Origin: Chthonomonadales bacterium
Lineage (GTDB): Bacteria > Armatimonadota > Chthonomonadetes > Chthonomonadales > CAJBBX01
Length of the DNA: 64,000 nt
Assembly: GCA_037443035.1 (NCBI GenBank)
Contig: JBBIPC010000007.1
Coordinates: 72,876 to 136,875 of the forward strand
Reading direction: 5' to 3'
In this document: piece after piece, positions 1 to 64,000 of the stretch
Layout of the letters: the number at the start of each line of letters is the position of its first letter
Numbering within the stretch: position 1 is the stretch's first letter
The notes under the pieces: model-generated
What the model saw: the letters and a program-made list of their open reading frames with translations, nothing else
Database searches by the model: none
What the model was told of the DNA's origin: nothing
Position numbers and translations under genes: made by a program

Positions 1-2114
1 TCGAAAATGGCGCGGAATATGCCGTTACCTTCCAACAGCGTGATGGTGCAGGCCAGCCCCGCAGCCCGACGCGGAATAGCCTTGGCGCCTGATACACGGA
101 CCCGCGGATAGAACCAGGGATCGCCTGTTGGCGTCGCCTCGAAAACAATGCCGCCATTCTCCCGAACCGCTGTGGGTTGTCGACCGCCCGATACCAGAAG
201 CTCCCATGAGGCAGGATCTTCGGCTCCCGCCAGAGGGGTCCCGCGCTTGACCGCAAGAGCACTCGAGTCCGGAGCGACCCGAACGGACGCCACCGGCCTT
301 CCTGCCGTGCCAAAATCACCTCGGAACTGAATGCTTTCGACGGTTCGTCCGCCTGCGCCGAGGGGGATCAGTCGGAAGGTCAGTTCCAGCCGCTCCATGG
401 GTTCCAGGCGAACTCTGTCCTGCATCTCCACCTTCCATCCTCGCGGAGGCCGCACCTGGATCCGGCCTTCCGCCGGCTGCGCACCGAAGTTGTACACCGC
501 CAGCTTCCCCTCCGTGGGCTGCGAACCGGAGACGCGGTAGGCTGACGCCCACAGAAGCGTCTGCTGCTCGGTGAAGAGCGGCTGGAACACGATGGATGAC
601 GGCTTCCCTACGGCGCGTCGAGGTCTCGGTGGTGGTGCATCGAGGTGAAGAAGCTGACCCGCTTCGCTCGGCAGCACTACGAACACCGGCGCAGTCGTAA
701 GGCTGAGGCGTGACGCCACGTTCAGCGACCTGCCGAGATGGTCGGCCACGGCGAGGGGTGCGACCGGGACTTCCAGCGTGGCCGTGCCACTCTTGGCCCA
801 CGCCACGACGACAACCCGTTCCTTTCCGTCGGGCCTGGCCCGAAAGGCATAGGCGTAGGCGTTGTCATCGGTCCGCAGACGGCCAAGAGCTTGCGCATCA
901 GCCAAGAACCGCCCCACTGCTGCAAGCGCCACGTACGCCGGTCTCGGCGTCAGGTCCCGGCGGATGATTCCGAACTGGGTCTGCCCCTCAACGTAATGTC
1001 CGAGTATGAAGTAGAACGTCGCTGCAGCACCTTCGTGGAGCGAGCCAGCGAACACTTTGGCTATGCGACGAGACTGTTCTCGCAGATCTTCATCCGACAG
1101 CTCCTGGAGCTTCGGATCGCCGGACCATCGCACGGGCATCGCACATTCGGTGACCCACAGAGGACGTCCCGCTGAGATGGACCGGTGGTCCGCATACACC
1201 TGCGGATAGCCTTCGAACGCCACGTAATGGTGCAGGTTGTACGTGTCGAAGTAGGGCCATGCTTCATTGTCGCGCAGATCATCGAGCTGCGCGCGAGCGT
1301 GCCCTGCGAACACGTTCAGGCATGCCGTGACGCCGGGATTGCCGGCCTTCAGACCGAGATAGGAGGCCTTCTGCATGGCGGCCATCTCGGCACCTGTGTG
1401 CCCGCCGAAGACCTGAATATCCGCTTCGTTCCACGGCTCGAATGCCCCTACCTGGCCCCTCCAGCGCCGCGCCATCTCCCGATAGAATCGGTAGGCATCC
1501 CGCAGATCGGGAGGGAAGCGCCGTCCGTCCTGTCCTGCCCACGCCGGTGTCGAGTGGTTCACTTGCAGTACTCGCAGGTGGGCACCGGCCTGGGCTGCCG
1601 CGGAAGCATCGTACTTGTTCCGATCCGCGAACTTGCCTCGTTCCGGCTCCATCTGGCCCCACGCCAGCCTGTCCCGCACATGGTTCACCCCAGCCAGCGC
1701 CGCCAGCGAAGCCACGCTCGCCATCATCTCCTCCGGATAGAACCAGGCCATGGCCACGTCCACCCCGATGGGAGACGTCCAGGGCGTTGGCGCCGCCAAG
1801 CGCTGCAGAACCGCCAACGAGATCCACTCCTCCGAGCCTTCCCTGCGCAAGCGGTACCATCCCACTGGCAGTTGCCCCAGGTCTGCGGATGCTGTTCCAG
1901 GGGGTATGTTGGCGATCGTTCGATCGTCGTAGTCCACCGCACGCCAGGCGCTTCGGGAGTCCGGCAGGCCAACGATCACCCTTTCCCCCGCGAGAAACAC
2001 GTTACCCGGGTGCCCAGGAAGAGGCTCAGGAATAGGACGAGGCGCTTCTGCGAGCGCCCCCATACTCGTCATGGCCAATGCTGCAACTGCCAGAGCAGGA
2101 AGTAACTCATGCAT
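1..2114 (-). CDS. Secreted clan GH-A (TIM-barrel) glycoside hydrolase; C-terminus lies beyond the left window edge
   Basis: The minus-strand frame is open from the ATG at 2114-2112 down to base 1. It has no in-window stop, so the ORF track does not list it, and none of the listed minus ORFs in 1-2114 share this frame. My translation begins MHELLPALAVAALAMTSMGALAEA (signal-peptide-like). It contains GH-A style motifs GAFEPWNEADIQ (acid/base NE) and GRPLWVTECAMP (nucleophile E). Confidence 0.7.
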   Translation of the reverse strand, partial: MHELLPALAVAALAMTSMGALAEAPRPIPEPLPGHPGNVFLAGERVIVGLPDSRSAWRAVDYDDRTIANIPPGTASADLGQLPVGWYRLRREGSEEWISLAVLQRLAAPTPWTSPIGVDVAMAWFYPEEMMASVASLAALAGVNHVRDRLAWGQMEPERGKFADRNKYDASAAAQAGAHLRVLQVNHSTPAWAGQDGRRFPPDLRDAYRFYREMARRWRGQVGAFEPWNEADIQVFGGHTGAEMAAMQKASYLGLKAGNPGVTACLNVFAGHARAQLDDLRDNEAWPYFDTYNLHHYVAFEGYPQVYADHRSISAGRPLWVTECAMPVRWSGDPKLQELSDEDLREQSRRIAKVFAGSLHEGAAATFYFILGHYVEGQTQFGIIRRDLTPRPAYVALAAVGRFLADAQALGRLRTDDNAYAYAFRARPDGKERVVVVAWAKSGTATLEVPVAPLAVADHLGRSLNVASRLSLTTAPVFVVLPSEAGQLLHLDAPPPRPRRAVGKPSSIVFQPLFTEQQTLLWASAYRVSGSQPTEGKLAVYNFGAQPAEGRIQVRPPRGWKVEMQDRVRLEPMERLELTFRLIPLGAGGRTVESIQFRGDFGTAGRPVASVRVAPDSSALAVKRGTPLAGAEDPASWELLVSGGRQPTAVRENGGIVFEATPTGDPWFYPRVRVSGAKAIPRRAAGLACTITLLEGNGIFRAIF

Positions 2115-2256
2115 AGCTCACCTCAGCGCTCGATCATGATGTCCTGACATCCTTCCATGCACGTTCAGCCAGCTCCTGCTCCTGGGGGTATGGCGGATCC
2201 GTGCGACAGGAATCTCCATGTGCGGTACGGAAAAGCTGGTGAACCGTACCTCGCTC

Positions 2257-4224
2257 ATGGAGATTGCCATGGCACTGCTTCTCGTCCCACTCGCGCTTGC
2301 AGCTGCGACTGCCACCGACCGACCTGCGCCACGCATCACCATGTACGTCTCGAAGCTCGGCGACAACACGACCGGTCGTACTTGGGCTACGGCGTTCCGA
2401 ACCATCCAAGCCGCCCTGGATGCGGTGCCTTCCGGCGGAGGATGCCGCATCGTCGTCCGGCCCGACACCTACATGGAGGCGAACTTGGCGCCAGCCCACC
2501 CTGGCATTGAAGGCGCCTACAACGAAATCATCGGCGATACGGAAGGTACGTTCGGTGGCGGCCGGGCTGGCCACGTCGTCATCGACTCCAGCGACCCGGC
2601 CAGGGGCTTCAAGAGCTATGACTGGTGGGGCACCATCCGAGCCACGACCAAAGGTTGGTCCCCTGAACACACGGAGGAGACCTTCTCCGCCATCGGCTGG
2701 GACCGGTGGATCCTCCGCAATCTCTACGCAACCGGCGGAGACGGTGGCCTCATGTTCGATTGCACCAACCGCGTGGAACCGTTCAGTGTCGTCGTCGAAG
2801 ATTGCACGAGCATCGGTCGCGCTTTCGGAGGTGGTGTGGCGAGCTGTCTCTCGCGGCCGACCGAGCCCATCGTCTTTCGGCGATGCAAGCTGTGGGCAAT
2901 GGACTGGTGGGGCGATACTGCTGCAGCCTACGTGCGCGTGGAAAACCCCGCCATGCCTTCCTCACCGGATGTTGTGTTCGAAGACTGCACCATGGTGAGT
3001 CCGCAATGCGCCCTCAAGGCCGGCAACTACGGCTTCCACACGTACTCGCGCGTAAGCGTGCGCCGGTGCAAGCTCATCGCTCTCAACTTCTCCCAACCGG
3101 CTGGTACGCCGACCGACGGCATCATCCAGAGCGTCCAGCATGGCAGGTATCTGCATGTCGAGCTGGAGGACAGCACGCTCATGGGCTACAAGGTTTTCGG
3201 CTCGGCAGTGGCCAAGGACTCCTCAGGCGACATCGGCTACACGGTGCGGGGGTCTGTCCGCGCCTATGTCCAGTTCCAGCAGGACGTGCCGGCAGGTATG
3301 CACCGGCTCGGTCACTGGCCAACGGAGATCTTCACCGATCTGACACCCCCATCCAAGCGAAGCTTCCCTGAGGCATCCTCCCGGGTTCCTCGTCCCTTGC
3401 GGGTCTCTCTGGTCCGCAAGGACATGTGTGAGGTTTCGCCTTTCATCTGGAAAGGCAAGCTCTGCCTACTGGAGTGTCACCGCCCAGCGGCAGGGGGAAA
3501 GAGGGAGAACTACTACCTAGTGATACGAGACGTGGACAGCGGCACGGAACTAGCCCGCTTCGGCGAGGGGTACAGCCTGGCTTCGGCCTTCGTGTGGCGA
3601 GGCAAGCTGCGGGTGTTCGCATCTCGGCTCGAGAACGACACCTGGAACGACGTGACCATGTTCACCACAGGCGACCTGCGCACCTGGACCCATCGAGTCG
3701 TCATACGCCAAGATCCCTCGGAGCATCTCTTCAACAGCTCCGTGTGCCGTGGCGTAGACGGGTTTGTCATGGCCTACGAAAGCAACAACCCGCGATGGCC
3801 GCCATTCACCGTGCGGTTCGCACGCTCCCGGGACCTCGAAACATGGGAGACGATACCCGACGCTTTGCTCGGCACCGACCGATACGCCGCGTGCCCCTGC
3901 ATCCGCCATGCAGACGGCTGGTACTACGTTCTCTACCTGGAACATCGGACGCCACGCTGGTACTTCGAAACCTATATCGCCCGTTCCAGAGACCTCGTAC
4001 ACTGGGAGTCGAGTGCCGGTAACCCCGTACTGGAACCGCTGGAACTGGAGGACGGCATCAACGCCTCGGACCCGGACATCGTTGAGTTCCGCGGTCAGAC
4101 GCTGTTGTATTACGCCATAGGAGACCAACTTACGTGGATAAATATCGAACGGGCGGACTATCGCATGCCGCTAAGACGATGGCTCGCAAGCTGGTTCCGG
4201 CAAGGTGGCATCGCCACCAAGTAG
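2257..4224 (+). CDS. Secreted two-domain protein: N-terminal right-handed beta-helix (pectate-lyase/DUF1565-like) fused to a C-terminal 5-bladed beta-propeller glycosidase-like domain (GH32/43/130-like)
   Basis: ORF 2218..4224. An internal ATG at 2257 gives MEIAMALLLVPLALAAATA (signal peptide). The N-terminus reads YVSKLGDNTTGRTWATAFRTIQAALDAV..GGCRIVVRPDTY, followed by repeated xxEDCT/RRCKL rungs. The C-terminus has repeated S(R)DLxxWxx blades (SRDLETWE, SRDLVHWE). Family assignment is from memory of motif patterns only. Confidence 0.6.
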   Translation: MEIAMALLLVPLALAAATATDRPAPRITMYVSKLGDNTTGRTWATAFRTIQAALDAVPSGGGCRIVVRPDTYMEANLAPAHPGIEGAYNEIIGDTEGTFGGGRAGHVVIDSSDPARGFKSYDWWGTIRATTKGWSPEHTEETFSAIGWDRWILRNLYATGGDGGLMFDCTNRVEPFSVVVEDCTSIGRAFGGGVASCLSRPTEPIVFRRCKLWAMDWWGDTAAAYVRVENPAMPSSPDVVFEDCTMVSPQCALKAGNYGFHTYSRVSVRRCKLIALNFSQPAGTPTDGIIQSVQHGRYLHVELEDSTLMGYKVFGSAVAKDSSGDIGYTVRGSVRAYVQFQQDVPAGMHRLGHWPTEIFTDLTPPSKRSFPEASSRVPRPLRVSLVRKDMCEVSPFIWKGKLCLLECHRPAAGGKRENYYLVIRDVDSGTELARFGEGYSLASAFVWRGKLRVFASRLENDTWNDVTMFTTGDLRTWTHRVVIRQDPSEHLFNSSVCRGVDGFVMAYESNNPRWPPFTVRFARSRDLETWETIPDALLGTDRYAACPCIRHADGWYYVLYLEHRTPRWYFETYIARSRDLVHWESSAGNPVLEPLELEDGINASDPDIVEFRGQTLLYYAIGDQLTWINIERADYRMPLRRWLASWFRQGGIATK

Positions 4225-4275
4225 GTCCGTCGGCCTTCTCCGGCGACAGATTCACGCTCCGGCCGCCTCTGGTGG

Positions 4276-4818
4276 TCAGAGTGTCTGCATCTTGCGATAG
4301 ACGACCAGGGGCGGTTCTCCCTCCAGGTCCTCCGGATGGTAGCGCGGGAAGGGATACTCGAGTTGGCGCACTTCGACGGGAGACACCTTGGGGTCAACTA
4401 GTCCAAGGGCCACAGCGACGCCGTAGATGATGGCCTCCGGGCGCGGTGGACATCCCGGTATGTAGAAGTCCACCGGCACCACCTTCTCCACGGGTCCCAG
4501 CACGTTGTAGGTGTCGAACCAGACCCCGCCTCCGCATGCACATGAACCGATGGCGAAGACGAGCTTGGGCGCGGGCATGGCCTCGTACGCTCGGCGTAAG
4601 GCCTTGCTCGTGGATCTCATGGCCGGTCCTTGGCAGAGCATGACATCCGCATGGCGCGGCGATGCCACGAGCCGTATCCCGAAGCGCTCCGCATCGTAGT
4701 AGGGCGTCAAGACGTCGAGGACCTCGATATCGCAGCCGTTGCAACCGCCGCTGTTCGCATGGTAGACCCAGAGGGACCGCCCGAACAGTTTCTTGCAGAG
4801 CCCCGCCAGTACGCTCAT
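4276..4818 (-). CDS. Group-4 [NiFe]-hydrogenase small subunit (NuoB/HycG-like)
   Basis: ORF 4276..4992. The conserved part starts at the ATG at 4818 (MSVLAGLCKK), 9 nt after the upstream TGA. Motifs: GGCNGCDIE, GSCACGGG, IPGCPPRPE (proximal 4Fe-4S ligands of the NuoB/HycG family). Confidence 0.85.
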   Translation of the reverse strand: MSVLAGLCKKLFGRSLWVYHANSGGCNGCDIEVLDVLTPYYDAERFGIRLVASPRHADVMLCQGPAMRSTSKALRRAYEAMPAPKLVFAIGSCACGGGVWFDTYNVLGPVEKVVPVDFYIPGCPPRPEAIIYGVAVALGLVDPKVSPVEVRQLEYPFPRYHPEDLEGEPPLVVYRKMQTL

Positions 4819-4826
4819 CCTTGCCC

Positions 4827-5351
4827 TCAGTCCAACTCGATGGGTATATCCTCGACCGGTGGAAAGCCCGGTAGGAACGTCTCGGCCCGGAAGATCCACC
4901 GCTCGCTGGCTACGTCGTCGAAGCGATACCCCTTCAGCTTCAGCGCCTCCAACGGTGATGGTTCGGGGAAACAACGGCCACAACGCTGGCATGCACCCAT
5001 GAACAGCTCCAGCCTTTGCCTCAAGTCACCGATACGCGGCGTCGCCGTCTCGAAGTCCCGGCTCATGGTGATGGCCTTCTCCGGGCACACTTCGGCGCAC
5101 CGACCGCAGTAAGTACATCTCCGACCCAGGTATTGCAGTATCCGGATCTCCTGGCAAACGTCTACCACGAGAATCTCCCGGGCCGGGCAGTTGTTCGCAC
5201 AGCCTGCACAACCGATGCAGCGGTTGGCATCGAAGATGGGGCGTCCCCGGAAACCCTCCGGCGTCGGTCGAGGAACGGCCGGATAGGGAAGCGTCACACG
5301 TCCCGCTTGCAGACAGATCACCGCTTCACGCACTTTGGAAAGTAGCGACAT
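4827..5351 (-). CDS. 4Fe-4S ferredoxin-type subunit (HycF/NuoI-like)
   Basis: ORF 4827..5489 with an internal ATG at 5351 (MSLLSKV), 11 nt after the upstream stop. Cys clusters: CIGCAGCANNCP, CTYCGRCAEVCP, and an extra CQRCGRC. Confidence 0.8.
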   Translation of the reverse strand: MSLLSKVREAVICLQAGRVTLPYPAVPRPTPEGFRGRPIFDANRCIGCAGCANNCPAREILVVDVCQEIRILQYLGRRCTYCGRCAEVCPEKAITMSRDFETATPRIGDLRQRLELFMGACQRCGRCFPEPSPLEALKLKGYRFDDVASERWIFRAETFLPGFPPVEDIPIELD

Positions 5352-5361
5352 TACCCGATCC

Positions 5362-6276
5362 TCAGTACCCCGCCACCGCCAGCACGAGCGCTGCCAGCGA
5401 CGCCGCCAATAGCGCCGAATAGCGCCCGAGAGCCTGGTCAATCCGGATGCGGGCGTGCACGGTTGCCAGGAGCGCCACACCCAGGACAACAGCCAGCACT
5501 TTCAGCCAGTGGATGGGCCACGCGTACACTGCAGCCAGGTCCGCCCCCCACGGCGCGAACAGCCCGATGAACAGGCTCGCATACACCACCAGCTTGGCCA
5601 TGGCAGCGTAACGCAGGAGCGCCAGCTTCGGACCGGAGTACTCCGCCAGGGGACCTTCCATGATCTCTGTCTCAGCCTCGGTTGTGTCGAACGGCTGCTT
5701 CTGAGCGTAAGCCTGCAAGCCCAGCACCATGACAATGAGCAACAGAATGCCGGACACCGTCACGCCTCCGCCCCCGTAGACGGACCCGTCCAGGAGTACC
5801 TGCAGACGGAGCGTGTGCGACTGGACGGCACCTACAAGAACAGCAAACGCGAACAACGGCTCCAGCACAACGACAGCCATCATCTCGCGGCTGACTCCCA
5901 CCATGGAGTACGGTGATCCCGCCGCGAGCCCTGCGAAGGCCGTGGTGGCTGCACAGAGCGTCAGAACGTAGAGCAGCAGGATGCCGTCGGCGTAGCGAGC
6001 CAGCGGCACTCCGAGACCCATGGGGGTCAAGCAGGCGGCTGTCAGGACGGACGCCAACGCAAGGATGGCCGAAGCTCGCTGCGCGGCCGGCACTTCGCCG
6101 CTCTCGATGTCCTCCTTCCCCAATAGCTTCAGGAGATCTACGTAGCTCTGCGTTATGGGCGGCCCCTGCCGCGAGTGGATGCGGGCGACCAACTTCCGCA
6201 TGAGGCCGTCCAGCAGGGGGGCCAACGCCATGACGGCCAGCACGTTGGCGAGGCTTCGTACGACCGCGTCTATCAT
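5362..6276 (-). CDS. Polytopic membrane subunit (HycD/NuoH-like)
   Basis: 304-aa hydrophobic ORF. The N-terminus ...LMRKLVARIHSRQGPP is typical of the NuoH/HycD family. ATGA start/stop overlap with the upstream large-subunit gene at 6273-6276. Confidence 0.8.
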   Translation of the reverse strand: MIDAVVRSLANVLAVMALAPLLDGLMRKLVARIHSRQGPPITQSYVDLLKLLGKEDIESGEVPAAQRASAILALASVLTAACLTPMGLGVPLARYADGILLLYVLTLCAATTAFAGLAAGSPYSMVGVSREMMAVVVLEPLFAFAVLVGAVQSHTLRLQVLLDGSVYGGGGVTVSGILLLIVMVLGLQAYAQKQPFDTTEAETEIMEGPLAEYSGPKLALLRYAAMAKLVVYASLFIGLFAPWGADLAAVYAWPIHWLKVLAVVLGVALLATVHARIRIDQALGRYSALLAASLAALVLAVAGY

Positions 6277-7952
6277 CTTCGCCTCCCGCTGTCCCCAGCC
6301 GTCGCCAGTTCCTCAGGCGTCCAGATACTCACATGGCCCGTTCGAAGATCTAGCGTCTCCATGCGGTCCGTACACGAGAAGCACGGGTCAATGCTCCCCA
6401 GCGAAATAGTCATGTCAGCCAGGCGCTGGTCCTTGATCATGGCAGGGACGCCCTGTAGATTCTGGTACGTGGGCGCACGTACGCGCCACCGCCGCGGCCG
6501 GTTGTTCTCGCCTGTGATGAGGAAGTGATGGCTCTCGCCTCGAGGCGCTTCCACCGACGAAAGGCCGAGGCGCCCTACTGGCAGCTCATCCGAGATAGGC
6601 GTCTGCAGCGGGCCAGGTTCTAGCCTGTCCAGACACTGCCGGATAATTCGGATGGACTGGAAGACCTCCTCTGTGCGCACGAGCACTCGGGACCAGACAT
6701 CGCACCCATCGTGGGTTACCACCTCCATCGCGACCCGGTCGTAGGCCGCATACGGATGGTCACGCCGCACATCCCGCGGAACACCTGCCGCCCGGGCCAC
6801 AGGTCCCACCAAGCCCATCTCCTTGACCAACTGCCTATCGGCGATTCCCACACCGCGCGTGCGCGCCATGAGGTTCCTATCGCCCGACACCGCTCGGGCG
6901 GCAGCCGTCCATTCCTTCTCGAGGGTATCCAGCACTCCGCGCAGATCCTCGGCCACTTCCGCCGTAATGTCGTGGCGCACACCACCGACTAGACACAGAC
7001 CGTAGGTCTTGCGGTTGCCGCAGATCCGTTCAGCTATCCACATGATCGGTTCGCGGATCCGGAAGCTCTGCATGAACAGCGTGTCGAACCCGACGATGTG
7101 GCACGCCAATCCGACCCACAGCAGGTGGCTGTGGAGGCGCTCGATCTCCAACATGACCGTACGGATGTACTCAGCGCGCTCAGGTGGCCGAATGCCCGTT
7201 GCGCTCTCCACGGCCTGGCAGTACGCTACGCTGTGAACGCATCCACAGATCCCGCAGATCCGCTCGGCCAAGAACGGGATGTCGTCGTAGCCCATGACCG
7301 ATTCGGCTAGTTTTTCGATTCCCCTATGGACCATGAACCCCCGATATTCGCACCCCCGCACCACTTCGCCGTCCACATAGAGACGGAAGTGGGCTGGCTC
7401 GTCCAGCGTGGGATGGAACGGACCGAACGGTATGACCGTGCAGCCCTCAGGCGGATCTCCGAAGGGGTAGACGGCGTCTTCGTCGTAGTCGTCGGGCATG
7501 TGATTCCATGGGACATCCTTCCGCAAGGGGTGGACGCCCTCTGGCCATCCGTCCGGCAAGATCAGCCGTTTGGGATACGAGTGGCCGACTGGTTCGATGC
7601 CCACCAGATCCCTGAACTCCCGCTCCGCCCAACCCGCTGCCGGTACCACGGGCGTGATGCTGGGCACCGTAGGATCCGCCTCCGGCACAGCAGCGAGCAC
7701 GCTGCACAGAATGTGATCGTCGTCGTAGGCGAAGTCATGGGCAACGAGAAACATGCCGGAATACGGCCGGTCATCGGCGCCGATGCTGATCACATAGCGA
7801 GCGTCCTGGTCGCGGAAGATGAACCGGCACACGTCACGCAGCAGCTCCCTGGGAACGTGAACGTAGAGGCGGTTGTCCGATGGAAGCTCGGCTCTAAGCG
7901 TGGCGGTGGGAAATCGCTCCCGCAAGGCGGCCAGACGTTCACGCGCTACCAT
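6273..7952 (-). CDS. Group-4 [NiFe]-hydrogenase large subunit, fused NuoC-NuoD-like (HycE-like)
   Basis: 559 aa. The N-terminal NuoC-like part contains GWAEREFRDLVGIEP. The NiFe-ligand motifs are intact: RICGICGCVHS (C233/C236) and DPCFSCTDR (C524/C527). A 29-aa C-terminal extension follows the Arg. Confidence 0.9.
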   Translation of the reverse strand: MVARERLAALRERFPTATLRAELPSDNRLYVHVPRELLRDVCRFIFRDQDARYVISIGADDRPYSGMFLVAHDFAYDDDHILCSVLAAVPEADPTVPSITPVVPAAGWAEREFRDLVGIEPVGHSYPKRLILPDGWPEGVHPLRKDVPWNHMPDDYDEDAVYPFGDPPEGCTVIPFGPFHPTLDEPAHFRLYVDGEVVRGCEYRGFMVHRGIEKLAESVMGYDDIPFLAERICGICGCVHSVAYCQAVESATGIRPPERAEYIRTVMLEIERLHSHLLWVGLACHIVGFDTLFMQSFRIREPIMWIAERICGNRKTYGLCLVGGVRHDITAEVAEDLRGVLDTLEKEWTAAARAVSGDRNLMARTRGVGIADRQLVKEMGLVGPVARAAGVPRDVRRDHPYAAYDRVAMEVVTHDGCDVWSRVLVRTEEVFQSIRIIRQCLDRLEPGPLQTPISDELPVGRLGLSSVEAPRGESHHFLITGENNRPRRWRVRAPTYQNLQGVPAMIKDQRLADMTISLGSIDPCFSCTDRMETLDLRTGHVSIWTPEELATAGDSGRRR

Positions 7953-9840
7953 GGCGCTTCCCTTCTTTCGCGTCTCCCCACGTCCGCTTCAGCTCCGAGT
8001 AGAAGCCGTGAGCCGTGTAGCGAATCTCGTCGCCTCCTGTCGCGTAGCCACACAACCAGGGCGCGTCGCGTCGTCGGTGCGCTCCGCCCAATCGGGAAAC
8101 GAACCACGCCATTAGGGCCATCGCCGCCAGTACCCCAAGAATCGCCAGCGGTGCGTAGCCGGCGCCGTCGGCGGCCAGGCGGACGCCGAAGCCGGGGCCG
8201 CGGCGTATGGCTGTCACTGTGGCCAAGAGTCCTCCGACTCCCTGATGGGTAGCTGCGACGGCGTTGCCCGCCAGCCACACCAAGAGCGCTGGGAAGATCC
8301 CCGTGATGACGCACAGCGCCGCCAGAGCAAGTTGCGGAACCCGCATGAGCCACCCCACCTCGATCTTGCCACGCTCCCTGACTTGCGCTTCGACGACAGC
8401 GCTGCTCTGCCCAAGGAAACTTGTACCGAAGAACTTGACGAACGATGCCAGGGTGAGAGCACTCGTCATGAGCGCCAGGGCCGCGCAAATGGCCATGTAG
8501 GGTGCTGCAGGACTTGCGCGGAGGGCCGCCACGTAGACCATCCACTTGCTGACGAAGCCGTTGAGCAACGGAAAGCCCGCAATGGCCATGCTGGCTGTCA
8601 GGGCGGTCCAGGCGGTCAATGGCATGTGCCGCCACAATCCGCCCATGCGGTTGAGGTCCTGTGTACCGGTCGCGTCTAGCATGGATCCCGCATTGAGGAA
8701 AAGCAACGCTTTGAATACGCCGTGGTTGAACGAATGGAGCAGGGCAGCCATGAGCGCCAGGGCTGCGATCTGCCAAAGCTCCGGGTTGTCAGTCGCCACG
8801 AGCACCATGCACGTGCCGCAGGCCAACAGAATGTAGCCGGCTTGGCCGATGCTGTGGAATGCCAGTAAGCGCTTCGTGTAGTCCTGCCGCAGGGCGGCGG
8901 TGGTGCCAGTTACCATGGTCACCGTGCCAATGACCGCGATGATTCCGCCCCATGTGCCGAAGCCGAAGTCGGTCCGAGCGCTCGACGGCACGAGGCACAG
9001 GAAGTAGCGAAGCAGACCGTACACACCGGTCTTGATCATCACGCCTGAAAGCACCGCGCTGACCGGCGAAGGGGCCGCTGGATGGGCTTCCGGCAACCAG
9101 ATGGCGCCGAATGGCCACATACCCGTCTTCACTCCGAAACCGACCAGGAACAGACCGAACGCCAGCGCCGCTAGCGCCGGTCGCTCGTTCAGCAGCATGG
9201 GTATGCCGGCGGTTACTGCGTCGAAACTGTACTTCAGCTCGCCTGTGGAAGCGTGGCGGGCGGCAGCCTGCGCCAGTATCTCACCGCCGATCATCGTCGC
9301 GGCGCACCCTAGCTGCATCATGAGCAGGAAGCGGTTCGCGGCTCGGACGTTTTCTGGGCGACGGTACTCGAAGCGGATGAGGAGATACCCAGGGATGGTC
9401 ATCATCTGCCAGAAGATGAAGAGGAACCACATCATGTCCGTCGTGCTGACCAGCCCGTACATGGCCGCAACGAAGAACAACAGGTGGGGGTAATAGTGAC
9501 CCACGCCGTAGGACGCGAACCGACCCATGTGGGCGATGGAATGGAGTGCCGCAGGTACGGCAATGACAACGGCGAGCACAAGGAAGATGGCGGTCAACCC
9601 GTCCACGCTCACGAAGAGGGAGAATCCGAGCCGGGGGGCAGCTAGCAATCGCTCCGGCTTGCCAGATGGACCGTGGGCCAGGACTTCCATGGCGGCTGTC
9701 ATCACCAGCGCGGCTGTTGCCAGCACAATGAGGAACGCGAACCACCCCGCCACGACACGCCACCGGCTCAACGGAACGGAAATCAGCGATCCAACCACGG
9801 CGGCAACAATGGCGATGAGCACGAGACGCTCAGGAGTCAT
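7939..9840 (-). CDS. Antiporter-like membrane subunit (HycC/HyfB/NuoL-like)
   Basis: ORF 7939..9861, where the track start is GTG. The ATG at 9840 is preceded by GGAGGAG with a 6-nt spacer. About 630 aa, many TM helices, NuoL/Mrp-type motifs (WLPEAHPAAPSPVSA). Confidence 0.8.
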   Translation of the reverse strand: MTPERLVLIAIVAAVVGSLISVPLSRWRVVAGWFAFLIVLATAALVMTAAMEVLAHGPSGKPERLLAAPRLGFSLFVSVDGLTAIFLVLAVVIAVPAALHSIAHMGRFASYGVGHYYPHLLFFVAAMYGLVSTTDMMWFLFIFWQMMTIPGYLLIRFEYRRPENVRAANRFLLMMQLGCAATMIGGEILAQAAARHASTGELKYSFDAVTAGIPMLLNERPALAALAFGLFLVGFGVKTGMWPFGAIWLPEAHPAAPSPVSAVLSGVMIKTGVYGLLRYFLCLVPSSARTDFGFGTWGGIIAVIGTVTMVTGTTAALRQDYTKRLLAFHSIGQAGYILLACGTCMVLVATDNPELWQIAALALMAALLHSFNHGVFKALLFLNAGSMLDATGTQDLNRMGGLWRHMPLTAWTALTASMAIAGFPLLNGFVSKWMVYVAALRASPAAPYMAICAALALMTSALTLASFVKFFGTSFLGQSSAVVEAQVRERGKIEVGWLMRVPQLALAALCVITGIFPALLVWLAGNAVAATHQGVGGLLATVTAIRRGPGFGVRLAADGAGYAPLAILGVLAAMALMAWFVSRLGGAHRRRDAPWLCGYATGGDEIRYTAHGFYSELKRTWGDAKEGKRHGSA

Positions 9841-10330
9841 GCCCCGCTCCTCCGCCGTCACCTCGTCCCAAGAGCTGGATCAGGACTGGCGCCAAATGCT
9901 CCAGGGCAGTCTGCACTTCCTCGCTCAGGCAAGCTCCAGGCAGTGTCTCCGCAGGCTGGACGCCTAGAAGCCACACGCGGGACGTGGAGTATCGTTCCAG
10001 AGCCTCTGCCAGCACCCCTAACGCCATGCGGTGCGTGGAGACTTGCGGGAAGCGAGATCGCATGCCCGCCGAATCGAATAGCATGACCGTTCCGGGCGCC
10101 TGGCCGGCCTCCACTGCATCCAGGAGGATCACGCTGTCCATTTCCCGAGCGCACATCAGGCAGCGCTCTGGCCAGAGTCCTCCGACCACCACGCGCGGCA
10201 CGCCTGCATGTTTCAGCGTCTCCGCGAGCACGACGCCGAAGCCGTCATCGCCGAAGAGGGGATTGCCAAGCCCCAGGACAGCCGTCCGTCCTCTGCAGCA
10301 ATCCGCCAGCGACGCCGCCAGCCCGTCCAT
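9830..10330 (-). CDS. Hydrogenase maturation endopeptidase (HycI/HyaD family)
   Basis: ORF 9830..10438. The ATG at 10330 forms an ATGA overlap with the upstream stop. Motifs: VLGLGNPLFGDDGFG and LLDAV...STHRM, typical of the hydrogenase C-terminal processing protease. Confidence 0.8.
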   Translation of the reverse strand: MDGLAASLADCCRGRTAVLGLGNPLFGDDGFGVVLAETLKHAGVPRVVVGGLWPERCLMCAREMDSVILLDAVEAGQAPGTVMLFDSAGMRSRFPQVSTHRMALGVLAEALERYSTSRVWLLGVQPAETLPGACLSEEVQTALEHLAPVLIQLLGRGDGGGAGHDS

Positions 10331-11178
10331 CAGATATCCTCTCCCAACATGCGCAACTGCTCGTAGGTGAAGACGGGGCCGTCCACACAGACATAGGCAA
10401 CGCCGATGCAGCAGTGGCCGCACTTGCCTACGCCGCACTTCATGTACCGCTCCATGGTGGAGACGATCCTATCCTCCCGGTACCCCATGGCGAGCAGATC
10501 CTTGATGACGAACCGGAACATGACAGGCGGACCGCAAACGAAGGCAATGCTGTTGTCCACAGCCACTCGAACATCCGGCCGCTTGAACAGGCTTCCAACG
10601 ACACCCACCGGACCGCTCCAACTCTCATCGCCCCGGTCCACGGTCAGGTGGCACTCGACCCCTCCCTGCTCGGCCCAACCGCGCATCTCCGTTTGGTACA
10701 TGAGTTCCGCTGGCGTTCGTGCGCCGTAGAACACCTGAATCGTGCCGTACTGCTCGCGCCGATGCATGGCGTAGACAATGCACGATCGGAGCGGGATCAT
10801 GCCGATGCCGCCCGCCACGAAAACGAGATTCATGCCGGCGTATTCGTCCATGGGAAAACCGTTGCCATAGGGACCACGAACGCCGAAGCAATCGCCGGGC
10901 TGGAGGCTGTGCAGAGCCGATGTACAGCTGCCCACGCGCCTGACCGTGAAGAAGCGCTCCTTCTCCGTAGGGCTGGGTGGGAGCGATAGCGGGAACTCGC
11001 CCGCGCCGATGATCGAGACCTGGGCGAACTGCCCTGGCCGGAACCGGGAGAAAGCAACATCATCCGCCGGGTCCACGAAACGCCAGTAGAAACTGCGCAC
11101 CTCGCGGATCTCGTCCTGAACCCGCTCGAGAACCGCCACACGGGGGATGTAGATGTTCGTCTCGTCAGGCTGCTGCAT
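10330..11178 (-). CDS. FAD/NAD(P)-binding 2Fe-2S oxidoreductase subunit (AsrB / sulfhydrogenase gamma HydG / PyrK-like)
   Basis: ORF 10330..11193 (track start is TTG); first ATG at 11178. Motifs: GEFPLSL (RPFS-like FAD site), VAGGIGMIPL (NAD(P) site), and C-terminal CGVGKCGHCC...CVDGP (2Fe-2S). Confidence 0.75.
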   Translation of the reverse strand: MQQPDETNIYIPRVAVLERVQDEIREVRSFYWRFVDPADDVAFSRFRPGQFAQVSIIGAGEFPLSLPPSPTEKERFFTVRRVGSCTSALHSLQPGDCFGVRGPYGNGFPMDEYAGMNLVFVAGGIGMIPLRSCIVYAMHRREQYGTIQVFYGARTPAELMYQTEMRGWAEQGGVECHLTVDRGDESWSGPVGVVGSLFKRPDVRVAVDNSIAFVCGPPVMFRFVIKDLLAMGYREDRIVSTMERYMKCGVGKCGHCCIGVAYVCVDGPVFTYEQLRMLGEDI

Positions 11179-12247
11179 GAGCCTCTTCCCCAACGGAGCC
11201 TCGCCGGATCATCTCCACGACCGTCGGCATGCCAATCTCGCCATGACAGACAGCTGCGCACCGTCCGCATCCCACGCATGCAACGCTCAGCTCCCGTTGC
11301 ACGAAGTAGTGGGAGAGCTTGCGGAAGAAACGCCTGTTGCGCCGATCATGGACAGCTTTCCTGGGATTGAACCCGCCTGCCATCCGCGTGAACCCCGCCA
11401 GTGCGCAGGAGTCCCACACTCGGACACGTTCGTAGGTGTCTGGTCCTGTTAGACGGTCCGTTACCGTGAAGCACGTGCATGCGGGACAGACGAACGTGCA
11501 TCCACCGCATTCCAGACACCGATTGCCGATCTCCTCCCACGTCTCCTCGCTTACCTTTCCCGCCGAAACGCCCCGCACAGCGCCAGCGAACCAGCTTGTT
11601 CGGTGGAAGAAGCTCCTCCGCGCATTGGCAAGCGCGAGCCGGCGCGCAGCTACGTCCTCCGGCGTAGCCTTGCGGAAGATCGTCGAAGCGAAGAGAGCTT
11701 CGCCTGCCGGAGTACCTGCGACTGCCAGGTACCGGTCGCCAAGAGCGACCAGTTGCAGATCGAAACCACTTCTTGCCGCAGGTCCCGTGTCCGTACAGAC
11801 GCAGAAGCAGTCTGGCCCGATGTCCACGCCGGGCACGGTACAGGCGACGTTCACAAGGAACAGCCCCTGCCGCAGACGGTGGTAGTAGATGTCCCGATAC
11901 TCCCGATCCAGATAGAACCTATCGAGGTGTCCGATGCCAGCCACGTCACACGATCGAATGCCAAACACCGCCAGTCGCTGCTCGGCCACCGTCGGTTCGA
12001 TGCGCATGCCCTCCGACGTTCGTTGCAATGTCATGATCCGCTGGATGTGAGGTAGGACGAACCGCTTGGGCGGATAGAGCGGGTTGGGCAGGTGGAGTGT
12101 CGCCGCATGGCGGTTGGCCTCGTTGACGACATCGAAGCATGTATCCGATCCGTGGATGCGGAACGGCGCCACCACCGCGTACCCCTTCTCGCGGAGCAGA
12201 TCGATGATGCAGAGCACGTCTTCGGCCGCAATGATGCGCGCTTTCAC
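11165..12247 (-). CDS. 4Fe-4S subunit (AsrA / sulfhydrogenase beta HydB-like)
   Basis: ORF 11165..12397. The likely start is the GTG at 12247, which forms a GTGA overlap with the upstream stop (VKARIIAAED...). Motifs: CLECGGCTFVCPACTCF and CVGCGRCAAVCHGEI. Confidence 0.7.
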   Translation of the reverse strand: MKARIIAAEDVLCIIDLLREKGYAVVAPFRIHGSDTCFDVVNEANRHAATLHLPNPLYPPKRFVLPHIQRIMTLQRTSEGMRIEPTVAEQRLAVFGIRSCDVAGIGHLDRFYLDREYRDIYYHRLRQGLFLVNVACTVPGVDIGPDCFCVCTDTGPAARSGFDLQLVALGDRYLAVAGTPAGEALFASTIFRKATPEDVAARRLALANARRSFFHRTSWFAGAVRGVSAGKVSEETWEEIGNRCLECGGCTFVCPACTCFTVTDRLTGPDTYERVRVWDSCALAGFTRMAGGFNPRKAVHDRRNRRFFRKLSHYFVQRELSVACVGCGRCAAVCHGEIGMPTVVEMIRRGSVGEEAHAAA

Positions 12248-14271
12248 GGGCGAATCCTCTCGATCCGCACAGGCACATACGGGGACCCGTTCGCTGCATG
12301 GCCCCGGATGGCCTGATCCACGTTCTTGACGAAGAAGGGAGCGAACACTGCACCCCGTCGCACCTCGTCCGTCACACGAGCCGCGATCTCCACACAACCT
12401 CCCGCCGAGCAGACACGAATAGTTTCGCCGTCCCGCACCGACAGTTCTCGCGCGTCCTCCGTGTTCACCTCCACGAACCCCTCGGGATAGTCGAGCAGGA
12501 GGATGCGGTACTCACGCTTCAGCGTCTCGCTGTGCTGGATCAGCACGTTCTTGTGCCAGTAGTAGTTGGAATAGCCGAACACCAGGGTCAGCGGGAACTC
12601 GGCGCTGCGTGGCACAGGGACGGGAGGCCGCACAGGCTGCAGACGGAATGGATGTTGCTCGCCAGAACCGTCTGCGAACAGCCTGGGCGTTCCGACGGGC
12701 CGCTGCCAGGTGCACGGCCATTGCACCCCGAAGTCCCTCCGGAGATTGTCGTAGCTGGCCGCTTCGTAGAACGGAACAGCTTGGCCGATCTCTGCCATGA
12801 CATCCGCCGGACCATCGTATTCCCACTCTGCGCCGAGGGCGCGTGCCACTCGGACAATGTGCCTCCAGGCTGGCTCCGTCGCACCAGGCGCCGCTGCAAC
12901 CTTCTCTGCAACCTGGATGCGCCGGTCCGTGCTGGTGAAGGTGACGGTCTCCTCACCGAAGGCAGTGGTGGGCAGGATGACGTCAGCGAAGGCGGCTGTT
13001 TCCGTCATGAACAGGTGCTGGACCACGATGAACTCGCATTGCTGGAGAGCCCAGGCCGCGTCGCCGAAGAAGGCCGTGCTGGCGGGATCGTAACGACCCA
13101 GCCACAGTCCCCGAATCGCACCGTTGCCCAGACCGCCCAGTACTTCGCGCGCCGACAGCCCGACCTCCCGCGGAAGCTCCGCCTGCCATAGACTGCCCAG
13201 CCGGGCCGACGCCTCTTCATCGGTGACGCGCCTATAGCCCGGCAGCATGTCGGGCAGCATGCCCATGTCGCAGACGCCTTGGAGGTTGTTATGTTCGGTC
13301 AGCGCATAGACACCCGCGCCTGGACGGCCGATCTGCCCGGTCAGCAGAGCGAGGTTGACAGCGGCCCGAATGGTTTCCTCGTGGCGCGCCTCCAATCCCG
13401 TCGAATAGACCAGGGAGGCTGCCTGCGCCTCGGCGTACAGCGTAGCCGCTTCCTCCAGCGCTTCTGGCGGTACGCCACATTCCTCGGCAGCCGTCAATAA
13501 GTCGAAGTGCTCGGTGGCGGAGAGGAATGCGTCGAACCCACCGCACCGGCTCTTCAGGAAGCTGCGGTCCTCCAGCCCACGGTCGATAATGACCCTGGCC
13601 ATGGCACCGTACAGCGTGGCTTCCGTCCCAGGGCGGATCTGGAGGAAAACGTCGGCGTGGCCCGCCAGACGATGCCGGCGAGAATCCACCACAATGAGTC
13701 GTGCACCGTCCAGCTTGGCGCGTAGGACAATGCCTGCCACCGTCGGCAACTGCCGCGCCAGGTCCACCCCGTCCACGAGAATCACGTCGCTCAGACTCAA
13801 GTCGCCAATCGGGTTCGTCGTGGCTGGTACGCCGAGCATGTCCAGGAGCACGTTGATGGAGTTGTGGACATACACTCCGGTCCCGTGGTCCACATTGTTG
13901 GTGCCCACCACGGCGCGCGCCAGCTTCTGGAGCAGATATGCTTCCTCGTTGGAACATCGGGGCGAGTCGAGGAATGCCACCGCCTGCGGACCATGCTGCA
14001 TCACGATCGCTCGAAGCCGCTCGGCGATCAGCTCCACCGCCTCGTCCCACGTCGCTTCCTCGAAGCCCCTCGAACGCCGGATGAGAGGGTGGAGCAACCT
14101 GTCGGGCGAACCGGAGACCTCGTGAACATGCCAGCCACGCAGGCAGATCCTTCCCCGGTTCGTGGGATGGGACAAGCTGGGATAGGCACCGCTTACGCGC
14201 CCTTCGGCGGTCTCGAGATACAGACCGCATCCCACCCCGCAGAAGGTGCATGTGGTAAGTTGGTGCGGCAT
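12244..14271 (-). CDS. FdhF-like molybdopterin-oxidoreductase-family subunit (formate dehydrogenase H homolog) with non-canonical active-site residues
   Basis: 675 aa. The N-terminal 4Fe-4S motif is CTFCGVGCGLY...ICLRG. Collinear with E. coli FdhF as recalled (ARAVVGTNNVD..., NNLQGVCDMGMLP, FIVVQHLFMTETAAFADVILP). The Sec/Cys-His and Arg positions are replaced; see findings. Confidence 0.8.
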   Translation of the reverse strand: MPHQLTTCTFCGVGCGLYLETAEGRVSGAYPSLSHPTNRGRICLRGWHVHEVSGSPDRLLHPLIRRSRGFEEATWDEAVELIAERLRAIVMQHGPQAVAFLDSPRCSNEEAYLLQKLARAVVGTNNVDHGTGVYVHNSINVLLDMLGVPATTNPIGDLSLSDVILVDGVDLARQLPTVAGIVLRAKLDGARLIVVDSRRHRLAGHADVFLQIRPGTEATLYGAMARVIIDRGLEDRSFLKSRCGGFDAFLSATEHFDLLTAAEECGVPPEALEEAATLYAEAQAASLVYSTGLEARHEETIRAAVNLALLTGQIGRPGAGVYALTEHNNLQGVCDMGMLPDMLPGYRRVTDEEASARLGSLWQAELPREVGLSAREVLGGLGNGAIRGLWLGRYDPASTAFFGDAAWALQQCEFIVVQHLFMTETAAFADVILPTTAFGEETVTFTSTDRRIQVAEKVAAAPGATEPAWRHIVRVARALGAEWEYDGPADVMAEIGQAVPFYEAASYDNLRRDFGVQWPCTWQRPVGTPRLFADGSGEQHPFRLQPVRPPVPVPRSAEFPLTLVFGYSNYYWHKNVLIQHSETLKREYRILLLDYPEGFVEVNTEDARELSVRDGETIRVCSAGGCVEIAARVTDEVRRGAVFAPFFVKNVDQAIRGHAANGSPYVPVRIERIRP

Positions 14272-14307
14272 GGCGCCCGCCTTCGCGATCGTGGCCCCGA
14301 AGCCTCT

Positions 14308-14793
14308 CTACCAGGAGCGCACGTGCCGCTCGACAAGCTTCTGACGGACCGCCTGGAGCCGTTGCTCCAACAGTGTCGCGAACCGCTGCAGGAGCATGTA
14401 GCCTAGGCTTGGGTCCTTCTCGCACCGCTCCCGCAGAGCAGGACCGTCGAGGACCAATAGGCGTGTCCTGCGCGCCGCCCGAGCGTCCAGACGCCAACGG
14501 TACGGCGGCACGAGCACCGACCAACCGAAGGCATCGCCATCCTCTAGTTCCTGCACGGTCGTGGGCCCGTACTGCAGGTTGAAAGCCTCCAGTACAACTG
14601 CGCCTTCGAGGATCAGGTAGAACCTGTCCGCCTGCTCCCCCTCCCGAAAGATCACTTGACCTGCGTCCAGCGTCGTTTCGGTCGACAGCGACAATAGCGC
14701 CTGAGCACAGTCCGCTGGCAGATCGGCGAATAGCGGGTGGCCAGCCAGGACTTCGCCAGAAGACCGCGTCGCAGGTGTGTGTTGCACTGCCAT
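14308..14793 (-). CDS. Stand-alone cyclic-nucleotide-binding (cNMP) domain protein, no HTH
   Basis: ORF 14308..14865. The ATG at 14793 is preceded by AGGAGG (14806-14801). Contains the CAP/cNMP beta-roll pattern HPLFADLP...GQVIFREGEQADRFYLILEGAV...GDAFGW. At about 161 aa it ends in a helix with no DNA-binding domain. Confidence 0.75.
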   Translation of the reverse strand: MAVQHTPATRSSGEVLAGHPLFADLPADCAQALLSLSTETTLDAGQVIFREGEQADRFYLILEGAVVLEAFNLQYGPTTVQELEDGDAFGWSVLVPPYRWRLDARAARRTRLLVLDGPALRERCEKDPSLGYMLLQRFATLLEQRLQAVRQKLVERHVRSW

Positions 14794-14836
14794 TGCACAA
14801 CCTCCTACTGCTCGGCCAGTCTTGCACCGTGCCCTT

Positions 14837-14865
14837 ATGTTATCACGCTGCAGCCGAGAATACAA
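14837..14865 (-). promoter_or_regulatory. Candidate sigma70-type promoter for the cNMP gene / hydrogenase operon
   Basis: Minus-strand reading: TTGTAT (14865-14860), 17-nt spacer, TGaTAACAT (extended -10, 14845-14837). It lies about 45 nt upstream of the ATG at 14793. Confidence 0.35.
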
Positions 14866-14957
14866 GAGGTTCGACGGCAGATTGTGGGTTTTTTCTCAGA
14901 ATGTTGCCGCATGAGATGAGCCGAGACGCATGTATCGAAGCGGTCGGACACATTACT

Positions 14958-14973
14958 CGTGAACATAGTCACA
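14958..14973. promoter_or_regulatory. CRP/FNR-family-like palindrome cGTGA-N6-TCACa
   Basis: The sequence cgtgaacatagtcaca matches TGTGA-N6-TCACA at 9 of 10 half-site positions. It is AT-rich in a GC-rich intergenic region, upstream of the cNMP gene and the hydrogenase operon. Confidence 0.3.
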
Positions 14974-15026
14974 GATAGCAGCGACAGCAGTTCGCCACCC
15001 ACTTACTGCTGGGACGCTCGCGAAAG

Positions 15027-15872
15027 CTACACGGCTGATGGCTTGGCAAGATGCTGACGTGTGGCAGCGCGGGACCCCTCTTCGCGGGTCGTCCACCACT
15101 CCTCGTCCTGCACGGACCGCACAATGATGTCCCGTACTGCCTCGGGTGAGTCGCTAACCGCCATCAGGTCCATGTCGTGCGGCGAGATCTTTCCCTCGGC
15201 TGCCAGAGTGGCGCGCATCCAGTCCAGCATGCCCTGCCAGTAAGCCGAGCTGAAGAGCACGACGGGGAAGTTGCGTATCTTGCCTGTCTGAATAAGCACC
15301 AGCGCCTCCAGCAGCTCATCGAGCGTGCCGAAGCCTCCGGGGAAGATGACGAACGCACAGGCGTACTTCACGAACATCATCTTCCGCACGAAGAAGTAGC
15401 GGAACTCCACTGCCGTGTCGGTGTAGGGATTCAGGTGCTGCTCGAACGGCAGCTCGATATTCAGACCGACCGATCGCGCGCCGGCAAGGTGGGCTCCTTT
15501 GTTTCCAGCCTCCATGATGCCCGGGCCGCCTCCCGTGATGATGCTGAAGCCTGCCTCCCCCAACAGCCTGGCGGTCTCGACTGCCGCGCCGTACATGGGA
15601 TCCGTCTCGCTTACCCTTGCGCTGCCAAAGATCGTCACGGCCATGCCGAGATCCGCTAGCGCGTCGAAGCCGGCGACGAACTCCCCCATGATGCGCAGGA
15701 CCCGCCAGGGGTCCGATTGCGTGAACAGCTCCGGAGTATGGCGCCGGACATTGATGAGCCGCTCATCCTCGGTGACGCTGGTAGTACGGGGACGACGGGT
15801 GACAGGCGGGCGAATGGCAGCCGAATGGTTCGCGCCGGAGATGACGTGCTTTTCAGACACGGGCTTCCTCAC
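15027..15872 (-). CDS. LOG-family (TIGR00730) Rossmann-fold nucleotide-binding protein
   Basis: Motifs: TIFGSARV, ITGGGPGIMEAGNKGA, PGGFGTLDELLEAL. The GTG start forms a GTGA overlap with the upstream stop at 15869-15872. Confidence 0.8.
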   Translation of the reverse strand: MRKPVSEKHVISGANHSAAIRPPVTRRPRTTSVTEDERLINVRRHTPELFTQSDPWRVLRIMGEFVAGFDALADLGMAVTIFGSARVSETDPMYGAAVETARLLGEAGFSIITGGGPGIMEAGNKGAHLAGARSVGLNIELPFEQHLNPYTDTAVEFRYFFVRKMMFVKYACAFVIFPGGFGTLDELLEALVLIQTGKIRNFPVVLFSSAYWQGMLDWMRATLAAEGKISPHDMDLMAVSDSPEAVRDIIVRSVQDEEWWTTREEGSRAATRQHLAKPSAV

Positions 15873-17806
15873 GGTTCCGGAAAGCGTCCGGAGAGTGTGC
15901 GATCGAAGAGATATACATCCAGTACTGCTTCGATCCTAGGCTCCCGTTCCCACGCGGTTCTGGACGCCTGCTGCCAGAACGCATAGGCGGCCGCTCGGTC
16001 GCCCTTCTCGCGTGCATCGTATGCGCGCGCCAGCGGCTCGACGATGGCAGCATGGTGCAGCAGGTACCGCCACGAGGCTGACCACACAGGTTGCGCATCG
16101 GCAGCGTGGCGTTCCATCACTGGCCGAAAGCTCTGGATGACTTCCGGCACGCGCCCGAAGGCCGGCCCACGATCGCACCGGACGTTCACCGACTCTGCGG
16201 TCTTCTCTCGGTCCCCGCGGAGGTAAGGAGGATCGAACATCTCGGAAAGCTCGTAGAGATAGCCTCGTACAGCTCGCCAATCGGGACCGAAAGCTGCCTG
16301 GAAGTACTCTTCCTCGATTGCGCCAAAGGAGCGACCAGGATCCCAGAGGCCAGCAGCCATGGCATACATGCCTAGCCCCGTTGGCAAGAATGCGCGTTGG
16401 GTCTGGCAACTCATGAAACCGTTCAGTCCGATGGCGGCCAGTCTTCGAACGTCTTCGTGCAGAATTGAAGCGATACTGCAGTAGCCCGGATCGTTGTAGT
16501 GGTCCCACATGAAGTGGTAGTCGAAATCGAAGCCGTCCCCCTTGAAAGCGCGCTCCCAGGCTCGCAGAAACGCTACATTGGCGGTCACGGAACGGGGGAA
16601 CTGGAGCCGATTGCGCTCGAATGGGGGCAGATCCGGCAGGTGCTCCATATCCGCCTCGAACGGCCGACTGTAGGAACGCGTGATGGGCGCGAACATGAGC
16701 ACGAAACGTTCCGGGTGGGCGATCACCTCTCGTTCCGGAGGCCAGAGGAGGTCCACGTAGATGAGGAAGACGATTTTCGTGTCGAGCCCCTGCCTGGTGA
16801 GTGCAGCGTCGAGCTCGTTCAGTAGCATCACGTAGAAGTCCGACGGCCTCGCCTGCACGCAGTTCTCGCACTCGCAGTTGTTGTTGGCGCCATCCGCCAG
16901 CCAGACGTGCAAGAGATCTACCGCCGGATGCTCCTGCACATACCGCACCATGTCCTCGACCATGATGCGCCGAACCTCGGGGTTGGAGTAGCAGAGGTTC
17001 GTGTTGAGTGGTATGCCCTCCCAGACATCTCGTTTCCCATTCACCATGGCAAGATAGGGCACGGCTTCGGGAGGCGCCTGGACGGGTTCGAACTCCCATC
17101 CCAGACCTGCCATACCGAATGGTTCGCATGTCCAGCCATGCCCAACCGCGTGATACAGAAGGTCACGCCGCTCGATCTCGGCGACGATACGCTCGAGGAT
17201 GCCCCTCGCTTGCTCGATCGAGAACGGTTCCGCCTCTCGGTAAGGATTGTACTGATGGGAGTACCACCGGTTGAAGAACGTGAAACTCTCCCGGAACTGG
17301 GTGAAATAGGCGTTCATCCCGACGCGTGGGAGCCACTCCACGATGCCCCGCACATGTTCTTCGCTGACAGCGCCTTCGATGCAGATTCCCCTGTGACGGT
17401 AAGCCGGCTTCTCCCTGAGCTGGCAGCTCAGTTCCGGCAGGTGGTCGGGCACGTACTCGCCGTCGCTACCAGGACGGACCCAACGACAGCCCAGCTCCCT
17501 CAAGAATCGATAGACTGCCAGAAGCACGCTGCGCGGGTTCGTACCGGTGAGCACACCGGTCCCCTGCTGAACGCTCACGAAGATCGCATCGTCCAAGCGC
17601 CGGTCCGGGACGGGAGGAAGATCCACCGCGGGCAGATCTCCGGCCGACGCCACCCATAGCCCTGGCACGTCGGCATCGTACGTCTCGGCTGAGATGCTGG
17701 GGACCGGTGCACCACACATAGCTCCGAGACAGCGTGACAGCTCCTCGGCGGCGTACTGCACTGTTGGATGGGACCCGATGGTCCTGACAATAGGGGCTTC
17801 TGGCAT
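15869..17806 (-). CDS. DUF4838-like (GH20-like fold) hypothetical glycan-active protein
   Basis: ORF 15869..17968. The ATG at 17806 (MPEAPIVRTIG...) lies 30 nt past the lepA stop. Family assignment is by recollection of the DUF4838 N-terminal pattern (low certainty). The CDS itself is well supported by its length. Confidence 0.6.
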   Translation of the reverse strand: MPEAPIVRTIGSHPTVQYAAEELSRCLGAMCGAPVPSISAETYDADVPGLWVASAGDLPAVDLPPVPDRRLDDAIFVSVQQGTGVLTGTNPRSVLLAVYRFLRELGCRWVRPGSDGEYVPDHLPELSCQLREKPAYRHRGICIEGAVSEEHVRGIVEWLPRVGMNAYFTQFRESFTFFNRWYSHQYNPYREAEPFSIEQARGILERIVAEIERRDLLYHAVGHGWTCEPFGMAGLGWEFEPVQAPPEAVPYLAMVNGKRDVWEGIPLNTNLCYSNPEVRRIMVEDMVRYVQEHPAVDLLHVWLADGANNNCECENCVQARPSDFYVMLLNELDAALTRQGLDTKIVFLIYVDLLWPPEREVIAHPERFVLMFAPITRSYSRPFEADMEHLPDLPPFERNRLQFPRSVTANVAFLRAWERAFKGDGFDFDYHFMWDHYNDPGYCSIASILHEDVRRLAAIGLNGFMSCQTQRAFLPTGLGMYAMAAGLWDPGRSFGAIEEEYFQAAFGPDWRAVRGYLYELSEMFDPPYLRGDREKTAESVNVRCDRGPAFGRVPEVIQSFRPVMERHAADAQPVWSASWRYLLHHAAIVEPLARAYDAREKGDRAAAYAFWQQASRTAWEREPRIEAVLDVYLFDRTLSGRFPEP

Positions 17807-17835
17807 GTGTATCACCTCTCTCTTCCGGCGCGACG

Positions 17836-19695
17836 CTAGCCGATTCGCAGAACGCTGAGAAACGCTTCCTGTGGTATCTCCACGCTGCCGATCTGCTTCA
17901 TCCGCTTTTTCCCTTCCTTCTGCTTCTCGAGCAGCTTCCGCTTTCTCGTGATGTCGCCGCCATAGCACTTGGCGGTTACGTTCTTCCGAAATGGTCGCAC
18001 CGACTCGGCGGCGATGATCTTGCCACCTATGGCCGCCTGTATACGTACTTCGAACTGCTGGCGCGGCACGACCTCCTTCATTTTCTCCACGAGGGCCCTC
18101 GCACGCTGATACGCCTTGTCGCGATGAGTGATCAGCGACAGCGCATCCACCATCTCGCCGTTCACCAACACGTCCAGCTTGATGAGCTTTCCTTCGCGGT
18201 AGCCTATCGGTTCATAGTCGAAGGATGCGTAGCCCCGCGTACGGCTCTTGAGCTGATCATAGAAATCCAACAGAATCTCCGCCAACGGGAGCCTGTAGTG
18301 CAGCAGCACCCTGTCGCGGTACTGCTCGGCCTCGTTGGCGGGTGGACCGGTAGCAGTGCCCACTCTGGCGTGGGTGATATGCTCCATGCGCACGAACTCG
18401 CCACGTCTCTCCCTGGCCAGCTCCATGATGGCCCCAACGAATGCCGACGGTACGAAGATCGTCGCGTCCACGTACGGCTCTTCGATGGAATGAATGCGGG
18501 CAGGGTCCGGAAATCGAGCCGGATTGTCCACTTCCACAGTCGTGCCATCGGTAAGGTGAACCCGAAACACCACCGACGGCGATGTGGCGATGAGCCGAAG
18601 ACCGAACTCCCGTTCGAGTCGTTCTTGGATGATCTCCATGTGGAGTAGGCCCAGGAATCCACACCGGTAGCCGAATCCTAGGGCGGCGGATGTTTCCGGT
18701 TCGAAGGAAAGGGCCGCATCGTTGAGTTGGAGCTTCTCCAGAGCCTCTCGAAGGTCAGGGTAGTCCTTGCTGTCTATCGGATAGAGGCCGCAGAACACCA
18801 TGGGTTTGGCCTTCCGATAGCCAGGCAGCGGCTGCGACGCGGGATGCTGGGCTGTCGTGATCGTGTCTCCGACGTTCGCATCGCCGATGGTCTTGATCCC
18901 GGCAGTGAGAAAGCCCACTTCTCCCGTGCGGAGGACTTCCGTCTGCTCCATGCGCGGTCTGAAGATCCCGACGGTACTGACTTCGAAATCCCGCCCGGTG
19001 GACATGAAACGGATGCGCATGCCGGGCTTAACGTAGCCGTCTACCACACGGATGTAGCACACGACGCCGAGATAGCTGTCGAAGTGGCTATCGAAAACAA
19101 GCGCCCGTAGCGGGCCTGTGGGATCGCCCGATGGCGGCGGTATTCTCTGGACGACCTGCTCGAGGACCTCTCGGGTGCCGATGCCCTGCTTGGCACTGGC
19201 AAGCACGGCATCGTGAGCCTCGACGGCAAGGATATTCTCGATATCCTCACGCACTCGCTCTGGATCGGCCGCCGGCAGGTCCACCTTGTTGATGACAGGA
19301 ATGATGGTCAACCCATTGTTGTAGGCAAGGTTGACATTGGCAACGGTCTGAGCTTCGACGCCCTGAGCTGCATCCACCACCAGCACGGCTCCCTCGCAAG
19401 CCGCCAGCGATCGGGACACTTCGTAGGTGAAGTCCACGTGGCCAGGGGTGTCAATGAGGTTCAGCTCGTACTCCTGACCATCCAGCGCCGTGTAGTTGAG
19501 TCGTACGGCCGTCATCTTGATCGTGATGCCACGCTCCCGCTCGATGTCCATGGTATCCAGGAGCTGGTCCTGCATCTCCCGCTCGTCGATGGCGCCCGTC
19601 AGTTCGAGGATACGGTCGGCGAGCGTGGACTTGCCATGGTCCACGTGGGCAATGATGCAGAAGTTCCGTATATGGGACTGCGAACGGGCTTCCAT
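17836..19695 (-). CDS. lepA: Elongation factor 4 (LepA)
   Basis: ORF 17836..19839 with an internal ATG at 19695. Contains [30 protein letters not shown] (G1), DTPGHVDF (G3), and the LepA-specific C-terminus ...[21 protein letters not shown]. Confidence 0.95.
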
Positions 19696-19734
19696 GTTGG
19701 GCGTATGTCCTGCGCTGCCGGGTCGTACGGCGTG

Positions 19735-19743
19735 ATTATAGCA
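19735..19743 (-). promoter_or_regulatory. Extended -10 promoter element for lepA (TGcTATAAT)
   Basis: The minus strand reads TGCTATAAT (19743-19735), about 40 nt upstream of the lepA ATG. No good -35 element. Confidence 0.45.
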
Positions 19744-19791
19744 TTCGCTCAGTCGCGACGCCGGGGCAGCACACCGACGGGAGTAGAGGTG

Positions 19792-19797
19792 TATAAT
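19792..19797 (+). promoter_or_regulatory. Perfect TATAAT -10 box for the divergent small Gly-rich membrane protein gene
   Basis: Plus strand ggtgTATAATgac, 60 nt upstream of the ATG at 19857. It is followed by the small hairpin GACGC-cgaat-GCGTC (19798-19812). Confidence 0.4.
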
Positions 19798-19856
19798 GAC
19801 GCCGAATGCGTCGGCAAACGGTGTGGGCTCGGCCTGCACCTGGAAAGGCAGAGGAG

Positions 19857-20186
19857 ATGCTACGCAAAGAAATCAGTCCTATCACTGCCATTCTTGTCAT
19901 CGTAATACTCGCTGCTGTAGCCGCCGGAGTGTACTTCATCGCGACCAAGCGGTCTGCGCCGCGCTACGATCCTAAGAAGGCTGCCGAGCTCAATGCAGCC
20001 AGGGGTCAGGCCGCCTTCCGATCCATGATGAGCGGGAGCGGCGGCATGATGTCACCAGGTGCTGCGGGCTATCGTGGTTCGGGCGGTTACGGCGGTGGTA
20101 TGTCCGGAGGCTACCGCGGAGGTATGTCGGGCGGCTATGGTGGCGGCATGTCCGGAGGCTATGGCGGGATGAGCGGGGGGCGCTAG
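19857..20186 (+). CDS. Small single-pass membrane protein with a Gly/Met/Tyr-rich repetitive tail
   Basis: ORF 19806..20186. The ATG at 19857 gives [29 protein letters not shown] (TM helix). The tail reads [34 protein letters not shown]. Confidence 0.55.
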
Positions 20187-20324
20187 AAAGCACCTGCCAA
20201 TCCTCGCCAGCCTCGGTGGTTCCACGCTCGGCGTCGGTGACCTCCCTCTCGATCCGCGCCGTCTAGGGCATCATCGTGAGCCCGACGGGAGTGCAGTGCG
20301 AGGGACGGCCCCACGCAGGAGGCA

Positions 20325-20744
20325 TCAGGCTTCACCGATGACCGTTACGATGAGAACTCGCCGCCGCGGTCGGATGTCGCATTCCACTAGGAACACCTGC
20401 TGCCACGTTCCCAGTGCGGGCGCGCCGTCCGTCACCGGGAACGTCACCGATTGCCCGAGCAGTGTCGCCTGAAGATGGGAGTGGCCGTTGCCGTCGTGCC
20501 AAGTCTGCTCGTGGGCGTAATCTGGGCTCGGCGGAGCCAGTGAGTCGAGCAGCCGCGGCAGGTCCTGCTTCAGACCTCGCTCACACTCCATCAAGCCGAT
20601 GCCACCAGTGCTGCCCTGCACGAAAACGTGCGCGATACCCGTCTTGATGCCTGACGCCCTGACCACTGCGGTCACTTGTGGCGTGATGTCCTGCACCTCA
20701 CGATGCCCACTTGTCGGTACTTCGAATGTCTCTTGTCTTACCAT
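20325..20744 (-). CDS. YjbQ/UPF0047 family protein (secondary thiamine-phosphate synthase-like)
   Basis: ORF 20325..20783 with an internal ATG at 20744 (MVRQETFEV...). Contains the family pattern ...TGIAHVFVQGSTGGI...HDGNGHSHLQATLLG. Confidence 0.75.
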   Translation of the reverse strand: MVRQETFEVPTSGHREVQDITPQVTAVVRASGIKTGIAHVFVQGSTGGIGLMECERGLKQDLPRLLDSLAPPSPDYAHEQTWHDGNGHSHLQATLLGQSVTFPVTDGAPALGTWQQVFLVECDIRPRRRVLIVTVIGEA

Positions 20745-20787
20745 TGCGCTGTCCCCAATCGTACACAGGCCGGCCGCAGCCATCTTC

Positions 20788-22716
20788 CTAAGGCCAGAAA
20801 TCGTAGGCCCTGATTCCCAGAGCGATGCCGTACAGCGACCAGAAGCATCCGACGAGCATCTCGCCCAGGATCATACCGAGGAAGAACGGCACTGCGGTTC
20901 GATAAAGCCGGAGGCCGCCGTATCGCATGGTGACGGCCTTGAGTATGCATCCGATCGTCACAGGTAACCAGATCTGCGCCATGCCCCATGAGTTCGCCAC
21001 AGCGTAGCCCAGAGGGTGGAAGGGAAACCACGCGAACCGTACCCGCATGGCAGCCATACCCAATGACAGCACGAACGAGATGCCGGCGGCTATGAGACTG
21101 CCGTAGTTGGCAGTCCCGGGGGTCAGGAACCACTCGTGCAGCCGTCCGAAGTTCTCTCCAGGGAACTCACGCGGCCACCTCTCGACCCTTGCGGTACCGG
21201 CACCCAGCTCGTAGGCTCGGCTGAGGTATGCCCAGAAGACGCCAACTCCTCCCACACAGGCGGCCAGCATGATACCCCTTACAACGGCCTTCTGACTCGC
21301 ACCGGTGGCATCTGCTAGTTTCATGCCTTCGAGAGCGTGCGGAGCAGGGTTGGCGAAGTAGGTCCTGTTGAACCAATAGGTCAGCGCGAAGCCCACGAGA
21401 TTGCGAGGACCCAATCGCGTAGGCCCCACCGAAGCCAGGAGGGGATTCAGCGGCCCCATGAAATGCATGTCATGGATAGGGAACCCGAACTCGGCGCGGA
21501 TCCTCGTGATGACCACAACCAGCACAAAGTAGAGCGCGAAGAATGCCACGGCTACCCATGCGGACATGCCCATGGCCACGCAGAACGCGCTGAGCGCCGC
21601 CACGCCCAGAATCATGCCTATCAGAGCATGCCGGTAGCGTATGGGCTCGTCCGCATCGCTCGCCGTTGACGCGCCGCTGACGGCTTGCTTGAGGATATCT
21701 GCAAGATCGCGCCTGGCCGCCCACAGCGCTGTGGCAGCCACCGCCATGTAGGCCCCGAACGCTTGGCCGTGCTCGTAAGGTGGGTAGTTGTTGAAGCCAG
21801 CCCCACTCGTGAAGCTCTGCTCGATGCCCAGGGCTGTCACAGCCACAAGCTCCAGCTTGTAGAGAACATAGAAGACCGACAACGAGAACGAGAGATCCAA
21901 GGGCATGATGAAGGCCAAACCAATGGCGAAGAAATAGAAGGAGATCTTGACGTTGCCCATACCCTTCCACGGCATGGCCGTGATGTAGGGGTCAATGTCC
22001 TGGCGCTTGATCGGGATCATGGGCACAACTGGCCAGAAGTACGCGATGCCGTTGAGCAGCGTCACACCACCCGCCAGCGCGAACCCGGCCCACAGCACGC
22101 GGCTCCGCCAGAACACGGATCCGGTCGTCATCTCCAGCGGCAGGTATACCGATGGATAGGTCAGTCTCTCGGCTACCATCCAACGGCGCCTCAAGAACGT
22201 GTTCACGCAGAGCATGGTGTAGATCAACACAACGATGAAACCGGACCACAGCAAGACGGGCACCAGCCAGGGCATCCAGTTCTCGGCTAGATACAGCGAG
22301 CTGTTGCCGGAGTAGAAGCGGCGGACGGCTCCCGGGTCATCCACCATGAACCGTCGGGGCAAGTACGGCATGAACGTCGTCTGCCACCTGTTGCCGATAC
22401 CAGCGTAGGCGAATGGAAATGGGAGAAAAGAAACGAGGAGCTGGCCCATCTGCTGGGCGCCAAGGGCCGAACCGATGCACATCATCGTGAAGACGCAGAG
22501 CAGTTCTGCCCGTGTCAGGGTCAAGCATCTCGTGGCTTGCCAACGGCTGCAAAGGCCGTTGACTCCTATCAGCGCCGCCAGGAGCGCGATCGTATTGCAG
22601 AAAGGAACGGCGTTGGTAAACAGCGACCAGCGTACGAGTTCGGCCTCGATGAGCCAACGCTGATTCAGAAGGACCAGAAGCACACCGATAACATACGTGC
22701 GTGCGCGTATGGACAA
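20788..22716 (-). CDS. Large polytopic membrane protein of unknown function (DUF6785/DUF6784-like by recollection)
   Basis: 642-aa ORF with a TTG start in the track and more than 12 hydrophobic segments. No catalytic motif recognised. Confidence 0.6.
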   Translation of the reverse strand: MSIRARTYVIGVLLVLLNQRWLIEAELVRWSLFTNAVPFCNTIALLAALIGVNGLCSRWQATRCLTLTRAELLCVFTMMCIGSALGAQQMGQLLVSFLPFPFAYAGIGNRWQTTFMPYLPRRFMVDDPGAVRRFYSGNSSLYLAENWMPWLVPVLLWSGFIVVLIYTMLCVNTFLRRRWMVAERLTYPSVYLPLEMTTGSVFWRSRVLWAGFALAGGVTLLNGIAYFWPVVPMIPIKRQDIDPYITAMPWKGMGNVKISFYFFAIGLAFIMPLDLSFSLSVFYVLYKLELVAVTALGIEQSFTSGAGFNNYPPYEHGQAFGAYMAVAATALWAARRDLADILKQAVSGASTASDADEPIRYRHALIGMILGVAALSAFCVAMGMSAWVAVAFFALYFVLVVVITRIRAEFGFPIHDMHFMGPLNPLLASVGPTRLGPRNLVGFALTYWFNRTYFANPAPHALEGMKLADATGASQKAVVRGIMLAACVGGVGVFWAYLSRAYELGAGTARVERWPREFPGENFGRLHEWFLTPGTANYGSLIAAGISFVLSLGMAAMRVRFAWFPFHPLGYAVANSWGMAQIWLPVTIGCILKAVTMRYGGLRLYRTAVPFFLGMILGEMLVGCFWSLYGIALGIRAYDFWP

Positions 22717-22775
22717 GCTCCCGCCCTCAGTTGTCAGGCCTGACCCAAGGCCTACCGGATCCTACGGCCTCGCAT

Positions 22776-23216
22776 TCAACACGACCGTGCCCCGTGACCG
22801 TTGGATCCTCCGCGCCGCCTAGCGTCCGCCACCGCTCTCAGGGCTGCCATTCTGGCGGCCAGTAGCTTGCGACGTATCTCGCGGACATCCAGCCACGCCA
22901 GTACGAGCAGTACGCCCGTCAGCCCGAAACAGAGCGTCCAGTAGGCGCCGATCGTTGCGATGCGCACCGCTACAGCCCGCCTTGCGCGCTCTGCCTCGGG
23001 CGATGGTTCCACGCCAGCACGCCTCGCTTGCACCGCCTGCCGCGCCAGGTCACGCACCATCGCATTGCCAACGCTTCGGAAGAAGGGATGGATCGTACCG
23101 TTCGCAAGCAGCGCGATGATGGCCACCAGAATGACAACAGACAGCACGCGCAGCCGCCGTTGCCGCTGCGTCAGGCGGAAGTCGAATCTGCTCGGAGACG
23201 AGGTTGGCTCAGCCAT
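22776..23216 (-). CDS. Small two-TM hypothetical membrane protein
   Basis: ORF 22776..23609, trimmed to the ATG at 23216 (MAEPTSSPSR...), 6 nt after the rpe stop. The upstream 131 codons overlap rpe in another frame. Confidence 0.5.
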   Translation of the reverse strand: MAEPTSSPSRFDFRLTQRQRRLRVLSVVILVAIIALLANGTIHPFFRSVGNAMVRDLARQAVQARRAGVEPSPEAERARRAVAVRIATIGAYWTLCFGLTGVLLVLAWLDVREIRRKLLAARMAALRAVADARRRGGSNGHGARSC

Positions 23217-23221
23217 CGCAG

Positions 23222-23905
23222 CTAACACGAGGCGCACGCATGGCGCAGTGCACGGATGCCGGCGGCAAGCCCTTGGGGATGTCCGAACACGCTGGACCCT
23301 GCCACCAGGACCGTAGCTCCGGCCCGAACCACCGTGGGCGCTGTTTCGACTCCAATGCCGCCGTCCACTTCGAGGAGGACTTCCCTGCCGGTCTTGTCCA
23401 GAATCTCCCTTGCACGGGCGACCTTGGCCGTCATCGCGGGTATGTAGCTCTGACCACCGAACCCGGGGTTGACAGTCATGACCAGCAGCAAGTCTATATC
23501 GTCCACCACGTAATCGAGAACGTCTAGAGGAGTCGCAGGATTCAGCGCCAAGCCAGCCTTCATACCCGCATCGCGTATCTTGGCCAGGGCCCGCTGGAGA
23601 TGCACGCACGCCTCCGCCTGGAGCGTCAGGATATTCGCGCCAGCGGCGGCGAATGCTTCGATCCAGCGGTCGGGATGCTCGATCATGAGATGGACATCGA
23701 ACACAGCCCGGGAACGGCTGCGGAGCGCCTGCACGACACCCGGCCCGAACGTGATATTGGGCACGAACGCTCCATCCATGATGTCGAAGTGCAAGTACTC
23801 AGCGCCGGCCCTCTCGCACGCTTCGGCAGCTTCGCGCAGTGCGCCGAAGTCCGCCGAAAGGAGCGATGGAGAGAGAACGACGGTGCTCACCGAGGGGACC
23901 TCCAT
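23222..23905 (-). CDS. rpe: Ribulose-phosphate 3-epimerase
   Basis: Motifs: SPSLLSADF, HFDIMDGAFVPNITFGP, MTVNPGFGGQ, VDGGI. Start is either the ATG at 23905 or the GTG at 23890 (GTGA overlap with the kinase stop). Confidence 0.92.
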   Translation of the reverse strand: MEVPSVSTVVLSPSLLSADFGALREAAEACERAGAEYLHFDIMDGAFVPNITFGPGVVQALRSRSRAVFDVHLMIEHPDRWIEAFAAAGANILTLQAEACVHLQRALAKIRDAGMKAGLALNPATPLDVLDYVVDDIDLLLVMTVNPGFGGQSYIPAMTAKVARAREILDKTGREVLLEVDGGIGVETAPTVVRAGATVLVAGSSVFGHPQGLAAGIRALRHACASC

Positions 23906-25683
23906 GGCACGACTTGCTCGGTGATGGGATCCAGATTGTCGTCGTAGTAGACCCGCACCCTCAGTTCCGCTCCTGTGGCCCGGACTTGGAGGTCCACCTC
24001 GTCGCCTTCGTTCCGTGCTTCATCGAATACAGTCCGCGTGCCACCATCATCCTCGATCTCGATACGTACCTGACGCATGCCACGGCCGTCCCGTCGTACT
24101 CGGTGCCGCACCTGCCACACATGCTCTCCGCCGGCCTCCTCCGCGCCAGCACCGCTCGCGTTCAGCGATCCCTCCGGTGGTCCATCACTGAGAACCACAT
24201 TCACCGGCGTGCCTCGTTCTACACGTTTCCCACTCCGCGGGTTCTGGGAGATTACAGTCCCAAAAGCCACAGTCTCGCTTGTCTGGCGATCCACCTGACC
24301 GAGGCCCAATCCTGCTTCCTTCAGCTTCGATTCCGCCTCCGCTGCGGCCAGACCCGTTACGTCGGGTACCCAGACAAGTCGCGAGCCTTTGCTGACCCAG
24401 GTCAACACGGCGCGGCCAGGTCTGATGAGTCTGCCGGGCTCGTAGTCCACACGGAACACGATCCCAGGATCGTACTGATCGTTGTACTCTTCCCGTTCTA
24501 CGAGGCGTATCTTGAGCTTGGTCGCCTCCGTCCGCGCATCTTCGATTCTCTTGCCCACAAGGTCAGGGAAGGAGGCGACCTCGGGCTTGGTGAACGCCGC
24601 CATCCACAGGCCGATCCCCAGAAAGATGAGCAGCAGCACCACTGACCCCATGAGCATCAGGAGTACCCGCAGCACCGGTGACAGCCGGCTACCGTCATCG
24701 CGTCTTGGCATGGTGACCTCCGGTGCGCGTGCTGTAGCGCGCGTTCCAGCACGCCGGGTGGACGGTTCCGGAGGCGGTTCCGCCGCTACGGCCTCGGCCG
24801 GTGGTGGGGCCTCCGGTTCCTTTCCATCCATGGGGGACCACGCAATGGGTCGGCCGAACCGAAGGGCATCCCGCACATGCTTCAGGTCCGCTAGCATATC
24901 TCCCGCCGACGCGTAGCGATCCTCCGGTCGCTTCTGCATGGCTTTCCGCACAACGCCATCCAGCGCCCGCGGAACTCCCGCGTTGTGATCGCGAGGAGAA
25001 GGCACCGGATCGTTCTGATGCCGTAACGCCACCCGGATGGGGGTGTCCGCAGGATACGGAGGCGCGCCCGTTAGCATCTCGAAGAGCATGACACCCAATG
25101 CGTAGAGATCCGTGGCCGCGAAGCTGACACCTTGGAGCGATCGCTCCGGCCCCTGATAGTGCACCGCGGCACTCAGGTTTCGAGAGCCCGCGTTCGATGA
25201 TGCTGCGATAGCTTGCGCCAGGCCGAAATCGGTGACTTTGGCCACACCGTCAGGAGTCACCATGACGTTCTGAGGCCGCAGATCACCGTGCACCTTGCCG
25301 GCGCTGTGCGCGTACTGAAGCGCCTCGCAGATGGCCACCGCGAAGTCGACTGCCACGCTCACGGTGAAGGGCGCAATGCGCCGAATACGCTCCTTGAGGT
25401 TGATGCCGCGCACGAACTCCGTGACAATGACCGGCACGCCGTCCTCTTCGACAACTTCGAGCGTCCGGGCTATGTTCGGATGATCCAGGTCGAGGGAGCC
25501 CCTCGCGCTCTCGCGGAGAGCATGGCAGAACGCTGCGTCCTCCATTAGATCCGGTTGCACGATCTTCACAGCTACCGAGAGCCCCGTCGTACGTTCACGT
25601 CCTCGGAAGACCTGGAAGAAAGCGCCGGTGCCTAGACGCTCCACCAGCTCGTATCGGCCCGCAATGACGCGCCCAATGCTCAT
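23887..25683 (-). CDS. Ser/Thr protein kinase with a TM segment and C-terminal PASTA domains (PknB-like)
   Basis: Hanks kinase motifs: GTGAFFQVFRG, VAVK, HGDLRPQNV, DFGLA, SAAVHYQGPE. Then a TM helix (VLLMLMGSVVLLLIFLGIGLW) and PASTA-like repeats (VPDVTGLAAAEAESKLKEAGL...). Confidence 0.88.
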   Translation of the reverse strand: MSIGRVIAGRYELVERLGTGAFFQVFRGRERTTGLSVAVKIVQPDLMEDAAFCHALRESARGSLDLDHPNIARTLEVVEEDGVPVIVTEFVRGINLKERIRRIAPFTVSVAVDFAVAICEALQYAHSAGKVHGDLRPQNVMVTPDGVAKVTDFGLAQAIAASSNAGSRNLSAAVHYQGPERSLQGVSFAATDLYALGVMLFEMLTGAPPYPADTPIRVALRHQNDPVPSPRDHNAGVPRALDGVVRKAMQKRPEDRYASAGDMLADLKHVRDALRFGRPIAWSPMDGKEPEAPPPAEAVAAEPPPEPSTRRAGTRATARAPEVTMPRRDDGSRLSPVLRVLLMLMGSVVLLLIFLGIGLWMAAFTKPEVASFPDLVGKRIEDARTEATKLKIRLVEREEYNDQYDPGIVFRVDYEPGRLIRPGRAVLTWVSKGSRLVWVPDVTGLAAAEAESKLKEAGLGLGQVDRQTSETVAFGTVISQNPRSGKRVERGTPVNVVLSDGPPEGSLNASGAGAEEAGGEHVWQVRHRVRRDGRGMRQVRIEIEDDGGTRTVFDEARNEGDEVDLQVRATGAELRVRVYYDDNLDPITEQVVPWRSPR

Positions 25684-25970
25684 CGTCGAGAGCGTTCCTC
25701 ACGTTTCCGCAACATGCGCAGCGCCACATGGAGTATGGTGACAACCACGAGAACACCGTAAAGGGGCGTCAAGTCCCAAAGCGCGATTCGCTCGAGCGGC
25801 GCCGGCTGTCCCGTGATGATCAGCATGCGCTGATGCGCGGCGAGGTACTGAACGGCCGGAAGGACAATCCACGCAGCAGCGAGGGCGGCCTGCGCCACGT
25901 GCCCGACCGTCACCGACGCCGGTGGGTCCGACACATCACCAGGTGCTATGTTACGAGACCTCTTGCGCAT
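25680..25970 (-). CDS. Small two-TM hypothetical membrane protein
   Basis: 96-aa ORF. ATGA overlap with the downstream kinase start at 25680-25683. Two hydrophobic segments. Confidence 0.45.
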   Translation of the reverse strand: MRKRSRNIAPGDVSDPPASVTVGHVAQAALAAAWIVLPAVQYLAAHQRMLIITGQPAPLERIALWDLTPLYGVLVVVTILHVALRMLRKREERSRR

Positions 25971-26024
25971 CAGCTTCTTGTTACCACTTCGCTCTGCGGA
26001 AAGGCACCGATCTTGGCCGCCGGT

Positions 26025-27140
26025 TCATGCTATGGAGCCGCGGCATCGCTGCAGAGCCCTGATGACCGCCTCTTCTGGAACTTCGAAGCCCGGCTCGGCC
26101 CTCCCGACCTCTCTGAGCAAGACGAACCTGAGCCTGCGTGACAGCGTCTTCTTGTCCGCCATCATCCGTTCGAGAGCCGCTTCAGGCTCCATCCATGAAG
26201 GTGCCTCTGCAGGCAGACCCACATCGGCAAGCGCCTCTATGACCCTAGCCGTTACATTCTGCGAGGTGACGCCGATCTCCTCTCCCACGCGACATGCCGC
26301 CACCATCCCTATAGATACGGCCTCACCGTGGGTCAGGTGTCGATAGCCGGCAAGCGCCTCGAGTGCGTGGCCGACCGTGTGCCCGAAATTCAGGACGGCG
26401 CGTAAGCCCTGCTCGGTTTCATCCTTCGATACCACGTCGGCCTTGATCCGACAGGACCAGTGCACGGCTTCCGCCAACCGATTGGCGTCTCGGTTCGAGA
26501 TTGCGAATGCGCACGCCGTGAGCCAGTCGAGGAAACGGCCATCTCGAATGAAGGCATGCTTCAGGATTTCGGCCAGGCCAGACCGGAAATCACGGGCATT
26601 CAGAGTTTGCAGGGTCGTTGTATCCATCACAACAACTCGCGGCTGGTGGAAGACGCCCACGAGGTTCTTGCCCTGCGGTAGGTTCACGCCAGTCTTGCCC
26701 CCGATCCCCGCATCGGCCTGAGCCAGGAGCGTGGTGGGTGCCTGGACGAAAGCGATGCCGCGCATGTACGTACCCGCAGCGAACCCCGCAATGTCCCCGA
26801 CAACGCCACCGCCAACCGCCACAACGGCGCTTCGCCGATCAAGCCCCTGGCGGATCATGGCCTCGTAAAGGCGCGCCACTGCCGACAGGGTCTTGTATCG
26901 CTCGCCACTGCGCAGGCGGACAAGCGTGGATGGCACCCCTGCGGCATCCAGGCTCCGCAACACCGATCGCCCGTAAGCCTCTACTCGACCCGTACCCGTG
27001 ACGACTAGAACCCGCGAGGGTTCCAGAACGTTCAACATGATGCTGGCAATCCGGTCGAGACACCCCGGCGCAACATGCACCTCGTAGCTCCGGTCGCCCA
27101 GCGCGACTTTCAGGGGTTCGAGGCGTACCGCTTCGCTCAT
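26025..27140 (-). CDS. aroB: 3-dehydroquinate synthase
   Basis: Motifs: GGGVVGDIAGFAA, GGKTGVN, NFGHTVGHALE. The ATG at 27140 forms an ATGA overlap with the aroK stop; the ORF track start is at 27170. Confidence 0.92.
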   Translation of the reverse strand: MSEAVRLEPLKVALGDRSYEVHVAPGCLDRIASIMLNVLEPSRVLVVTGTGRVEAYGRSVLRSLDAAGVPSTLVRLRSGERYKTLSAVARLYEAMIRQGLDRRSAVVAVGGGVVGDIAGFAAGTYMRGIAFVQAPTTLLAQADAGIGGKTGVNLPQGKNLVGVFHQPRVVVMDTTTLQTLNARDFRSGLAEILKHAFIRDGRFLDWLTACAFAISNRDANRLAEAVHWSCRIKADVVSKDETEQGLRAVLNFGHTVGHALEALAGYRHLTHGEAVSIGMVAACRVGEEIGVTSQNVTARVIEALADVGLPAEAPSWMEPEAALERMMADKKTLSRRLRFVLLREVGRAEPGFEVPEEAVIRALQRCRGSIA

Positions 27141-27703
27141 GCTTCCCGATCCCGTCTCAGTCCGATCCATCGCGATGCCAGTTCCCTGTACGCCGCGAGA
27201 ACTTTGGCGGCGGCGTCCTCATGGCGAAGACCGGTGGTATCCACCGTCGCATCGGCGGCTGCTGCGTATAGCGGACTGCGCAGATCCAGCATCTCACGGA
27301 TACGACCCAGTGGATCCTCGACCCCCGCTAGCAGAGGACGCGAGGAACGATCGCCGCACCGTCGCAGGATCTCCTCTGGCTCCACACGAAGCCAGACCAG
27401 CACACCCGATTTGCGCAGGATTACGACGTTGGCAGGATCGAGGACAGCCCCTCCGCCGGTTCCGATGACAACATGGACCCGCATGGCGGCCTCGGCCACC
27501 GCCTCCCGCTCCAGACGCCGGAATGCGGCTTCACCCTCGCTAGCGAAGATCTGTGGCACGGGCCGAGCGGTCGCTCTTTCCACCAACTGGTCCGTGTCCA
27601 CAAATCGGAATCGGAGCGCCCGGGCACACCGCCGACCGATGGTCGTCTTCCCTGTCCCCATATACCCGATGAGGACAAGATTGGGGTTCAGCGTTTGGAC
27701 CAT
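27137..27703 (-). CDS. aroK: Shikimate kinase
   Basis: LIGYMGTGKTTIGR (Walker A), FVDTD, GEAAFRRLE, VIGTGGG. Confidence 0.92.
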   Translation of the reverse strand: MVQTLNPNLVLIGYMGTGKTTIGRRCARALRFRFVDTDQLVERATARPVPQIFASEGEAAFRRLEREAVAEAAMRVHVVIGTGGGAVLDPANVVILRKSGVLVWLRVEPEEILRRCGDRSSRPLLAGVEDPLGRIREMLDLRSPLYAAAADATVDTTGLRHEDAAAKVLAAYRELASRWIGLRRDREA

Positions 27704-28878
27704 CGTGCGCCAGTATAGCCTCTGGCCGCTAACGCTTCTCGATCCGCCTGCCAGTGAGCCAGGAATGCGCCGATGGAATCTCCACCGAACCTCTCCAACG
27801 CCGCATCGGCCAGAACGTAGGCGACCATGGCCTCAGCGATGACCGCCGCTGCGGGCACGGCACAGATGTCGGAGCGCTCGAAATGGGCTGGTACCGGCTC
27901 CCGAGTAGCGAGATCCACCGAGGCCAGCCGCTGGCGCAGAGTGGGCAGCGGTTTCATCGCACACCGCACGACGATGGGTTCCCCGTTGCTGATACCGCCT
28001 TCCACTCCGCCAGCGTTGTTGCTCAGCCGTACGTACCCGTCCCCTGGATCGTGGATGATCTCGTCATGGACTTCGGACCCTTTTCGGACCGCACCTCCGA
28101 AGCCAGCCCCGATTTCCACACCCTTCACCGCCTGAATGCTCATGAGCGCAGCCGCCAGACGCGCGTCCAGCCGCCTATCCCACTGGACCGGAGAGCCCAG
28201 GCCGAGCGGACATCCTAGAGCGATGACCTCGAAGATGCCGCCCAACGTATCGCCCTCCTCCGTGGCTTGGTCAATGGCGGCCTGCATGGCTGCCGAGAGA
28301 TCCGGATCCGCGCACCGAACAGGCGACGCTTCGACATCGTCGGCAAGGTCGCGGATTCTGGCCGGATCCACGGGAGGCCCAGAGACCTCGCCGATCGCGC
28401 ACACGTGGCTGTAGATCTCGACGCCCACCAACCCCAAGAGTTGCCGGCATAGCGCACCTGCCGCGACGAGAGCCGCCGTCGTACGCGCGCTGGAGCGCTC
28501 CAGGATATCCCGGATGTCCGCCAGATCGTATTTCAACGCGCCAGCGAAGTCCGCATGACCCGGTCTCGGCCGCGTGACTGGGGTACCGGGCGACTCGGGC
28601 TCGCTGGAGCTCATTCGGGCTTGCCAGTTGGCGTAGTCCTTGTTCCGGATCTGTAGCGTAACAGGACCTGGCATCGTGCGACCGTGCCTGACGCCCGACA
28701 ATACCTCCACTCGGTCCTGCTCGATCTGCTGGCGTTTGCCGCGGCCGTATCCGCGCTGACGTCGTGCCAGTTCCTCGTTCACCGACTCGATATTGACTGC
28801 CATCCCAGCCGGCAGACCATCGAGAATGACAGTGAGAACGGGTCCGTGGGACTCGCCAGAGGTCAACATGCGTAGCAT
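27688..28878 (-). CDS. aroC: Chorismate synthase
   Basis: MLRMLTSGESHGP..., RPGHAD, SARTTAA, VKGVEIG. The ORF track start at 28902 is GTG; the ATG at 28878 gives the canonical N-terminus. Confidence 0.92.
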   Translation of the reverse strand: MLRMLTSGESHGPVLTVILDGLPAGMAVNIESVNEELARRQRGYGRGKRQQIEQDRVEVLSGVRHGRTMPGPVTLQIRNKDYANWQARMSSSEPESPGTPVTRPRPGHADFAGALKYDLADIRDILERSSARTTAALVAAGALCRQLLGLVGVEIYSHVCAIGEVSGPPVDPARIRDLADDVEASPVRCADPDLSAAMQAAIDQATEEGDTLGGIFEVIALGCPLGLGSPVQWDRRLDARLAAALMSIQAVKGVEIGAGFGGAVRKGSEVHDEIIHDPGDGYVRLSNNAGGVEGGISNGEPIVVRCAMKPLPTLRQRLASVDLATREPVPAHFERSDICAVPAAAVIAEAMVAYVLADAALERFGGDSIGAFLAHWQADREALAARGYTGARWSKR

Positions 28879-28924
28879 GAGAGGTGTTTCAGCTCCATAC
28901 ACACGTAGCGCGTGCTAGAGACGC

Positions 28925-28961
28925 GAAAACGGGAGCGGCCTTCGAAGGGAAAGCCGCTCCC
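28925..28961 (-). terminator. Candidate Rho-independent terminator/attenuator after pilQ
   Basis: The minus-strand RNA reads GGGAGCGGC-(13 nt loop)-GCCGCTCCC followed by GUUUUCG. Stem arms are at 28953-28961 and 28931-28939, starting 20 nt past the pilQ stop. The U-tract is short. Confidence 0.45.
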
Positions 28962-28980
28962 GCCATTGCTCAGCCCTATG

Positions 28981-30771
28981 CTAGGGAGTGATGCCTGCCG
29001 AGACCACACCTTCCGAACCCGACGGATCGGGAAGGATGGACGGTGTCACGAACACCAGCAGCTCGCTGTCCGACACACGGTATTCGCGCGACTGGAAGAG
29101 CTGCCCAATCAACGGCAGGTCTCCGAAGAGCGGGACTTTCTTGATGCTTGTACCGTCGTTCTTCCGCACCAGACCCGCGATGGCGATGGAGTCGCCGTTG
29201 CGCACACGACGCGTGATGGGCCCTATGTACTGGTAGCTGATGATCGGGGCCGTGGTGCCATCGGGGCCGGTAACCTGGCCGGAGACGTCCGAAACGTAAG
29301 GCGAGATCGTCAGGGAGATGGTGTCATCGCCGTTGATTCTCGCCAGCACATCCATACCAGACTGAGCCTGGACGGTGGAGATATTCGTCTGCAAGATAAC
29401 CACACCGTTGCCGCCCGCTGTTGGACTGGTGTAGAAGATCGGTATCTCCCGGCCGACGTTGAGGCTCACTGGCAGGTTGTTCAGCGTGGTCACCATGGGC
29501 GAGCTGACGAGACGGCCCTTGCCCTCGGTCAGTGTAGCCCGGAGCTGGGCGGCCACGTTGCCTGTAGCGTAGTTCATGAACACTTGGCCTGCTGCGAAGC
29601 CGGGGTTGCCTGCGACCAGGTTGCCTCGTGCAATCTGCCAGTCAATGCCGAACTGCTTAAGGTCGTCCTGGGTCACTTCGACGAACTCTGCCTTGATCAT
29701 GAGCTGCTTGGGAGCGATATCGAGGAGCCGGATGATCTCTTTCAGCTCGCGCAGCGCGTCTTCATCGCTGGTTCGGACGATGATCGTGTTGTCTATGTCA
29801 TAGGCGAGCATGGACTGAATCCCCTCCGGCACCAGTCCACCACCGCCGCCGCCAATACCGCCCTGGCCGCCGAAGCCACCCTGGCCGCCGAAGCCCCCAT
29901 AGCCTCCACGGCCGCCGAACTGACCGCCTCCGCAACCGCCATAGCCGCCGCCATAGCCGCCGTAGCCGCCATAGCCGCCGCCATAGCCGCCATAGCCGCC
30001 GCCGATACCGCCACCGCCCGGCCGCATGCCACCACCGAACTGGTTGGCCTCAGCGTCGTTCCCGCCAGGCTTGGGCCCGCTCGGCACTACCGACGGAAGC
30101 GGCGTCTCTCCCGTGCCCTGGCTGCTCTGCGGTGCTGGCGGATTGACCTGAACGCCACCGTTCGTGGGTTGGCCTATGTTGCGGCCACTCGCGTAGGGCG
30201 TGCGCCGCTCGCCAAGGGATTCGAACATCAGTTGCCGTAGGTAGTCGCCTCTACCACTCAGTTCGGGTCGCGTCAGGAACGCCACGATCTCCGAGGGCCG
30301 GGAATTCTGAACGCGGATCCGCTCGGTGATCAGCCGCTTGGGCGGCTCGGGAACCAGAGGCGCCTGGCTCTGGCTCGTCGCTGCCGGCTTGTCCACCTTC
30401 GGTGTCTCGGCTGCCGCGTCAGCCCCCTTAGGACCGATGATGTAGATACCGCCGTCCACCCGCAACGAAGCTCCGGCTGCGCGGCAGATCATCTGCAACA
30501 CTGTCTCGAGCGGCTTCTTCTCGAGCATCAGGTTGACCCGCCCGTAGGGCTTGTCACTAGCTTCGATGACAATCTCCGCACCTGTCTGCGCCATGAGCAT
30601 TCTCACGGCAGCCTGGAGATCGGCGTCGACAAGGTCCACACGTTGCACGATCATCTGGCCTGCGCCGCTCTCCTGAGCGCGTGCGGTCACGGATGCCGCG
30701 CCGGATATGGCGAAGGCTAACGTCGCCGCTAGCGCCCACCTCCAGCTAGCTGAACGACTTCGAAGGCCCAT
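28981..30771 (-). CDS. pilQ: Type IV pilus secretin PilQ with a Gly/Tyr/Phe-rich insertion
   Basis: ORF 28981..30825. The ATG at 30771 is preceded by GGAGGAGG with an 8-nt spacer, and a signal peptide follows (WRWALAATLAFAISGAASVTARA). N0-like domain: VDLVDADLQAAVRMLMAQTG.... C-terminal secretin domain: LVSSPMVTTLNNLPV...KKVPLFGDLPLIGQLFQS...ELLVFVTPSI. Confidence 0.9.
   Translation of the reverse strand: MGLRSRSASWRWALAATLAFAISGAASVTARAQESGAGQMIVQRVDLVDADLQAAVRMLMAQTGAEIVIEASDKPYGRVNLMLEKKPLETVLQMICRAAGASLRVDGGIYIIGPKGADAAAETPKVDKPAATSQSQAPLVPEPPKRLITERIRVQNSRPSEIVAFLTRPELSGRGDYLRQLMFESLGERRTPYASGRNIGQPTNGGVQVNPPAPQSSQGTGETPLPSVVPSGPKPGGNDAEANQFGGGMRPGGGGIGGGYGGYGGGYGGYGGYGGGYGGCGGGQFGGRGGYGGFGGQGGFGGQGGIGGGGGGLVPEGIQSMLAYDIDNTIIVRTSDEDALRELKEIIRLLDIAPKQLMIKAEFVEVTQDDLKQFGIDWQIARGNLVAGNPGFAAGQVFMNYATGNVAAQLRATLTEGKGRLVSSPMVTTLNNLPVSLNVGREIPIFYTSPTAGGNGVVILQTNISTVQAQSGMDVLARINGDDTISLTISPYVSDVSGQVTGPDGTTAPIISYQYIGPITRRVRNGDSIAIAGLVRKNDGTSIKKVPLFGDLPLIGQLFQSREYRVSDSELLVFVTPSILPDPSGSEGVVSAGITP
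29836..30040 (-). repeat. Imperfect GGY/GGF codon repeat tract encoding the PilQ low-complexity insertion
   Basis: Encodes GGGMRPGGGGIGGGYGGYGGGYGGYGGYGGGYGGCGGGQFGGRGGYGGFGGQGGFGGQGGIGGGGGG. The plus strand is runs of gccgcc/atagcc/gaagcc. Confidence 0.85.
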
Positions 30772-30856
30772 ATGTTCGTCCTCCTCCCGACCCTTTGCTA
30801 TCTTGCATCTCGACGCGACAAGCAACTCCAGCCTTCAGAACATGCTCGCCGCGGAC

Positions 30857-30894
30857 GGTCGGCCTGCAGACCACCAGATTACCACAGGCCGACC
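30857..30894 (-). other. 10-bp perfect GC-rich hairpin in the gap between the N0-protein gene and pilQ
   Basis: ggtcggcctg (30857-30866) and caggccgacc (30885-30894) are exact reverse complements, separated by an 18-nt loop. No U-tract follows. Confidence 0.5.
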
Positions 30895-30909
30895 ATCAAT
30901 CGTTCTGGC

Positions 30910-31086
30910 CTAACGGCCCCAGCCGCCTATGCCGCCGCCGCCGCCGCGGAAGCCACCGCCATAGCCACCACCGAAACCGCCGCCGCGGAAGCCGCCACCG
31001 CCGAAGCCGCCGTAGCCGCCACCGCCCCAGCCGCCACCACCTGAGCCCCTGCCTCGTTAGCAACCGATTAAGCCACCCCCTATACC
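30910..31086 (-). pseudogene. In-frame Gly-rich continuation of the upstream N0-protein gene beyond its stop codons (decayed tail?)
   Basis: In the same frame as CDS 31087..31647, reading continues after TGA (31089-31087) as GIGGGLIGC. After TAA (31059-31057) it reads RGRGSGGGGWGGGGYGGFGGGGFRGGGFGGGYGGGFRGGGGGIGGWGR, ending at TAG (30912-30910). No in-frame ATG is present. Confidence 0.4.
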
Positions 31087-31647
31087 TCACCCTCTGAAGC
31101 ACCCCCCGATGCCGCCGCCGTAGCCGCCGTAGCCACCGTAGCCACCGCCATAGCCCATACGCTGGTTGGAGATGATCGCCCCACCACCCAGGTTATAGGA
31201 CAGATCCACGGCGTCTGCGTAGTTGACCACGATTTTTACGGTCCGGGTTTTCTTCTCCGGCTGCGTCTCCTCTGTGGTGGTCGTCGTCGTCTCCTGCGTG
31301 ATCTCTTCCTGTTTCAGCGAGACCGTGTAGACGCCATCCTGAACGCGGTACGTCAGAGGAAGCTGCGTACCCTTCAGAATGTTCTCCAGGGCGACTCGGA
31401 ACGTCACATTGTTCAAGGACGCCGTCACCGTGCCCTGGACGTTCTCGTCCAACAGGTAGTTCACACCAACCATGTTGAACAGCATTTTCAGAGCGTACCG
31501 GATGTCGGCGTTCTCGAAGTTCAGCGTCACTTTCTTGTTGGATACGTCTCCTTCGTCCTGGGCGTGCACAGGCACCGCGGCTGCCACCGCCAACGCCATG
31601 ATTGTGACCAGCACACCCGTTCGAGCCCATCGCATCGCAGGACCCAT
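31087..31647 (-). CDS. Secreted stand-alone secretin-N0/STN-like domain protein with a Thr-rich linker and GGYGG tail
   Basis: ORF 31087..31665. The ATG at 31647 is preceded by GAGGAGG with a 9-nt spacer. Signal peptide: MGPAMRWARTGVLVTIMALAVAAAVPVHA. N0-like domain: VTLNFENADIRYALKMLFNMVGVNYLLDENVQGTVTASLNNVTFRVALENIL. Tail: GYGGGYGGYGGYGGGIGG. Confidence 0.75.
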   Translation of the reverse strand: MGPAMRWARTGVLVTIMALAVAAAVPVHAQDEGDVSNKKVTLNFENADIRYALKMLFNMVGVNYLLDENVQGTVTASLNNVTFRVALENILKGTQLPLTYRVQDGVYTVSLKQEEITQETTTTTTEETQPEKKTRTVKIVVNYADAVDLSYNLGGGAIISNQRMGYGGGYGGYGGYGGGIGGCFRG

Positions 31648-31738
31648 ACCTTTCAACCTCCTCATGGGCCAATACTTCTGCCCAAAGGCTTATTCTCGAC
31701 CTTCCCGTTATGAATCTACGCCGCTTGCCATCGTACGG

Positions 31739-32632
31739 TTACTGCTCGCTCTCGGCCCCGATGGGCCCACCTGAGCCACCACCGCCCGGAGGCGCGTAGC
31801 CACCACCGCCACCGCGGAACATCATACCGGCTCCGCCGGGCCCACCGCGTAGTCCACCCACGTAGGACGTCCGCGGCTGACTACCCACATCGGTCAACGG
31901 TACTTCCTGAGTATACGTCACATTCCCCACTTTTCGCTTGAGCACGACCGAGCGAGAGCGTATGGCTTCGACGCGGTAGTCACCCAGCATGTCGCCAGGA
32001 CGGACCACGTTCTGTCCCTCGGGCCCCTCGATAAGCGCATATACGCCCTGTCCTGTGGCGATTCCCGCCACCCGACGGTTCGGAACTTCCTCGACTTCGA
32101 TCTTCTCCTCCGGCGGACGGATGACCGATTCGCGGGTAGCGATGCGGTACGGTTCGACCAGCGTGATCGCCGGTGGAGGTGGCGGAGTTGTGTTCCACCA
32201 CGGTGCGAACGGATCCGGTCGTGCATTCGGCGGCTTGCTTGTCACTTTCGGTCCTTGTGCGGCCGCTTCCTGCTGAGGAGCGCCACCCATGGGACCACCC
32301 CCCATGCCGGACATACCTCCCGCGAACGGCGCACCTGAGCCCATCCCACCCATCATCGGCGGAGCGCCGCCGCTCGTCTGCATCTGCATCGCAGGACCGC
32401 CCATGACGATGCCCGGTGATGCTGCGCCACCGTCGCGTTCTGTGCTGTCGTCCTCCGAAGGGGCTCCGCCTGATGGCGCCTGCGCCGTGGTGCCGCCAGT
32501 GGTGCCCTGGTCACCGCCGCCGCATCCGCCGACGAGTACCGCAGCCAGTGCCATCGCCACCAGTAGCATCCATCTATGGTCAGTTATTCGAGGTATCCGC
32601 AACTCAGGTTTCCTCACTTCCGCGAATCGCAT
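31739..32632 (-). CDS. PilP-like lipoprotein with Gly/Met/Pro-rich N-proximal and C-terminal segments
   Basis: Lipobox MLLVAMALAAVLVGGC. C-terminal beta-domain resembles the PilP/GspC-HR fold (GIATGQGVYALIEGPEGQNVVRPGDMLGDYRVEAIRSRSVVLKR). Alternative start at the ATG at 32569. Confidence 0.65.
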   Translation of the reverse strand: MRFAEVRKPELRIPRITDHRWMLLVAMALAAVLVGGCGGGDQGTTGGTTAQAPSGGAPSEDDSTERDGGAASPGIVMGGPAMQMQTSGGAPPMMGGMGSGAPFAGGMSGMGGGPMGGAPQQEAAAQGPKVTSKPPNARPDPFAPWWNTTPPPPPAITLVEPYRIATRESVIRPPEEKIEVEEVPNRRVAGIATGQGVYALIEGPEGQNVVRPGDMLGDYRVEAIRSRSVVLKRKVGNVTYTQEVPLTDVGSQPRTSYVGGLRGGPGGAGMMFRGGGGGYAPPGGGGSGGPIGAESEQ

Positions 32633-32638
32633 CGCCTG

Positions 32639-33622
32639 TCAATTGGCTGCTTCCATGGTAGATCCGCCCCGCGTCCCGGCGCCGCCACCGCTGGCCCGGG
32701 GACCGCCCATCATGGGCGGACCCATGGGTGGACCACCCATCGGCGGACCACCGCTGCCAATACCTCCTGGCCGCGCCATTCCCATGGAACTCGCGCCAGG
32801 TCCACTGACCGTACCAGGCATACCGCCGGGCCCACCGACTCTACCTGGAGGTCCGCCCATGCCCATGGGACCGCCCATGCCCATAGGGCCGCCCATACCC
32901 ATAGGGCCGCCGCCACCGCCGCCCGAACCGCTGATACGCGGTATCTGGACGGGCAGGTTATCCCGCACGATGATCGTGAAGGTCACTATGTACGTAGCAG
33001 AAAGGTTCGGACTGTTGCCGCTAATCTGGAGTCCATCCACCACCGGCACACCCGCTTGCGACAGCGACGACCACGACTTGATGTGCTGCATAAGCTTGTC
33101 GAGGTTCTTGGCTCGCACGGCCATCTGGTAAGAGTAATGCAAAACAGGCCCGTAGCCTTCGCCCGGCTGTCCCACATCGATCGTGTTCGGATCGGGACCG
33201 TAGGAGGGCAGAACGAGCGTACCCGGGTTCTCCCAGATGATCCCGTTCAGCTTCCTTTCACGCTCCATGTGGTTGCGTACGGTCCGTATGAACCGCTCTG
33301 GCCATGAACGACCGCGGTTGGGTAGGAACGTGCGCAGCCACGTCGTCAACGTATCCTTGGAGTAGCCAATGACGGGCATGTACTGCTTCTCGTAGACGCT
33401 CCATTCCGCCTCGGCGAGCGCTTTGTCCTTGTTCGCCTGCTCCAGCGCCCGCGTTGCCATGGGCAGTTTGTCGGCGCGCGCCTGAACTGCCGACAGGTCC
33501 TGCTCGGCCTTCTTCTTGGCATCCAGGGCGCCTGTTATCACCGTGAAGTAGAGGCCAGCGCCAACGAGAAGCGCAACCACCAGTCCGATGATATTGATGT
33601 GGAGAATGGTCAGCTTCGACAT
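32639..33622 (-). CDS. pilO: PilO-like T4P alignment protein with a Gly/Met/Pro-rich C-terminal tail
   Basis: ORF 32639..33703; ATG at 33622 (MSKLTILHINIIGLVVALLVGAGLYF). Single TM, a coiled-coil segment, then a globular domain. Position immediately after pilN. Sequence similarity to PilO is judged only by architecture. Confidence 0.6.
   Translation of the reverse strand: MSKLTILHINIIGLVVALLVGAGLYFTVITGALDAKKKAEQDLSAVQARADKLPMATRALEQANKDKALAEAEWSVYEKQYMPVIGYSKDTLTTWLRTFLPNRGRSWPERFIRTVRNHMERERKLNGIIWENPGTLVLPSYGPDPNTIDVGQPGEGYGPVLHYSYQMAVRAKNLDKLMQHIKSWSSLSQAGVPVVDGLQISGNSPNLSATYIVTFTIIVRDNLPVQIPRISGSGGGGGGPMGMGGPMGMGGPMGMGGPPGRVGGPGGMPGTVSGPGASSMGMARPGGIGSGGPPMGGPPMGPPMMGGPRASGGGAGTRGGSTMEAAN
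32850..32903 (-). repeat. 18-bp tandem repeat x3 inside pilO (encodes GGPMGM x3)
   Basis: Plus-strand units: ggtccgcccatgcccatg / ggaccgcccatgcccata / gggccgcccatacccata. Confidence 0.85.
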
Positions 33623-33638
33623 GTCACATGCGCTCCCT

Positions 33639-34454
33639 CTACTTACCGCCCACGCCGCCCGGTGCCTGCATCCCTGCGGCCATCGGTACGTTCGGCGCAC
33701 CACCGCTACCCATCATGGAAGCCCCCATGCCCATGCTCATGCCGCCAGACCCACCCGGCGCCGTGAATCCGCCGCCCATACCGGGCATGCCAGGCATACC
33801 GCCTGCTGCACCTCCTGCGGCAGCTCCGCCTCCGGCGCCTCCGTATGCCGGCGCTCCAGCGATGGGTTTGACCAGCGTCAGGGTCACCGTGAAGTCGTAG
33901 CCTCCAGCGTTAGGTGGACGGATGCCCGACCCTTGCGGCTGACCATTGAAGCCAGGCGGCACAGGGAACGTCGGCAGTCCTGTCAACTGAATGTTCACGT
34001 GGCTCACGTTGGGGTTGTGTTCCATCCACATCAGGTAGTGTCCTACCTGAGCAAGGCTCGGAGCATAGGCAGTGAGGGTTACCGTTTGCCCAGCGGGCTG
34101 CAGGGAATAGTAAAGCACGCCCTTCATCGTGTAATCCCGGATGTTATAGACGACCGGCTGATAGGTCGTGCTGTTATGGAGCCTGGCGTTCTTCACGAAG
34201 TCACGCTTGGCCCGGATAGCGCTAGACTGCTCGTTGATCTGATTGGCCTGGGCCTGGAGCCTGTCTGCCTTGTCTGCGTCCGGCGTCAGGCGCTGGGTCT
34301 CGGCGACAAGAGCAGCCGTCTGTCCATCTATCTGCACCTTGCCGAAGATGAAACCGCCGATCACAACCAGCAAGATGATGACCCAGAGGACCATCACGTT
34401 CCGGCGCTTGGCACCTTCGTAGATGTAGGGGGGCAGGAGGTTGATTCGTAGCAT
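33639..34454 (-). CDS. pilN: PilN T4P alignment protein with a Gly/Ala/Met-rich C-terminal tail
   Basis: The N-terminus MLRINLLPPYIYEGAKRR carries the INLLP PilM-binding motif, followed by a TM helix (VMVLWVIILLVVIGGFIF), a coiled coil and a ferredoxin-like domain. Confidence 0.85.
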   Translation of the reverse strand: MLRINLLPPYIYEGAKRRNVMVLWVIILLVVIGGFIFGKVQIDGQTAALVAETQRLTPDADKADRLQAQANQINEQSSAIRAKRDFVKNARLHNSTTYQPVVYNIRDYTMKGVLYYSLQPAGQTVTLTAYAPSLAQVGHYLMWMEHNPNVSHVNIQLTGLPTFPVPPGFNGQPQGSGIRPPNAGGYDFTVTLTLVKPIAGAPAYGGAGGGAAAGGAAGGMPGMPGMGGGFTAPGGSGGMSMGMGASMMGSGGAPNVPMAAGMQAPGGVGGK

Positions 34455-34472
34455 CGTGCTGGTTCCCCGTCC

Positions 34473-35747
34473 TTACTTCTTCCCGCGCTTGGCCGGTTTG
34501 GCCTTAGCAGGTGTCGGTACGGCCACCATGTCGCGTGCAGCCAGGCCCGTGGCCACGGCGAAGATCGGTGACAGCTCGCGGATGTGGTCGGCAGAGTAAC
34601 TGCGCGCCGCCACGCTCGCATATTTGAAAGCATCCGCCACTAGCGTGGGAATGCCCAGTTCGATGCTCAGGAACTGATCGAGGTTCTTCAGACCTGCGGT
34701 TCCCCCGCAGAGGAGGATTTCGTCCACGTGACCGTCGGCGGTTCGCCCTGTGTAGTACTCGATGGAACGGCGGAACTCGGCCACCAGCTCACCCAGTGTC
34801 GGTGCGATAGCCATGAAAACCTGCTGGGTCGTGGGATCGGCTGTGGACGCCGCCACTGGCATCGTCTCTGTAGGCTGCGCAGTCTCGCCCAGGTCGAAGT
34901 CGGTGGCGCCAGTGCTAACCCCGGCGGTGGGCTGTTCGGCTGACAGATCGTAGAAACCCTCCCCCACGGTCGGCGCTTGTACTGCGGGTGCTTCCGTCAG
35001 GATGACCTCGCCGTGCCGCCGTTTCAGTTCTTCCGCCTGTTCCTCGTCGACTCCGAGGTGCTGTGCGATGGCTGCCGTCATCGTATCTCCTGCGAGCGGG
35101 AGCGTGCGCGGGAACGCCAGGATGCCATCGCGGAAGATACCGATATCCGTCGTGGCTGCGCCGATGTTGATGATGGCCACGGTCTTCCTGCCGTAAGGAT
35201 CTGGCCCCAGCTCGATGAGGCATCTGGCTGCCGCCAGCGGCTCCACATCGATGGCAGCCGGGCTAAGACCTGCGGCGAACAGCATATTCACATGACGATC
35301 CACCATCTCCTGTTGGGCGACCGCCATGAGGACTTCCATGTTCTCTGCGTCGGCGTCCGCATCGGCACGAATAACCGGCTGGAAGTCCATGATGACTTCA
35401 TCGGCGGCGAAAGGAACATGCCTCTCCACTTCCCATTTCATGGCCTCTGCCAGCTCGGAGTCCGACATCTTCGGCACTTCGATCACGCGTACAACGAGTG
35501 CGCCCTGACCAGCCACGGAGCTCACTGTCCGCTTCGTGGAGATGCCAGCTTCCTTGAGCATCTTCTTGACGGCATCCCCGAGCGTCTTCGGATCTACGAT
35601 CACGCCGCTGTCCATGACCTCCGGTGGTGTCGGCGCCATGCCCATGGCCTTTACCGTGACGCCATTGCGACCCGGCACGAGCTCCACGGCCTTCATGAAC
35701 TTCGAGCCGATATCTAGTCCGACCGTCGGTCCTCCCGAACCGCCCAT
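34473..35747 (-). CDS. pilM: PilM actin-like T4P assembly ATPase-fold protein
   Basis: ORF 34473..35804; the ATG at 35747 follows GGGGGG. Motifs: VGLDIGSKFMKAVEL and LCGGTAGLKNLDQFLS. Contains a roughly 60-aa low-complexity insert and a Lys-rich C-terminus. Confidence 0.88.
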   Translation of the reverse strand: MGGSGGPTVGLDIGSKFMKAVELVPGRNGVTVKAMGMAPTPPEVMDSGVIVDPKTLGDAVKKMLKEAGISTKRTVSSVAGQGALVVRVIEVPKMSDSELAEAMKWEVERHVPFAADEVIMDFQPVIRADADADAENMEVLMAVAQQEMVDRHVNMLFAAGLSPAAIDVEPLAAARCLIELGPDPYGRKTVAIINIGAATTDIGIFRDGILAFPRTLPLAGDTMTAAIAQHLGVDEEQAEELKRRHGEVILTEAPAVQAPTVGEGFYDLSAEQPTAGVSTGATDFDLGETAQPTETMPVAASTADPTTQQVFMAIAPTLGELVAEFRRSIEYYTGRTADGHVDEILLCGGTAGLKNLDQFLSIELGIPTLVADAFKYASVAARSYSADHIRELSPIFAVATGLAARDMVAVPTPAKAKPAKRGKK

Positions 35748-35817
35748 ACTGGGACCCCCCGATTGAATCGTAAGACGACACAGGCACCTGCCCGCACGGG
35801 GCAAGCTCGCCCGCTAG

Positions 35818-35846
35818 ATTGTAGCAACTTTCCCTGCGAGTGTCAA
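35818..35846 (-). promoter_or_regulatory. Near-consensus sigma70 promoter upstream of pilM
   Basis: Minus strand: TTGACA (35846-35841), exactly 17 nt spacer, TACAAT (35823-35818). It lies about 70 nt upstream of the pilM ATG, within the 262-nt gap after the giant gene. Confidence 0.6.
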
Positions 35847-36009
35847 GCGTGCGGCATCCTTTCGTGCTTACGCCGTGCCGCTGCCGCTCTTTCGACGCCC
35901 ACAGCCGCAGCAGGGTTACCCTTCGCCACCGCTTCCGCCGGTTCCTGCAATGCCTGCAGGGCGCCCAGCTGGTTCCTGCACGTGCGCCCGGACGCCACAG
36001 TCCCCCGGC

Positions 36010-39000
36010 TCACGGATACGTCTGCGGATAGAACGAAGGACTCACCGTCATATAGTAAAGGTCTGTTGTACCCGACCGGGTGCTTGCCCAGAACACCCAC
36101 ACACGGTCAACGAATGGATCTTTCACTGCCGTGACCTGCCCTTCGTTCACGGCCGCGTCGGTAGGCAACGAGGCTTCGCCCGTCGTCTGATCCCCGGGTG
36201 TTGCTGCAACCGTCAGCTCGTCGCCCCAGCTTACCCTGTAATCAGCCTCTACAGCGCCACCGCCGCTCAGCGCCTGCACAACATGGATCGTGGCGCCCTC
36301 GTCAATCTCCGTGAAATACAACCGGCCTCGCAGCCAATCGATCTCCACCGGTCCGCGGTTGCCGCTGACTTGGATGTTGGATCCGATGGTCCCGTCCGCG
36401 TTGCGCACGACGGGCCGCGGTAGGCGAACCATGAGCCGCATGGTCTTGAAGTAGAGACCGCCGGAACTGGCGACATTGCTGCCTGTCTTCCGGTAGATGA
36501 GCCACAGGCGGGAGACCGTCGTCGGCCGTACGCTCTGCGCCCCGGGTCGGACTGCGTCGGGCTGGGTGATCCTTCGCGGATTGTCCGAGAGATCCAGGAG
36601 CGCCACTGCGCCCGTGTTGGCGCCAGGCGCCTGAACTGCGGGCTGGGGCGCGAATCCAGCATCGGACTGCCAGCCCGCCGGAACGCTAATGACGCCTGTA
36701 TCGGACCTCGTTACGTTCAGGCGAATCGTCTGCGGCGTATACGACACCGTCACCGCGTCGTTGATCTTGGGAGCTACATCCGGGAACGTGATCGTACCCG
36801 ACTGCGGATCCACCACCACGCGGCCTCCTAGCGTCGAGTTGAAGTAGAGCTTGCCAGTGGGCGCATCGAAGACCGGTGCGCCGACATTCACCCGCGTACC
36901 ATTGACCCGAATGACAATCCACGGACTGTTGCCAGTACCATCCACGAACGCTCCCGTGTTGGGATCCCGGTAGATCCACGCAACGTCCCGAGCGATCCAG
37001 GACTGGGACGCTCCGTACCGAGCTACGAGCTCGTTCTCCACCCGCGGGAACGGAGTCACTGCTTGCTGCGCCTGGCCAACTGCCAGCCGCTGTAGCTCGT
37101 ACCGTGTCATGAACGTTTCCGGCTGACCCCGATCGGCAAAGGCAGCGGTATAGACCACGTCCACGTGGGTTATCGTGCTGGCTGCACGCTGATCCGGATG
37201 GAGACGACGCGGAACGGGAATGGGATTCGAAAGCCCCTGCAGGCCACCCGGTGTGGGCAGCGCGATATCGGCCGACCATCCCGAGGCATTGCGCATACCG
37301 TCCGGATTCCGGTTGGGATCGTAGGCATTGACGTTGTAGTACAAGCGCGTCCTGCCCGAAGTGCCGCCGTACCAGAATACGAAGCCGGTACCGCCGACGA
37401 CGAGCGGCCTTACTCCCTGTTTCTGAAGGGTCGGGTCGTTGGGGAAGGAATAGGGTATGCCACCAGGAGCCGAGCTCAGATCTGGCGCGTATACGCCGTT
37501 GCCGGACCTGGCAATGGGCACGTAGAACGTCCTGGCGTCCAACGAAGCGCCACCGGCACCACCAGCGGTCTTGTTCACGGCTCCTTGCCAGAACAGCCAC
37601 AAGTCCGGACTCCGTCCGGTTGGAGACTGGTCCAGAACGAGGGACGGCGCACCATGCACCACCATGGGTTGGCCAAGCTGGTTGACGGGTATCACGCCTG
37701 GTACGACCTGCGTCCGTGCACCAGCCACGACATCCGACGACTGAGATGGGAACAGAGCCTGGGTTGCACCCAATGGCGGGAACGGAGTTGCCAGGCCTGT
37801 GGGGCTCCACCATCGTGCTGGCGTGCCGACAGCTACCTCGAACCGCCAACCGAAGAGGAGCGGCGCAGAGCTGCCCCAGCCGCCAGCAGGGTCGAACGCC
37901 GACGCGGCCCCATTCAACTGTGCGTAGAAGATGCCCCATGGAACATCCTGCATGGTGGGGCCGGCAGCGAAGTTCTCCGGTCGGTTACTGGTCCACGCCA
38001 GCAAGATGGCCGTAGACGGCGCGTTCCCCGAGCCTGTGGTGTGGAAGACCACCGACGGCATGAGGTTCGCCCCGAAGGCTGCTCCCGAGGGGTTCTGAGC
38101 CGTCGGAGCTCTCAGGTCCACCTGCGGCAAGGTGCCGTCCTGCTGCATGTACGGCCCGGTGGGCCATGGCCGCACGGCCGGCGCATTCGTCAGACGCGCC
38201 TCCGTGACCTGGATCTTCAGTCGGAACGGGTTCTGCACCATCGACTCGACAGGCGCACTGACTGAACTCTGGCGGTCATTGGGATCCACATACGACCGGA
38301 AGTCGGGCACACCGTTATCATCTATTGCAGCAGCAAGCGGGTTGTCGGCGGCATTGTAGATGGACAGCCATGCCCGCCACTGAGCCGGGTAGTTATCCTC
38401 GAAGACATAGACAGGCGCCGAGTAGGTCCCAGCAGGGGTACCGAGCGGTGGCGCAATGCCGATTCTTGGTCGTACATCCACGCCGATGCGCCGGAGCTCT
38501 GGCAGCAACCCGAAGGGATCACCATGGGCGACGTCCGGAATGGACAGCACGGTGGGCCCACTGTCGCCCGGCAACGGCTTGTGCAGTGTTGGCCGCACGT
38601 TGAGACCCACCCCCCAGCCAAGTGGGTTGCCGGGACGAACGTAGGGGTTCCCAGGCACGAGGTCGGGTCGCAGTTTGCTGAAACCCGGCACCATGCGAAG
38701 GTCGAAGGGCCAGAACAAGAACGGCTCGATGGGGAGACCCGCGCTGTTGTCATGGTCCAGCGACGAGATGATGCCATAGTTGCTGCCTGGCGTGAGATCC
38801 ACGTTGAACGGCATGGGCAGGGACTTGCCCAGTAGCGGAGAGTTCAGTTGCCATGCCAGCGGCATGTCGAACGGATGCCCAGGCGCAGTACCGGTGACCA
38901 GCCTCCCCTGGCCGTCGTAGACCGGCAGGAAGGGGCTTACCTGGTCGCTCTGCAGGCGTGCCCATGAGCCAGGATAGGCCCATGCGTCCGGCGAATCACC

Positions 39001-42000
39001 GGCAAGCTTAGCCACCCGTAGGTTCACCAGGTTAACGTTGCCGGTGTTCTTGATCGTAAAGGGCGCGAACATCCTCAAGCCGTAAGGGTCGTCGAACGGC
39101 GATGTCGAGCCCAGGTACAGGCCCACACCGTTCGGCGAGAACGGCATTCCTGGCGCGTACCCGGCGGAATGTGGCACCTTGCCAAGGTCGATGGTCTCTT
39201 CCTCGGCGCGCAGACTCAGATCCGGCGGCACTGCCACGCCGGTGCTGAACTGCCGGAAGACTTCCTCTCGGGCCGTCTGTGTGACCTGGGCGGCCTGCGT
39301 CTGGATCGCCGTGCCCTGGTAGCGTCCATCCCCATTGCTGTCGATATACACGACGATGTCGCCGTAGTAACCCGCGCTCGGCGCCAGCGTGCCCGCCGGG
39401 GCTTCCGACGGGGTCTGCGGTGGCCTGCCAAGTTGGATCAGCATCGGCGCTGCCAGGCCAGGAACGGCGCCCGTGGGATTGTACGGGTTGTTGTTGATGT
39501 CGAAATAGGTCAAGTTGACATTGGCCGGTTGATACTTGGGCACGCTTACCGTCAGCTCCAGGGGTACGTACCTCAGCTCGCCGTTCAGCGACTTGTTCGG
39601 CAAGGTCGCAGGCTTGCCAGCAAGGTCCACCCCGCCCATGCGCACTCTTGCGGCCGTTCTGTCGATGTCGGGATAGTCCGGCGATGTGTTGGGCAGATTG
39701 GCGGGGAAGACCTCCCACGGCAACGGGTTCATGACATTGCCGGTCGCGCGAATGAAGGGATCGCTGGCGTTCGGATCCCAGCCCCACCGCAGACCCCGCC
39801 GTTCCACGCGAACATTGTTCAAGCGCTGATTCAGCTTGTAGAGGTTGGAGCGGTCTGCGATGAACAGAGCATCATGCCTACGGCCCTGACTGTCTGCGCC
39901 CAGGTACGTTGCCGAACTGCCATGCGTGATGAATCCCAGCGGCGCCACAACGCTCTTCAGCGGAGGCTGCCCCGCAGGCGGATTGTAGCGGTTGTTGCCG
40001 TTCGCCAGGACTTCCTGTGCAGCGACCGCATTGGGTACAGCCGACACCCAGCCGATAATGTTGAGAGCGCTGGGGCCGATCTGCGCACCGGTTGGCACCG
40101 CCCTGGTTGTCAGAGCCAGCGGATGAGCGATGGAGATCTCTTTGCGCGTCGTTACCTTCAGTGTCGTCGCGAGCGAACCATCCAGTCCGTAGGGATCGCT
40201 GGTGTTCTTGTCAATAGTGGCCTGCCCTGCGGCGAGTTGCAGCGACGACACCTGGACACCCGTCTCCGTCGCCAACTGTGCCTGGGCCAGAATCGTGTAG
40301 CGGCGCCCTGGCGTCTGGGCATCGGCCTGGGAACCGCGTCCAAGCGGTATGGCAACCTTGGCCACCCAAGCGTAGAACTGGGATCCGGCCGGATAAGGCG
40401 GGCTTGGCGGCACAGGTGGAGTTGGCGCTGCGTAGTCGCGCACGGCGCCAACTGTCAGCGGCGGCCGTGTCTGACCTGCGCCGAACAGACGGAACGTCAC
40501 CGTCGGTAGGGGCGGATTCGCTGATGTGCTAACGACGACACCCCACGCGGCGGCGTAGATGGTATCACCCCACTCGTACACGATGAGCTTGTCGGGACTT
40601 GTCAGCGTGTACTGGCGCTCATGTCCCGAGTTCCATTCCGTGAGCGGCGAGAGCTTGTCCGCATTATCCTCGGGCAAGCCGAAGAAGTCGTAAGCGAGCG
40701 GAACGCCTTTGGGCGGCGTGTCGCCCTTGCCGTACCAAAGCTCGACAAGCTTCATCGTCATGCTCGTCTCGTCCGGCTCGTCACTGTAGTACGGCTCGTC
40801 GGGCGTAACCATGCCCAGCCCGGCTCCGTCGGCGGCGGTCTTTGCGCGCCAGTAGGCACGCATTTGTCCGTTCACCTCGCCCGTATCCCTGTTGCCTTCG
40901 TCAGCACAGAACATCCACGAGTTCGGCGTAACCGCGTCGGCTCCGCGCTGTCCGACGGCTGTGGGGTAGATCACCGGGTCCGTGAGAGGGCCGTTGGCGC
41001 CCATGGCAGTAAGAGGCACCCGGCCGATCATGGCATCGGTGTAGCTCCACATGAGATCGCCTGCCGTGAGCCGCCCTTGGCCAAGCGCCGAGAGTCCGAT
41101 GATGGCGCCAGTATCCAACGGCAGCAAGATCGCCGGGAACTTGTCGCCGGTGAACGTGTCCTGATACCAGGGCTGCGGCAGGAGATGATCCAGATAGACC
41201 GCAGACGCCCGCGTCGAGCCGCGTGACCAGCTCTCCCACAGGAGTCCTCCCGACGTCGGATTGCCGGTGCGCGACGCATCCAAAGCGAACACACGACCGT
41301 CTCGGTTGGCTACGAAGACGACCTCCTTGCCTCCATTCAGCTCCACCCCGGCTCCGTTGTTCACCTGAGGAACCCAGACTGGAGCCGTGAAGGCCGTCTG
41401 CTCCGCCGCAACATCGCCCGACTTGGCAGGGTTGGCAGGCGAGTTGGCGTACGGATAGGTCCACTCCGGCTGCAGGAACCCGCCGGCGTCCTTGGGCTGT
41501 CCGCTGGCGTTCGCGGGAGCCTTGATGCAGTACACACGGCCGCCAGCCGAGAAGACGTACTTGCCACTATCCGTGAGTGCACCAGGAAGGACGATGGGAT
41601 CCAGCCGCGTTGTGGCCTCGGGCCATTGCCAGATTGCCTTGCCGTCGTTGGCGGGGTTGGAGATGCGTACTCTCGGATCCAGCGTCTGCAGGTCCACACA
41701 GTAGACGTGACCATCACCGGCACCGACAATAACGCGATCCGTCCGGAACTGAGCATCCAGCTTCGGTGCACTGGGCGAAGCCGCGAAGCTTGTTTTCGCT
41801 GGATCGTCCGTGTAACCACCGAAGCTCCCGTCGGGCAGCAGCGTACCGCCCTTGTCGAGCCACTTATCTCGTGCCAGGGTCGGCCATGTCATCAGCCGGC
41901 GTGTGGTGCCTGGGATACCTGGCGTATCGGGCTGCCCAGGGGTACCCGGGCCCGTCGCGATGGTTGCGGGGAAGGGCTCTCCAGCCGCGTTCGTTCGGCC

Positions 42001-44403
42001 CGCTGGATCGAACGCATAGATGCGTCCGTTCTGATTCCCGATAACGATCATGGGAATCCGGACGACGTTGGGTGGGGTCCCCTTCTCCACCTCCACATAT
42101 AGAGGCGACGACAGGAAGCTGCCAAGCTCGGGCACCTTGTTGATGACGGCATACGGACCGTCCGCGTGACCCGTGCTGCGATCCGGCTTCAGATCGCCAT
42201 CGATCCCTTGCGACGTTCTGTTGTTCTGAGGATCCGCGAAGTAGTTGGGGTCATCCTGCGGAAAGTCGAAAACGCCGTTGCCATTCAGGTCATCGTCCGG
42301 GTTCGGGTTGCTGATGGACGGATAGACCCAGTACGCCGTCGTTAGCGTGCTTCGCGGAGCACTGCCGATGGGGTCCACACCGACGGCGTCCAGCGCCCAG
42401 AGATGACCGTCCGTGGTGGCAAAGTAGACCACATCGCGGACGGTCCCGGATGGCCAGCGCACTCGCGCCAGGAGCGGCGAAGCTACAACACTGTTGGCCG
42501 ACTGGGACTCCGGCACGAAACGCACGGCGTCGGCCACCAGCACGCGGCTGGCATCCTCGGCCATGTCTCTCGACGATTCATTGGTCAGCACTACTTCGCA
42601 GTGCTGAGTCGTGCCGTCGTTGCTCAGCTTGAAGCGTATGCCCGTAGCCAGCAGCCGCCACATGCCCGTTACCGGACTGCCCGAGGCGGTGTTCCGCTGA
42701 TCCAGGCGCACCTCCACGGAACCGTCCTCCGTAGGAAGGCGGTACGTGGCGTACCTGGCGAAGTTCGTCGTTCCCGAACCTGCCGGAATATACACGTAGA
42801 CCGAGAACGTCTGCGGCGTTGGCCCCTTCACAGGCACATCGGCGGCCCAATGCGCCTCCAGGGTGTTCGTCGCGGAGACAGGAGTCCAGCGGTACTGAGT
42901 TCCATAGGGCTGGTGGTTCGCATCCGTCTCGATGGTCCAGGACGGAGGCGACGGCACAGGCGATGTCACCGTGAAACCGCTTCCGGGGGCGTCAATGTCG
43001 TCAATCGTCACGGGCACGATGGGCACAGATCGAGTCGGGTAGCGCCAGCGCAATCGCCCATAGGTTCCATTGGCAGGTGCGACCGGATCCACGCGGTCCT
43101 CTAAGCAATAGAAAACGGCGGAACGGATGCTCGTGGTCACGTCGGCCACTACGGGATTCGTGGACGCATTCCCCGTTGTGGCCGGTTTCGTGGGATCCAG
43201 CGGGATACCCACAAAGCCGATGGGATTGGTGTAGTGTGCGGCAGTCGGGAACAAGATCTGAGGGCCCGTCGTCTCGTCGCGCCCGAAGAACGTGAGTTGC
43301 GTATAAGGCTGAGAGGTATCTGCCCCAGGCGGGAATGCGGCGCTGATGGCCGGCGCGTGGACATCGCCACGCATGGACTCCGGCACGAGCCGGACTGCGT
43401 CCGCCGTCACCAAAGGCTTGTAGGGATACGCGTCGCTATCATCCACATTGTCCGGTACGTCTGCGTACAACGTTACGCGAATAGGGTTCGTGCCGTCATA
43501 TGGGAAGTACCGATCATCGCCTGCTCCCGAGCGTACGCGAAGCCAAAACCCTCCGGTCTGGCCGAAATCCAGCATGAAGATGCGGCTCGTTACGGGATCG
43601 TTCACGTCAGCGCCCCAGCTCACACGCACGAAGACATGATCCGCGTTGGGATGAGCCCGAGGTGCTCCATCGTGATCGATGAGCGTGCCGCTGGCGGGGA
43701 ACCGAATGTACACCGCGTACCGAACCCCTGGAGCGAGCGGTGTGGCGTTGGCTGCGTCGGGTGATACATTGACGGTGCCCTGGTAGGTATTCACCGGATA
43801 CTTCGTGCCGAACGACCAGCGTGCATAGTGACTGCTATTCCGCAGCTCCTTCTCTACGATGCCGTAGAGTGTCGTCGTCTGGGTGGGGTTGTCGGGGTCC
43901 GGTATTGGCGCGTAATCCAGGTTCGGCAATCCCTTCAGAACATCCGTACCGATGGCCTGCAGACGTGCGTTCGCGATGGCTTCCAAGTAGACGTAGTCAC
44001 CGATCTTGTCGCGGTCGGCGTCGGACGGCGGCCAGGCTCCGGATGCCCGGGAGGCTGCCGCAGGCCACACCCACGATCCGCTCGTCTCGAAGCCCTGACC
44101 GGTAGCGTTGGGAGCGGGTGGCGGCAGCTTGCTGTTATCCACGACGATCTCGGCGGGCATGTCCCGAGAGGGCGGCCATACCCAGACCGGTCCCAGGCTC
44201 CTATTCAGAGTATGATCGAGACCTGGATCCGCGTTGTGTCCTTGCCGTGTCGTTGTGCCGCGGTGCTGGAGCCAGTCCTTGTCCGTGAACTGCGCTCCAG
44301 CGCTGGCAGCCAAGCACGCAGCGGCCATGGCCGCAACGAGGTGCAGCGCCGAGTATCTTCTGAGCATGAAGCTTTCACCTGATTTCATGTGCCACGACCT
44401 CAC
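36010..44403 (-). CDS. Giant secreted protein (2797 aa): two golvesin/Xly-CBD-like domains, a PQQ/BamB-like beta-propeller with an EF-hand-like loop, and a long uncharacterised C-terminal region with PD40/TolB-like strands
   Basis: Single uninterrupted ORF. The track start is GTG at 44403. ATGs at 44388 (SD GGTGAGG) and 44367 (SD AGGTGA, 7-nt spacer) are followed by the signal peptide MLRRYSALHLVAAMAAACLAASAGA. Propeller strand motifs: VYFATTDGHLWALD, NGRIYAFD, GDGHVYCVD, GGRVYCIK, DGRVFALD. Confidence 0.85.
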   Translation of the reverse strand: MRSWHMKSGESFMLRRYSALHLVAAMAAACLAASAGAQFTDKDWLQHRGTTTRQGHNADPGLDHTLNRSLGPVWVWPPSRDMPAEIVVDNSKLPPPAPNATGQGFETSGSWVWPAAASRASGAWPPSDADRDKIGDYVYLEAIANARLQAIGTDVLKGLPNLDYAPIPDPDNPTQTTTLYGIVEKELRNSSHYARWSFGTKYPVNTYQGTVNVSPDAANATPLAPGVRYAVYIRFPASGTLIDHDGAPRAHPNADHVFVRVSWGADVNDPVTSRIFMLDFGQTGGFWLRVRSGAGDDRYFPYDGTNPIRVTLYADVPDNVDDSDAYPYKPLVTADAVRLVPESMRGDVHAPAISAAFPPGADTSQPYTQLTFFGRDETTGPQILFPTAAHYTNPIGFVGIPLDPTKPATTGNASTNPVVADVTTSIRSAVFYCLEDRVDPVAPANGTYGRLRWRYPTRSVPIVPVTIDDIDAPGSGFTVTSPVPSPPSWTIETDANHQPYGTQYRWTPVSATNTLEAHWAADVPVKGPTPQTFSVYVYIPAGSGTTNFARYATYRLPTEDGSVEVRLDQRNTASGSPVTGMWRLLATGIRFKLSNDGTTQHCEVVLTNESSRDMAEDASRVLVADAVRFVPESQSANSVVASPLLARVRWPSGTVRDVVYFATTDGHLWALDAVGVDPIGSAPRSTLTTAYWVYPSISNPNPDDDLNGNGVFDFPQDDPNYFADPQNNRTSQGIDGDLKPDRSTGHADGPYAVINKVPELGSFLSSPLYVEVEKGTPPNVVRIPMIVIGNQNGRIYAFDPAGRTNAAGEPFPATIATGPGTPGQPDTPGIPGTTRRLMTWPTLARDKWLDKGGTLLPDGSFGGYTDDPAKTSFAASPSAPKLDAQFRTDRVIVGAGDGHVYCVDLQTLDPRVRISNPANDGKAIWQWPEATTRLDPIVLPGALTDSGKYVFSAGGRVYCIKAPANASGQPKDAGGFLQPEWTYPYANSPANPAKSGDVAAEQTAFTAPVWVPQVNNGAGVELNGGKEVVFVANRDGRVFALDASRTGNPTSGGLLWESWSRGSTRASAVYLDHLLPQPWYQDTFTGDKFPAILLPLDTGAIIGLSALGQGRLTAGDLMWSYTDAMIGRVPLTAMGANGPLTDPVIYPTAVGQRGADAVTPNSWMFCADEGNRDTGEVNGQMRAYWRAKTAADGAGLGMVTPDEPYYSDEPDETSMTMKLVELWYGKGDTPPKGVPLAYDFFGLPEDNADKLSPLTEWNSGHERQYTLTSPDKLIVYEWGDTIYAAAWGVVVSTSANPPLPTVTFRLFGAGQTRPPLTVGAVRDYAAPTPPVPPSPPYPAGSQFYAWVAKVAIPLGRGSQADAQTPGRRYTILAQAQLATETGVQVSSLQLAAGQATIDKNTSDPYGLDGSLATTLKVTTRKEISIAHPLALTTRAVPTGAQIGPSALNIIGWVSAVPNAVAAQEVLANGNNRYNPPAGQPPLKSVVAPLGFITHGSSATYLGADSQGRRHDALFIADRSNLYKLNQRLNNVRVERRGLRWGWDPNASDPFIRATGNVMNPLPWEVFPANLPNTSPDYPDIDRTAARVRMGGVDLAGKPATLPNKSLNGELRYVPLELTVSVPKYQPANVNLTYFDINNNPYNPTGAVPGLAAPMLIQLGRPPQTPSEAPAGTLAPSAGYYGDIVVYIDSNGDGRYQGTAIQTQAAQVTQTAREEVFRQFSTGVAVPPDLSLRAEEETIDLGKVPHSAGYAPGMPFSPNGVGLYLGSTSPFDDPYGLRMFAPFTIKNTGNVNLVNLRVAKLAGDSPDAWAYPGSWARLQSDQVSPFLPVYDGQGRLVTGTAPGHPFDMPLAWQLNSPLLGKSLPMPFNVDLTPGSNYGIISSLDHDNSAGLPIEPFLFWPFDLRMVPGFSKLRPDLVPGNPYVRPGNPLGWGVGLNVRPTLHKPLPGDSGPTVLSIPDVAHGDPFGLLPELRRIGVDVRPRIGIAPPLGTPAGTYSAPVYVFEDNYPAQWRAWLSIYNAADNPLAAAIDDNGVPDFRSYVDPNDRQSSVSAPVESMVQNPFRLKIQVTEARLTNAPAVRPWPTGPYMQQDGTLPQVDLRAPTAQNPSGAAFGANLMPSVVFHTTGSGNAPSTAILLAWTSNRPENFAAGPTMQDVPWGIFYAQLNGAASAFDPAGGWGSSAPLLFGWRFEVAVGTPARWWSPTGLATPFPPLGATQALFPSQSSDVVAGARTQVVPGVIPVNQLGQPMVVHGAPSLVLDQSPTGRSPDLWLFWQGAVNKTAGGAGGASLDARTFYVPIARSGNGVYAPDLSSAPGGIPYSFPNDPTLQKQGVRPLVVGGTGFVFWYGGTSGRTRLYYNVNAYDPNRNPDGMRNASGWSADIALPTPGGLQGLSNPIPVPRRLHPDQRAASTITHVDVVYTAAFADRGQPETFMTRYELQRLAVGQAQQAVTPFPRVENELVARYGASQSWIARDVAWIYRDPNTGAFVDGTGNSPWIVIRVNGTRVNVGAPVFDAPTGKLYFNSTLGGRVVVDPQSGTITFPDVAPKINDAVTVSYTPQTIRLNVTRSDTGVISVPAGWQSDAGFAPQPAVQAPGANTGAVALLDLSDNPRRITQPDAVRPGAQSVRPTTVSRLWLIYRKTGSNVASSGGLYFKTMRLMVRLPRPVVRNADGTIGSNIQVSGNRGPVEIDWLRGRLYFTEIDEGATIHVVQALSGGGAVEADYRVSWGDELTVAATPGDQTTGEASLPTDAAVNEGQVTAVKDPFVDRVWVFWASTRSGTTDLYYMTVSPSFYPQTYP

Positions 44404-44512
44404 CGAACCACCTGCCGATCCCTTTCACCGCCTTGCGCCACGGCTTCCAGCGTATCCGTGTCGCCCGCTTCGCCGACCGAGGTATCGCTTGGTCCTCTGC
44501 CAGCCGCGCCAA

Positions 44513-47500
44513 TCAGTACGGCCTATCCGCGAACGCCGGCTGCTCCAGGATGGACGTCCACGTACCGCGGTCCTTGTCACCCACGGTGCGCCGAATGCCA
44601 CCAGGCGGATCGCCACCGAACGTCGTATTCGTGTCGCCGGGCCTGTGGATGACCGCGTAAGGAGGCCTTGGAACCGACTCGCTGGGCACCCTACGAATGA
44701 TGCTTGCCTGCGGCACTTGCTGGGTCACACCGTTGATGATGTATGTGCCTCCATCGTTCGGCCACAGGAAGTTGCCTAGCGGACTGCTGATGACACCGTA
44801 GTCCGGCACGTAGCCATGCCCGGATCCGAAGTGGAAGGTGGATGGCTTGACCACGAATACTTCCCCATGGAACGCGCTGCTGCTGATGACGTTCACGGTG
44901 GTGCCGAAGACGCCCGGATAGTCTTCGCCGCTGAACCGATTGGCGATAAGATACTGCCGAAGCGTGGGGAACGTCGGGTTCTCCGCCGATGCTGTCAGCC
45001 TCACCACGCAGGACGCCTGGAGCCTCTTGCCTGTCATGGCGAAGTAGTCCTCCGCTGTGAGCAGCCATTCCACATCGAACACCGGCTCGATGTAAGGCGG
45101 GCTGTTGTCCGGGTGGTCCACAAAGTTGAGCCTCACCTGGTACACGCCATTGGCATCAGCGAGAAGGAACTTCGTGACGAGGTTGCCGCCCTCCATCTCC
45201 TTGAACGAGGAGAGCCATGTGGGGTTCAGGATGGGCTGGATGCGCACCGAGGGCGTCCCGCCGCTGTCCACCGGTATTCGCAGATTCGTCACCACGGCCA
45301 GGGGATCGCCCGTCTCCTTCAGAATGGCCACCGAGCCACCGCCCGATTCGAGGGCTTCGCCGCTTCCCACAGTCGCCGTCAGCGGCACGTTCCGGTCCAC
45401 CATGCGCGCATTGGACACCGTAGCCACGGTCAGGTACCGCAGGTCGAGAGGCATGGCGTTGGGATCGTATGGATTCTCGCGCCAGTAGCTCGGCAACGCG
45501 GGCAGTTCGGAGTTCCGCATGACGATGCGCTGCACAGCGCGGTATCGGTACCGCTTCCCCTGTCGCGCCAGAGTGCTGCTGACGTAATTGAGCTGGCGCA
45601 CCATGAGGGGTTCACCACTCGCCTTGACGACGTCTATGATCTCGACCACACGATAGTTGCCCGAGTCCGCGATTAGATAGTGCATGACGTACCCAGGACC
45701 GGTATAGCTATAGGGACCACCCTGAATGGCCAGGTTAGGCTGGAACTCCACCCAGTACGAACAGTCGGTCGGCTCGTTCAACACCATCGGGTCGCCAGGC
45801 CGCAGCAGTCCTTTGTAATCGTCCTGGAACCTGCTGACCTCCCAGCGAGCATAACCACCTCGGTCAATGGCCACGACACGATTGTTGCCCGTATCCACCA
45901 CAAGGATGTCGTTGTTGCCGATACGCCTGGCGACGGACGGCCGTCGGAAGGGCACGCGCTGGCCAGCCGGTATCCCTGTGCCGATGATGGGGTTCGTCGG
46001 ATCTGTGTAGTCGGTGAGCGGCCCATTGGCTATGTCGAACGTACGCGTACCGTCGCAGGCCCAGACCGCCTCGCCCGCCGCATTCACCTCCAGGAGCCTT
46101 CCGGAGTCCGCGATGAGCGTAACCGTATCCTCCATGGCGAAGACGCCTGCACCGGTGGCCATCGCCATCACGCCGCCCGACACCGCGGGCGCTGCGATGG
46201 CAGGTTGCGCCGGCACGACGTCGCCCCGTACAGCTAACGGAGCCGTCACCCATCGGTACGGGACTTCACTACCGGTCGCCTGGAACTCCGGATTGCTCGC
46301 GGCAGGATCGGCATCCACAGACACAACAGACCCATCCGCAAGCCCGACCCAGACGATATCTCCCAACACCGTCGGCGATGAAGCTGCCGGAGCGGGCAGA
46401 ACGCTGAACCACAGTAGGTTATCCACGTTGTCCGGTCCGCCGCGTCGCCAGCCATCACTATCGGCCCGCGTGGGGATGCTGACGACCTCTGGTCCGTTGC
46501 CTACCTGGACGACAAACGGCACGGATGCACTGATATAGGCAGCCGCAATGGCTCCAGGAGGCGCCATGGCCGTTATGTGGATCGTGCCACTCTCGTAGTC
46601 CACGGTATACTGGCCCGCTGCCAGTTCGATCCACGGTTCCTGCTGCCCGCCACGGTCCACGAAAAGGTTCGGTTGCCGAACGCGCACTCGGGTACCCGGA
46701 TCGATGCGCGTATTGAGCCTGAGAACGAACTCCGGATCCGCCTTGAACGCACATAGCACCGATACCGGTTGGCCACCCTGTGCGACGCCAGATGCGACGG
46801 CGTAGACCGTCTCACCGTGTACCGCAGGAGTACCGAAGAATCGCATGTGGGTGAGAAACACACCGTTCGACCGGCGCATGCGTGCCGGGATGCTGACCCG
46901 GTTTCCGTTCACGGTCATGTCGAAAGCGTCGTAGAGCGAGTACGTCCAGCGTACACGGCTCTGGTTGGAACCCTGTTCGTGAACCGCGATCAGGGCGCTG
47001 CGTCCCGGGTACGTATCTGAATCGTTGGATGCGCGACCCGTGAAGTAGAGCAGATCGTTCCTGGCCAGGGCCGGTGCGCCACCGATACTGTTGTTGCTGT
47101 CTGTGGGATCCGGCGCCACGAAGACCGAGCGTGCGTTCACCTTCGGGTACGTGCTGCCCACTGGCGGTGCCCAGTCGTAGGTGTAATCCGCCAATATCGT
47201 AACAGCCTCGTCAACCGGAGACACCGAGCGTAGTCCCACACGCGTTCCGTCGGGCAGCTCGATGTTCGTGAACTCGACCACCGGCCCGGTTTTGACGCGA
47301 GCCTCACCCATGTCGAACAGTTCATGCCATTGGTTGTTGCCCGGGTTGCCCGAAGTTGTGTACTCCAACTCGCGGAACCCGTAGGCGCCATCGGCGGCGC
47401 TCCTGTAGACGGCCACCACGCGCGGCCGCAAGGCAGGGTTACTGCCAACTCCGAGGTAGATGTACCACGGAACACGGGCCCGGCTCCGGAAGATCCGATC

Positions 47501-49516
47501 GGGAGCAGTTACCAGGTTCAGAGGCTCCCCCTTCACGCTGAAGGGGATTGCGCGCACGGACGCTGGCTGGCCCGTGCGAGGGCTCACGTTCACGTAGATC
47601 ATCTTGTCCGTGGCGCCGGTCAGGTCATCCCGCACGTATCCCACCGTCGGAGCACTGCGGAGCGGCTCGGTGCCAGGTGCGTCCGGCACCAGCCCCTCGC
47701 CGGTTCCCGCGGGGCTGCCAATGTGGAAGGGGCTTCCGCCGGTCGCCGGGTCTATGGCCAGTACTCGCCCACCTGCGCTCGTGCTCAGCGCGGCAAAGAT
47801 GACACCCTCCGAGAAGGCGACCGCGGGCACGGGATCCGTCGGCCCGAGCCCATAGTCTGTTGCGCCCGTCTGAGCAGGCAGAACCGCCCAGTCAGCGACC
47901 GTGTAATCCGCGAGACCTGCGTACTGAACCCCGTTCACCGTTCTCAATGCCACTGGCAATGCACGCACCGCCACCACCGTGCCGTTGGAGAGCACGACGA
48001 CGACCAGCTCGCGGTTCGGCGACGTCAGCAGCCCGGGCGCCGCTGGTGGATTGGTGTCGAAGAACTCGATCACGGTTGGAGTGGACGCGCCACTGATGGG
48101 TCCGTACTGCTTTAGGTCGAACGCCCAGACGCAGTCGAAGGACGCGCCCGCGTTCAGATCCACCAGACCGTCATCCGGATTGCCGTCTCCGTCCAGATCC
48201 TCTCCTGGATTCGTATCGAAGCAGCGCAAGACGAGGTCGCCACCTACGGCGAAGACGCATCTTCGCAGGAACGCGGCTCCGCCTACTCTGGACGTTCCTC
48301 CTCCAGGAGCCGACCACTTCTCATCGAGCTGGGCAGGCACTCCCTCGATAGCCGAGCCACTTCGCCGCGGATCCACGAAGGCAGTGCGATGCGCCACCGC
48401 CCAAAGCGCCAGGTTGTAGGCGAATTTCAGGTCCTGGGGCTTGGCCGCCAAGAGGTTCTGGCCGCTGATGGCTCCACAGTTGCCGCCGAATCCCACCTGC
48501 ACTCCGCCCACATAGTCGTTGATTGCGCACCCTGTGTCTTGCGAGCTGACGACTAGCTTGCCTGCGCCCACTGCACCGGCGATTACGTAGGGGCGCCAGT
48601 TGGCGTTGGCCGTTCCGCCGGGGCCTTCCGGGTATCCGCGCGTGTTCCATACGACGGGCACGAGTGTCTCCCGTCCCGGAGGGTTCAGGGCGTTCTTGCC
48701 AGCAGACGGATCATAGTAGGTGGGGTCCGATGGATCGTAGGGATTGAAGACGTACCACCCACCGACGTTCTTGTCACCCAGCGTCCGCACCTCCTGAGGG
48801 CTCAGGACGTAGGGGTAGTTCAATAAGGGATGGTTCGGGGTGGCGATGACGGCTCCCGGCTGTCCAGGACCACCGGCCGATCCGCCGCTATGGAACTGGA
48901 TGTCGAATAGGAACGGAGCGTAACGGTTGAAGGTGAAGCCCCCGCACTGCTCCACCCACAGGGTGCCGCCACTCTCCACATAGCTCCGTAACTTCTCGCG
49001 GGTGTCAGCCGGCAGGGCCACGTCTGGCTTGTGCGAGTGCATGTACAGCAGGTCGAACTGCTGGAGATCCGAGGATTCCAGCGCGTCAATGTTGACCTCC
49101 CAGTAGGCACCCATGTTCTTGGTCACACGTGCACCCACACGGAAGAGCTCGTACATCGGGTTCCCCGGCGTGAACGCGGGATCGTTCCCTCGGCTCCGCC
49201 GCCGCCATCGCTCGTGGATGTCGCCCGTGATAACGGCAGGAGCCAGCGGATTCACGAACTCCACGCCGGTTGGCTTCAGATCCGTCCGCGAGTCCAGCAC
49301 ATAGAACACGTGTGGATCGGGGTTCTCGGAGCCCTGGTTGCCTGGCAGGTCGAGTGCCCGCGTCGCGATGATGCCCACGCGTATCTGGCGCCTCTGCGAG
49401 GAGTACGTCTGGGCGTCAGCGAGGGCAGACCCCGCCGCCAGGACCAGCAGCGCCCCAACCAGCGTGATACGCACACTCAAGCCATATTGCATCGGTCTCA
49501 TCGCCGTATATCCCAT
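44513..49516 (-). CDS. Giant secreted protein (about 1670-1688 aa): DUF4159/GATase1-like N-domain, PQQ-like propeller with a DxDxDG loop, and NHL-like repeats
   Basis: ORF 44513..49579 with a GTG track start that overlaps the upstream gene. ATGs at 49516, 49501 and 49492 precede the signal peptide ...MQYGLSVRITLVGALLVLAAGSALA. Motifs: LLYMHSHKPDVALPADTREKLRSYVESGGTLWVE, and NHL-like ILVVDTGNNRVVAIDRGG, YLIADSGNYRVVEI. Confidence 0.85.
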   Translation of the reverse strand: MGYTAMRPMQYGLSVRITLVGALLVLAAGSALADAQTYSSQRRQIRVGIIATRALDLPGNQGSENPDPHVFYVLDSRTDLKPTGVEFVNPLAPAVITGDIHERWRRRSRGNDPAFTPGNPMYELFRVGARVTKNMGAYWEVNIDALESSDLQQFDLLYMHSHKPDVALPADTREKLRSYVESGGTLWVEQCGGFTFNRYAPFLFDIQFHSGGSAGGPGQPGAVIATPNHPLLNYPYVLSPQEVRTLGDKNVGGWYVFNPYDPSDPTYYDPSAGKNALNPPGRETLVPVVWNTRGYPEGPGGTANANWRPYVIAGAVGAGKLVVSSQDTGCAINDYVGGVQVGFGGNCGAISGQNLLAAKPQDLKFAYNLALWAVAHRTAFVDPRRSGSAIEGVPAQLDEKWSAPGGGTSRVGGAAFLRRCVFAVGGDLVLRCFDTNPGEDLDGDGNPDDGLVDLNAGASFDCVWAFDLKQYGPISGASTPTVIEFFDTNPPAAPGLLTSPNRELVVVVLSNGTVVAVRALPVALRTVNGVQYAGLADYTVADWAVLPAQTGATDYGLGPTDPVPAVAFSEGVIFAALSTSAGGRVLAIDPATGGSPFHIGSPAGTGEGLVPDAPGTEPLRSAPTVGYVRDDLTGATDKMIYVNVSPRTGQPASVRAIPFSVKGEPLNLVTAPDRIFRSRARVPWYIYLGVGSNPALRPRVVAVYRSAADGAYGFRELEYTTSGNPGNNQWHELFDMGEARVKTGPVVEFTNIELPDGTRVGLRSVSPVDEAVTILADYTYDWAPPVGSTYPKVNARSVFVAPDPTDSNNSIGGAPALARNDLLYFTGRASNDSDTYPGRSALIAVHEQGSNQSRVRWTYSLYDAFDMTVNGNRVSIPARMRRSNGVFLTHMRFFGTPAVHGETVYAVASGVAQGGQPVSVLCAFKADPEFVLRLNTRIDPGTRVRVRQPNLFVDRGGQQEPWIELAAGQYTVDYESGTIHITAMAPPGAIAAAYISASVPFVVQVGNGPEVVSIPTRADSDGWRRGGPDNVDNLLWFSVLPAPAASSPTVLGDIVWVGLADGSVVSVDADPAASNPEFQATGSEVPYRWVTAPLAVRGDVVPAQPAIAAPAVSGGVMAMATGAGVFAMEDTVTLIADSGRLLEVNAAGEAVWACDGTRTFDIANGPLTDYTDPTNPIIGTGIPAGQRVPFRRPSVARRIGNNDILVVDTGNNRVVAIDRGGYARWEVSRFQDDYKGLLRPGDPMVLNEPTDCSYWVEFQPNLAIQGGPYSYTGPGYVMHYLIADSGNYRVVEIIDVVKASGEPLMVRQLNYVSSTLARQGKRYRYRAVQRIVMRNSELPALPSYWRENPYDPNAMPLDLRYLTVATVSNARMVDRNVPLTATVGSGEALESGGGSVAILKETGDPLAVVTNLRIPVDSGGTPSVRIQPILNPTWLSSFKEMEGGNLVTKFLLADANGVYQVRLNFVDHPDNSPPYIEPVFDVEWLLTAEDYFAMTGKRLQASCVVRLTASAENPTFPTLRQYLIANRFSGEDYPGVFGTTVNVISSSAFHGEVFVVKPSTFHFGSGHGYVPDYGVISSPLGNFLWPNDGGTYIINGVTQQVPQASIIRRVPSESVPRPPYAVIHRPGDTNTTFGGDPPGGIRRTVGDKDRGTWTSILEQPAFADRPY

Positions 49517-49542
49517 CGCCACCGGCCGTTCTGTGCGCACCG

Positions 49543-52500
49543 CTACCGATCCTCGCCGAAGTACACGAATCCAGGACACACTGGCAAGCGCGGCAGCGGT
49601 GGAAGCGTCCGGCCGTAATCATCTTGTCGGAAACTTCCGCGCGCGACGTGCGCCCAACCGTTGCGCCGGTAGAAACTCCCGCCAGTCGGGCTGTAGTTGG
49701 AGTAGGGTGCGCCAAGCGCCGGATCATAGAGAATGCGCAGGCCACGGGTGATGCCCGCCGTCCGCTCGATCTGCGCACGAAAGTCGTTCGTTGCGGGGTT
49801 GCCTGTCGGCATACCCACGTCCGTGACGAAGAGATGCTCGCGAGGCACTTCTGCGGCAGTTGTCGAGCTCGGGCTTTCGCCCGTCGAACCGTAGCGCTGG
49901 GGGATGTAGCCCCAGAGCTGCATCCACGCCGCCTGATCCGCCACAGACGCCGTTCGGTTCTCGGCGATGGCCCCGACGATGGTGATTCGGCAGTCAATCG
50001 GCTCGCCGTAGAACGGGAACTCGTCGGCAACTCCGGCTGGCCGTAGCATGGTTCCCTGCTGAGCACCCGAGGCAGCATGACGCCGCCGAGCGGCATCCCG
50101 CGTGTCAGACGGATCCACATTCAGCGGATAACCGGGGATCACGAAGAACGATCCCTCCTGCGCATAGAGCACTGCCTCGATCCGAACATCCATGGGCACG
50201 ATGGCAGCACGCGAGAAGAGATAGTCCTGCGTACCGGCCCCCGAAGTGAAGTTCGGGTCCACGGCCGGACGGATCGTGTTCTTCACGCCGGGCTGCGTGA
50301 ATAGCGTATAGCTCGTACCGCCGAACGGGAACGAAAACCGCTGCTGTTCGAAGAGGTCCACGCCTGGCTGCGTGCCGTTGTACATGGGATAGACCCATGC
50401 GGGCACCGGCGGATTAGCGCTCACGTTGAACCTGTAGAAAGGATCGCCGGGCGACGGTGGCGGATATGCCTCGTTGATCGCCAGGTTGAGATACGTGATG
50501 CCGGGTGGTGCGCCGTGTCGCATGAGCAGGAACGGTCCGCCAGCAAGTGTGTACTGGGTCGGGTCGTCGCCGAACGCGAACTCCAGCGCGAATGGTGGCG
50601 TCCGTGCGGCCTCACCCAGATCGATGTTGGTATGGTAGGGCGGAAGCTCGTTCTGGTTGCTCGAAGCGAAGGTCATGGGCTTGTTGGGCGCCACGAACAT
50701 CGTCGTATTGACAACCACGTTCTCGCGAGCCAGCAACGCGATCATGGACCCTGCGCTCCGGTCGGCATTGGGCCCGCCGGTGTTCTCGCGTACCAGGCTT
50801 CCCTCTATATAGATGTTCCTTCCGGAAACCAACGTGATGGAGGGCGGGTTCACGGCATCGCGGATGGCGTCGGCCGTCAGGCCATCCGTGTCACCGGCCT
50901 CCTGCCGAATAGGAATGTTGGCAACGGCAGGCAGAAGCCCTTTGACTCTCACGTTGCCTTCGGCGTAGATGACACCGTTGAACTCCGGCAAGAACCTGTT
51001 GATCTCGGCATCCGTCATGCCCTGGTCATTGGCCAAGAAGTCCCTGTACAGCGCGTTGTCCAGCTTGAGTACGGGGCGGCGTCCCGCTGCTTTGTAGATG
51101 AAAAAGGTGAACACCTGCTCCCGCGTTCGAATGAGGCCGCTGGGGTCCACCCACATGGCGTCGCTGACGTCTCGAACGATGCGAAAGCCAGGCGTACGGA
51201 CGTAGCTGCCAGGTATGGGGGCTCCGTTGACGTCCCGCTCTTGCACGATCGGATACCCGAACTCGATCATGGCAGCCGGCGGAATGTAGTAGGGCCCGTT
51301 CCAATAGGGGCTGGAACCCGGTCGGAGCCATACGGAGCGGAGGGACTGTCCGCCTGCGACGCCTGTCGTCTCCAGTTCGCGGCTTCGCGTGTTGTTGATG
51401 TAGATGCCTGCGCCAAGGCCGATGCGGCCGGTATTCACCCATCCGCCACGCGTTCTCCGGCGCAGGGTCCACCCTGAATCCCTCGTCAACAGCACGTACC
51501 GCCCAACACCCGAAGAGGGATCCGAGGCGTCTATGCTCGGCGGTTCCAGCCGGCTGATGCTCCGCGCGTAGCCGTTGATGTCCGGGGTCGGCGCGGCATC
51601 TCGGATGAGGCCACCGTACGTGCGATACGCTGGCGCGTCGCTGGGCAGGATCACAGGCAGGCCCGTGCCGGTACCCAGCGGCGGCGGCAGGGGATCCACG
51701 TTACCCGCATTGACCGACAGGTCGTTGATACGCGGCAGTTGTCTCGTGGGATCGTTGGGATCGGCGGGTTCCACCTTCACATTGCCAGCCACGTAGACAG
51801 CCTCGCTGTTCCGTGGATTCAGTGCGATGGTCACGTTATGGAGCAGCCGCAGGTCCCCGTTGATGTACATAGGTGCGCCGGGCAGGGGATAGCTAGCCGG
51901 TGGCGCGTTCAGACCGACCGGACGCACTGGTAGGCCACCTAGCTGCATCCACGCCGGCACACCGATGGGAGGCATTCCGATGGCAGCCTCGAACTTGCTT
52001 TCCTTGTCCCGGTTGGTGACGAACCGCAGGTAATCGGTGATACCGATGGCCTTGTGGGCGATCCGACGCCGCATGAGCCTCGGTGCAGGCGCCGCGGTGA
52101 AGGTGGTCGGGTCCTGGGGATCCACGAAACCAGGCCGGCCGATGGACTCGATCCGCAGGTACTTCCCGAGCGGCTTCTGAGGATCGGGTTCCATGCTGAC
52201 CCGTACCAGGGCTCGGCCGCGGCTCAAAGGTATGCGTGTGTAGAGACCCGTCTCCAGCCAGCGTCGGTCCGGATCACGGGCGTCGGTCAGAGGCGTGGGC
52301 GTTGGTCGCCAGTCGGCTCCCTCTGGGCTGTTCTCCAGGAAGTCGCTGACATACCTGATGCCTGCATCGGCCAGGGCCGCTGCCGAGACAGTCTCGCGGG
52401 CCCGACCAGCGTTGAGGAGGTTTCGAGCGACGAGACCCACGAACAGCCCACCGATGAAAAGCATGACGAACAGCGCAATGACGGCCACGATGAGGGATTG

Positions 52501-52566
52501 GCCGCGTTCGTGGCGCCGGTCGCGTCTGACGTCCAGTTGGTACCTCATGTCGCTTCTGGTCCTCAT
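49543..52566 (-). CDS. PilX/GspK-like giant pilin-like protein (1007 aa) lacking Glu+5
   Basis: The ATG at 52566 is preceded by AGGAG. The N-terminus ...RRHERGQSLIVAVIALFVMLFIGGLFV...AAALADAGIRYV has the PilX_N/GspK pattern: a hydrophobic helix after RG, with no E at +5. Confidence 0.75.
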   Translation of the reverse strand: MRTRSDMRYQLDVRRDRRHERGQSLIVAVIALFVMLFIGGLFVGLVARNLLNAGRARETVSAAALADAGIRYVSDFLENSPEGADWRPTPTPLTDARDPDRRWLETGLYTRIPLSRGRALVRVSMEPDPQKPLGKYLRIESIGRPGFVDPQDPTTFTAAPAPRLMRRRIAHKAIGITDYLRFVTNRDKESKFEAAIGMPPIGVPAWMQLGGLPVRPVGLNAPPASYPLPGAPMYINGDLRLLHNVTIALNPRNSEAVYVAGNVKVEPADPNDPTRQLPRINDLSVNAGNVDPLPPPLGTGTGLPVILPSDAPAYRTYGGLIRDAAPTPDINGYARSISRLEPPSIDASDPSSGVGRYVLLTRDSGWTLRRRTRGGWVNTGRIGLGAGIYINNTRSRELETTGVAGGQSLRSVWLRPGSSPYWNGPYYIPPAAMIEFGYPIVQERDVNGAPIPGSYVRTPGFRIVRDVSDAMWVDPSGLIRTREQVFTFFIYKAAGRRPVLKLDNALYRDFLANDQGMTDAEINRFLPEFNGVIYAEGNVRVKGLLPAVANIPIRQEAGDTDGLTADAIRDAVNPPSITLVSGRNIYIEGSLVRENTGGPNADRSAGSMIALLARENVVVNTTMFVAPNKPMTFASSNQNELPPYHTNIDLGEAARTPPFALEFAFGDDPTQYTLAGGPFLLMRHGAPPGITYLNLAINEAYPPPSPGDPFYRFNVSANPPVPAWVYPMYNGTQPGVDLFEQQRFSFPFGGTSYTLFTQPGVKNTIRPAVDPNFTSGAGTQDYLFSRAAIVPMDVRIEAVLYAQEGSFFVIPGYPLNVDPSDTRDAARRRHAASGAQQGTMLRPAGVADEFPFYGEPIDCRITIVGAIAENRTASVADQAAWMQLWGYIPQRYGSTGESPSSTTAAEVPREHLFVTDVGMPTGNPATNDFRAQIERTAGITRGLRILYDPALGAPYSNYSPTGGSFYRRNGWAHVARGSFRQDDYGRTLPPLPRLPVCPGFVYFGEDR

Positions 52567-52578
52567 GTCGCGCCGCTC

Positions 52579-54642
52579 CTACCGCTGCAAGTTCCGCACG
52601 CGTATCTTCTGCGTGAGCGTGGCCGACTGCGGCTGACCGGAGTTGAAATCGTACAGCTTGACACTCACCGCCGCGGTCATGAGTTGGCGGGTCAGGTAGC
52701 TAGCCTTCACTACATCGGAGCTGCGGTTGTTCTGGATCTGGTACGTCACTTCGATGAAGACAGGGTTGCCACTGCCATCTAGGCTCTCCGGCAGTGAATT
52801 CGGAGTTCCGGCCGCGTCGTCTGCACTGTTGAAGATGATGGTCCCAGCACGCTGAATCGTGCGCAACATAGCCTGCACCCGCGGGTCCGGATCCGTGATG
52901 GATAGGTTCGCGTTGGCGATGTTGGCATAGTTGATCAGATACTCGTTGGGTCCAAGGCGCTTAGGATCCGTGTACCGAGGTGCCCGCGTGTACGTGATCG
53001 GCTGACCATAGTGTGGCCCCGGCCGCATGTCCGGTCCTACCACTGTTTCGGATCCCGGCACGATGCGCACGTCGGGGATGCGCGCCAACGCAGGCTGAGG
53101 ATCCGCCGGATTGTCTGCAGGCAACATGCCGGTGGGGTTCTCGGTCGCGTCGTACGGCAGGAGCGACACGGTACGGTATGCGTTCAGCGCGTTACCAGCC
53201 GTGGTACGAACATAGTTGAACTCAGCGTTTGCCTGCGACGGCCGGATCCTGGTCGGCTCGCTTGCTCCACTCTGAGTGATGCTATGCGGGAAGGCGAAGT
53301 TGATAACTCCGCGCCTCTCGTCCACGGTGAACATGAGGAACCGCCCCGGCACCATGGTTGCCGGCAGCGCCCACGGCCGCTTCGGATCGAAGCCCGTGTC
53401 TTGGGCGCTCATGATGGTGCCCGAGGTCGTGTCGAAAGTCACGTATTGCACGTTATGGCCGGTCACACCATCCCAGAAGAAGTACTCCAGCGGTTGAGCT
53501 GCCAGGTCGCTCCGATAGACGTAGGTCGCGAACGGAATGGCCCAGTGGCCGTAAGACTGTATCTCGGCGCTCGGCGGTACGCTGGGTGCCTCCGAGCTTG
53601 TGTCATCCGTGGAGCTAGGCACGCCCGGATCGTTGCCGATATAGGACGGCTGGAAGCGCACCTCCGGCGATATCCGCATGCGAGGCAGTCCGGCAACCGT
53701 GTCGTACACCGGATCGCCGTTGATGTCCCTCGTAGCCGTCACCATGTCGGCACGATCTACCGGCACGAGGGAGCGAGCAATGGCCTTCCAGTTCTCGCTG
53801 TAGTTCACCTGCCCGTCTCCGTTCAGGTCCTTCCAGCCAGGCATGGCAGGCGACGTGATGGAGGGATCGGACGGCTGCTGCACGACATCGTTGTCGTAGA
53901 AGAAGTTGGCATCGGCCAGTGCGCGGTCCACTGTACCGTGCCGTCCCAGGTTGATGAGCCTCGTGTCCACGCTGCCGTTGCGCGTGTACACGGAAAACAC
54001 GGCGCGGTACAGCAGGAACGTGTTATGGTCGTCATCGAGCAGAGTGGGGTTGCGCTTGCTCTCGTAGATATTGACATAGGGCTTGATGGGACGTCCGCTG
54101 GTGCCATACGTCCCGTCCGCCATAGTCGCGTTGTCGCGCAGGCCGATCCAATAGCGGTGGATCACACGCCCTGGCGCCACCGGCAGGGCAAGGTCGCCTC
54201 GTGCTTCCTCCACAGGCAGCCCGGTCGTCGGATCGATTGGAATGGTCGGGTCCAACGTCGGGTTCTGGTCGTTCACCCTCGCAGGTGGCACCAGGTCCAT
54301 TCTCGCAAATGGTACGCCCATGGGCACTGCAGGCATGGCGCCCGTCCCACGTGGTGAACGAGGATCCGGCACCCAGAAGTTCACATCCTGTCCGCTATTG
54401 TCGAACACGAACACACCGTCGGCGATGTCCCGTTCGATCTGTTCCATGACCTGACGAGCCGCATCCTGGGCCAGCACCTGCACGCGCGCCCGGTTGGTCA
54501 GGTTGAACCCCTGGATCATGGGTCCGAAGAGAAGCCCTAGCAGGATGACGGTGATCGCCATGACCACCAGCATCTCCACGAGGGTGAAACCCCTCTGGCG
54601 GTTTGCTTGGACGCTATGCCTAAAGGCGAAGCCAGGTGTCAT
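52579..54642 (-). CDS. PilW-like prepilin-type protein (687 aa)
   Basis: The N-terminus ...ANRQRG|FTLVEMLVVMAITVILLGLLF has prepilin-type cleavage/methylation features: G-1, F+1, E+5. It is followed by ...AARQVMEQIERDIADG (PilW-like). Confidence 0.8.
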   Translation of the reverse strand: MTPGFAFRHSVQANRQRGFTLVEMLVVMAITVILLGLLFGPMIQGFNLTNRARVQVLAQDAARQVMEQIERDIADGVFVFDNSGQDVNFWVPDPRSPRGTGAMPAVPMGVPFARMDLVPPARVNDQNPTLDPTIPIDPTTGLPVEEARGDLALPVAPGRVIHRYWIGLRDNATMADGTYGTSGRPIKPYVNIYESKRNPTLLDDDHNTFLLYRAVFSVYTRNGSVDTRLINLGRHGTVDRALADANFFYDNDVVQQPSDPSITSPAMPGWKDLNGDGQVNYSENWKAIARSLVPVDRADMVTATRDINGDPVYDTVAGLPRMRISPEVRFQPSYIGNDPGVPSSTDDTSSEAPSVPPSAEIQSYGHWAIPFATYVYRSDLAAQPLEYFFWDGVTGHNVQYVTFDTTSGTIMSAQDTGFDPKRPWALPATMVPGRFLMFTVDERRGVINFAFPHSITQSGASEPTRIRPSQANAEFNYVRTTAGNALNAYRTVSLLPYDATENPTGMLPADNPADPQPALARIPDVRIVPGSETVVGPDMRPGPHYGQPITYTRAPRYTDPKRLGPNEYLINYANIANANLSITDPDPRVQAMLRTIQRAGTIIFNSADDAAGTPNSLPESLDGSGNPVFIEVTYQIQNNRSSDVVKASYLTRQLMTAAVSVKLYDFNSGQPQSATLTQKIRVRNLQR

Positions 54643-54655
54643 CGTCGTGCCTGCC

Positions 54656-56548
54656 TCAGTTCGAACCTCTGGTCAGGAATGTGTCCAGGTCGTTGCGTCG
54701 CCAACGAAGCGTCGTCACGTTGGAGCCACCGGCGGTCCGTGTCACAGTGGCGCCGCCGTTCCACACCACACGAACCTTGAACGAGATGCCTTCTACACCC
54801 TGTGCGACGACGACCGGCTGGTCCAGCGCCCACCCAACGGCCTGATCCGTCGGCGAGTTGTGGTTGTCCAGCAGGTCGATCCAGGTCAAGAAGCCGAAGC
54901 CCATGCTCTGGAACAGGAGGGGATCGGCGTTGATCCGATAGGTCTCGTTGGTACCGCGTCGCAACGTGATGGTATTCGTCAGGGTATTCAGCGAGTAGTA
55001 CCAGAACTCGCGGATGTTGATGGTCTTCCCCGCTTCCATGAGCGAGAAATACATGCGGGTAGGCTCGCCTTTGTAGCGGCCACCGCCAAGGTAGAACTCT
55101 CCATAGCCTAGGTTGGACGTGTTTGTGCGGGACATTCTGTAGCTCGCCGCCGCCTTCTGGATCTGCACACCCCAATCACCGTGTGCCTTGTAATAGAAGC
55201 GGAAAGTCGGCGATTCGTTCCGCATGCGGTAGGCGTCGCCGTAGGCATCACTGAACGTGACGATACCGTCCTTGTAGTTGACGGTATACTCGCTGGCCGG
55301 CACCTCTTCGCCGTTGGAGAGGTTGTAGATGAGCACCGACACTGGCGGGCTAGCCGGATCTCTCCAAATCCCCGTGTACTTCCGCTGGTCGCTCTCGTAT
55401 TCACCGACTCGCTTGATGTTCTTCAGGGTCAGTCGCACGGTGTACGGCGGTCCACCCGGAAGGGGACGGTCATCGCGAATGATGTGCCAGTCGAGAACGT
55501 TGTAGTCTATCTTCGCCGTCAGTGGCACATTGCCATAGGCCGAACGTTCCACGTAGTCTCTTCCGCGCGGGTTGAAGATCAGCACGCCTACCGTGGCGTA
55601 CGGAGCCACTTGCGGCGTCCTGGGCAGCACGGCGTACTCATAGGGGTCGCTGGAGAAGGCAGGTGGATAGGGTAGGCGCACGAACTCGCGGGAGACCGTA
55701 TCGCTCCCGGGAACGATGGTCCTGCCGCCTGGCGCGTAGATGGGCTGCCAGACCGGATAAACCCCGGCCGGCACACCGATCTGCTGGGCTGCTACCGTCG
55801 AGATGTCGCCGTTGGGACCGTGGTAGCTGTACGTGATCTTGTACACACGGTTGTAGGGCGCCGGGTAGAAAGCTATCAGCCCATCGTCATAGTCAATGGC
55901 GTATTGCCATAAGTTTCGCAGGTAGGGACCATTGGGATCTTCGGAGCTCTGCACGCTGCGCCGTAGGGGCGCACCCGTAACCACAATGCTGTCCACAGGA
56001 ACGTTGTTGGCGTCCAGTCCAGGGTAGTCGAAGGCAGGTCCAGAGCTCAGGACGTAGACCGATCCGCGCACTCCACCACCCAGGGGGGACGGATTGGGGA
56101 TCCGGACCGTCTCTCCGCGTATCCAGCGGATACGGTTGATGCCGGAGACGTAATAGGGATCTATGCCAGGGGCGACGACCGAAGGCGTGGACATGTCGTC
56201 GGGTGTCGTATCGAGGTCCACCTTGATGTAATAACCCGTGGGCGAGCTAGGATCCTGAACGATGACCGTGGGCAGGACGGCGTCCATGAGGGTGGCCTGG
56301 GCCGTTGAGTACCGGCTCAGCTCCTGGGAAGCCAGTCGGGAGGCGAGCGTTCGGGCTTCGGTCTGCTTGTTGACGAAGAAGCCCACGGGGAACAGGCGTA
56401 CAACGGTAAGGATGCCGATCGTCAGCACCACCATGACGACCAGCACCTCGATAAGCGAGATGCCTCGGCTTCCCAGGAACCGCGGCTGGCGTCGGCTGTT
56501 GCCGTCCGATCCCCTTGGTCGCGGTCCGTTCCTTCCCCTATGTGTCAT
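54656..56548 (-). CDS. PilV-like prepilin-type protein (630 aa) with a long basic leader
   Basis: The ATG at 56548 is preceded by GAGAGG. The N-terminus is MTHRGRNGPRPRGSDGNSRRQPRFLGSRG|ISLIEVLVVMVVLTIGILTVV, with E at +5. Confidence 0.8.
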   Translation of the reverse strand: MTHRGRNGPRPRGSDGNSRRQPRFLGSRGISLIEVLVVMVVLTIGILTVVRLFPVGFFVNKQTEARTLASRLASQELSRYSTAQATLMDAVLPTVIVQDPSSPTGYYIKVDLDTTPDDMSTPSVVAPGIDPYYVSGINRIRWIRGETVRIPNPSPLGGGVRGSVYVLSSGPAFDYPGLDANNVPVDSIVVTGAPLRRSVQSSEDPNGPYLRNLWQYAIDYDDGLIAFYPAPYNRVYKITYSYHGPNGDISTVAAQQIGVPAGVYPVWQPIYAPGGRTIVPGSDTVSREFVRLPYPPAFSSDPYEYAVLPRTPQVAPYATVGVLIFNPRGRDYVERSAYGNVPLTAKIDYNVLDWHIIRDDRPLPGGPPYTVRLTLKNIKRVGEYESDQRKYTGIWRDPASPPVSVLIYNLSNGEEVPASEYTVNYKDGIVTFSDAYGDAYRMRNESPTFRFYYKAHGDWGVQIQKAAASYRMSRTNTSNLGYGEFYLGGGRYKGEPTRMYFSLMEAGKTINIREFWYYSLNTLTNTITLRRGTNETYRINADPLLFQSMGFGFLTWIDLLDNHNSPTDQAVGWALDQPVVVAQGVEGISFKVRVVWNGGATVTRTAGGSNVTTLRWRRNDLDTFLTRGSN

Positions 56549-56641
56549 CGGTCTTGCCTCTCGAGCTCGATCCTACTTCGGTATGTCGTCCATGTAGCCC
56601 CGGTCGGCGGCGTTCCCGCCCCGCACGACCCTGCTGCGCTC

Positions 56642-57556
56642 CTAGCGTGCGAACATGTTCGGCCCCTGGCGGAGCACTCGCGGAATGTCCATCTTCCGCG
56701 CGGTACCTGCCAGGGATATGGCTATGACCGACCCGCTGTTGGCTGTCGCTTGATGCCATGTGCAGTAGGTCAGCAGGGTCGTGTCGGCCGGCGGGTTCGC
56801 GTACTTCAACTGGTTCGGCAAGTCATCGAGGCCTTTGACCCCCGTCCAGTCTGGGCTGTAATGGCGGTCATAGACTAGGATGCCACCCGGCTTGGTCACA
56901 GGATTCCCATTCGGTCCGATGCGCGGCCCGATATCGTACGAGTCCCACGTATAGAAGTACCGCGGCTGGAGATAGGCACCACCTGCGCATGGATCCGCGG
57001 GGCTTATCTCCCAATAGCAGTCTACCGTGCCATATTCGTCCGAGGGGCATCCCTTGGAGCGCAGGAAATCCCCGATCCACGCTGCATCCCAGTAGTACGG
57101 CTGGCTGGGATCCGCAGTCTGCGTATTCGGGTAATAGGCCACCGTCACCGACGTCAGATCATCGCTTAGAGCATCCGGACAATGGAAGGTGGCCGTGTCT
57201 TTCACCTGCTCCCGGTACAGGAAGCCGTTGATCAGCTCGTTGGCGGGCACGACCGCGCCCGCGCCAGTGTACGGCACGTGGCGGGGGATACTCGGGTCCG
57301 CCACGCAGCCGGGGTCGGTCGAAGCCGATTCTGCGTATCCTAACAGCGCCGGCGGGTAGCCCCCTTCGTCCTCATTGTAGATCCGGGCCGCGACGTACAT
57401 CTGGTGAAGCTTCGTCTGGCAGTCAGCAGCCCGCGCTTGCTCCCGCACGGTGCCCGCCAGCGGGAAAATGATGGCGGCCAGCACCGAGATGATCGCGATC
57501 ACCGTGAGAAGCTCGATAAGCGTGAAGCCGACCTCACGCGAACGTATCATCTTCAT
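56642..57556 (-). CDS. Prepilin-type N-terminal cleavage/methylation protein (304 aa), GspG/PulG-like N-terminus; candidate major pilin or FimU/GspH-like
   Basis: ORF 56642..57625; ATG at 57556. N-terminus: MKMIRSREVG|FTLIELLTVIAIISVLAAIIFPLAGTVREQARAADCQTKLHQ. Confidence 0.8.
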   Translation of the reverse strand: MKMIRSREVGFTLIELLTVIAIISVLAAIIFPLAGTVREQARAADCQTKLHQMYVAARIYNEDEGGYPPALLGYAESASTDPGCVADPSIPRHVPYTGAGAVVPANELINGFLYREQVKDTATFHCPDALSDDLTSVTVAYYPNTQTADPSQPYYWDAAWIGDFLRSKGCPSDEYGTVDCYWEISPADPCAGGAYLQPRYFYTWDSYDIGPRIGPNGNPVTKPGGILVYDRHYSPDWTGVKGLDDLPNQLKYANPPADTTLLTYCTWHQATANSGSVIAISLAGTARKMDIPRVLRQGPNMFAR

Positions 57557-57702
57557 GTCCCTTTCACCCCCGTGCGGCCCTTCGGGCGCCGCATGGCCGT
57601 TTGTCCTGTGCCCTTTTCGGAGCACAGTCTCTTCGATTCTTCGGTACGACGACGTTCAGCCGTCCTATGTTCCCGCGCGCCAGCGCTCGGCGTCGCTCGA
57701 CG

Positions 57703-58755
57703 CTATGTGCCTCCGGCGAAGCCTGCCCATTGGAGGTACCAATCAATGGCCCTCTGGCCCGCCACGATGGCAGCGAAGGCGCCGATGACCATGAACGGCC
57801 CGAACGGTACCTGCGTAGGCATGGGCACGAACTCCTCCCCATTCTCTTCCTCTGGTAGTTGCCGTTCCCACCACTGCACGAATCGCCTTGCCCAGCCGAG
57901 CCTCAGGGCGTAGCCACCCTCGATGATCAGGTCCGCGAAGGTGAGGTAGAGCACACTCGCCAGAGCGAAGAGGCTCCATGGTGTCGGCGGCGGTGCATGC
58001 ATCGCTCCACCCTCCTCCGCCTCCTGGAGACCCTCAGCACGCCTGCGATGCCCCCGGATGATGCAGACCGCACCGCCGATGACGGCACCCGCACCGATGG
58101 CGAAGAGAAACGACACCATTGCCAGCGGCAGCGGCAGCATGGCTCCGATGGCTCTAGCCAGCTTCACGTCGCCATCGCCCATGGCGTCTTTGCGGAAAAG
58201 GGCGAGTCCCAGCGCCTGGATACCCACGAAAATGGCTGCGCACACCATGGCTCCCATGACCGACCGTGGCAGCCAGCCCCAGATCAGGCTGCGCCCTGGC
58301 TCCCCGGCGGCGATGCCCCATGCATCACGTCCTAGCCCCGCCAGCAGTGCCACTGTGTTGACACCGTCGGGGATGATGTAATGCTCCACATCGATGCCGA
58401 ATGCCGCAACCAGTGCCGCAGCGAAGACGCAGAGGGCGATCCCGTCCGCGGTGGCGCCGTACTGCCAGACGAGACCACCAAAGATGGCGGCGGTGATCAG
58501 CTCGACCCAGAAATAGCGCCAGGCGATGGGTCCTTTGCACGTCCGACACCGTGCGCGGAGGACGAGGAAGCTCACCATGGGGATGTTCTCGAACCAGGCG
58601 AGCGGCCGGTTGCAGTGAGGACAGTGGGAGCCCGGATTGATAACGGACTCCCCTCGCGGGACGCGCCAGATGACGACGTTCAAGAAGCTGCCGACAACGG
58701 CTCCTGTGGCGAAAGCCACGGCTACCCACACGGGGTCCGTGGGGCCAGGCAGCAC
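57703..58755 (-). CDS. pilD: Prepilin peptidase / N-methyltransferase (A24 family) with an internal insertion
   Basis: GTG start at 58755. Zn-finger-like CPHCNRPL...CRTCKGPI; first Asp motif GIDVEHYIIPD; second Asp motif AMGDGDVKLARAIG; C-terminal VPFGPFMVIGA. About 80 extra residues between the second Asp motif and PFGPF. Confidence 0.88.
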   Translation of the reverse strand: MLPGPTDPVWVAVAFATGAVVGSFLNVVIWRVPRGESVINPGSHCPHCNRPLAWFENIPMVSFLVLRARCRTCKGPIAWRYFWVELITAAIFGGLVWQYGATADGIALCVFAAALVAAFGIDVEHYIIPDGVNTVALLAGLGRDAWGIAAGEPGRSLIWGWLPRSVMGAMVCAAIFVGIQALGLALFRKDAMGDGDVKLARAIGAMLPLPLAMVSFLFAIGAGAVIGGAVCIIRGHRRRAEGLQEAEEGGAMHAPPPTPWSLFALASVLYLTFADLIIEGGYALRLGWARRFVQWWERQLPEEENGEEFVPMPTQVPFGPFMVIGAFAAIVAGQRAIDWYLQWAGFAGGT

Positions 58756-58775
58756 GCGTAGACCCTACATGCGCC

Positions 58776-58805
58776 GTTCGGCGCCCGTAGATACGGACGC
58801 CGAAC
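58776..58805 (-). other. Strong imperfect palindrome/hairpin between pilC and pilD
   Basis: gttcggcgcccgtagatacggacgccgaac has an 8-bp outer stem (gttcggcg/cgccgaac) and a 5-bp inner stem (ccgta/tacgg). No U-tract. Confidence 0.5.
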
Positions 58806-58840
58806 GAGAGTATGGCCCGGCGCTGAAAGCCACTGCGCGC

Positions 58841-60091
58841 TTATTCCATCTCACCCGCGCCCCTGGTGCTATCACCGGCACCGGACGTCAGGTTCTGAAT
58901 CACCGAGATCAGCGGCATGAACATGGCGATGACGATGAAGCCTACGCAGAAGCCCAGCACGACGATGAGCACGGGCTCGATGGCCGAGGTCAGGCTCTGG
59001 AGCGTTGCCTCGACCTCTTGCTCGTAGAACTCCGCAATCTTCGTCAGCATGGAGTCCAGAGCACCAGACTCCTCCCCAATGGAGATCATGTGGACCACCA
59101 TGGGTGGGAACATGCGGCTCTTCTCCAGCGGGTCGTTGATCCGGTCGCCCTCCCGTATTCGGGCACGGGCCTGCATGATCGCCTCAGCGATAATCCCGTT
59201 GCCCACCGTGCCTGCCACTGTTTCCATAGCCTGGAGAATGGGCACGCCGGACACGAGCAGAGTGCCAAGCGTTCGCGCGAAGCGTGCGAGCGTGATCTTG
59301 TGATGGAGCTTGCCGAAGACCGGTACCTTCAGTTTGATCCGGTCTATGACTCGCCTACCCACTCGGGTCGTGCCGAAGTACTTGATGGCCAGGTAGGTGA
59401 CGATGATGATGAGCAGCCCCATCCACCAGCGGCTCTTCAGGAAGTCACTGAAATCCACCAAGAGCTGCGTCATCCAGGGAAGCTCCTTGACGCCAAGGTC
59501 GCGGAACAGTTCGATGAACTTGGGCACGATGAACGTCGTCAGTCCTACCACGATACCGACGGCAACCACGACGACGATCACAGGATAGGTCATGGCTGCT
59601 TTCACCTTGCGGCGAAGCTCCATGTCCTTCTCCAAGAAGCCCGACAGTCTCTGGAGCGCCTCCTCCAGCACACCACCGACCTCCCCTGCTCGGACCAGAC
59701 CGATGAACAGGTTGTTGAAGGTCTTGGGGTACTTGGACATGGCCTTGGATAGTGTGTTACCCGCTTCGACCTCCTGCTGAAGGTCCAGGATGATCCGCTT
59801 CAGCTTGGGGTTCTGGGTCTGTTCGCCAAGCACGTCGAGAGCGCGCACCAACGATACACCGGCGTCTATCATCGTCGAGAACTGCCGGCAGAAGACCGAC
59901 AGGTCCCCCAGCTTGACGCGGCCCCATCCGCCACCCGGCTTCCTCCGGCCTGCGGCGGTCTGCGTAATATCCGCGACAGTGAAGCCCTGCTCCTGCAGCC
60001 GTCGCCGCAGTACTTCGGCGTTATCCGCCTCGGACGTGCCTGTGCGCGTCTGTCCTGAGGCATCTCGCACTGTGTAGCTGAACGTTGCCAT
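58841..60091 (-). CDS. pilC: Type IV pilus platform protein PilC (GspF family)
   Basis: 416 aa with duplicated GspF domains (LSVFCRQFSTMIDAGVSLVRAL...; LARFARTLGTLLVSGVPILQAM...) and three TM segments. Confidence 0.92.
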   Translation of the reverse strand: MATFSYTVRDASGQTRTGTSEADNAEVLRRRLQEQGFTVADITQTAAGRRKPGGGWGRVKLGDLSVFCRQFSTMIDAGVSLVRALDVLGEQTQNPKLKRIILDLQQEVEAGNTLSKAMSKYPKTFNNLFIGLVRAGEVGGVLEEALQRLSGFLEKDMELRRKVKAAMTYPVIVVVVAVGIVVGLTTFIVPKFIELFRDLGVKELPWMTQLLVDFSDFLKSRWWMGLLIIIVTYLAIKYFGTTRVGRRVIDRIKLKVPVFGKLHHKITLARFARTLGTLLVSGVPILQAMETVAGTVGNGIIAEAIMQARARIREGDRINDPLEKSRMFPPMVVHMISIGEESGALDSMLTKIAEFYEQEVEATLQSLTSAIEPVLIVVLGFCVGFIVIAMFMPLISVIQNLTSGAGDSTRGAGEME

Positions 60092-60105
60092 ATCGGTATC
60101 CTCCT

Positions 60106-60124
60106 GGCAGGCCGTGTGCCTGCC
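60106..60124 (-). other. Hairpin abutting the pilC Shine-Dalgarno sequence
   Basis: The minus RNA reads GGCAGGC-acacg-GCCTGCC immediately followed by AGGAGG, 8 nt, then ATG(60091). Confidence 0.4.
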
Positions 60125-60133
60125 TCGTCGGCC

Positions 60134-61375
60134 TTAGACCGGTCTGGTGCCAACTGCCCCCGGAGGTGCCATGGTCGCCGTACGGATCATCTTCTCCAGT
60201 TCCGGCGGGTTCATGGCGCGCTCCATGGCTATCTCGTACGTGATGAGTCCGCGCAGATAGAGATCGCGCAGGCTCTGGTCCATGGTCTGCATGCCAAGAT
60301 TGGCGCTCGTCTGGATCATGGAGGTGATCTGGTGCGCCTTGTTTTCGCGGATCAGGTTGCGGATGGCCGGGCTAGCCGTCATGATCTCCATGGCGCAGAT
60401 ACGACCCGGCTGGTTGGCTCGCGGGAGCAACTGCTGGCAGAGGATGGCCTGGAGGTTGTTGGAAAGCTGCAATCGCACTTGCTCCTGCTGTCCAGGCGGG
60501 AAGGAGTCCACGATGCGTTCCACCGATGTCGCCGCACTGTTCGTATGCAACGTGGCAAAGACCAGGTGGCCCGTCTCCGCTGCCGAAACCGCCATCTGCA
60601 TGGTTTCCAGGTCGCGCATTTCGCCCACGAGGATCACATCCGGATCTTCGCGCAAGGCAGCGCGCAGCGCATTTGCGAACGCCAGCGTATCGCCTCCCAC
60701 CTCGCGCTGATTGATGATGCTGAACTTGTGCGTATGCAGATACTCGATGGGGTCCTCGATAGTCAGGATGTGCACACTCCGCTCGTTGTTGATCTGGTTG
60801 ATCATGGCAGCAAGAGTGGTGGACTTACCAGACCCTGTGGGGCCTGTGACGAGAATTAGGCCACGCGGCAGGCGAGTTAGTTCCTCGAGGACCGGTGGTA
60901 GGCTCAGGTCACGCAGTGTCGGGATTCGGGAAGGTATGACGCGGAACGCGCTGGCAACGTTGCCTCTGTCTCGATAAACGTTCACGCGGAAGCGGGAAAG
61001 CCGAGCCAGCGAATACGAGAAGTCCAGTTCGAAGGTTGTCTCGAAGCGCTGGATCTGATCGTCGGTGAGAATGTCATAGACGAGGCGCTGCGATTCCTGC
61101 GGCGTTACTTTCTCATAGTTGGTGGGCAATAGCTGACCGTCCACGCGGATGATGGGCGGCACACCGACGGACAGGTGCAGATCCGACCCGCCCTTCTCTA
61201 CAACGATCCGCAAGAGGTCATCTACATGGGCGTCCTCCAGTGGTCGTGGACGCGCGGCAGCGGCCGTAGCCGTCGCCGTACCGGCCGGCTGCGGCGCTGG
61301 CTGTGGTAGTGGTATAGTTTGCTCAGACAATCCGACCTTCCTTGCCTCATGCGCTCCGTTAACAGCGGCGCGCAT
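60134..61375 (-). CDS. pilT: Twitching-motility retraction ATPase PilT with a Pro/Ala-rich N-terminal extension
   Basis: Motifs: GGSDLHL, GPTGSGKSTTLAAMI (Walker A), ILTIEDPIE, ILVGEMRD, TGHLVFATLHTN, AIRNLIRE. The ATG at 61375 lacks an SD. The TTG at 61330 has AGGAAGG upstream, so the start is uncertain. Confidence 0.9.
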   Translation of the reverse strand: MRAAVNGAHEARKVGLSEQTIPLPQPAPQPAGTATATAAAARPRPLEDAHVDDLLRIVVEKGGSDLHLSVGVPPIIRVDGQLLPTNYEKVTPQESQRLVYDILTDDQIQRFETTFELDFSYSLARLSRFRVNVYRDRGNVASAFRVIPSRIPTLRDLSLPPVLEELTRLPRGLILVTGPTGSGKSTTLAAMINQINNERSVHILTIEDPIEYLHTHKFSIINQREVGGDTLAFANALRAALREDPDVILVGEMRDLETMQMAVSAAETGHLVFATLHTNSAATSVERIVDSFPPGQQEQVRLQLSNNLQAILCQQLLPRANQPGRICAMEIMTASPAIRNLIRENKAHQITSMIQTSANLGMQTMDQSLRDLYLRGLITYEIAMERAMNPPELEKMIRTATMAPPGAVGTRPV

Positions 61376-61481
61376 GCATAGTCTTCTGAGAGTTTCTCGC
61401 TAAACCATTGTCATTACTACACGTCACCCTGGCACTTGTTTCCCTGGATACGACGCCTCCGGCGATCCCATCGGGCCCGTC

Positions 61482-63272
61482 TCAGTCTACGCCAGCGGTG
61501 AATACGACGCGGCGCACTTCCTCAGGGGTCGTTATGCCTTCCAGGACTTTCAGCAGACCGTCCTCGCGCAGCTCCAGCATACCGTTGGCCTTGGCCGCAT
61601 CTCGGATATCGGCCAACGGAGCACGCCGCACGACTAGTTCAGCGATCTCGTCGTTCATGCGTAGTAACGAGTAGATCCCTAGTCGTCCTCGATAGCCGGT
61701 GTGACGGCACTGCTCGCAGCCCCGTCCACGCCACAGCGTGATCTTCTGGTCTGGGTTCTCGGGCTTGAAGCCGAAGCGTCGTAGGTACGCCGCTTCCTCT
61801 TCGTACGGCTCCTTGCAGTTCTGGCAGACCTTTCGTGCCAGGCGCTGGGCCAGAACGCCAATAACCGTTGCGGAGATGAGGTACGGCTCCACACCCATAT
61901 CGATCATACGAATGACCGCTGATGGCGCGTCGTTCGTGTGAAGGGTCGAGAGGACAAGGTGCCCCGTCAGAGCGGACTCGATAGCGATTTCCGCCGTCTC
62001 CAGGTCGCGCATTTCGCCGACCATGATGATGTCAGGGTCTTGCCGCAGGAAGGACCGGAGCGCGTTACTGAACGTAAGTCCTGCCTTCCTGTTCACCTGC
62101 ACCTGCGTAATACCCGGCAACTGGTACTCGATAGGGTCTTCGATGGTCAGGATGTTGACTTCTACGGAGTTCAGCTTGTGGAGGACGCTGTATTGCGTTG
62201 TCGTCTTGCCCGATCCGGTCGGCCCCGTGGACAGCACCATGCCCTGGGGCTGGCTCACCAGCTCTTCTAGTTGTGCCTGGGTCTCGGGAGAGAACCCGAG
62301 CTTGTTGAGGCCAATGAGAACGCTGCTCTTATCGAGAATACGACAGACGATCTTCTCGCCATGGGCGTTGGGCAGACACGACACGCGTAGGTCGTAGTCC
62401 TTACCCTGATAGGTAATGGGGATACGCCCGTCCTGGGGTACGCGCCGCTCGGCGATGTTCATTTCGGCCATGATCTTGAAACGGGAAATGAGCGGCGGCT
62501 GGATGTACTTCGGCATGGTCATGGTCTCGTGGAGAACGCCGTCCACCCTGTAGCGGATTCTGACGCCGCGCCGCTGTGGCTCGATATGGATGTCCGACGC
62601 ATCTTCCTTGATCGCCTGCTGGATCAGAGCGTTGGCCACCCGGATAACGGGAGCCTCATCAGCCATGGCGACCGCAGCTTCTTCATCCTCATCCACGGCC
62701 ATATCGCCGGACGAACCGATCTTTGCTGTGTTCTCCCTGATCTCCGCGTAAAGATCCGACATCCGACTGACTGCTGTCGGCCCCGAGACCGGTGCCGGGG
62801 TCTGATCGCCTCCCTGAGCAGCCGCCTGCGTCTGAGATCCGTACGCCCGGTTGATGGCATCTTCGATCGCCGTTGCCGACGCCAGGGCCGCCTTGATCGT
62901 GCATCGAGATACCAGGCGCAGATCGTCGGCCGCGTAGGGGTTATTGACGTCCGCCATGGCGACGATGAGCGTGTTCGTCGCCGAATCCTTCTTCACCGGA
63001 ATGACATTGTGACGCCGGGCAATGTGCTCGGGCACCAGGTTCACGGCGCTCGGTTCAGGAGCGAACTTGCCGAGATCCACGAAGGGAATGTTCAGCTCCT
63101 GGGCTCGCGCTTCGGCCACATCGCGCTCCGAGACGAGACCTTGTTCGATGAGAATCTTCCCTAGGTCCGCCCGAGACTGCCTCTGCGCCTCACGTGCCTG
63201 CTGGAGTTGTTCGGGCGTGATGAGCCCCTTCTCCACCAGGTAATCGCCCATGCTCTTCCGTGCTATCGCCAT
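61482..63272 (-). CDS. pilB: Type IV pilus extension ATPase PilB (GspE family) with an N-terminal MshEN/T2SSE_N domain
   Basis: ORF 61482..63368; ATG at 63272 (MAIARKSMGDYLVEKGLITPEQL...). Motifs: GPTGSGKTTT, ILTIEDPIE, IMVGEMRD, TGHLVLSTLHTN. Tetracysteine motif: CQNCKEPY...CEQCRHTGYRGR. Confidence 0.92.
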   Translation of the reverse strand: MAIARKSMGDYLVEKGLITPEQLQQAREAQRQSRADLGKILIEQGLVSERDVAEARAQELNIPFVDLGKFAPEPSAVNLVPEHIARRHNVIPVKKDSATNTLIVAMADVNNPYAADDLRLVSRCTIKAALASATAIEDAINRAYGSQTQAAAQGGDQTPAPVSGPTAVSRMSDLYAEIRENTAKIGSSGDMAVDEDEEAAVAMADEAPVIRVANALIQQAIKEDASDIHIEPQRRGVRIRYRVDGVLHETMTMPKYIQPPLISRFKIMAEMNIAERRVPQDGRIPITYQGKDYDLRVSCLPNAHGEKIVCRILDKSSVLIGLNKLGFSPETQAQLEELVSQPQGMVLSTGPTGSGKTTTQYSVLHKLNSVEVNILTIEDPIEYQLPGITQVQVNRKAGLTFSNALRSFLRQDPDIIMVGEMRDLETAEIAIESALTGHLVLSTLHTNDAPSAVIRMIDMGVEPYLISATVIGVLAQRLARKVCQNCKEPYEEEAAYLRRFGFKPENPDQKITLWRGRGCEQCRHTGYRGRLGIYSLLRMNDEIAELVVRRAPLADIRDAAKANGMLELREDGLLKVLEGITTPEEVRRVVFTAGVD

Positions 63273-63348
63273 TGTGATCCACCTGACCTCTTTCGATCGC
63301 GCGCCGGCGCATCCGATATCCTCAGGCGCTCTACGGAGTGCGAATCTC

Positions 63349-63370
63349 CCGTGTCCCAACGAGGACACGG
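63349..63370 (-). other. 5'-UTR hairpin of pilB
   Basis: CCGTGTCC (63349-63356) and GGACACGG (63363-63370) form a perfect 8-bp stem with a 6-nt loop. It starts within about 10 nt of the predicted transcription start site. Confidence 0.45.
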
Positions 63371-63379
63371 ACTCTCTCG

Positions 63380-63408
63380 ATTATATCACACCCACCTCAG
63401 TGCCGCAA
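63380..63408 (-). promoter_or_regulatory. Sigma70-type promoter with extended -10 upstream of pilB
   Basis: Minus strand: TTGCGG (63408-63403), 17 nt, TGaTATAAT (63388-63380). It sits in the 154-nt gap after the aroE stop. Confidence 0.55.
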
Positions 63409-63426
63409 CCGCTGTCGCCCACCGAT

Positions 63427-64000
63427 TCATGTCCCGTTGCCAGCACTCAGGGCTGCCTCTACCGCCGCTGCCATTGCGTTCACATCGGGCTCCTCCTGAA
63501 ACCAAATCCGGTACGATGCCGCGCCCTGATGCACGAGCATGGGTACGCCGTTCATGGTCCGACATCCTGCGCGGCGTGCCTCTGCCAGAAACTTCGTCTC
63601 CGGTGGACGGTAGACCAAGTCCACCACGAGCATCGTGGACCGCAGAGAGGTCAACCGGACCGGTGGCATGCTTCCCTCGCGCGGGGTCATCCCAGCAGAC
63701 GTTGCGTTCACCACAACAGCGGCGTCCTCGAGCGCAGCGATCTCCTCCGGCGACCCAGGTACTGCTACCGTAAGATGGCCAGGTCGCAACAGGCTGGAGC
63801 CCACCCATTCCACCAGTTCTTCGGCCCGCTGCATGGTGCGGTTGACGACCGTCACTTGCCCACCAGCCCTCAGAGCCGCGTAAACGACGGCCCTTGCTGC
63901 ACCGCCGGCACCGTAGACTACCGTTCGAACACCAGACAGGTCGGCACCGGCTTGTTTGACGGCCGCGGAGAACCCTTCGACATCCGTGTTATAACCAATC
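63427..64000 (-). CDS. aroE: Shikimate dehydrogenase, N-terminus beyond the right window edge
   Basis: The track ORF 63427..63855 starts at an internal GTG. The frame stays open to base 64000, and I translated GYNTDVEGFSAAVKQAG...VVYGAGGAARAVVYAL...VTVVNRT...VVNATSAGM. Confidence 0.85.
   Translation of the reverse strand, partial: IGYNTDVEGFSAAVKQAGADLSGVRTVVYGAGGAARAVVYAALRAGGQVTVVNRTMQRAEELVEWVGSSLLRPGHLTVAVPGSPEEIAALEDAAVVVNATSAGMTPREGSMPPVRLTSLRSTMLVVDLVYRPPETKFLAEARRAGCRTMNGVPMLVHQGAASYRIWFQEEPDVNAMAAAVEAALSAGNGT

Follow-up and report, generated by a model that had tools for sequence, protein, structure and literature searches.

A conserved group-4 hydrogenase operon encoding a sulfhydrogenase-type NAD(P)H module and a formate dehydrogenase-like subunit that lacks the catalytic triad

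Here we analyzed a 64,000-nt stretch of DNA (the window) from an uncultured Chthonomonadales bacterium, in which nine minus-strand genes span positions 14271 to 4276. Reading of the sequence together with Pfam and NCBIfam matches bore out the gene content and order given in a preliminary description of the locus. In order, the genes encode a formate dehydrogenase (FDH)-like subunit (FdhL), homologs of the beta and gamma subunits of P. furiosus sulfhydrogenase I (SHI), the protease HycI, an antiporter-like protein, a fused HycE-type large subunit, HycD, HycF, and HycG. A HycB-type connector gene is absent from the operon, as had also been claimed, and there are no hyp genes within the window. 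The program-made open reading frames started too far upstream in four genes, and these starts were corrected from the sequence to GTG 12247 (HydB-like), ATG 10330 (HycI), ATG 5351 (HycF), and ATG 4818 (HycG). The genes are as tightly coupled as was proposed, with every junction either overlapping or no more than 10 nt apart. Two of the three reported ATGA/GTGA overlaps are present, GTGA at 12244–12247 (fdhL/hydB) and ATGA at 6273–6276 (hycE/hycD), but the hydG/hycI junction at 10330 is a TGATG with an overlap of 1 nt, not a 4-nt ATGA. The remaining junctions are overlaps of 14 nt (hydB/hydG, 11165–11178), 11 nt (hycI/hyfB, 9830–9840), and 14 nt (hyfB/hycE, 7939–7952), and spacings of 10 nt (hycD/hycF) and 8 nt (hycF/hycG). 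Co-transcription by itself does not prove that the products form one complex. Outside the conserved unit, 36 nt upstream, lies a minus-strand gene for a cNMP-binding-domain protein (14308–14865; Pfam cNMP_binding, 1.5e-13) that recurs in the Chthonomonadaceae locus L018 and nowhere else in the family, and is possibly a lineage-specific regulator.

The large subunit (6273–7952, 559 aa) is a fused NuoC-NuoD protein with Complex1_30kDa, NiFeSe_Hases, and Complex1_49kDa domains (Pfam), and its residues 4–541 align with E. coli HycE (7z0s_E, E = 1.7e-135). It is a genuine [NiFe] subunit of HycE type, as first proposed: both CxxC motifs are present (C233/C236 and C524/C527), and these Ni-Fe ligand cysteines are invariant in 81 sequences. 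A C-terminal extension of about 30 aa follows DPCFSCTDR. The HycI-type large-subunit C-terminal endopeptidase (9830–10330, 166 aa; Pfam HycI, 3.5e-12) scores 97.5 bits for TIGR00072, against a cut-off of 47.45. The HycG/NuoB-like small subunit (4276–4818, 180 aa; Pfam Oxidored_q6, 1e-31) contains the proximal [4Fe-4S] ligands C26/C29/C93/C123. The HycF/NuoI-like 2x[4Fe-4S] subunit (4827–5351, 174 aa; 7z0s_F, 8e-20) contains Fer4 domains of the NuoI/HycF type and an additional invariant C-terminal CxxCxxC (C121/C124/C127), where E. coli HycF has a Cys quartet.

The membrane arm consists of a HycD/NuoH-like anchor (5362–6276, 304 aa; Pfam NADHdh, 2.2e-49) and a single antiporter-like subunit (7939–9840, 633 aa) that resembles HyfB, HycC, and NuoL (Pfam Proton_antipo_M, 1e-47; NCBIfam HyfB, 1e-112; PDB matches MbhH, MrpA, and HycC) and has an ND3-like C-terminal extension. 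This subunit retains Lys238 in TM7, His253 in TM8, and Lys377 in TM12, with Gln145 in place of Glu in TM5; by comparison, E. coli HycC has Leu208, Glu135, and Glu391. Because of the TM5 substitution, and because the antiporter-like subunit is missing from four Verrucomicrobiota loci, ion pumping is uncertain.

The beta-like (AsrA-like) Fe-S subunit (11165–12247, 360 aa) matches Fer4_22 (Pfam, 1e-27) and sulfhyd_HydB/ShyB (NCBIfam, 1e-43), and has 16 cysteines that are invariant in the family. The gamma-like (AsrB-like) FAD-NAD(P)-[2Fe-2S] subunit (10330–11178, 282 aa) contains NAD_binding_1 and DHODB_Fe-S_bind domains (Pfam) and matches HydG/ShyC (NCBIfam, 4e-63). Its GGIGxxP, CGPP, and Cx4Cx2C...C cluster motifs are present, and it is a single-FAD flavoprotein of the FNR/PyrK type. 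The suggested group-3b character of this pair agrees with its specific homology to P. furiosus SHI (group 3b; PDB 9NEZ/9NF0), whose beta and gamma subunits are the best and almost the sole PDB matches (9nez_B, 5e-39; 9nez_C, 5e-60) and whose Cys, FAD/NAD(P), and [2Fe-2S] motifs are retained. Across 67–81 family members, every cysteine that ligates the Ni-Fe site or an Fe-S cluster is invariant, and so are the FAD/NAD(P) motifs.

FdhL (12244–14271, 675 aa) is a molybdopterin-family protein (Pfam Molybdopterin, 9.6e-52) that is closest to true FDH alpha subunits (7qv7_S, 5.6e-122), although its NCBIfam match to TIGR01591 (Fdh-alpha, 9e-164) reaches 546 bits where the family cut-off is 666. Its N-terminal [4Fe-4S] motif is intact, with C8/C11/C15/C43 invariant. 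Alignment to FDHs of solved structure (7qv7_S, 9t1s_L, and 7bkb_D) indicated that the FDH triad Sec/Cys140-His141...Arg333 is replaced by Tyr134-Val135...Thr325. Tyr134 is found in 121 of 121 database homologs and Thr325 in 119 of 121, while position 135 is variable. The family keeps 62% of the FDH-universal columns and has lost 85 of 222, among them the Mo-bisPGD signature motifs GxNxxxxHP, DPR, TGR, and HYH, which are rewritten. Several FDH-universal residues are substituted by family invariants (Glu326, Asn328/329, Asp170, Arg393, Tyr571, and Trp572), with Tyr134, Glu326, and Asn328/329 located in the former active site. The proposed formate linkage is not supported, as the triad is missing family-wide. 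The strong family-specific conservation within the former active site suggests that FdhL still keeps some specific role.

A search of other genomes for the same synteny recovered 57 complete, non-duplicate loci, all from metagenome-assembled genomes, in at least nine phyla (Verrucomicrobiota, Acidobacteriota, Nitrospirota, Methylomirabilota, Thermodesulfobacteriota, Planctomycetota, Lentisphaerota, Omnitrophota, and Armatimonadota). Wherever a related locus extends far enough, it shows this same order of genes, which goes well beyond what chance would produce. Pairwise-identity matrices of all eight structural subunits correlate (Spearman 0.45–0.88, or 0.74–0.88 among six subunits when HycF and HycG are excluded), and the FdhL/beta/gamma module has therefore co-diverged with the hydrogenase core. 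The operon is not a one-off chimera, as it first appeared, and the gene overlaps and universal synteny contradict a separate AsrAB-like unit. Neither half occurs without the other in 80 related loci, a sample selected through the large subunit and so confined to loci that encode one. No alternative donor module was found around the related loci, and their flanks contain no conserved gene, the commonest flank cluster occurring in 6 of 57.

In E. coli formate hydrogenlyase-1 (FdhF-HycBCDEFG, Hyd-3; PDB 7Z0S/7Z0T; HydDB group 4a), as in this operon, a fused HycE-type large subunit is combined with HycG, HycF, HycD, one antiporter-like subunit with an ND3-like part fused to its C terminus, a dedicated protease (HycI), and a co-encoded FDH-family subunit. 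Unlike the E. coli system, the operon has two SHI-beta/gamma-like genes in place of HycB, and its FDH-family subunit lacks Sec/Cys-His-Arg. In P. furiosus the SHI pair serves cytoplasmic group-3b alpha/delta subunits, whereas here its partners are a membrane-bound core of group 4 and an FDH-like protein. The suggested complex-I-like modular logic is supported. Like respiratory complex I (NuoEFG, NuoBCDHI, and antiporter-like subunits), the operon combines NuoB/C/D/H/I/L homologs with a nicotinamide-oxidising flavoprotein module and a catalytically dead FDH-like subunit, comparable to the NuoG C-terminal domain. Unlike complex I, the flavoprotein is FNR/PyrK-type (FAD) rather than NuoEF (FMN), and the membrane arm is minimal. 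Since the NuoD homolog still carries Ni-Fe ligands, the acceptor would be H+ rather than quinone. We also considered T. onnurineus Fdh3 (PMC8965080), an NADP-dependent FDH in which Fe-S proteins and a flavoprotein that binds NAD(P) accompany an FDH alpha subunit. It was rejected as a model: Cys-His-Arg is intact in Fdh3A, the NAD(P) subunit has been modelled after NfnI and not SHI-gamma, and the enzyme is soluble with no hydrogenase.

Contrary to the suggestion that it might be undescribed, the architecture has been reported in silico before (Nat Commun 2019; Front Microbiol 2026, “group 4b”). Its members are known in silico only, and the operon does not fall into a well-characterised subgroup of identical gene content. 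The “enigmatic” group-4 cluster of Saganbacteria RX5A (PMC6349859, 2019) contains asrA, asrB, and a molybdopterin oxidoreductase that could not be assigned to the FDHs, a combination interpreted as “an oxidoreductase module”. Omnitrophica are among its nearest relatives and also contribute loci to the family of our operon; compared by description, the Saganbacteria cluster differs in also having cooF and Mrp-type antiporter subunits. The “group 4b” clusters (PMC13582414, 2026) place an FDH-like protein without the Mo-ligand Cys/Sec and SHI-beta/gamma beside a HycE-related group-4 hydrogenase, and share Acidobacteriota, Armatimonadota, Methylomirabilota, and Desulfobacterota with the operon. 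A typical cluster has a HyfE-like protein, several antiporter subunits, and more than one ferredoxin (the modelled example comprises 12 proteins); by description, our operon differs in having one antiporter-like subunit, one NuoI-like ferredoxin, and no HyfE-like gene. AlphaFold 3 modelling in that independent study nevertheless led to an arrangement of the related clusters that resembles the one favored below.

Our preferred reading, to which we assign a probability of roughly 0.55, is that the eight structural subunits form one membrane complex, matured by the protease, that acts as a reversible NAD(P)H:H+ oxidoreductase with FdhL as a relic or third-substrate site. From these genes we infer physical assembly, NAD(P)H use, an electron path and its direction, and ion coupling as follows. 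The HycE/HycG/HycF enzyme would sit on a minimal complex-I-like arm of HycD and the antiporter-like subunit, with the SHI-like pair and FdhL in the place of HycB and active FdhF. Electrons would pass from NAD(P)H to the FAD and [2Fe-2S] of the gamma-like subunit, through the [4Fe-4S] clusters of the beta-like subunit to the two HycF clusters, the HycG proximal cluster, and the Ni-Fe site, producing H2. The FdhL [4Fe-4S] cluster would form a side branch off the beta-like subunit, with FdhL serving either as a NuoG-like structural or electron-storage relic or as a repurposed site for some third substrate.

The conservation of the former FdhL active site suggests a specific role that would be left unexplained by a purely two-substrate model. 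A tentative alternative is a confurcating or bifurcating hydrogenase, as proposed for related clusters in PMC13582414, in which Fe-S clusters would connect three partners: H+/H2, NAD(P)+/NAD(P)H, and a third substrate at an FdhL that bears a pterin or other cofactor. The AlphaFold 3 model in that study has three Fe-S branches, one each to the large subunit, the SHI-gamma homolog, and the FDH-like protein, and the invariant Tyr134 and replacement residues look like neofunctionalisation under strong purifying selection rather than decay. However, a bifurcating flavin site is not evident in the single-FAD gamma subunit, NfnB, HdrA, EtfAB, and NuoF-type subunits are all absent (Pfam/NCBIfam), the Mo-bisPGD motifs are rewritten, and the flanking genes give no substrate clue.

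A genuine formate hydrogenlyase, which would turn formate into CO2 and H2 and could optionally use NAD(P)+ as a further acceptor, appears highly improbable. The core is nearest to E. coli Hyd-3, FdhL is nearest to true FDHs, and peat studies have annotated similar acidobacterial clusters in this way (PMC6018796, PMC9599518). Nevertheless, such a function is unlikely given the replaced triad and rewritten Mo-bisPGD motifs; HycB is missing, and no formate channel gene is among the recurrent flank clusters of the 57 loci. Least probable is that a soluble FdhL/beta/gamma oxidoreductase and a ferredoxin-dependent Ech/Hyc-like hydrogenase are merely co-transcribed: such beta/gamma pairs do belong to soluble enzymes elsewhere (SHI, AsrAB), hycI lies between the halves, and E. 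coli FdhF is only loosely bound (PMC9474812), but the universal order and overlapping junctions span both halves, which co-diverge as tightly as the core subunits do among themselves, and as a separate enzyme the core would lack a subunit dedicated to electron input.

The operon is widespread among uncultured bacteria of soil and peat, and annotations have probably often mistaken it for a formate hydrogenlyase; JGI product names of FdhL homologs include “formate dehydrogenase major subunit”. For an NAD(P)H:H+ oxidoreductase of this kind, low H2 partial pressure in anoxic peat and soil would allow NAD(P)H to be disposed of as H2, possibly with ion translocation, and high H2 or membrane potential would drive the enzyme in reverse.

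Judging from sequence, the nine consecutive genes that run along the minus strand from 14271 to 4276 are best read as encoding an NAD(P)H-linked rather than a formate-linked hydrogenase. Pfam and NCBIfam assignments gave exactly the order proposed in the preliminary description. The first gene (12244–14271) encodes a 675-aa molybdopterin/FDH-alpha-like protein, the Fdh-like subunit FdhL, which matches TIGR01591 at 9e-164 with 546 bits, below the 666-bit cut-off. It is followed by a beta-like protein with a Fer4_22 domain, closest to sulfhydrogenase beta (ShyB/HydB) and AsrA, and by a gamma-like protein with FNR-type NAD-binding and [2Fe-2S] domains, closest to sulfhydrogenase gamma subunits and AsrB. 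Next come a HycI-type endopeptidase, an antiporter-like subunit (7939–9840; Proton_antipo_M, closest to HyfB), and a large subunit with fused Complex1_30kDa, NiFeSe_Hases, and Complex1_49kDa domains (6273–7952). The last three genes encode NuoH/HycD-like (NADHdh), NuoI/HycF-like (Fer4 types), and NuoB/HycG-like (Oxidored_q6) proteins, again on the minus strand.

The genes are tightly packed. Reading the sequence at the junctions, we found a GTGA overlap at 12244–12247, overlaps of 14 nt at 11165–11178, 11 nt at 9830–9840, and 14 nt at 7939–7952, TGATG at 10330, and ATGA at 6273–6276, with gaps of merely 10 and 8 nt at the final two. The real starts are GTG 12247, ATG 10330, ATG 5351, and ATG 4818, the mechanical ORF starts being over-extended for these four. 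A promoter and terminator scan of 4000–15200 returned counts equal to the shuffled expectation and is therefore uninformative. No HycB-type four-cluster ferredoxin, the link between FdhF and HycF, was present among the nine genes or in related loci. No hyp genes were found among ORFs of at least 180 aa across the 64 kb, a size cut-off that would miss small ones such as hypA and hypC.

The hydrogenase core is real and resembles that of formate hydrogenlyase (FHL). E. coli HycE (7z0s_E, E 1.7e-135) matches the large subunit from end to end, ahead of P. furiosus MbhL (6e-69); HycE, an enzyme of group 4a, is also the nearest solved structure. Both Ni-Fe ligand motifs of a group-4 large subunit are in place, the N-terminal RxCGxC as RICGICG (C233/C236) and the C-terminal DPCxxC as DPCFSCTDR (C524/C527), and they are invariant in 81 sequences. 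A tail of about 30 residues follows the second motif and is the substrate of the operon's own HycI-type protease. The partners are likewise those of group 4: a NuoB-like subunit with the proximal cluster only, a NuoI-like subunit with two [4Fe-4S] clusters, a NuoH-like subunit, and an antiporter-like subunit. The FHL-1 core is also represented, with its HycE-type fused large subunit, minimal HycC and HycD membrane arm, and HycI protease. Every expected ligand is invariant over 67–81 family members, including C26/C29/C93/C123 of HycG and the eight Cys of HycF that serve its two clusters. HycF has an additional invariant CxxCxxC at 121–127. In E. coli HycF, the same region forms a Cys-quartet single-metal site that contacts HycB and FdhF (PMC9474812), and in this operon it may serve the beta-like subunit as a docking point or as the seat of an extra cluster.

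The Fdh-like subunit had been named FdhF-like and taken as a possible link to formate, a reading that fails at the active site. We aligned it with solved formate dehydrogenase (FDH) alpha subunits, namely T. kivui HDCR FdhF (7qv7_S) and those of F420-FDH (9t1s_L) and 7bkb_D. The FDH motif NVDH-CARL-C/U-H-APTV reads NVDH-GTGV-Y-V-HNSI in the window, and PLRGQNNVQG reads ALTEHNNLQG, which makes Tyr134, Val135, and Thr325 the equivalents of Sec/Cys140, His141, and Arg333. The catalytic Sec/Cys-His pair and Arg are thus absent, both here and family-wide. Tyr134 is found in all 121 database homologues and in 59 of 61 locus-derived sequences, with Phe in the other two, and Thr325 in 119 of the 121 database homologues. 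Position 135 is Cys in 76% of homologues and otherwise G, S, V, T, A, R, or H; being variable, it cannot be an essential ligand. A shifted Mo ligand at Cys135 was ruled out on this variation, together with the lack of a compensating pattern at position 136. The three solved FDHs agree in 222 columns, of which 137 are kept and 85 lost. The lost columns include GxNxxxxHP (now GVDLARQLP), DPR (DSR), QD (QH), EKDG, TGR (FG[H/Y]), and HYH (YYW), which we take to be cofactor-binding signatures of the FDH family. The N-terminal [4Fe-4S] Cys are invariant. Judged by its residues, this protein is no formate dehydrogenase.

What the subunit has become is harder to read. In favour of a NuoG-like relic are the missing triad and the lost cofactor motifs. 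In favour of a new function is the former active site, which is strongly conserved in a family-specific way, many lost FDH columns holding replacement residues that never vary within the family. When 1.84 billion cluster representatives were searched exhaustively, the family fell into a handful of 50%-identity clusters. Its nearest neighbours also lack the triad, and the canonical C-H...R appears from about 34–39% identity, being present in 67 of the 150 nearest 50%-identity representatives (P0362–P0511). Tyr occupies the Cys/Sec position in about 20 independent clusters among those 150, in proteins of 670–900 aa. This suggests a far larger and so far unexplored radiation of FDH-like proteins whose active site is "Tyr-type" or degenerate. 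Public annotation of the homologues varies, from "molybdopterin-dependent oxidoreductase" in PGAP to "formate dehydrogenase major subunit" in JGI.

The two genes that follow supply a sulfhydrogenase-type module. The sole significant PDB match of the beta-like subunit is the beta subunit of P. furiosus sulfhydrogenase I (SHI; 9nez_B, 5e-39), and the gamma-like subunit matches SHI gamma (9nez_C, 5e-60) well ahead of NqrF and PyrK. Ligands are conserved in both: 16 invariant Cys in the beta-like poly-[4Fe-4S] protein and, in the FAD/NAD(P)/[2Fe-2S] gamma-like protein, the GGIGxxP and CGPP nucleotide-binding motifs and the [2Fe-2S] motif Cx4Cx2C...C (C248/C253/C256/C264). NCBIfam scores fall below the equivalog cut-offs, so these subunits are homologues rather than orthologues. 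No group-3b alpha or delta gene and no AsrC gene occurs in the operon, and the partners of the module are group-4 subunits.

The membrane arm also departs from that of E. coli. The antiporter-like subunit retains TM7 Lys238, TM8 His253, TM12 Lys377, and the ND3-like C-terminal extension, and the TM5 Glu position is Gln145, conserved in 67 of 71 sequences. E. coli HycC (Glu135, Leu208, Glu391) shows the converse, with the TM5 Glu present and the TM7 Lys lost. Elsewhere, in antiporter-like subunits of the NuoL/M/N, Mrp, and Mbh types, the TM5 Glu is strictly conserved. Otherwise identical operons differ in how many antiporter-like genes they have: zero, one, or two. None lies between hycI and hycE in four Verrucomicrobiota loci (L020, L043, L047, L053), and in the two of these with full flanks, L020 and L053, none was found within 10 kb. 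For the coupling of H2 turnover to ion translocation, the sequence offers hints that do not all agree: TM7, TM8, and TM12 residues retained, the TM5 Glu replaced, and the gene missing from four relatives. Some Verrucomicrobiota have two antiporter-like genes. In locus L001 two Proton_antipo_M genes are adjacent, and eight further loci (L009, L013, L027, L028, L030, L060, L065, L067) have an extra gap of about 2 kb in front of hycE, as a second copy would leave.

Metagenomes contain thousands of large-subunit homologues at 72–77% identity. A GTDB scan with one genome per species returned 117 relatives, and related loci were taken from the best 80 of these. All of the best 80 are MAGs, at 68–77% identity, many from peat, fen, groundwater, and soil; the carriers among them are Verrucomicrobiota, Acidobacteriota, Nitrospirota, Methylomirabilota, Thermodesulfobacteriota, Planctomycetota, Lentisphaerota, Omnitrophota, and Chthonomonadaceae. 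Gene order is identical in all loci with sufficient flank. Pairwise-identity matrices for eight subunits over 46 loci correlate at Spearman 0.45–0.88, the lowest values being pairs with HycF and HycG. The Fdh-like, beta-like, and gamma-like subunits correlate with HycE, HycD, and HyfB at 0.74–0.85, and those core subunits with one another at 0.76–0.88. The operon had been described as chimeric; with its order kept across loci and its subunits co-diverging, it is instead a conserved, mobile, self-contained unit. Around 57 non-duplicate complete loci, we found no conserved hyp, transporter, or regulator gene, no flank gene recurring in more than six; hypA lies 3' of the operon in five of the 57, and no formate channel gene occurs among the recurrent flank clusters.

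A cNMP-binding protein (14308–14865, minus strand), with a single Pfam match and no DNA-binding domain detected, is encoded 36 nt upstream of the operon and is common only to one Chthonomonadaceae relative (L018:2988–3455, 52% identity). Possibly it acts as a regulator specific to this lineage. LepA of the window is 86–87% identical to proteins of Chthonomonadales MAGs and 75% identical to that of Chthonomonas calidirosea; with the shared cNMP-binding gene, this traces the window to an uncultured Chthonomonadales (Armatimonadota) bacterium. Between the operon and lepA (20788–22716, 15027–17968, minus strand) are genes for a DUF6785/DUF6784 protein (E 1e-140), a LOG-family protein (Lysine_decarbox), and a DUF4838 protein, none of them conserved beside the operon in related loci. 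Further along, a very large type IV pilus/T2SS-like cluster spans 28981–63368 on the minus strand. It encodes a secretin (28981–30825), an STN-domain protein, PilM (34473–35804), a prepilin peptidase (57703–58755), T2SSF (58841–60091), two T2SSE ATPases (60134–61375 and 61482–63368), unusually long N-methyl-motif pseudopilins of 687 and 327 aa, and giant ORFs of 2797 aa (36010–44403), 1688 aa (44513–49579), and 1007 aa (49543–52566) with almost no Pfam matches.

Among described systems, group 4f (Ehf), suggested earlier, fits poorly by published description: the operon resembles neither the seven-gene ehf clusters of Methylocystis nor the Margulisbacteria clusters without Ni-Fe ligands. T. onnurineus Fdh3 was rejected as a model because the FDH of that system retains Cys-His-Arg and its NAD(P) subunit has been modelled after NfnI. 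Compared with FHL-1, the operon shares the HycE-type core but lacks the FDH catalytic Sec/Cys-His/Arg and HycB. Compared with respiratory complex I, it has no NuoE/F homologues and, unlike quinone-reducing NuoD, carries the Ni-Fe Cys. An "enigmatic" Saganbacteria group-4 cluster has an unclassifiable molybdopterin oxidoreductase, cooF, asrA, and asrB, described as "an oxidoreductase module" (Matheus Carnevali et al., Nat Commun 2019, PMC6349859). An in-silico study from 2026 (PMC13582414) reports the Cys/Sec ligand to be missing from about half of the Fdh proteins of one "group 4b" subclade, and clusters with such proteins contain SHI-beta and SHI-gamma homologues. AlphaFold 3 suggested a three-branched Fe-S network there, and the authors considered that electrons might be bifurcated or confurcated with a substrate yet to be identified. 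The window's operon is alike in combining a Cys/Sec-less Fdh-like protein with SHI-beta and SHI-gamma homologues in a hydrogenase cluster. However, the typical cluster of that study has a HyfE-like gene, multiple antiporters, and multiple ferredoxins, and ours is compact, with one antiporter-like subunit, one NuoI-like ferredoxin, and nothing HyfE-like, as compared by description. Peat acidobacterial group-4 clusters with an FDH gene, set beside this family by description only, have been read as formate hydrogenlyases of group 4a (PMC6018796) and 4b (PMC9599518). None of these four papers reports biochemistry for this enzyme type, and none was found by literature search. The operon belongs to a widespread kind of group-4 hydrogenase noted solely in silico; the nine genes, the group-4 core, and the NAD(P)H module of the preliminary description stand, without the formate link or the chimera.

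The simplest complex that fits these parts would be a reversible NAD(P)H:H+ oxidoreductase. Electrons would pass from the FAD and [2Fe-2S] of the gamma-like subunit through the [4Fe-4S] clusters of the beta-like subunit to the two HycF clusters, the HycG proximal cluster, and the Ni-Fe site, with HycF and HycG in the topological role of SHI's three-cluster delta subunit and the whole chain seated on HycD and one antiporter-like subunit. By standard potentials, H2 formation from NAD(P)H is uphill at 1 bar H2 but turns mildly exergonic once H2 falls into the pascal range, as is typical in anoxic peat. There the enzyme could vent reductant, perhaps with ion translocation, or run backwards. A less probable alternative, to which we give little weight, is that the Fdh-like protein is a repurposed catalytic subunit, its invariant Tyr134 replacing the Sec/Cys ligand of a Mo/W-bisPGD centre or lining a new cofactor or substrate pocket, in a membrane-bound three-terminal hydrogenase that confurcates or bifurcates among H2, NAD(P)H, and a third substrate. 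Put another way, such a complex would be a living intermediate between FHL and complex I, its FDH domain stripped of formate chemistry and a nicotinamide module recruited.

The window is one further member of this group, and the interest lies in the enzyme class and its probable mis-annotation rather than in the window. If the NAD(P)H-linked reading is true, bacteria of anoxic peat, soil, and groundwater would carry a widespread membrane enzyme joining the NAD(P)H pool directly to H2, a simple "proton respiration" fed by NAD(P)H; homologues of the large subunit occur in at least 117 species representatives of GTDB. Systematic mis-annotation of such clusters is probable, and scoring them as formate hydrogenlyases (e.g., PMC6018796, PMC9599518) would misassign formate and H2 fluxes in carbon-cycle metagenomics. 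The complex would also share the modular plan of complex I, with H+ as its acceptor, joining a nicotinamide flavoprotein and a catalytically dead FDH-like subunit to a NuoBCDHIL-like core, and the proposal that complex I descends from an FHL-like ancestor could be put to the test in a living enzyme.

Follow-up and report, generated by a model that had tools for sequence, protein, structure and literature searches.

An FdhF-like subunit without formate dehydrogenase catalytic residues in a putative NAD(P)H-linked, Hyc-type [NiFe]-hydrogenase operon

Pyrococcus sulfhydrogenase I (SHI) is a soluble, NADPH-dependent enzyme whose beta and gamma subunits oxidise NADPH. The MopB fold also occurs in proteins that do not carry out molybdenum chemistry. 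The C-terminal, MopB-derived domain of NuoG/Nqo3 is without molybdopterin and keeps the MopB-type [4Fe-4S] site as cluster N7. In QrcB of the Qrc complex and ActB of alternative complex III, the molybdenum ligand is missing and the fold serves as a structural or electron-transfer subunit.

Clusters that combine such elements with a membrane-bound hydrogenase have been mentioned in passing. One report (PMC13582414, Front Microbiol 2026) lists Fdh subunits without Cys/Sec beside SHI-beta/gamma homologues in group 4b clusters, which also encode multiple antiporter subunits and ferredoxins together with a HyfE-like subunit. In its AlphaFold3 models the Fe-S network branches and ends at the large subunit, at SHI-gamma and at the Fdh-like protein, and a third substrate was proposed. 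An earlier report (PMC6349859, Nat Commun 2019) describes a Saganbacteria group 4 region with an unclassifiable MopB protein, asrA/asrB, Mrp-like subunits and cooF. Clusters of this type were already noted in 2019 and 2026, and the operon described here is a further example of this recently noted kind.

The operon lies in a stretch of 64,000 nucleotides from a Chthonomonadales bacterium, referred to below as the window. It comprises nine genes in the order FdhF-like, SHI-beta-like, SHI-gamma-like, HycI, HycC, HycE, HycD, HycF and HycG (Table 1). The FdhF-like (MopB) gene has an ATG start and an open frame of 675 codons on the minus strand with no internal stop or TGA; the GTG start of the SHI-beta-like gene overlaps its stop codon. 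From there to HycG, neighbouring genes either overlap or lie no more than 10 nt apart. A HycB ferredoxin gene is absent from the nine-gene operon, and there is no room for one because of this tight packing.

Table 1. Positions of the operon genes, the upstream gene and the key residues of the FdhF-like protein in the window
Feature	Position	Strand	Details
Cyclic-nucleotide-binding-domain protein	14308..14793	-	161 aa; Pfam cNMP_binding; ends 36 nt upstream of MopB start
FdhF-like MopB protein, no catalytic triad	12244..14271	-	675 aa; Pfam Molybdop_Fe4S4, Molybdopterin, Molydop_binding
Four N-terminal [4Fe-4S] cysteines C8, C11, C15, C43	14143..14250	-	all kept
Arg45	14137..14139	-	at conserved-Lys position after fourth cluster Cys
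Former active-site loop H129-G-T-G-V-Y134-V135-H-N-S138	13858..13887	-	
Tyr134	13870-13872	-	codon TAT; at Sec/Cys column
Val135	13867-13869	-	at His column
L324-T-E-H-N-N-L-Q-G332	13276..13302	-	in place of L-R-G-Q-N-N-V-Q-G
Thr325	13297-13299	-	codon ACC; at catalytic Arg column
F565-G-Y567	12571..12579	-	in place of domain IV T-G-R motif
SHI-beta homologue (HydB/AsrA-like Fe-S)	11165..12247	-	360 aa; Pfam Fer4_22; PDB 9nez_B 6.9e-39
SHI-gamma homologue (FAD, [2Fe-2S], NAD(P)H-binding)	10330..11178	-	282 aa; Pfam NAD_binding_1, DHODB_Fe-S_bind
HycI-type hydrogenase maturation endopeptidase	9830..10330	-	166 aa; Pfam HycI; TIGR00072 97.5 bits, above cutoff 47.45
HycC/HyfB-like antiporter-type membrane subunit	7939..9840	-	633 aa; Pfam Proton_antipo_M
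HycE-like [NiFe] large subunit with fused NuoC-like domain	6273..7952	-	559 aa
HycD/NuoH-like membrane subunit	5362..6276	-	304 aa; Pfam NADHdh
HycF/NuoI-like 2x[4Fe-4S] subunit	4827..5351	-	174 aa; Pfam Fer4_7, Fer4
HycG/NuoB-like small subunit, last gene of the operon	4276..4818	-	180 aa; Pfam Oxidored_q6

The hydrogenase part resembles that of E. coli FHL-1 (HycBCDEFG; PDB 7Z0S/7Z0T, 1FDO), with homologues of HycC, D, E, F, G and I. The HycE-like subunit matches FHL subunit 5 (7z0s_E) at 1.7e-135 with the CGICG and DPCFSC Ni-binding motifs aligned, and the N-terminal CxxC is found in 69/69 related loci. The HycG-like protein passes NF005012 (138 bits; cutoff 116). The closest NCBIfam models for the HycC-like subunit (hydrogenase 4 subunit B) and the HycF-like subunit (hydrogenase 4 subunit H and the FHL iron-sulfur subunit) are matched under cutoff. 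All hydrogenase components expected of a Hyc-type, group 4a formate hydrogenlyase are thus present, namely HycE with both Ni motifs, HycG, HycF, HycC, HycD and HycI; the operon has neither the HycB ferredoxin nor a catalytically competent formate dehydrogenase subunit. FHL-1 and the window operon share the MopB fold and its N-terminal [4Fe-4S] motif, but the latter has Tyr, Val, Thr and Arg at the catalytic equivalents and SHI-beta/gamma homologues in addition.

These two homologues are the genes that follow MopB, and their cofactor motifs align with those of P. furiosus SHI (group 3b; PDB 9NEZ). The SHI-gamma-like protein matches 9nez_C at 2.3e-60, with the GGxGxxP-type (dinucleotide-binding) and C-x4-C-x2-C...C ([2Fe-2S]) motifs aligned. 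Both proteins score far under the NCBIfam equivalog cutoffs, and all ShyB/HydB/AsrA matches of the beta-like protein are under cutoff. Their partner here is a membrane-bound group 4 hydrogenase; in SHI it is the soluble alpha/delta dimer of group 3b. The Ni-binding, FAD/NAD(P)H-type and [2Fe-2S] motifs of the operon are intact.

A ligand-less Fdh homologue, SHI-beta/gamma homologues and a group 4 hydrogenase are common to the window module and the clusters of PMC13582414, where this gene content was reported independently, and the phyla overlap (Armatimonadota, Acidobacteriota, Methylomirabilota/NC10). Compared with the 2026 and 2019 clusters, the window module is minimal, having one antiporter-like subunit and neither HyfE nor cooF. 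The likeness noted here is one of gene content; the closest solved relative of the window HycE is the 4a HycE.

The FdhF-like protein is clearly related to formate dehydrogenases. They are its best PDB sequence matches (5.6e-122 to 1e-99), E. coli FdhH being matched over residues 4-645 at E = 1.3e-99, whereas NuoG reaches just 8.6e-13. Foldseek gives a TM score of 0.83 to FdhH 1fdi at 30% identity, and 1aa6 and 7z0t_A are also matched. The protein has the four-domain MopB fold and the C-x2-C-x3-C...C [4Fe-4S] motif of formate dehydrogenase alpha subunits.

Its catalytic positions were read from HMMER alignments, ungapped at these positions, to seven solved formate dehydrogenases, which include HDCR FdhF (7qv7_S), F420-FDH (9t1s_L, with Sec as X), 7bkb_D, B. 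subtilis ForCE1/YjgC (8rqz_C and 9gzq_A) and M. extorquens FDH1 (7vw6_A). In all seven, Tyr134 stands opposite the Sec/Cys ligand and Val135 opposite the His that follows it (Gln in YjgC). Thr325-Glu326-His327 stand opposite Arg-Gly-Gln in three full-length alignments. In the window protein, no Cys, Sec, Ser or Asp is found at or adjoining the ligand column; Ser138 merely occupies the column of the Ser/Thr that is commonly conserved in 'C-H-x-P-[ST]'. We take the FdhH equivalents to be Sec140, His141, Arg333 and Lys44.

A preliminary description of this locus had made the same assignments, Tyr/Val for Sec/Cys-His and Thr for Arg, with neither Cys nor in-frame TGA at the ligand site. It had set alignment to real formate dehydrogenase sequences as the test beforehand, and such alignment restored neither a ligand (Cys, Sec, Ser or Asp) nor the Arg. 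The Thr codon had been placed exactly, within ALTEHNNLQG (13276-13305, minus strand). The letters of the ligand-site peptide were right as well, but the range given for them, 13858-13899, begins one codon late, at N125; the correct range, 13858-13902 on the minus strand, translates as TNNVDHGTGVYVHNS.

The extent of the change was assessed over 96 columns in which 70 canonical Cys-His-Arg representatives show conservation of 85% or more. The family of the window protein, represented by 121 homologue sequences, retains 72 of these columns and alters 24, including the active-site loop and the R-G-Q motif. The catalytic Arg, present in 100% of the canonical representatives, is Thr in 98% of the family. 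In formate dehydrogenases the Lys after the fourth cluster Cys (C-x-K-G) relays electrons to the pterin; it is found in 99% of the canonical representatives, while the family has Arg in 100%. The Thr and Arg of the T-G-R motif (86% and 97%) are replaced by Phe (98%) and His/Tyr. Among the altered columns are K45R, C130G, R132G, N170D, H175L, T294E, G393R, G443V, D468A, T565F and R567Y/H, and some of the altered segments are presumably pterin-contacting. E440, R450/R451 and the D-x-x-L-P segment are kept, and the segment TETAAFADVILPTTAFGEE, on our reading, still fits PROSITE MopB signature 2. To summarise the family, the Sec/Cys, His, Arg and Lys positions are lost, the cluster cysteines and the fold are retained, and the operon order is strict.

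Public annotations and metagenome studies assume a working formate dehydrogenase in an ordinary formate hydrogenlyase. This is compatible with the sequence and fold matches to formate dehydrogenases and with the Hyc-like hydrogenase part. Homologues are named 'formate dehydrogenase alpha subunit' in the sources, and an acidobacterial 'fdhF, hyf operon' was taken as FHL in PMC6018796, although that may be another operon type. Nevertheless, none of the four key residues (Sec/Cys ligand, His, Arg, relay Lys) is left, an NAD(P)H module stands where HycB would be, and the protein scores 546.1 bits against a cutoff of 666.25 for NCBIfam TIGR01591 (Fdh-alpha), all of which makes this interpretation very improbable. 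The earlier view that the protein is not a canonical formate dehydrogenase is thereby upheld.

The substitutions are highly conserved. Tyr134 and Glu326 are found in 121/121 homologues and Thr325 in 119/121; the four cluster cysteines C8, C11, C15 and C43, which had also been described as kept, are present in 121/121. Gly130, Gly132, Asp170, Leu330, Arg393 and Val443 are likewise invariant (100%). In species-level genome loci, Tyr134 is found in 56/56 matched loci and Arg45 in 65/65 pattern-matched loci. Position 135 is more variable, being Cys in 92/121 homologues (76%) and in 61% of the matched genome loci. In 29/121 homologues and 22/56 matched loci, in which the remaining operon is intact, a residue other than Cys is found there, such as Gly, Ser, Ala or Val.

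Relatives occur in at least 170 species genomes of at least 8 phyla, and identity between phyla is 55-74%; a MopB identity of 55-66% between phyla is level with that of the beta-like subunit. Among 80 species-level loci, from Verrucomicrobiota, Acidobacteriota, Armatimonadota, Planctomycetota, Nitrospirota, NC10, Omnitrophota and Desulfobacterota, the gene order is identical wherever the locus is long enough; the beta-like gene is found in 79 and the other genes in 63-73, the shortfalls being due to contig ends. Since Tyr134 is invariant in the 121 homologues and so many species genomes carry relatives, decay, chance and sequencing error do not account for the substitutions. A decaying pseudogene or an assembly error, which would also be at odds with the intact full-length frame and the identity across phyla, is refuted by these counts and by the conserved gene order.

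A distance tree groups the family and other FdhF-like proteins in a single clade, no member of which has the triad. In the five sister loci of P0124, P0128, P0133, P0147 and P0162, a Fer4_22 gene comes next. FNR-like, HycI and antiporter genes are seen as well in four of the five, the 5.6 kb contig of P0124 showing just Fer4_22 and one unscanned gene. A HycE-type large subunit is additionally present in two sister loci, L086 and L088, the latter with two to three antiporter-like genes and an Oxidored_q2 gene. The four cluster cysteines are kept in the sister subclades wherever covered (P0238 is N-terminally truncated). The residues of the active-site loop and of the R-G-Q and T-G-R motifs, however, vary among subclades, and P0128, P0133 and P0238 have a one-residue loop gap in our alignment. 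A third catalytic site shared by these operons would not be expected to differ in this way between subclades. Such variation of the former active site within the same type of operon favours a non-catalytic Fe-S or scaffold subunit. As far as sequence comparison goes, it argues against the third-substrate proposal of PMC13582414.

It is nevertheless possible, though distinctly less probable than a non-catalytic role, that the FdhF-like protein is a Mo/W-bisPGD enzyme, or holds another cofactor in the old pocket, and acts on some third substrate. The metal would then either lack a protein ligand or be bound by an unexpected residue, namely Tyr134 or, in most homologues, Cys135. Electrons would be bifurcated or confurcated between H+/H2, NAD(P)+/NAD(P)H and the third substrate, as proposed in PMC13582414, whose AlphaFold3 models have an Fe-S branch terminating at the Fdh-like subunit. 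The strong conservation of the substituted pocket residues within the family, the retention of full length and four-domain fold, the frequent Cys135 and the retained E440, R450/R451 and D-x-x-L-P segment are all in line with this. Against it stand the Val135 of the window protein and the non-Cys residues of operons that are otherwise intact, as well as the sister subclades of this operon type, in which the loops are unrelated (with a one-residue gap in the alignment in one subclade), the Arg motif reads differently and T-G-R is missing. Altered, too, are K45, N170, H175, D419, G443 and R567, which we take to be pterin or phosphate contacts. Arsenite oxidase is a precedent for a metal without protein ligand. 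We know of no DMSO-reductase-family enzyme with a Tyr ligand, and this also counts against a molybdoenzyme. Confidence in the AlphaFold model is low at the former cofactor loops (131-133, 326-333, 442-455 and 567-578), but this says nothing on cofactor loss, since it is just as low at the Fe-S loops, where a cofactor is surely bound.

A more specific version is unlikely: the old pocket would hold a redox cofactor (Mo/W-bisPGD without Cys/Sec, or another), a new active site would be made up of the invariant Tyr134, Thr325, Glu326 and His327, and the complex would be a three-way, membrane-coupled confurcating/bifurcating enzyme for H2, NAD(P)H and a further substrate. If true, a Tyr-ligated or ligand-free metal would be unprecedented in an FDH-type enzyme. 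It must be noted that near-invariant substituted residues in a full-length, four-domain protein, as conserved across phyla as the beta-like subunit, could reflect a functioning pocket and not mere packing, and that the Cys135 of most homologues could become a metal ligand if the loop were shifted by one residue.

The reading that we prefer, with a probability of about 0.6, is that the FdhF-like protein is an FdhF-derived, non-catalytic subunit of an NAD(P)H-linked, membrane-bound Hyc-type [NiFe]-hydrogenase encoded by a conserved, laterally spread nine-gene module. The place of HycB would be taken by the SHI-beta-like (Fe-S) and SHI-gamma-like (FAD, [2Fe-2S], NAD(P)H site) subunits. With these homologues in place of HycB, the hydrogenase most likely exchanges electrons with NAD(P)H/NAD(P)+ and not with formate. 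Electrons would pass between NAD(P)H and the FAD of the gamma-like subunit, then to its [2Fe-2S] cluster and on to the [4Fe-4S] clusters of the beta-like subunit. HycF, HycG and the [NiFe] site of HycE, in exchange with H2, would complete the path, with HycC and HycD coupling it to ion movement. The FdhF-like protein, having kept its fold and [4Fe-4S] cluster, would have a structural or Fe-S accessory role, like the C-terminal MopB-derived domain of NuoG. It is predicted to have no Mo/W-pterin cofactor; the electron path, its physiological direction and the ion coupling are likewise predictions. The preliminary description had left the choice between a NuoG-like scaffold and a molybdoenzyme with a different ligand and substrate; the evidence favours the NuoG-like electron-transfer or scaffold role, and the molybdoenzyme is kept as the lesser alternative discussed above.

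The resemblance to NuoG/Nqo3 is functional only, consisting in a ligand-less MopB-type domain beside an NAD(P)H-oxidising module in an enzyme of the complex I family, and would be a case of parallel evolution. The flavoprotein partner is SHI-gamma-like (FAD) and not NuoF/NuoE (FMN). By Pfam, the FdhF-like protein begins at the MopB cluster motif and lacks the N-terminal [2Fe-2S] and two [4Fe-4S] domains of NuoG. Assignment as NuoG itself was rejected, as the protein scores 111.8 bits against a TIGR01973 cutoff of 470 and its neighbours are SHI-beta/gamma-like, not NuoE/F. QrcB and ActB are distant kin (94 bits against a cutoff of 440 for the QrcB model NF041783) and, unlike the present protein, are periplasmic and quinone-linked.

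Judging from sequence, clusters routinely annotated as 'formate hydrogenlyase' that contain the FdhF-like protein and the NAD(P)H module probably do not use formate. Homologues currently bear names such as 'formate dehydrogenase alpha', 'F420-dependent FDH alpha' and 'YjgC'. Should the subunit be unable to oxidise formate, metabolic models in which formate goes to H2 via this operon are wrong, which would affect Acidobacteriota, Verrucomicrobiota, Armatimonadota and Planctomycetota of peat, soil and groundwater. The likelier NAD(P)H-linked membrane hydrogenase bears on how reducing power is disposed of or gained under anoxic conditions. The module also looks like a second, independent case of the NuoG type, in which a formate dehydrogenase subunit became a cofactor-poor scaffold, with SHI-gamma/beta instead of NuoF/E.

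As to the surroundings of the module, no molybdenum-cofactor gene recurs beside it in the 80 loci, in which neighbour families were identified by eye; the commonest neighbour family is present in 12/80. This is in keeping with a non-catalytic subunit. Homologues of the cNMP_binding protein are encoded directly upstream of MopB in the Chthonomonadales-type loci L022 and L054 only. This protein may be a lineage-specific regulator, its membership of the module being uncertain. In P0135, by contrast, a relative of the canonical Cys type, a MobA-like gene (Pfam NTP_transf_3) lies close by. There is also a canonical FdhA of the Cys type whose gene stands with beta-like and gamma-like ones; it represents a plausible ancestor and suggests a series of intermediate states.

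The gene for the MopB protein, the FdhF-like product encoded first in a nine-gene hydrogenase operon, starts with ATG, is free of internal stops and specifies all three molybdopterin oxidoreductase domains (Pfam Molybdop_Fe4S4, Molybdopterin and Molydop_binding). The closest PDB sequences are formate dehydrogenases (FDHs) throughout. HDCR FdhF is at the top (7qv7_S, 5.6e-122), and further matches are the F420-dependent FDH 9t1s_L, 7bkb_D, B. subtilis ForCE1/YjgC and the FDHs of M. extorquens and R. capsulatus. In the same PDB sequence search E. coli FdhH (1aa6) scores 1.3e-99 and NuoG only 8.6e-13. The printed alignments to solved FDHs have no gaps near either active-site motif. Tyr134 occupies the column of the Cys ligand (that of Sec, printed X, in 9t1s_L), Val135 that of the His after the ligand, and Thr325-Glu326-His327 those of Arg-Gly-Gln; all four cluster cysteines are kept. 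The preliminary description had proposed that ligand and Arg are missing, and these alignments of real sequences confirm it: the ligand column holds no Cys, Sec, Ser or Asp, and the Arg column no Arg. Its reading of the protein as a non-canonical FDH subunit is likewise supported. Both peptides that it had translated are present and the Thr325 codon (13297-13299) was correctly placed; the range of the active-site peptide was shifted by one codon. Recoding for Sec was rejected: the MopB gene has no in-frame TGA, and the Ni motif of HycE reads CxxC in all 69 related loci. The protein also falls below the cutoff of TIGR01591, the NCBI curated equivalog for FDH-alpha (546 versus 666 bits).

A search of 5.8 billion protein sequences returned 4,275 matches at E <= 1e-20. 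The best 120 of these share 61-99% identity, nearly all are 672-698 aa long, and their named sources are Chthonomonadales, Verrucomicrobiota and Limisphaerales. When they are aligned with the window protein (n=121), Tyr134, Glu326 and the four cluster Cys are invariant (121/121 each) and Thr325 nearly so (119/121). At position 135 the alignment has 92 Cys, 12 Gly, 9 Ser, 5 Val and 2 Thr. When one genome per species was scanned, 170 genomes proved to contain a relative; the best 80 loci derive from Verrucomicrobiota, Acidobacteriota (Terriglobia), Armatimonadota, Planctomycetota, Nitrospirota, NC10, Omnitrophota, Syntrophobacteraceae, Geobacteraceae and a Methylacidiphilum MAG; among those with a pattern match, Tyr134 is present in 56/56 and Cys135 in 34/56. 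A pseudogene or sequencing error is ruled out by the conservation in 121 homologues and 170 genomes and by synteny, and decay of the gene has a negligible probability. A shift of the ligand by one residue, to Cys135, was also rejected. This residue is Val in the window protein and Gly, Ser, Ala, Val or Thr in a quarter to a third of the relatives, and it is therefore not essential. A Cys beside the former ligand position is frequent yet dispensable. The non-Cys forms at this codon (window 13867-13869), next to the invariant Tyr, further comprise Asn and Arg.

The extent of the departure was gauged with the best 150 FdhF-like representatives of a 50%-identity library, divided into 70 canonical sequences with the Cys-His-Arg triad and the remainder. 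In the 70, 96 columns are conserved to at least 85%; the window family (close homologues sharing Tyr134) retains 72 of them and alters 24, and the altered ones are clustered rather than scattered. They include the relay Lys (K45R), the active-site loop (C130G, R132G, C134Y, H135C/V), the G-S-N-x-x-E-x-H-P segment (N170D, H175L), T294E with the P-x-R-G-Q-N-N-V-Q-G segment (P323A, R325T, G326E, Q327H, V330L), G393R, G443V, N447S and D468A, and the T-G-R motif of domain IV (T565F, R567Y/H). Several of these segments presumably line the pterin cofactors. An AlphaFold2 model (mean pLDDT 77.9, pTM 0.82) superimposes on FdhH with a TM of 0.83 and just as well on other FDHs and NapA, so the full four-domain fold is kept. 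Its pLDDT dips at the former cofactor loops, and the same dips occur at the Fe-S loops.

Loss of the triad extends beyond this family, to 73 of 143 representatives outside it, and ligand-less FDH-like proteins seem to be common and little studied. Tyr at the Sec/Cys column also occurs in P0127, P0129, P0146, P0152, P0163, P0185, P0196, P0210, P0224, P0236 and P0254, representatives spread over several unrelated tree branches, some of them 890 aa long with an N-terminal extension. P0210 looks canonical apart from its Tyr (HCARLYHS). A single G-to-A change converts Cys (TGY) into Tyr (TAY); the window codon is TAT.

The operon is tightly packed on the minus strand (window 14271 to 4276) with MopB as its first structural gene; 3' of MopB, adjoining genes share 1-14 nt or are separated by no more than 10 nt. 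The gene that follows the operon lies on the opposite strand. Two of the products are homologues of the beta and gamma subunits of P. furiosus sulfhydrogenase I (SHI). A HycB gene is absent from the operon, whereas in E. coli formate hydrogenlyase (FHL) the HycB ferredoxin joins FdhF to HycF. Hausmann et al. 2018 (PMC6018796) interpreted an operon of acidobacterial origin ('fdhF, hyf operon'), possibly one of the same type, as a formate hydrogenlyase. That the window operon encodes an ordinary FHL with a working formate dehydrogenase is highly improbable. An identity with 'group 4f / Ehf' was rejected as well, the published complex being a different one of seven genes.

Features of the window, with the operon genes in their order, and of the contig of the canonical relative P0135
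Feature	Position	Strand	Remarks
MopB (FdhF-like) gene	12244-14271	minus	675 aa
Active-site peptide TNNVDHGTGVYVHNS	13858-13902	minus	
Peptide ALTEHNNLQG	13276-13305	minus	
SHI-beta homologue	directly after MopB gene	minus	9nez_B, 6.9e-39; Pfam Fer4_22
SHI-gamma homologue	after beta-like gene	minus	9nez_C, 2.3e-60; dinucleotide-binding and [2Fe-2S] motifs aligned
HycI-type maturation protease	after gamma-like gene	minus	
HycC/HyfB, antiporter-like	after HycI	minus	
HycE-type large subunit	after HycC	minus	E. coli FHL subunit 5, 1.7e-135; both Ni-binding motifs present
HycD, HycF, HycG	end of operon, after HycE	minus	
Cyclic-nucleotide-binding-domain protein	14308-14793	minus	161 aa; ends 36 nt before MopB start
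LOG-family (Lysine_decarbox/SLOG) protein	15027-15872	minus	upstream of operon
DUF4838 protein	15869-17968	minus	699 aa; upstream of operon
DUF6785 + DUF6784 protein	20788-22716	minus	642 aa; E = 1e-140; farther upstream
Secretin	28981-30825		pilus cluster
PilM	34473-35804		pilus cluster
Long ORF	36010-44403	minus	2797 aa; almost no Pfam match
Long ORF	44513-49579	minus	1688 aa; almost no Pfam match
Long ORF	49543-52566	minus	1007 aa; almost no Pfam match
N-methyl prepilin-type proteins	52579-54642, 56642-57625		pilus cluster
Prepilin peptidase	57703-58755		pilus cluster
PilC	58841-60091		pilus cluster
PilT-like	60134-61375		pilus cluster
PilB	61482-63368		pilus cluster
P0135 locus (L083)	1251-5879 of its contig		Fer4_22 (SHI-beta-like) gene downstream of FdhA; SHI-gamma-like FNR-type and MobA-like NTP_transf_3 genes upstream

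Synteny was assessed by tblastn of the nine window proteins against the 80 best loci. Gene order is identical in every locus long enough to hold the operon; the beta-like gene is found in 79 of the 80 and the remaining genes in 63-73, the missing ones falling at contig ends. The flanks are not conserved, the commonest neighbour family occurring in 12/80 loci. The constant order within unconserved flanks indicates that the nine genes form a self-contained, laterally spread module. No molybdenum-cofactor gene recurs among the top neighbour families of the 80 loci, as judged by eye from the sequences, and no cofactor (moa, mob, fdhD) or hyp genes are present among the scanned ORFs of the window. 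HdrA-, HdrB- and HdrC-like (heterodisulfide-reductase) genes stand just 5' of the module in 7-8 of the 80 loci (e.g. L003, L021, L029) and a HypB-like GTPase gene lies near it in about six, downstream in five (both by eye). Among the 80 loci, just the Chthonomonadales-type L022 and L054 have a homologue of the cyclic-nucleotide-binding protein, in which no DNA-binding domain was detected, immediately 5' of MopB; in L058 a weaker match lies some 4 kb upstream. In L011, L021, L029, L032, L033, L034 and L040 the starts of the HycC and HycE matches are about 3.9 kb apart, versus the usual 1.95 kb or so, a spacing that points to a second antiporter-like subunit in some family members. The sister-subclade loci L087 and L088 have two to three antiporter-like genes, and L088 an Oxidored_q2 (HyfE/NuoK-like) gene as well.

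In a neighbour-joining tree of the FdhF-like representatives, the window family clusters with P0128, P0133 and P0238 and with P0124, P0126, P0147, P0225, P0216, P0162, P0233 and P0268. The Cys-His-Arg triad is missing throughout this clade. A Fer4_22 gene follows the MopB gene in all five members examined for context, and FNR-like, HycI and antiporter genes come next in four of them (P0128, P0133, P0147 and P0162); for P0124, on a 5.6-kb contig, the Fer4_22 gene and one unscanned gene are visible. The clade loci L086 and L088 also carry a HycE-type gene, a NuoH-like gene and a ferredoxin gene, and the small subunit is visible in L086. The four cluster Cys are retained across subclades. The former active-site loop is unrelated among them, reading HGTGVY in the window family, DS-EPGHR (with a one-residue gap in this alignment) in P0128 and CTARLGAV in P0126, and the R-G-Q and T-G-R motifs differ likewise.

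The canonical relative P0135 (HCARTCH / LRGQ / K) looks like the FdhA of a three-subunit NAD(P)-linked formate dehydrogenase, its gene being accompanied by SHI-beta-like and SHI-gamma-like genes; a Y1 transposase gene separates the latter from the MobA-like gene. Its 5.9-kb contig shows no hydrogenase gene. To our knowledge, this type of FDH matches no characterised enzyme. The arrangement suggests that the ancestor was a three-subunit NAD(P)-linked FDH whose alpha subunit, we infer, ceased to be catalytic at about the time when the trio became linked to a Hyc-type hydrogenase.

As to the present complex, we infer an NAD(P)H-linked, membrane-bound and possibly ion-translocating [NiFe]-hydrogenase whose FdhF-like subunit is structural or an Fe-S accessory, a reading to which we assign a probability of about 60%. 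The gamma-like subunit's FAD and the [NiFe] site would exchange electrons via the gamma [2Fe-2S] cluster, the [4Fe-4S] clusters of the beta-like subunit, and HycF and HycG. The part of the FdhF-like subunit would be similar to that of the MopB-derived portion of NuoG in complex I. By textbook potentials, reduction of protons by NAD(P)H is uphill at 1 bar H2, but at the H2 pressures of a few pascals in anoxic soils it is about neutral or downhill. Either direction is therefore conceivable for the enzyme, which could vent reductant or take up H2. It is possible, though a good deal less probable, that the FdhF-like subunit is a molybdoenzyme, or an enzyme with another cofactor, acting on a third substrate in a confurcating or bifurcating complex. 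The near-invariance of the substituted residues within the window family and the retention of all domains at full length would fit such an enzyme and form the strongest case against the non-catalytic reading. The pocket varies among subclades that share the operon while the cluster Cys never do, and this is the best argument for a non-catalytic subunit.

Clusters of this kind are already in print. In Saganbacteria, Matheus Carnevali et al. 2019 (PMC6349859) found a group 4 hydrogenase region with asrA, asrB and cooF, whose molybdopterin oxidoreductase 'could not be identified as a formate dehydrogenase'. According to a paper published in September 2026 (PMC13582414), about half of all Fdh subunits of a 'Group 4b' subclade have no Cys/Sec to coordinate Mo, and SHI-gamma and SHI-beta homologues co-occur with those clusters. 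The AlphaFold3 models of that paper display an Fe-S network of three termini, and bifurcation or confurcation with an unidentified substrate is proposed; the phyla listed there for Sec-type large subunits overlap those of the present loci. The present work contributes the precise set of substitutions, among them the invariant Tyr, and shows that the relay Lys and other conserved segments have gone as well, that the MopB protein scores too low for the curated FDH model, and that the nine genes keep strict synteny over at least eight phyla. It also contributes the variation between subclades, which speaks against a shared third active site, and a canonical FdhA whose gene has beta-like and gamma-like neighbours, a likely ancestor. 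We found no experimental work on any family member in the open-access literature. The finding is real and widespread, and it bears on annotation and on the NuoG story.

Elsewhere the window carries a type IV pilus cluster, aro genes, lepA, a PASTA kinase gene and others. As far as can be told, the LOG-family, DUF4838 and DUF6785/DUF6784 proteins have no relation to the MopB finding. Three long ORFs with weak Golvesin_C and DUF4159 matches only are embedded in the type IV pilus / T2SS-like cluster and may encode giant pilus-associated or surface proteins.

Follow-up and report, generated by a model that had tools for sequence, protein, structure and literature searches.

A 64,000-nucleotide stretch of DNA from a Chthonomonadales bacterium (phylum Armatimonadota), here called the window, is a type IVa pilus gene cluster in which five proteins, PilN, PilO, a PilP-like lipoprotein, a stand-alone N0 protein and the secretin PilQ, each carry tracts of 30-90 aa containing 34-64% Gly. 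The reading that we favor, with a probability of roughly 40%, is that the fixed periplasmic pilus frame of this phylum acquired and retained long, uncharged, Gly-dominated disordered segments at permissive sites, where they would form a mesh at the secretin vestibule and a brush on the inner-membrane side.

The five tract-bearing genes occupy positions 28981-34454 on the minus strand, in a block that starts with pilM and continues in the order pilN, pilO, pilP-like, stand-alone N0 and pilQ (Table 1). All five Gly-rich tracts that had been read from the open reading frames (ORFs) in the original prediction were found at the places described there, and PilM has no such tract (maximum Gly per 30 aa, 0.30). 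In gene order and folds, and in the presence of aroK and aroB downstream of pilQ (aroC-aroK-aroB in this genome, names inferred from ORF translations), the block resembles the canonical PilMNOPQ systems of Pseudomonas, Myxococcus, Neisseria and Vibrio; however, the proteins of those systems lack the tracts, and the cluster described here encodes an extra stand-alone N0 protein and a PilQ in which Pfam finds none of the AMIN peptidoglycan-binding domains that many PilQ proteins have. A giant ORF (36010-44403) lies directly upstream of pilM, as is also the case in most complete Armatimonadota loci. Secreted proteins of 2797, 1688 and 1007 aa are encoded upstream, and the cluster contains very large pilins.

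Table 1. Features of the pilMNOP-N0-Q block. PilQ residue numbers are counted from the ATG at 30771.
Feature	Residues	Nucleotides	Strand	Description
pilM		34473..35804	-	Pfam PilM_2 E = 6e-56; cytoplasmic actin-like PilN partner
pilN		33639..34454	-	MLRINLLP N-terminus, one transmembrane helix, periplasmic core, Gly-rich tail
PilN C-terminal tail	200-271	33642-33857	-	72 aa, 40% G; G/A/M/P-rich; free end
pilO		32639..33622	-	One transmembrane helix, long helix, alpha/beta core, tail; longest ORF to 33703
PilO C-terminal tail	232-321 (from ATG 33622)	32660-32929	-	90 aa, 46% G; GPMGMG-type repeats; free end
pilP-like		31739..32632	-	Lipobox LVGGC, linker, PilP/GspC-type HR domain, tail
PilP N-terminal tract	35-119	32276-32530	-	85 aa after lipobox LVGGC, 34% G
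PilP C-terminal tail	259-292	31757-31858	-	56% G; free end
N0 protein		31087..31665	-	Signal peptide, N0/STN domain, Thr/Glu linker, N-domain strand 1-helix 1 half, GGY tail
N0 C-terminal Gly/Tyr tail	160-192	31090-31188	-	52% G; truncated in this genome
N0 tail continuation, same frame		30913..31086	-	Beyond two stops: TGA 31087-31089, TAA 31057-31059
pilQ		28981..30771	-	ATG 30771, longest ORF to 30825; N0, N domain with insert, secretin domain
PilQ N domain, first half		30211..30330	-	AF2: strand 148-153, helix 159-167, extra helix 173-187
PilQ disordered insert	189-310	29842..30207	-	122 aa of pLDDT<50 (33-47)
PilQ Gly-rich core	236-313	29833-30066	-	78 aa, 63% G
PilQ N domain, second half		29722..29820	-	Strands 318-324, 329-334, helix 337-350; Pfam Secretin_N positions 26-69
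PilQ secretin (outer-membrane channel) domain	433-598 of 614-aa ORF	29032..29529	-	PF00263

PilN contains the canonical INLLP motif and a transmembrane segment; a Pfam search of its ORF gave no PilN match, and orthologues are found at the same position in 15 loci. PilO probably starts at the ATG at 33622 rather than at the GTG at 33703, and its AF2 model consists of a helix at residues 3-81 and a core up to residue 218, with a pLDDT of approximately 45-50 from residue 234 on. A fold search with PilO returned M. xanthus PilO as the top match (3jc8_Oa, E = 7e-4), followed by P. aeruginosa PilO (2rjz, 5uvr), and T2SSM was matched in 3 of 12 members, which is weak support at the sequence level; fold and sequence matches together weakly suggest the PilO family. 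For the PilP-like lipoprotein, a profile of 11 orthologues found its best PDB matches in N. meningitidis PilP (4av2_M) and the GspC HR domain (3oss_C), both at E = 0.03, and Pfam T2SSC matched 4 of the 11 members (best E = 2e-4); these matches are consistent with one another and point weakly to a PilP-type protein. The N0 protein matches Pfam STN (E = 5e-8), its residues 43-160 match positions 1-117 of TIGR02515 (PilQ), and BLASTP against the PilQ N-terminus gave E = 5e-7. Judged by sequence, the N0 protein and the PilQ N-terminus are paralogues, and in most complete loci the N0 gene is flanked by pilP and pilQ. PilQ matches Pfam Secretin (E = 1.5e-34) and the second half of Secretin_N, and its profile matches solved PilQ and GspD structures.

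The PilQ tract had been predicted to lie inside an N domain, and the AF2 model and the profile alignment to solved structures agree on this location. The first half of the domain aligns with V. cholerae PilQ (6w6m) up to residue 280, and the insert occupies the helix 1-strand 2 loop of the secretin-proximal N domain, the corresponding loop of 6w6m being only about 10 aa long. Disorder of the tracts is predicted by pLDDT values below 50 in the AF2 models of PilQ and PilO. The PilQ insert is a closed loop with both ends anchored in the N domain, and four tracts are free ends; therefore, most of the tracts cannot act as spacers between folded parts. The single true linker is the PilP N-terminal tract, which joins the lipid anchor to the HR domain and is mixed G/T/S/D/E over its first 30 aa or so and mostly G/M/P/A in its second half. 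A role as peptidoglycan spacer, as originally proposed, is thus possible for this linker only, because the other tracts join no two anchored parts. Tandem repeats were found in the DNA encoding the PilQ insert (29848-30013), the PilO tail (an 18-nt repeat at 32849-32911) and the continuation of the N0 tail (30931-31040). This continuation encodes GIGGGLIGC, a stop and then 48 aa of GGW/GGY/GGF/GGR; full-length N0 homologues have tails of 60-110 aa composed of G and F/Y/W, and the orthologue in locus L002 is an uninterrupted 263 aa. The N0 tail is also truncated or frameshifted in some relatives and, given these truncations and the stop codons found here, the full tail may be dispensable, which counts against the favored reading.

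To what extent the tracts are specific to these proteins was apparent from their Gly content. Within the window, the maximum Gly fraction per 30 aa reached 0.53-0.73 in these five proteins only, and it was at most 0.30 in all of the other approximately 40 ORFs, including the large secreted proteins and the pilins. At a 9% background, the probability of at least 16 Gly in 30 aa is 8e-10 per position, with approximately 1e-4 occurrences expected over 146,567 control residues; chance does not explain the tracts. The original prediction had asked whether such tracts are absent from other envelope proteins, and none was found in the 382 flanking Armatimonadota proteins (5/5 versus 0/382; Fisher p = 1.4e-11), a control set composed of pilus-locus neighbors only and containing a small exported subset of 82 proteins with an N-terminal hydrophobic (export or membrane) segment.

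Across the phylum, the tracts vary in sequence, while their position, range of lengths and composition class are conserved; conservation of position rather than sequence had been named as a check in the original prediction. The PilQ insert is Gly-rich in 118 of 120 database homologues and in 28 of 30 genome loci, at a locus GC of 0.50-0.68, and in the exceptions this site is occupied by a long insert rich in P/T/S/N. When the folded domain of PilO alone was used as the query, a G/M/P tail was present in 57 of 59 homologues; the N0 tail is found in nearly all full-length homologues, the PilN, PilO and PilP tails in most complete loci, and the PilP C-terminal tail in most orthologues. Among PilN tails, those of Chthonomonadales and of some Fimbriimonadales are Gly-rich, and others are A/P-rich. 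The full set of tracts is not universal, because the PilN tail of several Fimbriimonadales is not Gly-rich and, in locus L007, PilO, PilP and PilQ lack Gly-rich tracts. Outside the phylum, the premise that canonical PilN/O/P/Q proteins lack such tracts held for V. cholerae PilQ and for approximately 35 secretin loci from other phyla, sampled without Gly bias, none of which had them.

The tracts, which are nearly free of charged residues, fall into two composition classes according to membrane side. Those on the outer-membrane side (PilQ, N0) contain 57-67% G with F/Y/W, Q and L, and Pro is nearly absent; those on the inner-membrane side (PilN, PilO, PilP) contain 44-50% G, 10-13% P, 10-14% A and 4-8% M. 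The non-Gly residues co-vary between N0 and PilQ (r = 0.35 within genomes versus 0.17 across; permutation p = 0.0006) and between PilN and PilO (r = 0.75 versus 0.59; p = 0.0008), in a test with n = 7-11 whose statistics ignore genome relatedness. No compositional co-variation was found between the inner- and outer-membrane-side classes.

Our preferred interpretation is a disordered layer that would lie within and beneath the secretin vestibule. With 12-15 copies per subunit, each machine would hold roughly 4,500-5,700 residues of flexible chain, and the dense disordered matrix originally envisaged would fit the topology of four free ends and one closed loop. On the secretin side, the loops and tails rich in Gly and aromatic residues could form a weakly cohesive mesh in and under the vestibule, serving as a soft constriction or gasket similar to the constriction proposed for the short InvG loop, and the Pro-containing tails of PilN, PilO and PilP could form an extended brush on the inner-membrane cage. 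By analogy only, the PilQ and N0 tracts may be likened to FG-nucleoporins and other cohesive low-complexity domains rich in aromatics, to which they are unrelated in sequence: they are uncharged and predicted to be disordered, with F or Y regularly spaced in a Gly/Gln-rich background, and many copies would encircle a transport conduit; however, Gly is far higher here (57-67%). The PilN and PilO tails of Chthonomonadales, with GGM/GPM repeats, resemble the C-terminal tails of GroEL, which are approximately 13 residues long. The GroEL tails are short and cytoplasmic and act on folding clients, whereas those described here are 70-95 aa long and periplasmic. In GroEL, the disordered, uncharged G/M repeats line the ring cavity and are functionally required (PMC11978752).

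The closest precedent for the site of the PilQ insert is InvG, in which residues 217-267 form the variable loop of the secretin N3, or secretin-proximal N, domain; this loop is disordered in most structures and has been proposed to be part of the periplasmic constriction of the closed state (PMC6155069). In both proteins, the insertion follows the first helix, and precedes the second strand, of the N domain that adjoins the secretin domain. The loop described here is, however, 120-135 aa long, with a 78-aa core at 63% Gly, and keeps its composition phylum-wide, and matching tracts occur in four partner proteins; that of InvG has an ordinary sequence of about 50 aa. In needle-bound InvG, the loop threads outward between the N domains, not lumenward (PMC6155069), which counts against the favored reading.

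It is doubtful, but conceivable, that the tracts are instead flexible, length-adjustable connectors that bridge the inner- and outer-membrane subcomplexes across a thick wall and a wide or variable periplasm, with tails that may thread peptidoglycan entropically. Armatimonadota are diderm Terrabacteria, and a parallel proposal exists for PilW of Thermus thermophilus, another diderm Terrabacterium, which by description is a functional PilP equivalent encoded between pilO and pilQ, with a GspC-like HR domain and a Gly/Pro-rich flexible linker, in a periplasm of approximately 70 nm; deletion of PilW residues 163-216 moves the inner-membrane density by 7 nm (PMC13039148). Also counted in favor of connectors are the OmpM/SlpA-type outer-membrane tethers that Armatimonadetes share with other diderm Terrabacteria (PMC9388160), the ability of membrane-anchored disordered chains to thread peptidoglycan without energy input (10.1101/2020.11.24.396366), the PilP N-terminal linker, and the 10-13% Pro of the PilN, PilO and PilP tracts, which favors extended chains. 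No value for the width of the Armatimonadota periplasm was found in the literature searched. However, the Thermus case involves one component linking anchored parts and the present one five components with mostly free ends or a closed loop, and such ends and loop leave domain spacing unchanged unless the ends bind a partner; the lack of co-variation between the two membrane sides also argues against connectors.

An unlikely explanation is neutral expansion of GGN repeats, which are prone to slippage, at insertion-tolerant sites (termini, a variable loop), the resulting tracts having persisted as by-products with no specific function. Tract sequence and length are hypervariable among homologues, short tandem repeats occur within the tracts, every site is known or obviously permissive, and the N0 tail is interrupted here and in relatives. 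Replication slippage in short GGN-rich repeats would also, under the favored disordered-layer reading, keep changing tract length and sequence. Neutrality alone does not sit well, however, with the retention of tracts in five proteins phylum-wide over the above range of GC, their absence from 382 neighboring proteins of the same genomes, the two classes maintained by membrane side, the near-exclusion of charged residues, the use of mixed Gly codons rather than a single repeated codon, or an Asn-rich N0 tail in one relative (P0192) in which G and aromatics are still abundant.

The original prediction had also offered a seal for a very bulky tip complex. If that complex is taken to be the giant 2797-, 1688- and 1007-aa proteins, and the tracts a seal or expandable collar needed specifically for its passage, the giant ORF next to pilM and the very large pilins speak for the idea. 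It now appears improbable, since Gly-rich inserts also occur in paralogous Armatimonadota secretins (loci L040, L044, L046 and L058), which suggests that the inserts are a property of the vestibule, and since other lineages have ordinary type II secretion operons, with no giant genes in their vicinity, whose GspD proteins contain GGY inserts of 130-150 aa in the same loop. Specific chemistry, with the tracts binding or covalently attaching to peptidoglycan or the Met-rich tails of PilN and PilO binding Cu(I), is very improbable: PilQ lacks AMIN domains, Met makes up 7-8% of the PilN and PilO tracts, and Met-rich periplasmic segments of copper-resistance proteins bind Cu(I), but no conserved motif was found in the tracts, Met is lineage-specific, with A, P or F taking its place in other orders, the PilN C-terminal Lys is not conserved, and we know of no link between pili and copper handling.

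Two elements of this picture were already known, although missing from the original prediction, namely the variable-loop site of secretins, represented by InvG 217-267 (PMC6155069), at which the PilQ insert lies, and the Gly/Pro-rich flexible linker of Thermus PilW (PMC13039148). An earlier description of the five-protein tract set was not found in the literature searched. What appears to be new is the occurrence of long, uncharged Gly-rich segments on all five proteins of the fixed frame, at conserved positions, across the phylum.

Long Gly-rich, low-complexity tracts were present in all five periplasmic proteins of the pilus cluster, i.e., PilN, PilO, a PilP-like lipoprotein, a stand-alone N0 protein, and PilQ, and each lies at the position claimed in the original prediction. 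The richest 30-aa stretch of these proteins is 0.53-0.73 Gly, versus at most 0.30 in every other ORF of the window, giant secreted proteins and pilins among them; the background Gly frequency predicts approximately 1e-4 chance occurrences of such a stretch in the 146,567 control residues. The DNA encoding the tracts contains short tandem repeats of 9-30 nt, and all four Gly codons appear in it, with a relative usage close to that found outside the tracts. The N-terminal PilP tract is a Gly/Pro-rich region between the lipobox and the HR-like domain, and is the sole tract that joins two anchored parts. The PilO tail contains GPMGMGGPMGMGG, and GGM/MMGG repeats occur in the Chthonomonadales homologues. 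A single Cys is found inside the Gly-rich tracts of PilQ (aa ~280, GGYGGCGGGQ) and N0 (aa 189, GGIGGCFRG), and likewise in the close relatives P0185 and P0186 (database homologues); these residues could form disulfide cross-links between chains in the periplasm.

Features of the pilus cluster in the window, and insert-bearing secretins in other retrieved genome loci (L numbers). PilQ residues are numbered from the ATG at 30771 and PilO residues from the ATG at 33622.
Feature	Position	Strand	Length	Gly	Description
pilM to pilQ	28981-35804	-			six co-oriented genes
pilM	34473-35804	-			Pfam PilM_2 E = 6e-56; actin-like, first in operon
pilN	33639-34454	-			N-terminal MLRINLLP motif and transmembrane helix
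PilN tract	aa 200-271		72 aa	40%	
pilO	32639-33622	-			AlphaFold model matches solved PilO fold
PilO tract	aa 232-321		90 aa	46%	
PilP-like lipoprotein	31739-32632	-			lipobox and PilP/GspC-like domain
PilP-like N-terminal tract	aa 35-119		85 aa	34%	
PilP-like C-terminal tract	aa 259-292		34 aa	56%	
Stand-alone N0 protein	31087-31665	-			secretin N0/STN domain
N0 protein tract	aa 160-192		33 aa	52%	
pilQ secretin	28981-30771	-			Pfam Secretin E = 1.5e-34; N0, N domain, C-terminal secretin domain
PilQ Gly-rich core	aa 236-313		78 aa	63%	
aroC, aroK, aroB	26025-28902				directly after pilQ
Giant ORF	36010-44403	-	2797 aa		immediately upstream of pilM
Antisense ORF 1	28912-30240	+			across Gly-rich coding sequence
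Antisense ORF 2	32289-33131	+			across Gly-rich coding sequence
Antisense ORF 3	33588-34451	+			across Gly-rich coding sequence
Paralogous secretin, L040	8831-10732				with insert
Paralogous secretin, L044	8471-10924				with two inserts
Paralogous secretin, L046	8984-10768				with insert
Paralogous secretin, L058	8732-10852				with insert
GspD, L081	8001-10790				type II secretion operon
GspD, L082	8001-10496				type II secretion operon

The three antisense ORFs (280-442 aa) are most probably artefacts of a sequence rich in GC and repeats, and the first two were rejected as real genes because the secretin domain can be reached only if pilQ is read in frame across the insert. A C-terminal sorting signal, or a conserved C-terminal Lys for peptidoglycan attachment, was also rejected, as there is neither a transmembrane helix nor conservation.

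The PilQ and PilM assignments are secure, and that of PilN is suggested by motif and topology: the N-terminus MLRINLLPPYIYE carries the INLLP motif and is followed by a hydrophobic stretch that forms the single transmembrane helix. Pfam (its PilN model included) and NCBIfam models gave zero matches for the PilN, PilO, and PilP of the window. A profile of PilO orthologues retrieved nothing useful from the PDB sequences, and the assignment was made by fold search: an AlphaFold model with a mean pLDDT of 79, comprising a long helix and an alpha/beta core, was closest to PilO of M. xanthus (3jc8_Oa; probability 1.00, E = 7e-4) and next to that of Pseudomonas (2rjz, 5uvr). PilO thus shows the expected transmembrane helix, coiled coil, and ferredoxin-like core, with weak support at the level of sequence. 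The profile of PilP orthologues reached Neisseria PilP (4av2_M) and the GspC HR domain (3oss_C) at E = 0.03 only, and Pfam T2SSC was matched in 4 of 11 orthologues; therefore, this protein was named PilP-like. Upstream on the minus strand are genes for three very large proteins (2797, 1688, and 1007 aa) and three pilin-like genes, and beyond these come pilC and genes for a prepilin peptidase and for pilT-like and pilB-like ATPases; the type IVa pilus cluster is complete.

Several other features of the cluster were observed. The ORFs after pilQ, named from their translations only, encode chorismate synthase (aroC), shikimate kinase (aroK), and dehydroquinate synthase (aroB), and the arrangement pilMNOPQ-aroK-aroB of Proteobacteria is echoed in the window despite the phylum distance. 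The giant ORF upstream of pilM has one Pfam match only, a sub-threshold Golvesin_C, and most of the complete loci have a co-oriented giant ORF at this place (L004, L007, L008, L010, L016, L018, L021, L023, L025, L027, L029, and L030), where it measures 1200-1500+ aa and is cut by the flank. PilM itself carries, where the two halves of the actin-like fold join, an acidic, Thr/Ala/Pro-rich low-complexity insert (aa ~265-325), and it ends in a Lys-rich tail (PTPAKAKPAKRGKK); these cytoplasmic segments have a composition unlike that of the Gly-rich tracts.

A compositional quirk of the whole proteome was not supported: among 382 other proteins of at least 100 aa from the window and 42 Armatimonadota loci, all encoded near pilus loci, none reached 0.40 Gly per 30 aa, and the 82 with an N-terminal hydrophobic segment reached 0.27 at most. 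The flank rule removed from this control one protein of L059 whose tail, rich in Arg, Gly, and Asp, is charged and of another type. Furthermore, no such tract was found in approximately 35 secretins of other phyla, sampled without Gly bias, or in the genes upstream of them, in agreement with the claim that the canonical proteins lack the tracts.

The closest relatives of PilQ are from Chthonomonadales, and further ones are from Fimbriimonadales, Capsulimonas, and other Armatimonadota. A Gly-rich insert occurs at the same relative position in 118 of 120 database homologues, found by a search that was seeded on shared words and could favour Gly-rich matches, and an N/S/T-rich insert is found there in the other two. 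Because of this possible artefact, sampling was redone with tract-free queries. The C-terminal secretin part alone, used as a profile, retrieved 80 genome loci; 28 of 30 full-length Armatimonadota PilQ orthologues had at least 0.5 Gly per 30 aa, at locus GC contents of 0.50-0.68, and in the remaining two this site is occupied by a long insert rich in P, T, S, and A. With the folded part of PilO as query, a G/M/P tail was found in 57 of 59 homologues, the other two being fragments, and with the folded part of N0, nearly all full-length proteins among 28 homologues have a C-terminal stretch of 60-110 aa in which Gly is accompanied by F, Y, or W. Gene order is identical in the 15 loci with a whole pilM-to-pilQ block, and most of their PilO, PilP, and N0 proteins bear tails. 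The PilN tail is rich in Gly in Chthonomonadales and part of the Fimbriimonadales and rich in A/P elsewhere, and the L007 lineage retains the N0 tail only; thus, the outer-membrane-side tracts (N0 and PilQ) are the most widely conserved. The tracts occur in at least one named cultured species, Capsulimonas corticalis (P0080), as well as in metagenome-assembled genomes assigned to Fimbriimonas and Chthonomonas. Orthologous loci, accordingly, have tracts at the same positions with differing sequence.

In the AlphaFold model of PilQ (99 sequences), the N0 domain is followed by a strand (148-153), a helix (159-167), a segment of pLDDT<50 (189-310), two strands (318-324 and 329-334), a helix (337-350), and the secretin domain. 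The PilQ profile aligns to V. cholerae PilQ (6w6m) on either side of the disordered segment, where 6w6m has a loop of ~10 residues. The order of elements and this alignment therefore place the tract, as modeled, in the loop between helix 1 and strand 2 of the secretin-adjacent N domain, which bears out the idea that it sits inside an N domain. This is an already-known variable-loop site of secretins. InvG carries a "variable insertion (residues 217-267)" at this site; most structures show it disordered, it has been proposed as the source of a periplasmic constriction, lying in the lumen of the closed state, and in the needle-bound form it passes to the outside between the N domains (PMC6155069).

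Other secretins carry comparable inserts. Further Armatimonadota secretins, with 26-31% identity to the secretin domain of the window PilQ, have Gly-rich or Gly/Ser-rich inserts (L040, L044, L046, and L058), and the GspD proteins of two ordinary type II secretion operons (L081 and L082) have 130-150 GGY/GGF/GGS-rich residues at the same helix-1/strand-2 loop. These sequences show a Gly-rich variable loop to be a recurrent trait of secretins. The GspC, GspL, and GspM partners of the two GspD proteins have no Gly-rich tails; the presence of tracts throughout the periplasmic frame is peculiar to Armatimonadota. A search of the open-access literature on low-complexity, disordered, or Gly-rich regions of PilN, PilO, PilQ, and secretins, and on Armatimonadetes type IV pili, yielded no account of these tracts; precedents are known for parts of the arrangement, i.e., the secretin variable loop, PilW, and GroEL tails.

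Canonical type IVa pilus clusters lack a stand-alone N0 gene, but most of the complete Armatimonadota loci examined have one between pilP and pilQ (L002, L007, L008, L010, L012, L018, L021, L023, L025, L027-L030, L036, and the window). In the protein, an N0 domain and a linker precede only the opening strand and helix of a following N domain, and then the Gly-rich tail; it is a secretin N-terminus paralogue, matching positions 1-117 of the PilQ model TIGR02515 and the N-terminus of PilQ from the same genome (E = 5e-7). Possible roles are to cap the PilQ N domain, to complete it, or to provide a second docking site for PilP. In the window, the gene stops at a TGA, and the same frame continues (30913-31089, minus strand) through GIGGGLIGC, a TAA, and 48 residues of GGW/GGY/GGF/GGR to a third stop. 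The L002 orthologue is uninterrupted (263 aa), P0184 is a 100% identical, shortened protein of 186 aa, and the tails of the relatives P0185 and P0189 are also truncated or frameshifted; the stop in the window could be a nonsense mutation, a repeat assembly error, or a site of readthrough. The N0 tail of L004 (7953-8726) has a masked run of N followed by an Arg/Leu/Trp repeat in another frame, a further sign that the repeats are hard to assemble and annotate. In metagenome assemblies, such repeats cause gene calls to be truncated or frameshifted.

The tracts fall into two classes by membrane side. Pooled over 10-12 genomes, the inner-membrane-side tracts (PilN, PilO, and PilP) contain 44-50% Gly, 10-13% Pro, 10-14% Ala, 4-8% Met, and ~3% aromatic residues, and the outer-membrane-side tracts (N0 and PilQ) contain 57-67% Gly, 0.6-3% Pro, 5-13% aromatic residues, and 4-11% Gln/Asn; in either class, less than about 6% of the residues are charged. 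N0 tracts are 67% G and 13% F+Y+W with <3% charged residues, and PilQ tracts, with pLDDT<50, are 57% G, 5% aromatic, and 11% Q+N. In 7-11 genomes, and by statistics that ignore relatedness, the non-Gly residues of N0 and PilQ were more strongly correlated within genomes than across them (r = 0.35 versus 0.17; permutation p = 0.0006), as were those of PilN and PilO (r = 0.75 versus 0.59; p = 0.0008). Like-with-like binding of inner- to outer-membrane-side tracts was rejected, because compositions do not co-vary between classes. Taken together, the tracts are a clear-cut, phylum-wide trait; they are uncharged, conserved, specific, and predicted to be disordered.

The tracts of PilN, PilO, and N0 and the C-terminal tract of PilP have free ends, and that of PilQ is a loop closed on one folded domain; therefore, most of the tracts should be unable to set distances, and would behave as grafted polymer chains. 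Subunit stoichiometry is 12- to 15-fold in other species, and ~380 residues per protomer set would amount to roughly 4,500-5,700 residues per machine. The favoured reading is a soft layer in two parts, in which chains of Gly and aromatic residues would form a weakly cohesive mesh within and below the secretin vestibule, extending the role proposed for the short InvG loop, and a Pro-containing brush would cover the PilNOP cage. The N0 and PilQ tracts share with the FG-nucleoporin barrier an uncharged disordered chain with spaced aromatics. The C-terminal G/M repeats of PilO match the Gly-Met tails of GroEL, with ring formation by PilN and PilO being deduced from other species; the GroEL tails line the ring cavity and are functionally required (PMC11978752). 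In its strongest form, to which we would give roughly one chance in five, Armatimonadota (and other lineages sporadically, via GspD) would possess a bacterial counterpart of the nuclear-pore permeability barrier, i.e., a cohesive, self-healing plug and gasket in a trans-envelope conduit, made of many uncharged, disordered Gly/aromatic chains anchored on the N-domain ring of the secretin and on the dedicated N0 accessory protein, with the Pro-containing PilNOP brush beneath.

The main rival to the soft layer is that flexible segments span a wide periplasm, the role proposed for the Gly/Pro-rich Thermus PilW (PMC13039148). A literature search for the envelope dimensions of Armatimonadota yielded none. 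Armatimonadetes have the OmpM-type envelope tether of diderm Terrabacteria (PMC9388160), and membrane-anchored disordered chains can thread peptidoglycan entropically (10.1101/2020.11.24.396366). This explanation gives a good account of the PilP linker, the one tract to match the Gly/Pro-rich region between membrane anchor and HR domain in PilW; however, it leaves the free ends and the closed loop without explanation. A seal for a bulky tip complex, as originally envisaged, is weakened by the inserts in the paralogous Armatimonadota secretins and the type II GspD proteins. Neutral repeat expansion fits the truncated tails, where the full tail has not always been retained, but is unlikely given the phylum-wide retention, GC independence, and class structure of the tracts.

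Secretin machines have to make a 6-8 nm hole through the outer membrane and still keep the envelope from leaking, and the sealing solutions known to us are folded gates. The tracts also show that large lineage-specific additions can recruit the secretin variable loop, type II secretion included. Thousands of uncharged, disordered residues at conserved sites suggest either soft-matter sealing or cushioning of the conduit or, in diderm Terrabacteria, coupling of the two membranes.
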